Of a DNA stretch of 32,000 nucleotides, positions 1 through 32,000 are shown piece by piece. The first letter of the stretch is position 1. Each line of letters starts with the position of its first letter. The stretch covers positions 309,486 to 341,485 of the forward strand of contig NC_017094.1 in the NCBI RefSeq assembly GCF_000284315.1. Reading direction: 5' to 3'. The notes under the pieces were generated by a model. It worked only from the letters and a program-made list of their open reading frames with translations. It searched no databases and had not been told where the DNA came from. A program made the position numbers and the translations under genes. The DNA comes from Leptospirillum ferrooxidans C2-3. GTDB lineage: Bacteria > Nitrospirota > Leptospirillia > Leptospirillales > Leptospirillaceae.

Positions 1-951
1 TCCTGGAATGATGCGTCGCTCTTCAACTGAACCATCTTTTTTCAGTACATAAATAAACAGAAGGCCGTTTCTGGTCATGATGGCCGTATCGGGGATGGTC
101 AGCCTGTTCTTGAGTGTATGGAGCAACAGGGAGACCCGTATGAACATTCCGGGTTTGAGCCGCTCGTTCCGGTTGTCGAAGATCGCCTCGACAGGCATCG
201 TCTTGCTGTCTGGATTCAGTGCGTGGCTGACCAGGGCGATTTTGCCCGAAATGGGATGATCAGGGTCTTGTTTGACGATGATGAGGGCAGGGGTGCCGAT
301 CGTCACATCATCGACCGATGCTTGCGGAATATCAATTCTGACTCTCACTCTGGAGATGTCTTCAAGACGGAAAAGAGGGGTGTTGCTCCCTTTCTGTCCG
401 ACAAGGGCCCCCGGATCGACATACCTTCTGGTGATGATTCCTGAAAACGGAGCCCGTATGACGGAAAACTGGAGTTGTGTGACATCTTCCCTGAGATTGG
501 CCAGGGCTGAGAGATAAAGATTCTGGGCCTGATCGACCTCTTCTCTCGAGATCAGGTCGGGAGATTCCTTGAGGGTTTGCCTGAAGCGGTTCAAAAGGGT
601 CAGTCGGTACTGATAATTGGCCAGTGCTCGCATGAAGTGTGTTCTCAGTTCGGGAATGTCGATCTGGGCAAGAATGTCATTTTTCCGGACACTTGACCCG
701 ATGTCGACCGAGACGGTTTTCAGGTATCCCAGAACCTGCGGATGGATTTCGGTCGACTGGTAGGATGTGACCGTTCCCGGGAGCCTGATGGAAACGGGAA
801 GATCCGTGATGGTGGGATGAGTCACAAGGACTGTTGCCCTTGATCCCTCTATCGTGACCAGCTTGTCCTTTCGGGGAGTCTGGTGGCAGGAAACCAGAAA
901 TGGCATGAGAAAAAGCACAAGAAGGATCGATCGTAACGGAGTGTTGATCAT
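1..951 (-). CDS. Periplasmic adaptor (membrane-fusion/HlyD-like) lipoprotein domain, partial, runs off the left edge; in frame with the upstream permease
   Basis: Minus-strand frame from 951: MINTPLRSILLVLFLMPFLVSCHQTPRKDKLVTIEGS..., a lipobox-like LVSC, then adaptor-like barrel text (VSIRLPGTVTSYQSTEIHPQVLGYLKTVSVDIGSSVRKNDILAQIDIPEL). No TTA/CTA/TCA triplet in this frame from 1 to 951. Confidence 0.82.
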   Translation of the reverse strand, partial: MINTPLRSILLVLFLMPFLVSCHQTPRKDKLVTIEGSRATVLVTHPTITDLPVSIRLPGTVTSYQSTEIHPQVLGYLKTVSVDIGSSVRKNDILAQIDIPELRTHFMRALANYQYRLTLLNRFRQTLKESPDLISREEVDQAQNLYLSALANLREDVTQLQFSVIRAPFSGIITRRYVDPGALVGQKGSNTPLFRLEDISRVRVRIDIPQASVDDVTIGTPALIIVKQDPDHPISGKIALVSHALNPDSKTMPVEAIFDNRNERLKPGMFIRVSLLLHTLKNRLTIPDTAIMTRNGLLFIYVLKKDGSVEERRIIPG

Positions 952-3900
952 GTTTTGGCCTTTATGGGTGGTGATGAATTGTTCTGTTTTCTTTAAAAAG
1001 AGAAAAGAGAGGACAGGAATCAAAAAGAGCGTCAGGGGAGTGGCGACAAGAAGTCCTCCGATAACGGACCTTGCCAGGGGAAGGGTGTTCTCGGATCCGA
1101 CGCCAAAGCGGATGGCGACGGGGATCATGGCTGTAATGGCCGACAGGCTTGTGATCAGGATCGGCCGGATCCTTTCCCTGGACCCCCTCAGGATGGACTC
1201 CCTGAGGGGGATTCCCTCGTTGACGTACCGAAGGTAGCGGTTGACGAGAAGGATGCTGTTCGACGCGACAATACCGATCGTCATGAAGATCCCCATGATC
1301 GAAACAAGATTCAGGGAGGAATGGAGGATGCCAAGAAGGGCCATGCTGCCAATGATACCGAGAGGGACAACGCCGAGAACAATCAGGGGAGCGATGAAAG
1401 AACGGTAAAAGACAAGGAGAAGAAGGAAAAGGAAAAAGACTGCCAGCAGTATGCCTTTCGAAAGATTGGAAAAGGCATGCCTTATATGGGTCGTCATACC
1501 CACAAAACGGATGTGGATTCCGGGGGGTGTGGATGTGTTCTTTAACAGCTGGTTGATCCTGTCGGAAATCTGGATGGACTCTCCCGGGGAAGGCGCAACC
1601 AGAACATCTATGGCCCGGTCCAGACGATCGTGATCGATCTCTTCGGGGATATCCTGATGGGTAACCCGTGCGAGCTCTCCGAGATAGGTGATGCTTCCTT
1701 TCTGGGTGTGGGCTACGGGAAGATTGGTCAGGTCTTCCATTCTCGTAAACTTTTCCGGCGGGTACATGACGGAAAGGTAGTAGAAGAATCCGGTTACGGG
1801 GTCGATCCAGGGAATGGGCCGGATCGCGTTATTGGAGTTCAGGCTGACCTGAACATTCTTCGCAACCTCGTCTTCTTCTGTTCCGAGGATCTTTCCAAGC
1901 GTCCGGTCGACCTCGATCTTCAGGGCCGGGTAATGGGGGCGTTGAAAGACATTGGAGGACAGGACTCCGGGAAGACCCCTTACTTTTTCCGCCAAACGTT
2001 TGGCATAAAGCATGCTGTTTTGGTAATGGTCTCCATGAATTTCGATGATCACAGGAGTGATTCTGCCCCGGGAAAGAAGATCCTGGACGATTCCGCTGGC
2101 CTTGAAGAGGAAAATGGTGTTTTCAAAGTGCTTTCGCAGAATGGGCTCAAGATGTCTGATCGCCTGGGCAGTCGAATAGTGGCGATGATTTTTGGAGACC
2201 AGCGCGACATCGATAATGGCCGTATCCGTTCCGGCATTGGGGTTGAAAATCGATGACCACCCTGCCTTGATGCCGATATTGGAGACGATCGCCGTGACGG
2301 TGTTCCCGGGAAGGGATTTCCGTATCAGATGATCGATGGCGATCGATTCCTTCCGGGATACGGAAAGGCGTGACCCGCCCGGAAAATGGACAAAGATCCT
2401 GAACTGGCCGGCGTCGACCTCGGGATAAAGGCTCTGCGGAACCGAGCGCCCAAGAGGGAGGATCAGAAGAAGGATCATGGTAATGAAAAGAAGGGTTCTC
2501 GCCGGATGCAAGAGCAGGTGGTCAAGAAAGACCCTATAACGGTCAAAGACTTTTTCGAGGTAGAGTGGAAGAGGGGGGACGATCTTGTCTTTTTTGGGCT
2601 TCCCGTACCGGTGTGCCAGGATGACAAGCCAGGGAATCAGGAGCAGTGAGAGGATTACGCTGACGAGATTCGCGCCGATGACCGAGATTCCGAGTGGCCA
2701 GAACAGGAAATGGACGAGTCCTCCCAGAAAAAGAAGCGGAAAGAACACAACGATCATGGCAAGTGTGGCCATCACTGTCGGTCGCAGAATGGGGACAAGT
2801 CCGGCCATGATGGCCGACGGTGCGGATCCTTCCTCGGGTTCGTGGGACTTGAGACTTTCGACGACCAGGACAAGATGGTCGATCATTGGTCCCACGGCAA
2901 TGGCAAGTCCCCCCAATGTCATGATGTTGAGCGTTTCTCCGGAGAAGTGGAGAAAGGTCAGGTCGGCCAGGTAGGCGATCGGGAGAGCGATGACCCCAAG
3001 AAGGGCCTGCCTGAACTCTCCCAGAACCAGAAAAATCAGTATTCCCGATGTCAGTATTCCTAGGAACGCCTCTCTCATGAGGGAGGAAAGGGCCTCTTTG
3101 GTATAGATGGTCTGATCGAACAAAATTCTGGTCTTGACCTCCGCCGGAACCTTGTCGAGATGTGGCAGCGCCTGTTTGATCCGGGAGATCACATCGAGGG
3201 CGCTGTATCCGCTTTCCCGATAGATCGGAAGGATGACTGACGGAACGCCGTCGACCAATACCATGTTTTCCTGGGGAGCGAAGGAGTCTTCGATTGATGA
3301 GACGTCCCTCACAAAAACGGGAACTCCATGAGAAAGCCTGATGGGAATTTCTCCCAGGGCAGAAAGATCAGGTGCCTGATTGTTGAACTGGGTCAGGTAG
3401 TTGAGCTCTCCTATGCGGATATTTCCGGTGGGGATAAGAAGATTCTGGCGATAGATCGCATTGACAACATCAAGGGGGGTCAGTTTTCGGTTGATGAGCC
3501 GTTCCGGATGAAGGTACATATTGATCTGCCGGACCTTTCCTCCGAAAATGGGGGGAGATGATACCCCTTCTATACCGCCCAGCTGGGGACGGACGACATT
3601 GGTTGCCAGGTCATACAGTCGCGCCTGGCTGATGGAGTCCGATGTCAGGAGAATATGGCAGAGAGGGACATTAGAATAGCTGTAGGATACGACCATGGGC
3701 GAAGCCGTTCCGGGGGGCAGAAACGGCAGTATGGAGAGGGAAAGTTCATTGATTTCGGAAACAGCCTGCCCGATGGGAACCTGGCTGTGAAAAATGATTT
3801 TGACGAGACTGATGCCGTTCAGGGAGCGGGAGTGGATGGACTCCACATCTCCCGCCATGGTGAACTGCCTCTCGAGGATAGACGTAATATTCCGTTCGAT

Positions 3901-4137
3901 GAGGGAGGAGTTCATCCCCGGGTAAAATGTCGCCACCATCACCACCGGGATGGGGATCGAGGGGAAGATATCCCGGGGAATCTGCCGGATGGACAGAAAG
4001 CCGAAGACGATCACTCCCATGAGCATGGCAATCAGGGGGTAGGGATTTTCAAGATTGCCCTGGGTCATGCGGTGGAGCAGACCTTGGGTATTCAATTGTC
4101 CTGACGGTCTGTTGTCCTGCGCCTTATGATCTGACAT
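952..4137 (-). CDS. RND-family efflux permease (N-terminal about 1062 codons of an ORF that stays open to the window edge)
   Basis: ATG at 4137 (minus). My translation gives MSDHKAQDNRPSGQLNTQGLLHRMTQGNLENPYPLIAMLMGVIVFGFLSIRQIPRDIFPSI... with RND features: NIMTLGGLAIAVGPMIDHLVLVVES in the TM4 region, a second half with SIMGIFMTIGIVASNSILLVNRY, and a C-terminus TPLTLFLIPVLSFLFLKK. It is missing from the supplied ORF track, which fits a frame with no stop inside the window. Confidence 0.9.
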
Positions 4138-4396
4138 CTTTGCTCCGGGTGATCGGATTTCCATTAGTTGTTTGAGAACACGATCAGGCATCCAGAGGTT
4201 TTTCCGGGAAAGGCACCGTGTCGGAGGGCATCTGGAGGGGCCGAAAAAGAGATCGATCAAATCCCTTTTCCGGCTCCTCCAGAGCGTGATGGGGGATGGT
4301 AGTGCATATTCTGAATGGAAATCCTTTCCTGTGCAAGAGGATGTTCAGGAGAATCAGGATTGATGGACAGGCGAGGATCTTTTAGGAGGAGGAGTT

Positions 4397-5233
4397 GTGA
4401 TACATGTCAGCAGTCTGGATGAACTGAAAGAAGCCCTGTCGTCCGAAAGTGACCACCCATTGGCGCTGGTGCCAACGATGGGAGCCCTTCATTCTGGACA
4501 CGTAGAACTTGTACGGCATGCGAAATCAAGAGGTTTCCATGTGGCTCTTTCCATATTCGTCAATCCGATGCAATTTGGTCCTGGTGAAGATCTTGAGCGG
4601 TATCCCAGACCCCTTTCGGCCGATCTGGATTTATGCCAGAAAGAGGGTGTTTCGCTTGTTTTTACTCCCAATGTTTCGGAAATGGTTTCGGAGAACTCCT
4701 CGATCAGGGTGAGCCATCCCGTCGGCAGCCTCTATTGCGGGGCCTATCGACCCGGCCATTTTGACGGGGTCCTGACCATTGTTGCAAAACTCTTCCACCT
4801 GTTTTCTCCCGATATTGCAGTGTTTGGACAGAAAGACCGGCAACAGCTTTTTCTGATCGAACGGATGGTGGCAGAGCTTGATTTTCCCTTGAAAATTGAA
4901 TCGGTGAAGACGGTCCGGGAATATGACGGACTCGCGAAAAGTTCCCGCAATCGATACCTTTCGGAGAGTGAACGCCTCATTGCTCCATTTCTGTATGGCC
5001 GTCTTCTGAAAGCCAAAGAAGAAGGCGTTCCCAAAAATCACTCGGATCAGCAGGCCTGGCTGCAGGAAATCTCGAAAAATTTGTCCACTCTTGGTTTTCG
5101 TCCGGACTATGTCTCATTGGTCGACCGGGAAACCTTTCTTCCGCCAACCCGGGATTCGTCCGGCCTGATCCTTCTGGCGGCGGCCTGGCTTGGGAAAACC
5201 CGTTTGATCGACAATCTGGAGATGGATGAATGA
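4397..5233 (+). CDS. panC: Pantoate--beta-alanine ligase
   Basis: 278 aa; ALVPTMGALHSGHVELVRHA (HIGH-type motif), VNPMQFGPGEDLERYPR, FGQKDRQQLFLIERM. GTG start behind an AGGAGGAGGAG Shine-Dalgarno. Confidence 0.95.
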   Translation: MIHVSSLDELKEALSSESDHPLALVPTMGALHSGHVELVRHAKSRGFHVALSIFVNPMQFGPGEDLERYPRPLSADLDLCQKEGVSLVFTPNVSEMVSENSSIRVSHPVGSLYCGAYRPGHFDGVLTIVAKLFHLFSPDIAVFGQKDRQQLFLIERMVAELDFPLKIESVKTVREYDGLAKSSRNRYLSESERLIAPFLYGRLLKAKEEGVPKNHSDQQAWLQEISKNLSTLGFRPDYVSLVDRETFLPPTRDSSGLILLAAAWLGKTRLIDNLEMDE

Positions 5234-6534
5234 CGGAATGGGGGGACACTTCTTACCATGTTCTGGAAGATGTTCCTTTTTTTCCGGAAAAATGGCTTTT
5301 TCATCTGAGAAGCCTTTTTCCATCCTCTCCAGTGGCTCATTTTCCCCGTGAGAAAAACTGGGGATGGAGCTTCATTCCATGGGGACTCTCACCTCTTGAT
5401 CATCAGGAGATGCTGTCGGTTTTCCGGAAGCCTCTTGCGAGGGAAAAGAAAACCCCTGATCCGGAGAGGCCTTTATTTTCCGATGGCTATGTTTTTCTGA
5501 TGCCATTCACGGGAATCGATCCGGATGATCTTTCAAAGACTATTGTCTGCCATTACCGGTCATCGGTCTGTTATGAGCACCGTACACGACGTCTTTTTAT
5601 CCCGCTCTCCCTTTATGACCTGGCAAAACAGGCCGGATGCTGGGATGAGGGTGCTCTTCCCGGACATTCTCTTCCCCGGATTGTTCTGTCTCCCTCCATC
5701 TCTCGAGAGAGGTATCGGGAAAATGTCCTGAAAGTTCTTTCCGGGATCCGGGAAGGGCGGTTTTATCAGGTCAATCTGGCAATCGATTTTTGCGGTGAGG
5801 ATCTGGGCCTCGATCCGGTGGTTTTGAATGATCTTCTTTTGAAGGCTAACCCATCTCCGGGATCGGCCGTGTATATTGGACAGTCAAGATGGATAGTCTC
5901 AAATTCTCCTGAGCGACTGTTTTGCTTGTCAGAAGGGACGATTACGACATCTCCCATTGCAGGGACCCTTCCACTTCGGGAAGAGAAGCCCCAAAACGAG
6001 AGTGCCCACGGGAATCGCTCGGGCGAGGAGATCTTCAGGGGGGACCCCAAAGAGCATGCGGAGCATGTCATGACAGTTGATCTTCTGAGAAATGATCTGG
6101 GCCAAATCTGCCGCCCTTCGAGCATTCATCTGCCCCGTTTCCTGGGGGTCGAGCGCTACAGACATCTTTGGCATCTGGTCTCGGATGTGAAAGGTGACCT
6201 GATTCCTGGTCTTGGTCTGGGGGAGATTCTGGGCGCCATGATGCCCGGTGGGTCCGTCACAGGGGCTCCAAAGCGGGCAGTAACAAAGGAGATTATGGAG
6301 CTTGAGGGGAGCCCTCGCGAATATTATTGCGGAAGCCTCGGACTTTTTGATCCTGAAAGAGGTTTGGCGGATTTCAATTTACTGATTCGCACGGTTTTTC
6401 AGGAGAATGGTCGTATCCGCATTCCGGTTGGATCAGGGTTGGTGGCAGATTCGGATCCTGAGAGGGAGTATGAAGAAATTCTTGCGAAACTTCGAGTGAT
6501 TTCAGATGTTTTGGAGGGCGCGACGCCCCAATAA
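5230..6534 (+). CDS. pabB: Aminodeoxychorismate synthase component I / chorismate-binding enzyme
   Basis: 434 aa; PIAGTLPLRE, EHAEHVMTVDLLRNDLGQIC, GAMMPGGSVTGAPKRAV, VGSGLVADSDPEREYEE. ATGA overlap with panC. Confidence 0.9.
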   Translation: MTEWGDTSYHVLEDVPFFPEKWLFHLRSLFPSSPVAHFPREKNWGWSFIPWGLSPLDHQEMLSVFRKPLAREKKTPDPERPLFSDGYVFLMPFTGIDPDDLSKTIVCHYRSSVCYEHRTRRLFIPLSLYDLAKQAGCWDEGALPGHSLPRIVLSPSISRERYRENVLKVLSGIREGRFYQVNLAIDFCGEDLGLDPVVLNDLLLKANPSPGSAVYIGQSRWIVSNSPERLFCLSEGTITTSPIAGTLPLREEKPQNESAHGNRSGEEIFRGDPKEHAEHVMTVDLLRNDLGQICRPSSIHLPRFLGVERYRHLWHLVSDVKGDLIPGLGLGEILGAMMPGGSVTGAPKRAVTKEIMELEGSPREYYCGSLGLFDPERGLADFNLLIRTVFQENGRIRIPVGSGLVADSDPEREYEEILAKLRVISDVLEGATPQ

Positions 6535-6636
6535 GCCTTTCTGCTATTTTTCTATGACCCCTCCCTCTGACCATGGGGGTTCGAGGTGAGGAGATTGTGG
6601 CGGGAATAGGGGATTCCCATGATTCATTGGAGGTTG

Positions 6637-7785
6637 TCAGATGTTTCCAAACAGGTCTATGTACTCTCCATAACGAAACTGTCGATTGCGTACGTTTCCT
6701 GTGATTTCTCTAAGAAGATTATGTGTGACAAAACGTTTCATTAAATTGTTGGCTGCAGTGAAGCTTGCTCCTGTTACCGTTACGATATCCTGAACATCGA
6801 TAATGGGATGCGAATAGAGGTATTCCAGTACCTTATTTCCATTAGCGGTTGAGCCTCCAAAACACTCAATGATCATTTCTCGGTGTTTTTCCCGTAACGC
6901 GACAATTTGTCGGGCAGTCTCGGTGGCCTCATGGGAGACTTCTCCAACGGCGACAAGAAAAAACTTTAACCAGCTTTCCCAATCCCCTTCATCCCGAATT
7001 TTCTGAAGGAGATCGTAATATTGTTCCCGGTGTTTTTTAAAGTAATGAGAAAGGTAAAGGACTGGGCGTTGGAGAATGCCGCGTTCGCAAAAAAGAAGTG
7101 TGATCAGCAATCTTCCTATACGTCCATTGCCGTCAAGAAACGGGTGGATGGTTTCGAATTGGGCATGTGCCAATCCAATTTTTATCAGATCTGGAAGTTG
7201 CTCTTCACTATGAAGAAATTGCTCAAGATTCGAAAGCGCATCCGGTACGATTTCGGGAGGGGGAGGAACAAAGGTTGCTTCGTGGAGGGTGCAACCGCCA
7301 GGACCAATCCAGTTTTGACTACGCCGTAGCTCTCCTGGCTGACGATCTGCCCCTCGCACATTGACGAGCAATTTTTGATGGATCACTTTTATGAGCCGGA
7401 CAGAAACGGGCAGTTCCTTTAAACGTGAAAGTCCAAGGTTCATGGCTCCGATATAATTGATGACTTCATCGACATCTTTCGGACGCCGGGAGCTGAACAC
7501 CTGTGCTTCCGCTTCAAGAACATCATCAAGAGAGCTCTGAGTTCCTTCTATTTGACTTGATAAGACCGCTTCTTTGCGTATGTACATGAACACAAAAAGG
7601 TCTGGATCAGGGAGTGTCTGGATGGACCCATCAAGCCGTCCGATCGCACGGTCTGCGAAAGAACCAGCGGTCAGGATTTCATGATCCATCACAATACCTG
7701 GATCTGGCGGAAGAAATTTTGGAATAAAGGCTTTATAGCCTTTTAGTTGATGGATATATTGGCCAGCACGACCTATTTTTTTCAT
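6637..7785 (-). CDS. Fic-family protein, N-terminal-inhibited (class II-like), with a C-terminal winged-helix-like region
   Basis: 382 aa; Fic motif HPFLDGNGRIGR, upstream SSQIEGT matching the (S/T)xxxE(G/N) inhibitory motif, C-terminal HPIIDVQDIVTVTGASFTAANNLMKRFVTHNLLREITGNVRNRQFRY. Confidence 0.9.
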   Translation of the reverse strand: MKKIGRAGQYIHQLKGYKAFIPKFLPPDPGIVMDHEILTAGSFADRAIGRLDGSIQTLPDPDLFVFMYIRKEAVLSSQIEGTQSSLDDVLEAEAQVFSSRRPKDVDEVINYIGAMNLGLSRLKELPVSVRLIKVIHQKLLVNVRGADRQPGELRRSQNWIGPGGCTLHEATFVPPPPEIVPDALSNLEQFLHSEEQLPDLIKIGLAHAQFETIHPFLDGNGRIGRLLITLLFCERGILQRPVLYLSHYFKKHREQYYDLLQKIRDEGDWESWLKFFLVAVGEVSHEATETARQIVALREKHREMIIECFGGSTANGNKVLEYLYSHPIIDVQDIVTVTGASFTAANNLMKRFVTHNLLREITGNVRNRQFRYGEYIDLFGNI

Positions 7786-7815
7786 CGGATACTCTTATTT
7801 GGAATGTCTGTACCT

Positions 7816-7899
7816 TGGAAGTCAATCGACTCCATATTAAAGGCATGGTGCAATATGGAAGTCAATCGACTCCATATTAAAGGATTCGTTTAATATGGA
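7816..7899. repeat. Two 28-bp direct repeats with 40-bp period plus a partial third unit, containing nested inverted repeats
   Basis: TGGAAGTCAATCGACTCCATATTAAAGG at 7816-7843 and 7856-7883. Perfect 11-bp inverted repeat TCCATATTAAA (7871-7881) / TTTAATATGGA (7889-7899), and 8-bp TCCATATT (7831-7838) / AATATGGA (7852-7859). Confidence 0.9.
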
Positions 7900-8027
7900 A
7901 CGGACTCTGGCCTGTATCTTTCCTGAAAGACACGGCCCTGTTCTGGAATTCTCCTGGTGTCCGGTCGGATCTGGCCATTTGGGGGGAAGGGGTGAGATAT
8001 TCTGGAGAAAGGGAAAAAGAATTGCTG

Positions 8028-8897
8028 ATGCTTAAAAACAATAAACTGCTGGACTCTTCCCAAGTGCATGTTTCAGCAATGGATCCGGCTTTTTTATATG
8101 GGGAGTCCCTTGTCACGACCGTTGGCGTGACAAGAGGGCATCCGGAGTTTCTAGACCGTCATCTCGACAGAATCCTGCAAATGGCCAACTCGCTTGACTG
8201 GAGCTTTATCCCCTCCCGGGGAGATCTTCTTCATGGAGTCTCGCTGCTGCTTGAAAATCTGGAGTCTCCTCCCAAACTATTGAGAATCACCATGACCCCG
8301 GGCGCGCTTCGGGAAGTTTCTCTGACCGGAAAGCCGTCTGTTCAGGGTGACTGGTTTATTTTTCCTGTTTTTCGGAACGATCCTCCAAAATCGGATTGGG
8401 AACAGGGAGTTGATGTCGCTCTGGCACCCGATCCGCTTCTCCTGTCTGGAGACCCCCGTGGAAGGTTGAAAACAGGCAATCTTCTCCTGTCTGCCCATCT
8501 CGCGCGGAGAAAGTCGAAGGGAGTTTATGAGTGGATCCTGAAGGGGAGGACTGGAAGGCTTCTCGAGGGGGCTGTCTCGAATGTGTTCTTTATCCGTGAT
8601 GACGGAACGGTTTTCACCGCTCCTGAGCGATGGGGAATCCTTCCCGGGGTGATCCGTTGTGTTGTTCTGGAAGAATGGAAAAAGGAAGGGCGCATTCTCA
8701 GGTGGTCCGCCCCGAAATCATCAGAGCTCGGTCAGGTGAAGGGAATCTTTCTGACGAATTCCTACCTGAAGGTGATGCCGGTTGCCAGGCTTCTTGATGA
8801 AAAGGGAGGCGTTCTCTGGGAGGGTTCTCCTTCATGGCTGAAAGAGGAAATCCTCCCATTGAGGGAGCGGATCGAGATCCGTTCTGCTCGGGAATAA
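8028..8897 (+). CDS. pabC: Class IV aminotransferase, likely 4-amino-4-deoxychorismate lyase
   Basis: Track ORF opens at GTG 7992; the more likely start is ATG at 8028 (MLKNNKLLDSSQVHVSAMDPAFLYGESLVTTV). RLKTGNLLLSAHLARRK and LLEGAVSNVFFI are typical of fold-type IV enzymes. Near pabB. Confidence 0.82.
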   Translation: MLKNNKLLDSSQVHVSAMDPAFLYGESLVTTVGVTRGHPEFLDRHLDRILQMANSLDWSFIPSRGDLLHGVSLLLENLESPPKLLRITMTPGALREVSLTGKPSVQGDWFIFPVFRNDPPKSDWEQGVDVALAPDPLLLSGDPRGRLKTGNLLLSAHLARRKSKGVYEWILKGRTGRLLEGAVSNVFFIRDDGTVFTAPERWGILPGVIRCVVLEEWKKEGRILRWSAPKSSELGQVKGIFLTNSYLKVMPVARLLDEKGGVLWEGSPSWLKEEILPLRERIEIRSARE

Positions 8898-8914
8898 GCG
8901 GGATTCTATCAGGA

Positions 8915-9961
8915 TCACTGGATTTTCATGATCCGCAGAACAGGCTTTCCCGATATTTCCTGAAGGGGAAGATAGACCAGGCCAGTTTGAGGATCAATCG
9001 CCACAGTATGGGCGCGATAGGCAACATACTGCTCGCCCGATTTTTTCCAACCGAAAGTCCCCCGAGAAAAGACACTGACGGTTCCCGATTCTGAGGCGAC
9101 AACCAGATGACCCCTTTTGGAGTCGAGACTCAGGACGTCAGGATCAGTTCCCACCGAAAATCGGTTTTGAAGCTTCCCGCTCGGAAGGCTCATGATCAGA
9201 AGAGTGGCATTTTCCTGGCAGAGAATGAAGAGCTGTTTCCCGTCCGGGCTGATCCGTTCTCCATGAGGTTTGCAGCCTTTCTCAACAGGGATCTTCCTGA
9301 TGAGCTTCATGGTATGAGGGTCGATGACCGCGACCAGATCCTCTTTTTCTCCTGAAACGGTTGAGTAAATCCGGTGATCCTTTGGATTGTAGCGGGTGTT
9401 GCCCACCTCTCCCGGCAAAGAAAGTGTCAAGACCGATGGGTGGGATCCGACTCCGACTGAGGTCACGGCATGGCCGGTTTCATCCGAGATGAAGACCCGG
9501 TTGTCCTGAGGGTCAAAGGCGAGACCATCCGGGTGGTGCCCTGACGGGAACCTTCTGGTGATGGTCAGATTTTGGGAACGAATTTCAAAAAGTTGGTCAA
9601 CTCCGGTTGCCGTCGCATAAATGGCGCCTTTCTCAGGAATGGCGATGACGCCATGGATATTGGGGATCTTGTGTATTTCCCTGATGACTTTTCGGTGGAT
9701 AAGGTCGATGACCAGAAGAGAGTTGTCTCCCAGATGGGCGATGAGAAGACGATGCTTTTTTTGATCGATGGAGGTGTAGTCGAGCCGCGTGGCTTTTCCG
9801 GGAAGGGGGATATCCTGAATTTCTAAAAGAGGATTTCGGGACGTGGAAGTACTGTCCCCGCTGGCCGATATGGGTGGTGAGAGGATGATCGCAAAAAAAA
9901 GAATCAATAGGGTATGGGCAAGAGGAAAAGATTTGAGGATTGGTCGTTTTTTCGTCGCCAT
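8915..9961 (-). CDS. Exported YVTN-type beta-propeller protein
   Basis: 348 aa, N-terminal signal (LLILFFAIILSPPISAS), repeated blade text: KRVFISDE-like PQDNRVFISDETGHAVTSV, DPHTMKLIRKIPVEKGCKPHGERISPDGKQLFILCQ, VGTDPDVLSLDSKRGHLVVASESGTVSVF. Confidence 0.8.
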   Translation of the reverse strand: MATKKRPILKSFPLAHTLLILFFAIILSPPISASGDSTSTSRNPLLEIQDIPLPGKATRLDYTSIDQKKHRLLIAHLGDNSLLVIDLIHRKVIREIHKIPNIHGVIAIPEKGAIYATATGVDQLFEIRSQNLTITRRFPSGHHPDGLAFDPQDNRVFISDETGHAVTSVGVGSHPSVLTLSLPGEVGNTRYNPKDHRIYSTVSGEKEDLVAVIDPHTMKLIRKIPVEKGCKPHGERISPDGKQLFILCQENATLLIMSLPSGKLQNRFSVGTDPDVLSLDSKRGHLVVASESGTVSVFSRGTFGWKKSGEQYVAYRAHTVAIDPQTGLVYLPLQEISGKPVLRIMKIQ

Positions 9962-10021
9962 TGAACCCTTTCTGAAAAATTCAGGAAAAAGGAAGAGGTC
10001 CGGAACCGGAATTGAGATTTC

Positions 10022-10483
10022 TCAAGAGGGGCAGTCTTCTGGAAGGAAGAGCTCCCGATGGCCGCGGGAAAGCCCCCTCGCCCATGTATTCATCGGTAAG
10101 AACACCCCGTTATGGTCCGTTTGCCAAACGGCGCTTCTGGTGAGGAAAGTCGCAAGCTCTGATATGGGAGCATCGCATTTTTTCACCAGGGGAAGGTCAA
10201 AACGGATCTTGACGGTTATCGGATCCTGGGGATCGGGATGATCGATCTCGATTGCGGTAATGGAAAGACCGTAATGTTTGAAGACTTTTTTCAGTCCCAT
10301 GCTGTCATTTGGTCCCGGCAACATGCTCAGAATAACCGAATTGTCCTCTTTTTTCTTTTTAGGCTCCGAACCATCAGCTGTTTGGCCTGTATCCGTCCCC
10401 GGAGGGGGGTTGTCCTGAGCATGGGCAACCGTCGTGAGAAGCAATGCAAAAAAAAGGAGAAAAAAAATGGCTGATCGTTTCAT
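10022..10483 (-). CDS. Secreted hypothetical protein in the tonB operon
   Basis: 153 aa, signal peptide MKRSAIFFLLFFALLLTTVAHAQ; starts 8 bp after the tonB stop; no family recognised. Confidence 0.65.
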   Translation of the reverse strand: MKRSAIFFLLFFALLLTTVAHAQDNPPPGTDTGQTADGSEPKKKKEDNSVILSMLPGPNDSMGLKKVFKHYGLSITAIEIDHPDPQDPITVKIRFDLPLVKKCDAPISELATFLTRSAVWQTDHNGVFLPMNTWARGLSRGHRELFLPEDCPS

Positions 10484-10490
10484 CGGCGAC

Positions 10491-11183
10491 CTAGCTGTTC
10501 TGGATCCGGAACCGGAAGTTTAGCTGGAACTGCCCTTCGACAGGGTTCCCCTTGTATGTGGCAGGGGCAAACTTCAAGGTTTTCAGGATCCCCAGGGAGA
10601 CGTGGTTGATGTCGTCATAGACGGACGGTATGAGCAGCTTGTAATGGGAGATGGCTCCTTTGGGATCGACCCAGACTTCGATGACGACATCGCCTTCTTC
10701 ATCGGAATCTTTCATCTTCTGGGTGTAGAAATTGGAGGTGTCGACCTTCGTCAAAAGCTGAGGAGAAATAAAGTCCGAAGGTGTGCCCTTCGCCGGCGCC
10801 GCGGATCCCCATCCCAAAGAGACCTCGTTTCCGACAGAGGCCACCAGCTGATTTTCCGATGTGGCATTTGCGGCTGGAAGAACGGGAGGTGTGGCCTTCG
10901 GTTGGGGGTGGACCCTCCGGACCACTTTTTTGATCTGGTGGGGAACCGGTTTCGGGGGAGTCGGTTTGGCGATCGGTTTTGGTGGAGCGGGAGGATGGGT
11001 CAGTGTGATCCGGATTGGTTCCGTCTTTTTATCGGGGATCTCGACGGAAGGAGTCACATGGATGGCGAGCAAAAGCCCTCCTTCCATCAGGATGACAAGA
11101 AAGAGGAGTCCATAGAGTCTGAGTGTCGGATTTTCAAGATAGTCTGAAAAAGCGGACTGTTTCGTTCCGGAAAGGGTACTCAT
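10491..11183 (-). CDS. tonB: TonB-family energy-transduction protein
   Basis: 230 aa: N-terminal TM, proline/lysine-rich linker (PPAPPKPIAKPTPPKPVPHQIKK), C-terminal GDVVIEVWVDPKGAISHYKLL...ILKTLKFAPATYKGNPVEGQFQLNFRFRI. 4-nt overlap with exbD. Confidence 0.9.
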   Translation of the reverse strand: MSTLSGTKQSAFSDYLENPTLRLYGLLFLVILMEGGLLLAIHVTPSVEIPDKKTEPIRITLTHPPAPPKPIAKPTPPKPVPHQIKKVVRRVHPQPKATPPVLPAANATSENQLVASVGNEVSLGWGSAAPAKGTPSDFISPQLLTKVDTSNFYTQKMKDSDEEGDVVIEVWVDPKGAISHYKLLIPSVYDDINHVSLGILKTLKFAPATYKGNPVEGQFQLNFRFRIQNS

Positions 11184-11593
11184 TGTTCTTGTGTCCTGAT
11201 GGAGAGATTGTCAAAACCCAATGTGTTGCAGAGATTCATGACACTGACCAGGGCCTGGAGATGGGAGTCCTTGTCTCCGCTGATAATGATCTGCTCCTTG
11301 ACCGATGGATCTTTGGCGATGGCTGCGAGATCGCTTTTCAGCTGGTCTTTTGTCACAGGTGTCTTGTCGAGATAAAGCGCGCCGTTCTCCGTGATGGAAA
11401 TATTCAGCGTCTTGATCTCTTTTTTGATGGGCTGGGTTGCCGCCTTGGGGAGATTGAGCGTAACTCCATTCAGTTTGATCAAAGAGATGGAGATGAAGAT
11501 GAATACGACGAGCAGAAAGAACATGATATCAATCATCGGTATCAGTTCGATCCTGGCGCGTTCTTCTTCGGGATGGTCCGAAAAGAGTCTCAT
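11180..11593 (-). CDS. exbD: ExbD/TolR-type biopolymer transport protein
   Basis: 137 aa; ARIELIPMIDIMFFLLVVFIF TM with conserved Asp; IIISGD-type region EQIIISGDKDSHLQALVSVMNL. Confidence 0.92.
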   Translation of the reverse strand: MRLFSDHPEEERARIELIPMIDIMFFLLVVFIFISISLIKLNGVTLNLPKAATQPIKKEIKTLNISITENGALYLDKTPVTKDQLKSDLAAIAKDPSVKEQIIISGDKDSHLQALVSVMNLCNTLGFDNLSIRTQEQ

Positions 11594-11686
11594 GAGGTGC
11601 TCCTGGTGAAAAAGTGAATGTTCCCGGAACGGTTGATTGTTACATCCCGATGAAAAACGATTTTCATCGGGATCAGGTGTCTGCGT

Positions 11687-12391
11687 TTATTTGGCAACGG
11701 TGGCCGCTCTCGAGATGGTTGAGGGACTTCTCTCTGCGGATAATGTCTGCATGCGTTCTCCGGAAGGAACCAGCCTCAGCCTGTCCTGAAGAAGAAACAG
11801 GAGTCGGGCAGACGATTCGATGGAATTCCGGATTTCCCGGATCATGGTGTTCAACAGGTTGTAGAACCCCAGAGAAACGATTGCGATGACCAGTCCGGTG
11901 GCGGTTGCGATCAAGGCTTCTGCAACTCCGCCGGTGATCTGGGCAGGTTTTCCGAGGCCGGAGACAGACATCACGTGAAAAGAGCCGATGATGCCCATGA
12001 TGGTTCCCAAAAGACCGAGAAGGGGCGCCATGGTAATGGTGGTGTCCAGAAGCCACATTCTCTGCTTGAGTCCTTTTTCTTCGATCAGGGCTTCGGCTTC
12101 GACCAGGTGCTCGAGGTCGCCTGAGGCTGTTTTGTGATCGAGGAAAAGTGCCAGGATCTTGCCGAGGATGAGGTGTGCTCTCTGCGCTTCTTCCAGAAGT
12201 CTTCTGATCTCGACGATTTCTGATTCTCCCTTGCTGCCTTTTCTGAGAACCGAAAGGATCCTCTCTGTTCCAGTTTTTTCCCGGTTGAGATAAAAGAAAC
12301 GTTCGATGATGACGGCAATGGCGATGGCGGACATGGGGATCAAGAGGTACATGATGGGTCCGCCCCTTAAGAGGTAATTGAGTGCATCCAT
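11687..12391 (-). CDS. exbB: ExbB/TolQ/MotA-type proton channel protein
   Basis: 234 aa; LLGLLGTIMGIIGSFHVMSVSGLGKPAQITGGVAEALIATATGLVIAIVSLGFYNLL. Confidence 0.93.
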   Translation of the reverse strand: MDALNYLLRGGPIMYLLIPMSAIAIAVIIERFFYLNREKTGTERILSVLRKGSKGESEIVEIRRLLEEAQRAHLILGKILALFLDHKTASGDLEHLVEAEALIEEKGLKQRMWLLDTTITMAPLLGLLGTIMGIIGSFHVMSVSGLGKPAQITGGVAEALIATATGLVIAIVSLGFYNLLNTMIREIRNSIESSARLLFLLQDRLRLVPSGERMQTLSAERSPSTISRAATVAK

Positions 12392-12572
12392 GGTCTGGCT
12401 CCTTTTGAGATGTGTGTTTGTTCTTTCGAAGTAGTCTTAATCATTCCCACTTGGATTGTTTCATGCCAATGTGACCCCAAGGTAAAAATTTGATGAACGG
12501 CCTGTCACAGAGAATTGGGAGGGGGGAAATTTGGTTTAAGAAATCCAGGAAAGTGAATGAAGATGAAGAGAT

Positions 12573-12607
12573 AAAAAAGGAGGTGGCTTTTGATGGGCCA
12601 CCTCCTT
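12573..12607 (-). terminator. Rho-independent terminator downstream of the intact TonB-dependent receptor gene
   Basis: Perfect 11-bp stem AAGGAGGTGGC (12577-12587) / GCCACCTCCTT (12597-12607) with an A-run at 12573-12578 that reads as a U-run on the minus strand. Confidence 0.85.
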
Positions 12608-12630
12608 GAAATTACAGGTGCTGTAGGGTC

Positions 12631-15534
12631 CTAGAAGGTAACGGTGACACCTCCGAAAACGTTGATCGGTTCACCCGGGTAGACAAACAGTGTATCGACA
12701 TTGTTATTGCCTGTCAGAAATGCCGGGTTATAGTAATTTGTGTTCAAGAGATTGAATGCGTTGAAAAACAACTGGGCGCTCTTGTACCAGCTTGTTGTGG
12801 GAAGATCGTAGGCCAGAATAAGGTTGGTCACGAAATATCCCGGAGAATTGGCTTGGCAATTACAGTTGCCACTAACGCCGCCACCGGTATCGATGACATT
12901 CATGTTACCGGTATAGCGTTCATTGATCGTGGCATGCCATGGTCCTGCTGCATAGTTCAGATCAAGATTGGCCAATTGATTGGGGACAAAGGGAAGTCTG
13001 TCTCCGGTATTGCTGTAAGATCCGAATGACGCACTTAAAAATGTTGCGTTTGTAACGGTGTAGTTTCCGTCGACAGAAAATCCGTCTCCGATGACATATT
13101 TGAATTCTGCTTCAATTCCTTCCATCTGGGCGGTATTGGCCTGAACGGGAACAACATTCGGAACATTGTTGACGGTGACCAGGGATGTCAGAAGCATGTT
13201 CGAGATATAGTCAGAGTATCCGTCGATGGCGATGAAACCCTTTGTTCCTGTATAACGGGCACCCATCTGGTAATCATTGATAATTTCCGGTTGCACATTC
13301 AATTGCTGCTGTCCCGGTGCGAGTCCCGACCAGAACTGAATGGCTGGGGTGGAATAGGACTGTCCCGCACTTGCATAAAGTTTCAATTCTTTAATGGGGT
13401 AGTAGTCAATTCCCACATGCGGAAGAAAAACGTCGAAGTTTTGACCAGCGGTGATTCCTCCTTCTCCGTGTCCCTGGCTTGTGATGTAGGCCAGATTGGC
13501 TCCAGTCAAGTGTTCGGAATACTGCTCTCCGACCTCCATGGCCCGGAAACCTGCACTCACCAGCACCTGATGGGTCGGTCGCCAGTGGTCCTCAAGATAA
13601 CCTCCGATGGTCAAGAGCTCATTGGAAGCATCCTGGGCATTTCCGGTGATATTGGGCGAAAGCAACGGATTGTTTGCATAGAGATAATTGGAATCAGAAA
13701 GCCTGAACCCGACATGAAGGGTATTTTGCCCAATAATGGGGGTCAGACTGTTCCAGAGCTTGATGGTGCTTTCGACGATGTCTCCGACTTTGAACCCCTG
13801 ACCCTCGATATAGCTGAAGTTGAAGGGGTTCTGTGAGGTCGATCCACCGCTTGACTGCTGCCCTCCATAAGTAGGCGTCAGATTCTGGAAGCTCCCTCCT
13901 CCGGGAATCTGGTTTGTTCCGGTGGAAGTGACCGGAACGTTGATGACTCCGTAAGGAGTGATCAAGGCGAAGGCATTATTTTTGATTGTGACAGAATCAT
14001 TGATCTTGTTTTCTGACTGCAGGGTGAACATGTAGCGTTCTGAAATCCAGTCCTTGTAGTAAGGTGAATTGGGTGTGTTGACCCCATTGGCATATCCGGT
14101 GTTCTCCCCATTGGGCAGCCCGTTGTAGGTGGCGCCGAATGAATTGAAATCCTGGACGGTCATGGAGGAGCCACGATCATAGTTTTTGTAGGCTCCGGTA
14201 AACATGAGCTTGACGTATCCATTCGAGAGATACTTGCTGATGTTTCCGTAATCCTGGATTTCCTGATAGTTCGTATATTCCTGAAAGCCGTTCATGTTCA
14301 GAAAGGAGAGGTCATTATATCCCGCAGCATTGACTTTTGTGTTTAAACCGGTATTTGTGATCAGGGAGGTATAATAGAGTCCGTAATTTCCCATTCCGGA
14401 AGTGATCTGGGTATAGGCATCCTTGGTGGGCTGTACCAGATGAATATTGATGGCGCAACCGGAGGCATAGTTCCCAAGCTGTTGCGATGTGGTGACACCC
14501 CTCTGGATGTCGACAGAGGAAATGTCATTGTTCATGAGGTTCAGGTCATAGACCATACCGCCGTCCTGGTTCACATTCTGGGGAACTCCCTCGACGGAAA
14601 ACTCGATATTGGAACCACCGGAAGGAGCAGAGTTGGAACCACCCGTAGTATAGCCCCGGCACATGAAGTAGTTCATTCCGCCAGTGATACCGTTGGCGCC
14701 TGAACGCGAATAGTAATTGACTGAAGGCGTCTGCATCAGGACATACCCGATACCGGTTGTCTGGTTTTCTGCAAATTTCTTTCTGCCGACAATGGTCATT
14801 GCGCCGGTATTATCCTGAATTTTCTTGTTTGCCTCTGCGTTGATGTCAGCTTCTGCCAGACGATTCAGACGAAGCGGAAAATTATGAGATGTGTTTCCAT
14901 TGATCGCTATTTTTTCCGAGAGGGGAAAATAGCCTTTTTTGGTGATCTGTACAAGGTAGTCTCCAGACGGGATATTGTTCAGTGAGAAATGTCCTGAGTT
15001 GTCGGATCCCACCGTGTAAATTTCATTGGTGCGGGTGTTTTTGACAGCCATTTGGGCAGAAAGGGGAATCTTGTTGTCCCCATGGCCCTCATAGATATTT
15101 CCGGATAAAAGAGAGTTTCCTGTCGAGAGGGGCAAGACCTGAAAGTTCATTTCTCCGACTGTATTCCCTTTCAGGATTCCTTCTTTTTTCTGAAGCGAAA
15201 AGCTTCCTCCACCGGCAATGATCTGATAGTTGCCAGGTGCCAGATGAGAGAAAATGAAAGCTCCCTGAGCATCGGTTTTTTTGGTGACGACTTCTCCTGT
15301 GCCGTTGTTTTTTAAGGCAACGGGAACACTTGAAAGCGGTTTCTTGTCTTTACTGGAAAAGATCGTTCCATAAATCACAGAGGAAGCTGCTACCGACGGG
15401 GCAGAGGCTTCCTTTCCCGATGCGGATGCATCAGGAGCCGACTGACCGTACGATAAAGGTCCGTTCCATTGACTGACAAGAAAAATCCCGGCCAAAGCCG
15501 CGATATTCTTGAGGGTCTTTTCTTTTCTGATCAC
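12631..15534 (-). CDS. TonB-dependent outer-membrane receptor with N-terminal carboxypeptidase-regulatory-like domains
   Basis: 967 aa, signal peptide, two tandem regulatory-like modules (KPLSSVPVALKNNGTGEVVTKKTDAQGAFIFSHLAPGNYQII; KIPLSAQMAVKNTRTNEIYTVGSDNSGHFSLNNIPSGDYLVQ), plug-like region, C-terminal TF ending (VFGGVTVTF). Confidence 0.9.
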   Translation of the reverse strand: MIRKEKTLKNIAALAGIFLVSQWNGPLSYGQSAPDASASGKEASAPSVAASSVIYGTIFSSKDKKPLSSVPVALKNNGTGEVVTKKTDAQGAFIFSHLAPGNYQIIAGGGSFSLQKKEGILKGNTVGEMNFQVLPLSTGNSLLSGNIYEGHGDNKIPLSAQMAVKNTRTNEIYTVGSDNSGHFSLNNIPSGDYLVQITKKGYFPLSEKIAINGNTSHNFPLRLNRLAEADINAEANKKIQDNTGAMTIVGRKKFAENQTTGIGYVLMQTPSVNYYSRSGANGITGGMNYFMCRGYTTGGSNSAPSGGSNIEFSVEGVPQNVNQDGGMVYDLNLMNNDISSVDIQRGVTTSQQLGNYASGCAINIHLVQPTKDAYTQITSGMGNYGLYYTSLITNTGLNTKVNAAGYNDLSFLNMNGFQEYTNYQEIQDYGNISKYLSNGYVKLMFTGAYKNYDRGSSMTVQDFNSFGATYNGLPNGENTGYANGVNTPNSPYYKDWISERYMFTLQSENKINDSVTIKNNAFALITPYGVINVPVTSTGTNQIPGGGSFQNLTPTYGGQQSSGGSTSQNPFNFSYIEGQGFKVGDIVESTIKLWNSLTPIIGQNTLHVGFRLSDSNYLYANNPLLSPNITGNAQDASNELLTIGGYLEDHWRPTHQVLVSAGFRAMEVGEQYSEHLTGANLAYITSQGHGEGGITAGQNFDVFLPHVGIDYYPIKELKLYASAGQSYSTPAIQFWSGLAPGQQQLNVQPEIINDYQMGARYTGTKGFIAIDGYSDYISNMLLTSLVTVNNVPNVVPVQANTAQMEGIEAEFKYVIGDGFSVDGNYTVTNATFLSASFGSYSNTGDRLPFVPNQLANLDLNYAAGPWHATINERYTGNMNVIDTGGGVSGNCNCQANSPGYFVTNLILAYDLPTTSWYKSAQLFFNAFNLLNTNYYNPAFLTGNNNVDTLFVYPGEPINVFGGVTVTF

Positions 15535-15796
15535 CTATTCCCCCTTTGTAAAATGTCCAAAATGAGACTTTTTGAGTTTGTCCAAAAATGTTTGCGCAGC
15601 TCTTTCTGTCCCGAACGGCACATAGGCCAGTTTGGTTGTGGGGATAATAAGGGAAGAGGAATAAATGGCGGTTAGGGTCTGGTGAACGGGGTGTCATTCA
15701 ATCTTGATGGGATCTTGATGTTTTTGGGAAGGTCTTGCTTCCAAGATGGATGAATGGGAGATGGTTCTCTCAAGATCGGGGCAGGGGAGGGTTTTC

Positions 15797-16552
15797 TTAA
15801 TCTTCCCATCGATCCTTGAATCGGTATCCGATTCCCCGAAGCGTTTCGATGAATCGGGGGCGATCTGAAGGGTCCTTCAGTTTTTTTCTCAGGGAATAGA
15901 CATGGACTTTCAGGTTATCATCGCCGACAGGGTTGTCATCGCTCCAGAGCTCAGAGAGCAACTCTTCTTTTGATATGGCGTGTCCCTGATGCTCGATCAG
16001 ATACTGGAGAATGATGAACTCCATTCTTGTCAGGGAGATTTTCTTGCCGTCCACAAAAAGCTCTCTCCGGACACTGTCAAAGGAGAGCGGACCAAAGGAC
16101 AGGGAGATTTTTTTGGTGGCCAGCTTTTCTTTTTTGATTTGACATCTGCGAATGAGTGACTTGATCCGGGTCAACATTTCCCGGGCCGAAAATGGCTTGA
16201 CCATAAAATCGTCAGCCCCTTCGAGAAGGGCATGTGTCCCGACATCGGGATTGTGGTTTGCGGATATCCCCATTATGGGGGAGTTTTTCAATTCCGGATG
16301 GGAGCGGATGAATCGACAAACCTCAACCCCTGAGACCTCCGGAAGCATCCAGTCGATGATACAGAAGATCTTGACTTTTTTGCTCGCCATTTTGCGGAGT
16401 GCCCATATGGCCTCGTCGCCTCCCTGGGCGACTGCGACCTGATAACGCTCTCTTAGGAGGAAGTGTTTCAAGAAAGCAATCTGCTCTGCTTCATCCTCGA
16501 TCAAGAGTATGGTCGGTCTCGGGTCTTCCATCATATCGGTTTCATGAATCAT
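15797..16552 (-). CDS. OmpR/PhoB-family response regulator (no kinase in window)
   Basis: 251 aa; receiver domain TILLIEDE, IIDWMLPEVSG, VKPFSAREML; C-terminal winged helix LTRMEFIILQYLIEHQGHAISKEELLSELW...LKVHVYSLRKKL...IETLRGIGYRF. Confidence 0.92.
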   Translation of the reverse strand: MIHETDMMEDPRPTILLIEDEAEQIAFLKHFLLRERYQVAVAQGGDEAIWALRKMASKKVKIFCIIDWMLPEVSGVEVCRFIRSHPELKNSPIMGISANHNPDVGTHALLEGADDFMVKPFSAREMLTRIKSLIRRCQIKKEKLATKKISLSFGPLSFDSVRRELFVDGKKISLTRMEFIILQYLIEHQGHAISKEELLSELWSDDNPVGDDNLKVHVYSLRKKLKDPSDRPRFIETLRGIGYRFKDRWED

Positions 16553-16903
16553 CTATTGCTCCGGGAGAATCGACCCGACCCGATTTGGCATCAGGATCGA
16601 TTGTTTGTTGAAAGACTTTCAATTCAGAGTTTTTATGCTGAAACTCAAAAACAGGATAAAAAACAGAAACTTTATTGAGATATTGATTTTTTCAGCAACC
16701 CATAGAGAGGATAAAAAAGGCAGATCAACTTTGGGTCAATTTTTGGTTAATATTTGGGGTCAAAAATGATTTCAGGAAGAGAAAGAAAAAAGTTGCGGAT
16801 GAGATGGAGTTTTTTAAAGCTTGATAGGGAGCCGATTGGGGAAACTGCCGTTAGGCAGCTTCCCGTCGGTTGTTATTGTCGAGCTCAAAAAATGAATCAA
16901 AAT

Positions 16904-19148
16904 TTAAAAGGTGACTTTGACTCCGGCAAAAAGATTGACCGGTTCTCCAGGGTAGACGAAGAGCGTTGCCAGGTTGTTGGCGGTAGCGGCATTTCCTGAG
17001 CCGTAATAGCCGGCCGGGTTGTAGTAGTTGGTATTAAGAAGATTGTATGCCGACAAATAGAGGTTCGCGGCCTTGTACCATCCGTCGACCTTCGGCAGGT
17101 CATAGGAAGCATAGAGATCGGTCACGAAATACCCAGGAACATTGTCCTGAGGATTCCCGGGCGTTCCCGACATGTCGACGACATTCATCATCCCGGTGTA
17201 CCGCTCGTCAACTGTGATGTGGTACGGACCATGGTCGTAGGAAAGTGCGAGATTTCCCATGTCCAGAGGAATGAACGGAATCATGTCCCCGGCGAAGTTC
17301 TGGCCGCTGGCGGGAGTATTTCCCAGAACATTATTCATGTAGGTGAAGTTTGCGGAACCTGTAAAACCCAAACCCAGATCGATTTTGCCTTCTGCCTCGA
17401 TTCCCTGCTGACGGGCTTGGGCGATATTTTCAAACTGGGTGAAGGTCGTTGTCCCGGAAGTGAAGGGTACTGCGACCGGCATATTGGTCAGATAATCGCT
17501 GTAAACATCCAGAGCGACGAATCCTTTTTGAGTCGAATACCGTGTTCCAACACTCAGATCCCAAACATTTTCGGGTTGAACTCCCCCCACCAATGAACCG
17601 GAGGAGAATCCCTTGTAGTCGAACATCGCGGGAGGCGCGAAGGACTCACCACCCGTGACATAAAGCTTCCAATGCTCGTTGGGGTAGTAGTTCAGTCCGA
17701 CATGGGGCATGGGGATCAACATCGATCCTCCGTTGCTGACACCCTGGCCTGCTGCCGAAAAGTCTGAGCTGGGGACCTGGTCATTATAGTACTGGGCGAT
17801 ACTCGCAACCCGGAATCCGACATTGATCAGGACCTGATCCACTGGTCGGTAATGGTCCTCGAGGTATCCCACAATACTTGTCTGGGAGTAGATCGCATCG
17901 TTTGTTCCACCAACAATATTGCCACCCAACAAAGGATCGATGTAGTAATGGTAGGTTGCGTACTGACCTTTCATTCCCAGATAGAGATTGTCGTCTTTCC
18001 AGAGCCGGTACTTGACCTCGGCAATATCTCCCGCCTTGTATCCCTCTGCCTGATAATAGTTCTGGAGGAACTGGTACCCAAGCTGGCCGCTCATGTTTGG
18101 AGCGATGGAACCTGAGGTAGACGAAGTACAGGAGGTCCCGTTGCAGCTCCCGAATCCCGCCGGCATGCTTGTACTTCCGTAAGGCTCCACATTTGCATAT
18201 AGAGAGTTTTTCACCCGGATCGACGGGGTGATCTGGTCCTTGACGCCCAGATCCAGCATGAACCGCCCGTATTCCCAATTTTTGAAAAACGGCGAATTGG
18301 GCGTATCTCCCGGGTTGGTCGGGTTACTATAGCTCGGACCGCCATTGTTGGTCGGGCCGTAGGTATTGTAATTCGCGAGACTCATCGATGCGCCGCGGTC
18401 ATAGGATTTGTAATTCGCTGTGGTGATGAAGTAAAGCTTCCCTCCCGTCAGATACTTTGTAAGATTCCCGTAATACTGGTATTCGGTAAGAGGAGTGAAC
18501 TGCTGGAAGCCATCCTGGTGAATGATGGTGAAGTCGTTGTAGCCACCGATGTTTGTGATCGAATTGATCCCTGAGTTGTTGATGTAGCTTGTGTAATAGA
18601 GCCCGTAGGAACCGCCTCCGGCGTTGACAGTCTGAAAGGCATCCTGCATGGGATCAACCAGATGGAAGTTCACGGAACATCCCGCCGCGTAGTTTCCGGT
18701 TTCCCGGGATGTTGTCACACCCCTGTTGACGGTTGCGGACTTGATGTCGGTGTTCATGATCCCGAGATCATAGACTTCCCCGCCATCGGCTTCAATGTTC
18801 ATCGGAACGCCTTCAACCGACATTTCAATTCCGGCATTTCCGTTCGGATTGGTGTTGGCGCCGCCCACTGTATAGCCACGGCAGGACATGTAGTTCATTC
18901 CCCCTGAGATACCCTGAGCTCCGGAACGGGAATAGTACTCGATACCCGGCGTGTTCTGCATGAGGGTATAGCCCGCACCGGTTGTCAGATTCTGCTGAAA
19001 TTTCTTCTGGTCAACAATGGAAATGGCACCGGTATTGTCCTGGATTCTCTTGTTTCCCTCCGCACGGATTTCGGCTCGCGCCATGCGATTGAATTGAAGT
19101 GAGATATTTTCTCTTGTCTTCCCGCTGACATCGACCGTTTCGGAGACT
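16904..19148 (-). pseudogene. C-terminal fragment of a second TonB-dependent receptor, disrupted by an IS21-family insertion
   Basis: Paralogous to the receptor at 12631..15534 (NKRIQDNTGAISIVDQKKFQQNLTTGAGYTLMQ vs NKKIQDNTGAMTIVGRKKFAENQTTGIGYVLMQ; C-termini VNLFAGVKVTF vs INVFGGVTVTF). No signal peptide; the track ORF start at 19165 is a TTG inside the IS. Confidence 0.92.
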
Positions 19149-19153
19149 GGAAC
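19149..19153. repeat. Target-site duplication, left copy (GGAAC)
   Basis: GGAAC abuts the IS terminus TGTAGATTG; an identical GGAAC follows the other terminus at 21611-21615. Confidence 0.9.
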
Positions 19154-19215
19154 TGTAGATTGCAACTACTTTTGACCCCTTTTTGAAAAATAAAATTGAC
19201 CCCCCTTCCTCCCGG

Positions 19216-20028
19216 TTAAAGTGAGGCTTTGATTTCTCCTTCCCCTTGCGAGATAAGCGAAGATGGGGATGGTTTTGCGCTCTTTCGCCGATGGATTTTG
19301 TCCCGGACACGATAGCTCGATCCCTGGATAGGGAAAATCCGGGCATGATGAACCAGCCGGTCAATAATGGCCGCCGCCACGACAGAGTCGGGAAAGATCT
19401 TTCCCCAGTCTTCGAACCCGTAGTTGCTGGTCAGAAGGATCGATCCTTTCTCGTAACGGATGGAGACCAGCTGAAAGAGCAGGTTGGCCTCTTCCCGGGT
19501 AATCGGGGTGTATCCGACCTCGTCGATGATCAGGACATGGTACCGGGAATATGCCAGGAGGCTCGCCGGCAGGGTGCCGTTCCGGACCGACAGAGACAGA
19601 TCCCGCAAGAGAGCGGGGAGGGTGAGGAACAGAACGCGCTTTTTGGCTTGGCAGGCCTTGATGCCGATCGCCACGGCCAGATGTGTTTTCCCGACGCCAG
19701 GCGGTCCAAGGAAAACAAGATTCTCGGCCTTCTCCAGAAAGTCGAGCGTTCCCAAGCGGACCAAGGTTTTTTCCTCCAGGGAGGGCTGGAAAGAAAAGTC
19801 GAACTCCTCCAGGGTGCGGAGGAAAGGGAACCGGGCCAGAGTTATTTTGGTGCGGACCGACCGGTCGGTCTTTCCCCGGGTTTCTTCATCCAGAAGAAGA
19901 GCCAGGTATTCCTCGTACTGGAGCTGGTTCTTGGCCGCTTCTTCGGCCAGAGGGCGGTAAAGGTCGATCAGTCCCTTTAAACTCAGGGTCCGGAGTTGCT
20001 GAGTGATCCGCTGGTGGAGGTCAGTCAT
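19216..20028 (-). CDS. istB: IS21-family helper ATPase
   Basis: Start taken as ATG at 20028 (MTDLHQRITQQLRTLSLKGLIDLY...), P-loop GPPGVGKTHLAVAIG, VLIIDEVGYTPI, LLTSNYGFEDWGKIF. Overlaps the istA end. Confidence 0.95.
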   Translation of the reverse strand: MTDLHQRITQQLRTLSLKGLIDLYRPLAEEAAKNQLQYEEYLALLLDEETRGKTDRSVRTKITLARFPFLRTLEEFDFSFQPSLEEKTLVRLGTLDFLEKAENLVFLGPPGVGKTHLAVAIGIKACQAKKRVLFLTLPALLRDLSLSVRNGTLPASLLAYSRYHVLIIDEVGYTPITREEANLLFQLVSIRYEKGSILLTSNYGFEDWGKIFPDSVVAAAIIDRLVHHARIFPIQGSSYRVRDKIHRRKSAKPSPSSLISQGEGEIKASL

Positions 20029-21493
20029 GGCACACCTCCTCTCCGAGTCCCCCATAGCAGTCGAGAGAACGCGTAAGAGAGGCTCCCATCGGCAGAGCCA
20101 TGCCTTCCGGCACCGGAAGAAGACACTCCGGCCGGAGGAGCGGACGGAGAAAGTTTTTATGGAACCCCTGACATGCCTGGGCCTCCCGAAGGACCCGCCG
20201 TCCCTCTTCGGGGTCGTACCGCTCCAGAAGTTCCACGATCTCGGAGACATGCCACGTGAAGTTCGGTCCGGTCGCTTCCTGAAGCCCCTCCAGAAAGGGC
20301 TCGACCTCTTCCCCGAACCGTTCCCGGAACCGGCCCACCCATCGGGCCCGGAGCCCTTCCCGGCGCTTCTTCCGTCGGGGTTCGGCCTCCTGATGCTCCG
20401 GGTGCGGTGGAAGGGGGTCCGGGGAACCGGTTCGAAGAGGATGGGTGAGGAGCGGGGTCTCCCCCTCTCCCCATACCGTCAGCCGGATTCCTGACTCCAC
20501 GGTCACCCAGACACTCCGTCCACAGAAACGCATGGGAACGGGATAGGCGTGTCCATCCCACCGAATATATCCGTCGGAACTGACTTTCCGGATTTCGCCT
20601 TCGTAGAGGCGCCGGGGATCGACCGGGACCAAGGGCCGAAGAAGGGACTTCTCATGTTCAAAGCGGTCCACCGGCTTTTCGTGAAGGGTCTGGTGACGGC
20701 GCTGGTTGAAGGTCCGGGTGAAGGTCTGGAGCAGATTCTCCAGGCTGCCCCAGTCCGACACCTTCTTGCCCCGGAGCCCCCGTTCCTTGAGCGAGAAGAA
20801 GGTCCGCTCGACTTTTCCCTTCGTACGGGCGCGATAGGGCTGGCAGGCTTCCGGATCGATCCCGTACAGGCCGCAAAACATCAGGAAGGACTCGTTGAAG
20901 CGGACGCCTTTCTCCTTCCGGTTCTCCACCACCATCTGGCTCCCGTTGTCCATCAGAAGCGTTCGGCAGGTTCCTCCGAAAAAGGCAAAGGCCCGTTCCA
21001 GCGCTTTCATCACATCCTCCTGGCGGATCGTGGCGGAACAGGAAAAATGGGTCAGCCGGCTGTAGCCCAGAACCACGGCATGGATATAAACCGTCTGGAC
21101 TGTTCCCCCCCAATCAATCTCCCACTCGGTCCAGTCGTACTGCATCTGCTCTCCCGGCCCCGTTTCCATCCGAACGGTGCTTCGGGCTTTCTCCCGCTCT
21201 TCAGATCGAATCCGGGACAAATGGTTGTACAAGGTCTTCAGGGATCCCCGATATCCTTCCGCCACCAGCTCCTCATAGATCCGGGTCCCGATGTACCGCT
21301 TCCGAACCATCTCGACGATCCGACCTTCATACGGCGCAATCTTCCGGGCGTACTCTCGTTTGTGAAAAACCGGAGGCTCCGCAGATCGGAGATACTTTTT
21401 CACGGTATTCCTTGAAAGCTTCAATGTCCGGGCAATCGCTTTAATCCCTTGCTTGTTTTCCCGCATCATCCGAATCTTCTGCCACAGATACAT
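20021..21493 (-). CDS. istA: IS21-family transposase
   Basis: Start taken as ATG at 21493 (MYLWQKIRMMRENKQGIKAIARTLKLSRNTVKKYLRS); the track ORF opens at 21580. DDE-type text MQYDWTEWEIDW, TLLMDNGSQMVV, YRARTKGKVERTFFSLKERG. Confidence 0.93.
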   Translation of the reverse strand: MYLWQKIRMMRENKQGIKAIARTLKLSRNTVKKYLRSAEPPVFHKREYARKIAPYEGRIVEMVRKRYIGTRIYEELVAEGYRGSLKTLYNHLSRIRSEEREKARSTVRMETGPGEQMQYDWTEWEIDWGGTVQTVYIHAVVLGYSRLTHFSCSATIRQEDVMKALERAFAFFGGTCRTLLMDNGSQMVVENRKEKGVRFNESFLMFCGLYGIDPEACQPYRARTKGKVERTFFSLKERGLRGKKVSDWGSLENLLQTFTRTFNQRRHQTLHEKPVDRFEHEKSLLRPLVPVDPRRLYEGEIRKVSSDGYIRWDGHAYPVPMRFCGRSVWVTVESGIRLTVWGEGETPLLTHPLRTGSPDPLPPHPEHQEAEPRRKKRREGLRARWVGRFRERFGEEVEPFLEGLQEATGPNFTWHVSEIVELLERYDPEEGRRVLREAQACQGFHKNFLRPLLRPECLLPVPEGMALPMGASLTRSLDCYGGLGEEVCHD

Positions 21494-21610
21494 GCTGACC
21501 ACCCCTTCCCTCCTCTCAAGATATTCCTGAGAGGACTTTAACAATTTTCTTTTCGAAGGGGGGTCAGTTTTATCTTTCAATAAAGGGTCAAATCTATTTT
21601 ACGATTTACA

Positions 21611-21615
21611 GGAAC
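21611..21615. repeat. Target-site duplication, right copy (GGAAC)
   Basis: Directly follows IS terminus ...CGATTTACA; identical to 19149-19153. Confidence 0.9.
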
Positions 21616-22203
21616 AAAGCCGTTTTTTGTGACTTGTACAAGATAGGTTCCTCCGGGAATCTGGGCGAGCGCATAATTTCCATTTTCATCGGAGCTTAGG
21701 GTATAGATCTCATGGGTGGAGAGGTTTTTGGCCTTGATCGTTGCAGAGACCGGTGTTTCGGAGTCACCCTTCTTCTGGGTGATCGTTCCCAGAAGGGTGG
21801 ATGAACCTCGAGAAAGCATCTGGATTGCAAAATCGATCTCTCCGGTCATTCCCGCTTTCAAGAATCCTTCTTTTCTCGATTGGGAAAAGTTTCCTCCTCC
21901 GACCAGGATTTCATAATCTCCGGGTGGAAGATCCGTGAAAAGGTATCCACCCTGGCTGTTTGTCTTTTCCAAAATGGAAGTGTCATTTTTCTTGTTGTGC
22001 AGGATGATGGAAACTCCTCCCAATAGCTTCTGGTCTTTTTGAGAGCGGACGATCCCGTATAGGGTGGATGACTTTGATAGAGCAGGTGTGTTCTGGGCTT
22101 TGGGGGAAGCAGGATTGTCGGCTGCATTGGCCGTTCCGGATGCCCCAAGCGCAAACAAGGCCAAGGAAACGGAGGCACATTTCCTTGTAAAGGTTCGTTT
22201 CAT
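21611..22203 (-). pseudogene. N-terminal fragment of the IS21-disrupted TonB-dependent receptor (signal peptide plus regulatory-like domains)
   Basis: MKRTFTRKCASVSLALFALGASGTANAADN... then two modules homologous to the intact paralogue, ending VTKNGFVP at the insertion point; the ORF runs on only into IS sequence and stops at 21577. Confidence 0.9.
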
Positions 22204-22534
22204 GATGGACTCCAATGGTTTTTGACATCAAGTTGTTTTTAGAAAGATAGATAGGTGTTCTGGAATGAAAGCGGATGCATGGTAGGAAAAGTCTGTTACG
22301 GGAAGATTTGAAATGCATCAAGATGGGAATATGTTCAGATTGTTTTTGAGCTTTGATTTCCGCTATGGAAGGGATGTTTTGAAAGTCAAAGAGATATTGG
22401 CTTGCCAAGGAAGACCAGATGGGGCCCATTTTTAGAATGGATCTGAAATCAAAAGGAACTTCTGTTCCATTGAGATATGTTCCCTCATGCAGCAGGAAGA
22501 AGGCCCATGCGGAAGGTCATGATGTCTTGACAGC

Positions 22535-22553
22535 CTATCGATGCACAGATAGA
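22535..22553. promoter_or_regulatory. Imperfect inverted half-sites immediately upstream of the tetR-like start
   Basis: CCTATC-gatgcaca-GATAG directly before the ATG at 22562; resembles the half-sites of the 23195-23212 palindrome. Confidence 0.4.
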
Positions 22554-22561
22554 CTTCCTTC

Positions 22562-23140
22562 ATGGTCCCGAATGAGATGAAAGAGCGGATTATTGATGTT
22601 GCCCAAGAGCTTGTTCAATCCCGTGGGTTCAATGCGTTCAGTTACCGGGATCTGGCGGAACAAATCCTGATCAGGACGGCCAGCATCCATTATTATTTTC
22701 CCAAAAAAGATGATTTGGGTCGTGCCCTCATTCAGAGGTACCGCTCCGATTTCGAGGGGGCCATCCGGAACATCGACGATACGGAGCGATCACCAAAAGA
22801 TCGCTTGTCGGCCTATCTGAAGATGTTTCTGGATCTTTCAAAAGGGGGCGCGCGTCTTTGTCTTTTTGCCGTTTTCTCTGCGGAGCTTCCGACCCTGTCG
22901 GAGACGGTTCAGGAAGAGATCAAGATTTTTTACGAGAAGAATGTCGGCTGGATCAATGAAGTGATTGATGAGGGACGATTAAGTGGTTCTTTCTCTTTTC
23001 CAGGAGAGAGCCGGGATGTCGCCTCTGCAATCTTTTCTTTTCTTGAAGGGGAAATGCTCGTTCGAAGGGTTTTCCAGGCGAAAGAGCCCTTTCCGGAAAT
23101 TCCATCCGCAATCCGTATCCTGTTGTCCTGGAAGGACTGA
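22562..23140 (+). CDS. TetR/AcrR-family transcriptional regulator
   Basis: 192 aa; RIIDVAQELVQSRGFNAFSYRDLAEQILIRTASIHYYFPKKDDLGRALIQRY HTH signature. Confidence 0.93.
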   Translation: MVPNEMKERIIDVAQELVQSRGFNAFSYRDLAEQILIRTASIHYYFPKKDDLGRALIQRYRSDFEGAIRNIDDTERSPKDRLSAYLKMFLDLSKGGARLCLFAVFSAELPTLSETVQEEIKIFYEKNVGWINEVIDEGRLSGSFSFPGESRDVASAIFSFLEGEMLVRRVFQAKEPFPEIPSAIRILLSWKD

Positions 23141-23194
23141 GAAAAATCTTCAGGAATGTTGATTTCGATAGAGCCTGTTTCCGAATGAATGAGC

Positions 23195-23212
23195 CTATCT
23201 ATCAATAGATAG
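23195..23212. promoter_or_regulatory. Perfect palindrome, candidate TetR-family operator
   Basis: CTATCTAT-CA-ATAGATAG, between the tetR-like gene and the dsrE-like gene. Confidence 0.6.
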
Positions 23213-23295
23213 TTTTATGCGGCAGACAGGCTCATCAAGGCTGTCCCGATGGTCGGGCAGTCCTAATCACCCCACTCTGAAAAGGAGGAATAATC

Positions 23296-23658
23296 ATGTC
23301 CCAGAAACATGTTTTTGTGGTTTACTCAGGAGAGTCCGAAGCAAGTCGTGTCTATCATGCCCTGGTCTATGCCCGGCAGGCGCATCGCCGAGGAGATGAG
23401 TCCAGGCTGTTTTTTGCCGGAGCGGGATCCTATTGGCCTGAAGTTCTTGATGGGGACCATCCTGTTATGGGGGATCTTTTTAAAGAACTCAAGGACTCGG
23501 GAGTCATTGAAGGGGTGACAAAAAACTGTGCTGTGGCTTATGGACGGGATGCGGCTACAGAAAAGATCCTTCCACTGGTGTCCGGTCCGGAAGAAAGCAA
23601 AGGTCAGATCGATCTCCTTGATTATGCCGATCGTTCCTATAAAATCTGGATCTATTGA
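23296..23658 (+). CDS. DsrE-like family protein
   Basis: 120 aa; HVFVVYSGESEASRVYHALVYARQAHRRGDESRLFFAGAG...FKELKDSGVIEGVTKNCAVAYG; strong SD AAAGGAGG upstream. Confidence 0.75.
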   Translation: MSQKHVFVVYSGESEASRVYHALVYARQAHRRGDESRLFFAGAGSYWPEVLDGDHPVMGDLFKELKDSGVIEGVTKNCAVAYGRDAATEKILPLVSGPEESKGQIDLLDYADRSYKIWIY

Positions 23659-23858
23659 GCGTCATCGAATTGGCCAAGTCTCCCCCAGAGCTTCAAGACA
23701 CTGAATGGGAAGCCTTGGCGTCTGTTCAGCGGGGACCACTCTTTTTTCTTGAGGAGAGGTCCCTGTCATTGGGAGATGAGAAAATGGGATTCTCTTGCGG
23801 CTTTCTGAAAAGCAGCATCATTCGGGGGGGATCCAAAAAAAGGAGATTGTTATCGTGA
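23655..23858 (+). CDS. Small hypothetical protein, translationally coupled (TTGA overlap) to the dsrE-like gene
   Basis: 67 aa ORF with TTG start in a dsrE-like/yeiH-like operon; no recognised family. Confidence 0.35.
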   Translation: MSVIELAKSPPELQDTEWEALASVQRGPLFFLEERSLSLGDEKMGFSCGFLKSSIIRGGSKKRRLLS

Positions 23859-23873
23859 AGGGAAATATTCTCA

Positions 23874-24890
23874 ATGATTGAAAAGGCCAGACATATATTG
23901 CCGGGACTTTTATTGACAGCTTCCATTGCCCTTGTGGCCAAGCTGATTTCTTCGCTGGATTTTTTAAAAGCCCACCTTCCCCTGGGTCCGGTTATGGTGG
24001 CTATCATTCTGGGAATTGCGGTCCGGAACCTTGTGCCTGTTCACGGAATTTTTGAAGGAGGGATCCGTTTCTCTTTCAGGCAGGTTCTTCGTCTGGGTGT
24101 CGCAGGTCTTGGTTTTTCCCTCACTTTTGGGGAGATTGCCTCTGTTGGGGTAAAGGGATTTTTACTCGATACACTGGTTATCCTGGGGACCTACCTGTTT
24201 GCACGTCTTCTAGTTCGTCCGCTTGGTCTCAGTCAGGAGATTTCATGGCTTTTGGCAACCGGCACGGCGATCTGCGGTGCTTCGGCGGTCGCCGCGGCGA
24301 ACTCCGTGGTCAAGGCCAAAGATGAGGAAGTGGCTTTTGCCGTGACGACTGTGACGTTTTTTGGAACCTTGTCGATGTTCCTGTTCCCGGCCATCGAGCA
24401 CTGGATGGGGTTTCCTCTGGATGTCTATGGAGCATGGGCTGGTTCATCCATTCATGAAGTGGCCCAGGTCATCGGTGCAACCGTCAATGTGTCTCCCTCT
24501 TCACTGGCCCTTGGGACCATTCTCAAGCTGACCCGGGTTGTCTTCCTCTTGCCGGTGATCATTCTTCTCGAATTCTGGATCCTGAAAGGAAGACGGGAGA
24601 AAGGGGGCTCGAGCAGGAGGGAACATTTCCCCTGGTTTGTGGTTGCGTTTGCCGTGGTTGTCGGGATCAATTCCCTGCACATTCTCAAGCCTTCCCTGAC
24701 CGATGCATTCAATAACCTTGACAGCATCCTTCTGGCAATCGCAATGGCGGGTCTTGGTCTTGAAACGAGGCTCTCAAAGGTTTTTCATGTTGGCGTCGCT
24801 CCGGTCAAGGCGGGAGTGGCATTATGGATCTTTGTCAGTGTTCTGGGATTCGTCCTGTCCTGGGCCTTTTATGGTCCACATGCGATCTGA
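23874..24890 (+). CDS. YeiH/UPF0324-family membrane protein (putative sulfate exporter family)
   Basis: 338 aa, multiple TMs; LPLGPVMVAIILGIAVRN, LLATGTAICGASAVAAANSVVKAKDEEVAFAVTTVTFFGTLSMFLFP, AWAGSSIHEVAQVIGA. Confidence 0.9.
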   Translation: MIEKARHILPGLLLTASIALVAKLISSLDFLKAHLPLGPVMVAIILGIAVRNLVPVHGIFEGGIRFSFRQVLRLGVAGLGFSLTFGEIASVGVKGFLLDTLVILGTYLFARLLVRPLGLSQEISWLLATGTAICGASAVAAANSVVKAKDEEVAFAVTTVTFFGTLSMFLFPAIEHWMGFPLDVYGAWAGSSIHEVAQVIGATVNVSPSSLALGTILKLTRVVFLLPVIILLEFWILKGRREKGGSSRREHFPWFVVAFAVVVGINSLHILKPSLTDAFNNLDSILLAIAMAGLGLETRLSKVFHVGVAPVKAGVALWIFVSVLGFVLSWAFYGPHAI

Positions 24891-24917
24891 CGGGCCGGAA
24901 ACATGTTCTGCTCCATT

Positions 24918-26006
24918 TTACCGTTTAGTCCCAATCATGGCCCTGAGTCTCAACAGTCCTGCTGTCACAATCTGATCGTTCGGGAGGAAAGGGCCTTCCA
25001 GTAGGATCTCTTTCCCGTTCTGCGCCATTTTGGAAACATTCAGACGAAGAAAGCCTGTTCCCCTTTTGACAAGGACCTGAAGTCCTCCCGCCTGATTCTG
25101 AAAGAGGGCCTCCTTGGGAACGATATATCCCTCCTGTGGCAGGTCGGGGACGATCTGCACAGAGACCCATAGGTCCGGACGGAAGCGGTGCTTTGGATTG
25201 GAAAGAGAGATTCTGATGGGAATGGTCCGCGTTTGAGGATCAGCCATGGGGAAAACTCTCGTGATCACCGCAGGAATTGTTTCAAATGGAGGGTGCAGTG
25301 TCCGGATGGATACCGGAAGACCAACCCTTATTCCTCTTTCCTGTCCCGGGTAAAGGTAGGCATCGACCCACAGGTGTGACAGGTCCGATATTTCGAAAAG
25401 CCAATCTCCCTGATGAACCTGATTCCCTTCAATCTCTCCGGTCTTGATGATGGTTCCGGCAATGCTTGACCGCACTTCATAGCGATCAGACGGCTTGTGT
25501 GTCTTGATCAGACGATCAATTTCCTTTTGTGAGGCTCCAAGAGTCTTGAGTTTTGAAAGCGCCAGGGAGAGAAGGTCCCGACTGCCCGAAGCATTGATCC
25601 TGTGACTTTCCAGGACGCTGACCGCTTCCGCTTCGGCGGTCTGGAACTGGCGGCTCCGAAGGACAGCCAAAAGTTCTCCCCTTGAAACGGTATCTCCGGG
25701 AAAGGCCTTGATGGAGATGGTTGAAAGGGCACTGACTCTCGACATGACCCTGCGGTAATGAACGGGATCAAATGTAATCCTTCCCGGGATAATGACTTCC
25801 TGGGAGAGGCGTCCCTTTTGGATCGGAATGGTTTTGACAAAATCCATCGTGTTCAGCTGTTGCTCCTGAGAACCGGCGTCCTTAGGGTGCTCTTTGGGAT
25901 GTTTGGTACAGCCGGGAAGAACGAACAGGATTGTGGCACACAAAAGGAGCCCGGAAAACAATCCTGACGGGTTTCGAGGTGTTTTGTGCGTCTCAGATCT
26001 GGACAT
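24918..26006 (-). CDS. RND efflux periplasmic adaptor lipoprotein
   Basis: Start taken at 26006 (MSRSETHKTPRNPSGLFSGLLLCATILFVLPGCTKHPKEH; lipobox LPGC). Barrel/hairpin text: VIIPGRITFDPVHYRRVMSRVSALSTISIKAFPGDTVSRGELLAVLRS. Confidence 0.85.
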   Translation of the reverse strand: MSRSETHKTPRNPSGLFSGLLLCATILFVLPGCTKHPKEHPKDAGSQEQQLNTMDFVKTIPIQKGRLSQEVIIPGRITFDPVHYRRVMSRVSALSTISIKAFPGDTVSRGELLAVLRSRQFQTAEAEAVSVLESHRINASGSRDLLSLALSKLKTLGASQKEIDRLIKTHKPSDRYEVRSSIAGTIIKTGEIEGNQVHQGDWLFEISDLSHLWVDAYLYPGQERGIRVGLPVSIRTLHPPFETIPAVITRVFPMADPQTRTIPIRISLSNPKHRFRPDLWVSVQIVPDLPQEGYIVPKEALFQNQAGGLQVLVKRGTGFLRLNVSKMAQNGKEILLEGPFLPNDQIVTAGLLRLRAMIGTKR

Positions 26007-28962
26007 CAGGCAATCCTTCTTGGGGAGATACGGTTCTGGTAAAAAGGGAAAGAGCCGAAGGGATGAGGAAAACGGAAGAAAAAAAGGAGCCGACAAGTCC
26101 GCCAAGGACTGCCACAGCCAGGGGCCGCTCCATATCGAGACCTGCGCCTCCGCCGAGAGCCAGTGGCAGAAGAGCCGCTGCGTTGGCGAGATGCGTCATG
26201 ACGATGGGAAGAAAACGGTCAGAAAGCGCTTCCTTCAGCTTTTCTGAGGCGTTGCCTTCTGCAGATTCAAAGCGATTCGCCACCAAAAATCCGTTTTCTG
26301 CGGACAATCCCACCACGAGAATCAATCCGACAAAAGAAGAAATGTTGAGGGTCCTGCCGGAGAAGGTCAGGGCGGCGATCCCAGAGAGGACCGAAAAGGC
26401 CATTCCCGCGGTCAAGACAAGCGGTGGCGTCCATTTTCTGAATGTCCCGTAAAGAATGGTCACGATCAGAAGAACCGAGCCCAGAAGGGCTTCTCCCAAA
26501 GTCCGGAAGCTTTTCTGTTCCTGCTTGTATGCCCCGGAATAGGTGACCCAAGAGGATTTTGGCAGGGTGAGGGAAGAGACTTTTGCCTTGATCTCCTTGA
26601 TCACACCTCCGAGATTTCCATGATCCAGACGACCTTCGATCCGGAGGATGGGGGAGAGATTTTTATCCTCTTCCTCGGTGGCAGGGGGTGTATTGGTGAA
26701 GGTCACCACCTGAGAGAGAGGAATCAGGGAACCATCAGACTCCGAAATCGGAAGATGGGAGAGGGGGATCAAGCCATTTCTGTATTCGGAAGGGTAGAGG
26801 ACCCTGACCGGCAGGGGGCCTCCGGGAGAAAGGACCGTTGTTGCGGTGATTCCCATAAGGTCTTCCCTGGTTTGTGCGATGATCGCCTCCGGCGTGAGTC
26901 CCGCCAGGGAGGCGAGGGGAGCGATCACGTGGCCATCGAGTGTATCCCCCATGGGTCGAACCGACAGATGGAGATCAACAAGCCCGGGGATTCCGGAGAG
27001 TCTGTCCCGGATCATTCTGGCCGTCCCCAGAAGATCTTTCCGGTTTTGACCATGAACCTCAACCACAACAGGCGCCGAAACACCGATCAGATCTCCCAGA
27101 CTGTCTTCCATGACCTGAGAATAGTCCGTATCGAGTTCCGGCTCATTTTTTTGGACCCATGGCCTGAGTTCCCGGATTAACTCAAAAGTGGATTTGGGGT
27201 GGTTTTCCGAAAGCCTGATGACAAAATCTCCCTTGTTGGGTTCGGTAATGTAAAATCCCATTTCCGTTCCAAGCCTTCTTGTCGTATCGATAACGCCGGG
27301 AAGTGCCCGTATGTGATCTTCCACCCTGAGGACAGCCCTGTCCATGTCGTTGATGGAACTTCCCACCGGGGCATGGAAATCCAGGGTAAAGGATCCTTCG
27401 TCCATTCTGGCCATGAAATTGGTTTTAAGATGGGTCAGTGGCAGCAGAAGAAGAGCGAAAGCAAGAGTTCCGGCTCCAAGGATAACCGCCGGAGAGAGTC
27501 CTGTCAGAATCCCTGTCGATATGGGCACTGGCGTTTCCTTCTCCTGATGAATGAATGCGGGCGTGACAAAGGTGTTGACCAGGAGTGAGACACCCAAAAG
27601 TGTCACGAAGGAAATTGCCAGGGGGGCGAAAAAAGCACCCACAAGGCCATTCATTCCAAAAAGGGGAACGAGTGCGAGAATTGTGATCAGACCGGAAAGT
27701 ACGAAGGGGACAAGAAGTCCGCTCATTCTGTGTGCGTGTCTTCCTCCTTCAATGATGACAATAAAGTCGTCGATCACAAGTCCAACTCCGGCAGCGATGC
27801 CTCCCAGAACCATGAGATTCAAGGTTTCCCCGAGAAGTCCCAGAATGCCTGCAGAGATAAACAGGATTGCAGGGAGAAGTGATCCCATCAAAAGAATGGG
27901 ATAGCCTCTCCGGAGGATCAGTATGACAAGGGCCATCGCTCCGGAAAGTCCAATGGCGAGAGCCCAGATGACATGCCGGATCGCATCGGAAACGAGAGCC
28001 CCCTGGTCATAGACGATGGCTGGCGTGCATCCCTTCGGAAGAAGCCGCCTGAACTCGTTCATATGATCGAGAAGGGCTCTCTGAATGGTCAGCGCATTGC
28101 CTCCATGAGCGCGATAGACGAGAAGAAGAACGGCCGGAGAACCATTGGCACTGATCCTGATGGTTTCATCCGAGGGCCTTACTCCCCGCCGGACGGTTGC
28201 CAGAAGGTCGATGGGAAGGGGAACGCCTGATGGAGAGGGTAAAAAAATCTTGTTGATCTCGGCTGTTCGGGTCATTGTGTTATCGATCTGAACGGTTTTC
28301 AGCCGGTGTTCCTCAGTTCTCGGTCCGATGACGCCAATCCTGTTTTGTGTGGAAAGGGCACTGATAACATCGGAGAAAGTCCGGTGTGCTCCTGACAGTT
28401 TGTAGGGGTCGACCTCAACATGGATCTCCGGATTCTTTCCTCCGGCAATTTCCGTCTTCCAGACTCCCGGGAGGTTCGAGATGTAGGGAATCAGCCGGGT
28501 TTTGGCAATTCTTGTGATCTGGGGCAAGTTGTCGGACGTGGATGAAAGCGCCACGGTGAGAACAGGGGTATCGGACGGATACATTCGAATGGCCTGGATG
28601 CTGGTTCCGGCAGGGAGATCCCCCCGGATCCGATCAATCGCCTGGGCGACCCTTGGTAACGCCAGTGACATTTGTTCATGCCAGGAAAAACGGAGGAAAA
28701 ACTCGGCCGATCCCTGCATCGTCCGGGAGTTGAGCTCCCGAACCCCCTGAACACCCCTGAGGGTAATTCCCACGGGTCTTGTGATGCGGCTTTCCATTTC
28801 GGCAAATGGAATGTCGGGTGATCTCACGATCACGGAGACTCTGGGAAAATCAATGGAAGGGTACAGGGTCATGGGGAGATTCCATGCCTTGACGATCCCC
28901 AGAATGGAGAGCACGACCGTCAGCAGGAGAGAGAATCCCCTGTATTTTTTGATGAGTGTCAT
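25993..28962 (-). CDS. RND efflux permease
   Basis: Start probably ATG 28962 (MTLIKKYRGFSLLLTVVLSILGI); the track ORF opens at 29046. GETLNLMVLGGIAAGVGLVIDDFIVIIEG in TM4; SFVGLILVVGLSAENGFLVANRF. Overlaps the adaptor start by 14 nt. Confidence 0.93.
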   Translation of the reverse strand: MTLIKKYRGFSLLLTVVLSILGIVKAWNLPMTLYPSIDFPRVSVIVRSPDIPFAEMESRITRPVGITLRGVQGVRELNSRTMQGSAEFFLRFSWHEQMSLALPRVAQAIDRIRGDLPAGTSIQAIRMYPSDTPVLTVALSSTSDNLPQITRIAKTRLIPYISNLPGVWKTEIAGGKNPEIHVEVDPYKLSGAHRTFSDVISALSTQNRIGVIGPRTEEHRLKTVQIDNTMTRTAEINKIFLPSPSGVPLPIDLLATVRRGVRPSDETIRISANGSPAVLLLVYRAHGGNALTIQRALLDHMNEFRRLLPKGCTPAIVYDQGALVSDAIRHVIWALAIGLSGAMALVILILRRGYPILLMGSLLPAILFISAGILGLLGETLNLMVLGGIAAGVGLVIDDFIVIIEGGRHAHRMSGLLVPFVLSGLITILALVPLFGMNGLVGAFFAPLAISFVTLLGVSLLVNTFVTPAFIHQEKETPVPISTGILTGLSPAVILGAGTLAFALLLLPLTHLKTNFMARMDEGSFTLDFHAPVGSSINDMDRAVLRVEDHIRALPGVIDTTRRLGTEMGFYITEPNKGDFVIRLSENHPKSTFELIRELRPWVQKNEPELDTDYSQVMEDSLGDLIGVSAPVVVEVHGQNRKDLLGTARMIRDRLSGIPGLVDLHLSVRPMGDTLDGHVIAPLASLAGLTPEAIIAQTREDLMGITATTVLSPGGPLPVRVLYPSEYRNGLIPLSHLPISESDGSLIPLSQVVTFTNTPPATEEEDKNLSPILRIEGRLDHGNLGGVIKEIKAKVSSLTLPKSSWVTYSGAYKQEQKSFRTLGEALLGSVLLIVTILYGTFRKWTPPLVLTAGMAFSVLSGIAALTFSGRTLNISSFVGLILVVGLSAENGFLVANRFESAEGNASEKLKEALSDRFLPIVMTHLANAAALLPLALGGGAGLDMERPLAVAVLGGLVGSFFSSVFLIPSALSLFTRTVSPQEGLPDVQI

Positions 28963-29172
28963 GGCAGGTTTTTGGTTGGAAGATTGGGACAATGGTACTC
29001 CTGGACAAGATTGATCTGGGAAAATTCCCTGTTTTCCATTGGCCACTCATCTTGATGGGTGGCTTTTCTGAGACTATCAGATTCTTTCAGTCAATACCTC
29101 CCCTCGCAGCCAGACCGGACAATTCTTGCCAAGCCAACAAGGTGATATTTTGCATCGCTTGGGAGAGATTGA

Positions 29173-30057
29173 TCATTCGAGCAAAAAACGGAAATCCAGT
29201 CGGTCACCTGTCAGGGGAGGACACCAGTAGTATCCTCCCCTGACAGGTCTTGAGAAAGTCAAAAGTGCATCGGTAATTCCGTCATCGAGTCCCATCATTC
29301 GCCGAAGGACATTTTCAAAAGGGTCAAGAGTTTTTCCAAAGGCGATGAACTCAAGCCCCTGCTGAAGGTTCAATGCCCAGGGCATGGATCTTCTGAGCAT
29401 ATAGGCAAAAGGAGTATAGGATTCCTGTGCGCTTCTCTTGACGTGGGCTGTTTGCGGGGCTTCGGCCAGTTCTTCGTTGGTGTCCTGCCTTCTCCCGATG
29501 ATGTTGTCCCGTTCTCTTTGGGAATGTGTCCGGAAATGTCCGAGATCATGAACCCATCTCTGGACTGCGACAAGGCTTGAACCGGAAATTCCGATTCCTC
29601 CTTCGATGATGGCAACTTCAGCCGCTTTCTCGCCACCGGGATTTTCTGTTCCGTCCTCGTATCCTGTGAGGTCTTTGCCGCCGGCATATAAAAAAGTGTC
29701 GATCTGGTCGTCAGGAGTGAATGCGTCTCCCAGAATGTTGGAAAGGTTTTCTGTTTGGTCAAAAATATCGCTGCGGTTCTCCCCCTGGAGCAAGAACCAA
29801 AGGCTTCCCTGTGTTGAGGGAGAAGAACAATTGATGCCAGAGAGTCCCGGAAAGGTCCGGAGTCCGGGGACTTTTTTGGAAAAAGAGGATACAAGGGGTT
29901 CTCCAAAACCAAGGATCCCTTGTTGAGGATCAAAAAGTTTACTCAGGTTCTGGATGGCTTTCACCGGGTCCTTTTCCGGGAGATGGCGGTAAGTCAGGGA
30001 AAGTCCCAGCGGTTTATTTCCGGAGAGAATGAGCGGCTGTGACAGGCGGGGATTCAT
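29173..30057 (-). CDS. Dyp-type peroxidase
   Basis: 294 aa; YAGGKDLTGYEDGTENP (GxxDG motif), VQRWVHDL, ERDNIIGRRQDTNEE, C-terminal GGYYWCPPL. Confidence 0.9.
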   Translation of the reverse strand: MNPRLSQPLILSGNKPLGLSLTYRHLPEKDPVKAIQNLSKLFDPQQGILGFGEPLVSSFSKKVPGLRTFPGLSGINCSSPSTQGSLWFLLQGENRSDIFDQTENLSNILGDAFTPDDQIDTFLYAGGKDLTGYEDGTENPGGEKAAEVAIIEGGIGISGSSLVAVQRWVHDLGHFRTHSQRERDNIIGRRQDTNEELAEAPQTAHVKRSAQESYTPFAYMLRRSMPWALNLQQGLEFIAFGKTLDPFENVLRRMMGLDDGITDALLTFSRPVRGGYYWCPPLTGDRLDFRFLLE

Positions 30058-30164
30058 GTGATTCTCCTTTCTGACTTAAGTTCCTCAGAACTTCAAGGAT
30101 CGTTTATTTTTCCTGGAAAAACCATCAAGAGCTTTATGAGGCTGATGATGGAGCGGGTTGCCTG

Positions 30165-31373
30165 TTACGAAGCATCGGCTCTGATGGCAACCTGATAATC
30201 ATTTTTTCCACTTTTCTTGACCTGATACATGGCTTGATCGGCTGCATGGATAATGGTTTTTGTGGAACACTCATGAAAAGGGAAGAGGCAGATTCCAATA
30301 CTGGCGCTGATGGAAAGAGTTTCCGGAATTTCCGGGTGTGAAAATGGTGCCTCCAGCACCCGCAGGAGTTTTTTTGCCAGCAATATGGGTTCCTCCTCCG
30401 AGGAGACCTTTTGAAGCAAAATGAAAAACTCATCTCCTCCAAGCCTTGAAAGCGTATCCTCGACCTGGAGGATGGCGTGAATCCGTTCGGATGTCCTGAG
30501 GAGAATCCAGTCTCCCACTTCATGGCCCCATGTATCATTGATCATCTTGAAGCCGTCAATATCGATATAGAGTCCGGCAGCATCGAAGCCGCTTTGTCTG
30601 GAATGGATGATCGCCTGTTCGATGCGGTCATCGAGAAGTTCACGGTTGGGAAGGCCTGTGAGCCGATCATGCAGAGATCGAAGAAGCTGGTGGTTGCGCT
30701 CTTCATCGAGTTCATATTCCCGGATGAAGAGCTTTCTGCGCTGCCTTTCCATGATGTATCCGGTAATGCCGCCAATGATGTTTGCCGCCAAAATGAAAAA
30801 CAGATGGTAAAAGATGATATGTGGCGGGTATCGGAAATGGACCGTTAAAAGTAAAAAATAGGACAGGATAAAGAAGATATTGAGTCTGACCGCATGGTAG
30901 AACCTGAGTCCGATGGAGTTGTACGTCCAGAAGGTAATGAGGATGATCCCGACATAATAGATCTGCTCTGATGAGGAGGGGACGTGGTTCATCGCGAGCA
31001 GGAAAAAAGCTCCTGCCGCAAAAGCGGTCAGTGACAGTATCGGTGCATGGGATTTTTGAAAAGTGGGTCGGTAGGTCAGAAAGATGGCCCATGCGCCTAC
31101 CAGGATCACCATTCCCCTAACGAGCCAAAGAAAGTAACGGTCATCCGGAGGGATAACCCAGGGATCGATTCCTCCGGAAACGACATATATGAAAACGCCG
31201 ATGAGGATGGCCCAACGGCTTTGAATCTTCAATCTTGGAACAATGGCGTCCTGGTAGGATCTTTCAAGGAGAGGATTGAAAAAGGACAGCGTCAATGGGT
31301 GCAATTCACCACGCTGTATCTGTTGTCGGCTTTTTTCTTCTATTTTGGGATTGAGGTCGTCATTATCCTGCAT
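30165..31373 (-). CDS. Membrane-anchored GGDEF-domain protein (putative diguanylate cyclase)
   Basis: 402 aa; N-terminal predicted TMs, then RLTGLPNRELLDDRIEQA, DIDGFKMINDTWGHEVGD, SRLGGDEFFILL, SISASIGICLFP, AADQAMYQVKKSGKNDY. Confidence 0.93.
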   Translation of the reverse strand: MQDNDDLNPKIEEKSRQQIQRGELHPLTLSFFNPLLERSYQDAIVPRLKIQSRWAILIGVFIYVVSGGIDPWVIPPDDRYFLWLVRGMVILVGAWAIFLTYRPTFQKSHAPILSLTAFAAGAFFLLAMNHVPSSSEQIYYVGIILITFWTYNSIGLRFYHAVRLNIFFILSYFLLLTVHFRYPPHIIFYHLFFILAANIIGGITGYIMERQRRKLFIREYELDEERNHQLLRSLHDRLTGLPNRELLDDRIEQAIIHSRQSGFDAAGLYIDIDGFKMINDTWGHEVGDWILLRTSERIHAILQVEDTLSRLGGDEFFILLQKVSSEEEPILLAKKLLRVLEAPFSHPEIPETLSISASIGICLFPFHECSTKTIIHAADQAMYQVKKSGKNDYQVAIRADAS

Positions 31374-31611
31374 CAGCCTGATCTTTATAAGAAAAAACGA
31401 TTCTTCCCGTCACTCGGTTAGACCGGTAATGCAAGTCTCATGCGGATCAGTGTAGTTTTTTTTGATGGGCGGATGTCAAGCTTTTCTGGATTCATGAACG
31501 GGAAAGCAGCCTTCGGTTTGCTTTGAGAGGCCTTTGACCTGAAAACTGTAAAAAACAGACGTTCGTCTTTTTTTGGTCCATATATTCCACTTTGATATTT
31601 GGTAATGGCAT

Positions 31612-31670
31612 TGGTACTCGGGAGGGGAATCGAACCCCTATGACCGTAAGGTCGGCGGATTTTGAGTCCG
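31612..31670 (-). pseudogene. 3' fragment of tRNA-Leu (anticodon CAA), 5' half absent; candidate att core
   Basis: Minus strand CGGACTCAAAATCCGCCGACCTTACGGTCATAGGGGTTCGATTCCCCTCCCGAGTACCA: anticodon loop CTCAAAA, long variable arm GACC-TTAC-GGTC, T arm AGGGG-TTCGATT-CCCCT, acceptor 3' strand and CCA. No ACTCGGG partner or D arm on the 5' side. Confidence 0.82.
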
Positions 31671-31693
31671 AAAATTTGCCTTTCCCCTCATAA

Positions 31694-31709
31694 AGATTTT
31701 TGAAAATCT
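31694..31709. repeat. Perfect 7-bp inverted repeat next to the tRNA fragment
   Basis: AGATTTT-TG-AAAATCT. Confidence 0.6.
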
Positions 31710-31773
31710 CAATACAGTTCTTGATTTTGTCTCATTCCCTTTAATCTGGTTTTAATCAATTTTAGTATCTGAG

Positions 31774-31801
31774 TGTCGGAGAAGTGTCGGAGATTGTCGG
31801 A
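31774..31801. repeat. Three TGTCGGA direct repeats at 10-11 bp spacing
   Basis: TGTCGGA at 31774, 31785 and 31795. Confidence 0.7.
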
Positions 31802-32000
31802 AGCCGAACGTGGCTTGTGTGCTCGATTTCCTGTTTCCGTTTTCCTTCCTTTTTTAATCCGGTTTAACCAGTTTCGATCTTTTTCATTTTTTACGACCCT
31901 TCTTAAAATGCCAAAGCGTATGCGGGTCAGATCTCCACACTCAAGGGCCTGAATCCTTTATGTGCCTCTTCCCAGCCGTATCCTGACTGATTGGAAAGGA

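What the first reader, a model, noticed from the sequence alone, without database searches (positions are those of the whole stretch)
1..4137. RND permease and periplasmic adaptor form one uninterrupted reading frame
The permease ATG (4137) and the adaptor's own Met (951) lie in the same frame (exactly 1062 codons apart). I found no stop between them, and the frame stays open to base 1. The junction reads ...TLFLIPVLSFLFLKKTEQFITTHKGQN-MINTPLRSILLVLFLMPFLVSCHQTPRK... These are normally separate polypeptides. Topologically a fusion is plausible: the permease C-terminus is cytoplasmic, and the adaptor's hydrophobic signal could act as an extra TM placing the adaptor in the periplasm. An internal start at 951 (weak AAAGG upstream, lipobox LVSC) is the competing explanation and would yield a conventional lipoprotein as well. 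The supplied ORF track shows nothing here, so automated calling on this window would miss it.
Basis: partly seen in the sequence, partly recalled or inferred. Interest (0 to 1): 0.75.

Follow-up and report, generated by a model that had tools for sequence, protein, structure and literature searches.

The report
Natural RND pump–adaptor gene fusion
In Leptospirillum ferrooxidans and its close relatives, the genes for the inner-membrane pump and the periplasmic adaptor of an efflux system are joined into one intact, conserved gene that keeps the adaptor's lipoprotein export signal in the middle, an arrangement known from engineered constructs but not found described from nature in the papers I could search.

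Summary
On the minus strand the frame from ATG 4137 to base 1 is open for 1379 codons. It encodes a full RND permease (ACR_tran), a 14-residue linker, then Met + signal peptide + lipobox (LVSC) and an RND adaptor.

It is not a sequencing error. The window protein is identical to WP_014448537.1 (1422 aa, L. ferrooxidans C2-3), and the same protein sits on at least 23 independent contigs. Five distinct junction variants are all fused. Fused lineages differ by dS ~0.6–1.1, with dN/dS 0.03–0.05 in both halves. The nearest outgroups (86% and 63–67% identity) have two genes that overlap by 4–8 nt.

Because there is no stop, a permease–adaptor polypeptide must be made. The internal signal peptide has stayed signal-like (13-residue h-region, Cys kept), so I infer that it exports the adaptor and is probably cut by LspA.

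The retained ATG lies in the A-richest part of the gene, in one of its least structured stretches, and synonymous variation just upstream is depressed. This suggests an internal start also yields free adaptor, although the SD-like AAAGG is weak.

Public annotation already calls one CDS, so the "missed by gene callers" remark is wrong.

Verdict: a real new variant of a known system, with processing untested. Interest is moderate.

The parts
1..4137 (-). Fused RND permease-adaptor ORF (aa 1-1379 of 1422; the 3' end lies beyond base 1)
   Evidence: Open frame. Identical over its length to P0121 = WP_014448537.1/BAM06044.1. The gene in L010 differs at 6 of 4137 nt.
4143..4146 (-). GGAG Shine-Dalgarno-like motif upstream of the permease start ATG 4137
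   Evidence: Sequence read. Duplex energy -5.8 kcal/mol.
1000..4032 (-). RND permease domain (Pfam ACR_tran, aa 36-1046)
   Evidence: E 4e-168, profile positions 13-1019 of 1021. The closest solved relatives are MdtB, AcrB and MexB. dN/dS is 0.03-0.05.
952..993 (-). 14-codon linker KKTEQFITTHKGQN. Inferred cytoplasmic loop, and at the same time the A-rich, unstructured tract upstream of the internal ATG
   Evidence: 50% A, the A-richest 40 nt of the gene. Synonymous variation in 2 of 11 informative codons against 53% gene-wide; only 0.5% of 14-codon windows are as low.
959..963 (-). AAAGG, a weak SD-like motif 7 nt before ATG 951; conserved in all three fused DNA variants
   Evidence: CATAAAGGC is identical in the window, L001 and L003. 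-3.6 kcal/mol, no better than 61% of internal ATGs.
962..964 (-). TAA in the -1 frame, 10 nt before ATG 951. Possibly the relic of an ancestral permease stop, or the landing stop for a hypothetical -1 frameshift
   Evidence: Read; conserved in the three variants.
991..997 (-). U UUA AAG heptamer (X XXY YYZ pattern). Only the 'A AAG' part is conserved in the other fused variants
   Evidence: Codon alignment. No structure downstream.
949..951 (-). Retained adaptor start codon (Met 1063 of the fusion); candidate internal initiation site
   Evidence: Conserved in all five junction variants. The -30..+30 context has ensemble dG -4.8 kcal/mol, against a median of -14.9 for 229 internal ATGs.
886..951 (-). 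Internal lipoprotein signal peptide MINTPLRSILLVLFLMPFLVSC (n-region with Arg, 13-residue h-region, lipobox LVSC; Cys codon at 886-888)
   Evidence: The lipobox is kept in all variants (LVSC, LASC, LAAC) although the region diverges fast (dN ~0.2). The hydrophobic length equals that of unfused signal peptides.
1..885 (-). [quoted passage not shown]
   Evidence: NCBIfam RND_mfp 164 bits. HlyD_D23 covers window 142-795. The closest solved relatives are MexJ, MexA, ZneB and AcrA. dN/dS is 0.04.

Best explanation
This is a genuine, vertically inherited in-frame fusion of the RND permease gene and the adaptor (membrane-fusion-protein) gene of a permease-adaptor-outer-membrane-factor operon. It is specific to the Leptospirillum ferrooxidans clade.

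Shown:
- There is no stop between the two parts, in any variant.
- Both halves are under strong purifying selection.
- Relatives have two overlapping genes.

It follows that ribosomes starting at 4137 must make a 1422-aa permease-adaptor polypeptide.

Inferred:
- After TM12 ends in the cytoplasm, a 22-residue positively charged loop leads into the retained lipoprotein signal peptide.
- That peptide inserts N-in/C-out as a 13th membrane pass and exports the adaptor to the periplasm.
- The segment has stayed short and keeps its lipobox Cys. The most likely fate is therefore lipidation by Lgt and cleavage by signal peptidase II: one gene, two mature proteins, made 1:1 next to each other. I put this at about 0.5; a permanent tether is about 0.25.
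- The retained ATG 951 lies in an exceptionally A-rich, unstructured tract with constrained synonymous sites. It probably still works as an internal start that adds free adaptor (about 0.5). That would help reach the usual ratio of two adaptors per permease.
For: Real and conserved:
- The window protein is identical to WP_014448537.1 of L. ferrooxidans C2-3 (complete genome).
- The same protein was read on 23 contigs and is indexed in 45 blocks of the collection.
- Fused variants occur at 93% identity (P0001, P0122, P0123, P0128, P0129; L003). All 8 cluster members that span the junction, plus L003, are fused.
- dS between fused lineages is 0.63-1.16. dN/dS is 0.03-0.05 in both the permease and the adaptor.

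Derived state:
- L002 (86% identity) has an ATGA overlap with an AAGGAG SD.
- L. ferriphilum has an 8-nt overlap and a Leptospirales MAG a 4-nt overlap.

Signal kept as a signal:
- The lipobox is present in every variant.
- The h-region is 13 residues. Its 19-mer hydrophobicity sum is +2.7 to +5.4, against +0.4 for TM12, the same range as unfused signal peptides.

Internal initiation region:
- Synonymous variation is low just upstream of the ATG (2 of 11 codons against 53% gene-wide; lowest 0.5% of windows).
- The ATG context is less structured than all but 0-1.3% of 229 internal ATGs and all but at most one of 29 called starts, and is in the least structured ~2% of windows in the gene.
- The upstream 40 nt are 50-55% A, against 23-28% in unfused relatives.

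A fused pump can assemble: engineered RND-MFP fusions gave assembled AcrAB-TolC (PMC4754349, PMC6447562).
Against: - There is no protein-level evidence of any kind. Cleavage, tethering and internal initiation are all inferred.
- The SD-like AAAGG (-3.6 kcal/mol) is weaker than 87% of called starts and no better than 61% of internal ATGs.
- A-richness and low structure could simply follow from coding a Lys/Thr/Glu/Gln-rich cytoplasmic linker.
- The synonymous-constraint test rests on three lineages and 11 codons.
- A 1:1 fusion alone does not give the 3:6:3 stoichiometry of known pumps (PMC4446572).
- I found no documented case of LspA cutting an internal lipobox behind a polytopic domain.
- AlphaFold gave low confidence for the linker, signal and adaptor, so it supports no docking or topology claim.
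Confidence: 0.62

Rival explanations
1. Only the internal start matters. Functional adaptor is made as an ordinary lipoprotein from ATG 951, and the read-through fusion polypeptide is a tolerated by-product, either degraded or inert at its adaptor end.
For: The ATG, the lipobox and an A-rich, unstructured, synonymously constrained upstream tract are all conserved. The adaptor is needed at twice the permease number in known pumps (PMC4446572).
Against: Every ribosome that finishes the permease continues into the adaptor, so the fusion should be at least as abundant as the permease. A wasteful or harmful product should have been removed: six linker codons are one mutation away from a stop, yet none was fixed over dS ~1. 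The SD is weak.
Confidence: 0.17
2. Permanent covalent tether. The signal peptide serves as an uncleaved 13th transmembrane helix, so each permease carries one adaptor in cis, as in the engineered fusions, and the internal start is not used.
For: Some adaptors of other pump classes are anchored by an uncleaved N-terminal helix (established knowledge). Engineered RND-MFP fusions assemble. The linker is positively charged, which fits the positive-inside rule.
Against: The hydrophobic core is only 13 residues and has not lengthened compared with unfused relatives. The lipobox Cys is kept in all five variants. Three adaptors per trimer is half the known number.
Confidence: 0.15
3. Programmed -1 frameshift. 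At the conserved 'A AAG' just after TM12 (U UUA AAG in the window), some ribosomes slip to the -1 frame and stop at the conserved TAA 10 nt before ATG 951. This releases a free permease and allows termination-reinitiation on the adaptor.
For: The -1 frame is open from the slip site to TAA 962-964 in all three DNA variants. 'A AAG' is conserved. The synonymous constraint would fit dual coding.
Against: The full heptamer is not conserved: it is CTG AAA AAG in L001 and CTA AAG in L003. There is no stimulatory structure downstream; this is one of the least structured stretches of the gene. There is no upstream SD-like stimulator. A TAA inside CATAAAGG is easily chance.
Confidence: 0.04
4. Artefact or decaying pseudogene: a lost stop or a frameshift from sequencing or assembly, or a dying locus.
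For: In an unrelated Bacteroidota clade, apparent RND-adaptor fusions are sporadic. The two loci I inspected there have a frameshifted permease.
Against: For this locus, the same fused ORF occurs in an isolate genome and in MAGs and contigs from NCBI, ENA, JGI and Logan. It comes in five junction variants. dN/dS is 0.03-0.05 across dS ~1.
Confidence: 0.02

Closest known systems
Canonical tripartite RND efflux pumps (AcrAB-TolC, MexAB-OprM; HAE1-type)
   Same: [quoted passage not shown]
   Different: Permease and adaptor are one ORF. The gene order is permease-adaptor-OMF, not adaptor-permease. TM4 carries Asp-His where I recall Asp-Asp in AcrB. The substrate is unknown.
Engineered RND-MFP (AcrB-AcrA) fusion constructs used for cryo-EM of AcrAB-TolC
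   Same: Permease and adaptor are linked covalently in one polypeptide, and pump assembly is still possible (as reported in PMC4754349 and PMC6447562).
   Different: Those constructs are artificial. Here the fusion is natural, conserved, and uses the adaptor's own lipoprotein signal peptide as the connecting membrane pass, so it may be cut apart again. I could not read the original construct papers.
Fused or duplicated adaptors (DSY0927 of Desulfitobacterium hafniense; TriA/TriB of TriABC)
   Same: These are natural departures from 'one adaptor gene per pump' that bear on the 3:6:3 stoichiometry (PMC4446572).
   Different: They join or pair adaptor with adaptor, not permease with adaptor.
Bradyrhizobium japonicum FbcH, a cytochrome b-c1 precursor split at an internal signal peptide (from my own memory: Thony-Meyer et al., PNAS 1991; paper not held)
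   Same: A polytopic membrane protein is fused upstream of a periplasmic partner through an internal signal peptide, so one gene gives two proteins.
   Different: There the cut is made by signal peptidase I and is shown experimentally. Here it would be a lipoprotein signal (Lgt/LspA), and it is untested.
ABC importers with the substrate-binding domain fused to the permease (OpuA, GlnPQ of Lactococcus; from my own memory)
   Same: An extracytoplasmic lipoprotein partner becomes fused to its membrane transporter, with the former signal sequence acting as an anchor.
   Different: The transporter superfamily is different, and in those cases the tether is permanent.

Membership tests
RND permease (Pfam ACR_tran; HAE1-like) | Full-length match to the AcrB/AcrD/AcrF profile | tested here: met
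   PF00873 E 4e-168, profile positions 13-1019 of 1021. NCBIfam RND_permease_2 scores 472 bits, below the subfamily cut-off of 1250, so this is a divergent member.
RND permease (Pfam ACR_tran; HAE1-like) | Twelve TM helices with two large periplasmic loops and both termini in the cytoplasm | tested here: inconclusive
   The end-to-end alignment to AcrB, MexB and MdtB and a confident AlphaFold C-terminal half (pLDDT >90 for TM7-12 and the porter/docking domains) imply the fold. I did not run a dedicated topology predictor.
RND permease (Pfam ACR_tran; HAE1-like) | TM4/TM10 proton-relay residues (AcrB D407, D408, K940; positions recalled from memory) | tested here: not met
   TM4 reads ...GPMIDHLVLVVES (Asp-His) in the 25 closest homologues. 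The residue that I align to K940 is Ser, as in 85 of 86 homologues that matched the motif. The alignment to AcrB was made by eye, so this marks a divergent subfamily and does not exclude membership.
RND periplasmic adaptor / membrane fusion protein (TIGR01730 RND_mfp) | Match above the curated cut-off to the RND_mfp model | tested here: met
   164 bits against a cut-off of 94.9 for aa from Met 951 onwards.
RND periplasmic adaptor / membrane fusion protein (TIGR01730 RND_mfp) | [quoted passage not shown] | tested here: met
   HlyD_D23 and HlyD_3 match. BSH_RND, Beta-barrel_RND_2, RND-MFP_C and YknX_C are on record for the full-length protein.
RND periplasmic adaptor / membrane fusion protein (TIGR01730 RND_mfp) | Inner-membrane anchoring by an N-terminal lipoprotein signal, or a TM helix, at the N-terminus of a separate polypeptide | tested here: not met
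   The signal peptide and lipobox are present but lie inside the ORF, at residues 1063-1084 of 1422. Whether a separate polypeptide arises is not testable with these tools.
Bacterial lipoprotein (Lgt/LspA substrate) | Positively charged n-region, hydrophobic h-region of 7-22 residues, lipobox [LVI][ASTVI][GAS]C | tested here: met
   MINTPLRS-ILLVLFLMPFLVS-C with LVSC; the variants have LASC and LAAC.
Bacterial lipoprotein (Lgt/LspA substrate) | Actual diacylglyceryl modification and cleavage before Cys | not testable with these tools
   This needs globomycin treatment, palmitate labelling or N-terminal mass spectrometry.
Tripartite RND efflux operon | Outer-membrane factor (OEP family) encoded with the permease and adaptor | tested here: met
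   A 489-aa OEP protein overlaps the end of the fused gene by 4 nt in L001 and L010-L012. It lies just beyond base 1 of the window.
Programmed -1 ribosomal frameshift site | Conserved X XXY YYZ heptamer plus a stimulatory element (downstream structure or upstream SD-like) | tested here: not met
   The heptamer is present only in the window variant. The downstream region is among the least structured of the gene.

The most novel reading that the evidence does not exclude
One ORF supplies both non-equivalent adaptor positions of a 3:6:3 pump. The read-through product delivers one adaptor in cis: it is exported by an internal lipoprotein signal and then released by LspA, which would be an unrecorded case of signal peptidase II cutting behind a 12-TM domain. 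An SD-poor, A-rich internal initiation site at ATG 951 supplies the second, free adaptor. The loss of the ancestral strong SD and of the stop-start overlap would then have locked the fusion in.
Probability: 0.22. Interest if true: 0.8.

Novelty: new variant of a known kind. Interest (0 to 1): 0.55.

Why it matters
RND pumps are the main intrinsic drug and metal efflux machines of Gram-negative bacteria. How one permease trimer recruits six adaptors is still argued from engineered fusions.

A natural, selected permease-adaptor fusion offers three things:
- a test of whether cis delivery of the adaptor works in vivo;
- a natural substrate for asking whether Lgt/LspA can process a lipobox placed behind a polytopic domain;
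- a possible example of one gene giving two products, by cleavage and/or by an internal start, to set subunit ratios.

It also flags an annotation problem. The protein is named only 'permease' by NCBI and only 'MFP subunit' by JGI, so its adaptor (or its permease) is invisible to name-based surveys.

It does not change what is known about what RND pumps do.

Tried and rejected
- Sequencing error or pseudogene: rejected.
- Strong internal ribosome-binding site: rejected. AAAGG pairs at only -3.6 kcal/mol, which is ordinary for internal ATGs.
- Internal promoter or terminator near the junction: nothing above the shuffled expectation.
- Stimulatory RNA structure at the junction: none (z -1.0).
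- Reconstructing the founding mutation: the permease tails of all relatives are unrelated in sequence. A shared AAAGGCCAA 9-mer with L002 and a -1-frame TAA suggest either a ~32-35-nt deletion or a 1-nt indel in the T/A run, but neither could be tested.
- AlphaFold2 of the C-terminal permease half plus linker plus adaptor (118-row alignment): the permease half is confident, but the linker, signal and adaptor have pLDDT 22-78. I drew no conclusion on docking or TM13.
- Two DNA-pattern scans of JGI metagenome contigs for the linker: 0 hits, hence no extra variants.
- Literature: two large reviews and several phrase searches gave no natural RND-adaptor fusion, no mention of this protein's accessions, and no internal-lipobox cleavage precedent. 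The original papers on engineered fusions and on FbcH are not held.
- 'Fusions are a widespread stable family': not supported.
  - Other fused proteins exist at no more than 35% identity, and all have a junction signal peptide with Cys.
  - Most are singletons.
  - In Bacteroidota they are scattered among unfused relatives.
  - Two inspected Bacteroidota loci have broken permeases.
Full report
**1. The observation**

Translating window 4137..1 on the minus strand gives 1379 codons without a stop. ATG 4137 and ATG 951 are 1062 codons apart and in frame.

- Pfam finds a full-length AcrB-type permease (ACR_tran, aa 36-1046, E 4e-168) followed by an adaptor barrel-sandwich domain (HlyD_D23, aa 1115-1332).
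- NCBIfam's RND_mfp model scores 164 bits (cut-off 94.9) on the part from Met 951.
- The ORF is missing from the mechanical ORF list only because that list omits ORFs that run off the window.

**2. Source, and whether the fusion is real**

The window protein is identical over all 1379 residues to WP_014448537.1/BAM06044.1. That is a 1422-aa protein of Leptospirillum ferrooxidans C2-3 (complete 2.56-Mb genome), named 'efflux RND transporter permease subunit'.

- The same exact protein was read on 23 contigs and is indexed in 45 blocks of the collection, from ENA, NCBI and Logan assemblies.
- One such locus (L010) differs from the window at 6 of 4137 nt in the gene and at 17 of 10,137 nt overall, with the same neighbours (pantoate ligase, chorismate-binding enzyme, Fic protein).
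- The window therefore lacks only the last 43 codons. An OEP-family outer-membrane factor gene follows, overlapping by 4 nt.
- Diverged fused versions exist: a 1432-aa form at 93% identity in NCBI, JGI and Logan data (P0001, P0122, P0123, P0128), P0129, and the MAG contig L003.
- Every one of the 8 cluster members that span the junction is fused, and so is L003. That gives five different junction sequences.
- No stand-alone adaptor more than 80% identical was found.

A sequencing or assembly error is excluded.

**3. The fusion is derived and old**

The nearest relative outside the clade is a Leptospirillum MAG whose permease is 86% identical. It has two genes with an ATGA overlap and an AAGGAG Shine-Dalgarno. 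L. ferriphilum and Leptospirales MAGs (63-67% identity) have 8-nt and 4-nt overlaps. All share the order permease-adaptor-OMF. A second, unfused RND system in this same window has that order too (permease 25993-29046, adaptor start near 26005, 17-nt overlap).

Between fused lineages dS is 0.63-1.16, while dN/dS is 0.03-0.05 in the permease and 0.04 in the adaptor. The fusion has therefore persisted through roughly one substitution per synonymous site with both halves fully constrained. It is not a pseudogene. Six of the 14 linker codons are one mutation from a stop, yet no lineage has re-separated the genes. On its own this is a weak test.

I could not reconstruct the founding mutation, because the C-terminal tails of all relatives are unrelated.

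**4. Anatomy of the junction**

- After TM12 (...PLTLFLIPVLSFLFL) comes KKTEQFITTHKGQN.
- Then comes MINTPLRS-ILLVLFLMPFLVS-C. This is a standard lipoprotein signal: an n-region with Arg, a 13-residue h-region and the lipobox LVSC.
- The signal region evolves fast (dN ~0.2; 16 of 40 residues differ from P0001). Even so, the Met, the basic residue, the hydrophobic character and the L-x-[SA]-C motif are kept in all variants.
- The hydrophobic segment has not lengthened. Its best 19-mer sums to +2.7 to +5.4 on a Hessa-type scale (values from memory), against +0.4 for TM12 and +0.6 to +3.4 for signal peptides of unfused relatives. It still looks like a cleavable signal rather than a dedicated transmembrane anchor.

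**5. What must happen and what probably happens**

With no stop codon, ribosomes that translate the permease continue into the adaptor. A 1422-aa precursor is therefore made; this follows directly from the sequence.

The RND C-terminus is cytoplasmic (established topology), and the linker is net positive. The signal peptide should therefore insert N-in/C-out and export the adaptor (inference).

Two fates are then possible:
- Lgt/LspA processing at the lipobox, releasing a normal lipidated adaptor. I favour this, because the lipobox is kept and the h-region is short.
- A permanent tether.

Engineered RND-MFP fusions assemble into pumps (PMC4754349, PMC6447562), so either fate is compatible with function.

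**6. The internal start**

Its duplex energy with a generic anti-SD is -3.6 kcal/mol in all three DNA variants. That is no better than 61% of 148 internal in-frame ATGs and weaker than 87% of 39 called starts. The unfused L002 adaptor start has -9.0.

Three other features point to a conserved initiation region:
- Among the window type, L001 and L003, only 2 of 11 informative linker codons show synonymous variation, against 53% gene-wide. Only 0.5% of 14-codon windows are as low.
- The -30..+30 context of ATG 951 has ensemble free energy -3.3 to -5.1 kcal/mol. The medians are -14.9 for 229 internal ATGs and -13.5 for 29 called starts. The context is in the least structured ~2% of windows of the gene.
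- The 40 nt upstream are 50-55% A. This is the A-richest stretch of the 4.3-kb gene (top 0.1-0.2%), and the rare Gln codon CAA is used. The same region in unfused relatives is 23-28% A and normally structured.

A-rich coding of a hydrophilic linker could explain the second and third features, but not the synonymous constraint. I therefore think internal initiation probably adds free adaptor (about 0.5). That would also ease the mismatch between a 1:1 fusion and the 3:6:3 stoichiometry of known pumps (PMC4446572).

**7. Alternatives considered**

- A -1 frameshift is formally possible. A conserved A AAG follows TM12 (U UUA AAG in the window), the -1 frame is open from there, and a conserved TAA lies 10 nt before the ATG. 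However, the heptamer is not conserved and there is no stimulatory structure, so I rate it about 0.04.
- There are no promoter- or terminator-like signals above expectation.

**8. Comparison with what is known**

Two comprehensive reviews of tripartite pumps and adaptors mention fused dimeric adaptors, paired adaptors and engineered fusions, but no natural permease-adaptor fusion. Phrase searches found only engineered constructs, and no paper cites this protein's accessions.

An exhaustive HMMER search with the junction-spanning 550 residues found other permease-then-adaptor proteins at no more than 35% identity (P0136, P0247, P0271 and fragments).
- All of them have a signal-peptide-like segment and a Cys at the junction.
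- Most are singletons.
- In a Bacteroidota group, fused and unfused forms are interleaved in a tree.
- The two Bacteroidota loci I inspected have a frameshifted permease.

The Leptospirillum fusion is thus the best-supported natural case I could find, and it has no described precedent in the literature available here. From memory, the nearest mechanistic precedents are the B. japonicum FbcH cytochrome b-c1 precursor, which is split at an internal signal peptide, and ABC importers with fused binding domains.

**9. Verdict**

- The fusion is real, derived, conserved and under selection.
- It is already present in databases as a single CDS, but it is mis-described by name.
- Its processing (cleaved, tethered, plus an internal start) is open and readily testable.
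- It is a new variant of a known kind of system, of moderate interest.

Noticed in passing
window 24918-29046 (minus strand): A second, unfused RND system lies in the same window. The permease is ORF 25993-29046 (ACR_tran). The adaptor has its ATG near 26005 (MSRSETHK..., lipobox LPGC) and overlaps the permease end by 17 nt, with an AAGGA SD 7 nt upstream. It has the same unusual permease-then-adaptor order.
   Followed up: partly
window 2920-2925 (TM4 motif GPMIDHLVLVVES of the fused permease): Where I recall Asp407-Asp408 in the AcrB proton relay, this permease and its 25 closest homologues (Leptospirillum and other Nitrospirota-like MAGs) have Asp-His. More distant homologues have DD, DN or DQ. 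The residue I align to AcrB K940 is Ser in 85 of 86 matched homologues. The alignment to AcrB was made by eye from memory.
   Followed up: partly
window 962-964 and 991-997 (minus strand): A TAA in the -1 frame lies 10 nt before the internal ATG and is conserved in all three fused DNA variants. A U UUA AAG heptamer follows TM12 (only 'A AAG' is conserved). This could be the relic of an ancestral stop bypassed by a 1-nt indel in the T/A run, or chance.
   Followed up: partly
window 925-932 (minus strand, codons Arg-Ser-Ile of the signal peptide): CGATCGAT (it contains the palindrome CGATCG) is identical in the window, L001 and L003, although Arg and Ser are six-fold degenerate and the neighbouring codons vary. 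Unexplained.
   Followed up: no
window 20021-21580 (minus strand); GC 0.62 at 20001-21000: An ORF with integrase core (rve), Mu-transposase C-terminal and HTH_7 domains sits in the most GC-rich kilobase of the window. It is probably an insertion element.
   Followed up: no
window 12631-15534 and 16904-19165 (minus strand): Two TonB-dependent receptor genes. The first has N-terminal carboxypeptidase-regulatory-like domains.
   Followed up: no
window 6637-7785 (minus strand): A Fic-domain gene (382 aa) lies between the aminotransferase and chorismate-binding genes in the L. ferrooxidans loci. It is absent from the syntenic region of the unfused relative L002.
   Followed up: no
proteins P0143, P0148, P0191, P0192, P0205, P0252 (not in the window): These are apparent permease-outer-membrane-factor fusions (ACR_tran + OEP confirmed by Pfam for P0143, P0148, P0192 and P0252; P0191 and P0205 were judged from the junction sequence only). 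Each has a signal-peptide-like segment at the junction; P0205 has the lipobox VSC. Whether they are real or gene-call or assembly artefacts was not checked.
   Followed up: no
protein P0174 (KAK3582503.1, 1300 aa): The reverse fusion, adaptor then permease (HlyD_D23 at 21-219, ACR_tran at 299-1282). It is annotated in the freshwater mussel Potamilus streckersoni assembly and is probably bacterial DNA in a eukaryote assembly.
   Followed up: no
loci L013/L014, L015, L016 (Bacteroidota-like metagenome contigs): In fused loci L013/L014 and L015 the permease is split by a frameshift (530+876 aa and 725+718 aa). In L013/L014 the 93-nt spacer seen in the unfused locus L016 is also missing; I did not inspect the junction DNA of L015. 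Fused and unfused forms are interleaved in an NJ tree, so fusions there are sporadic and of doubtful function.
   Followed up: partly
window 4138-4347 (minus strand): The permease frame stays open upstream to a TGA at 4345-4347, with further in-frame ATGs at 4164 and 4191. Public annotation and the GGAG at 4143-4146 favour 4137. The 93%-identical relative has a different, 10-residue-longer N-terminus.
   Followed up: partly
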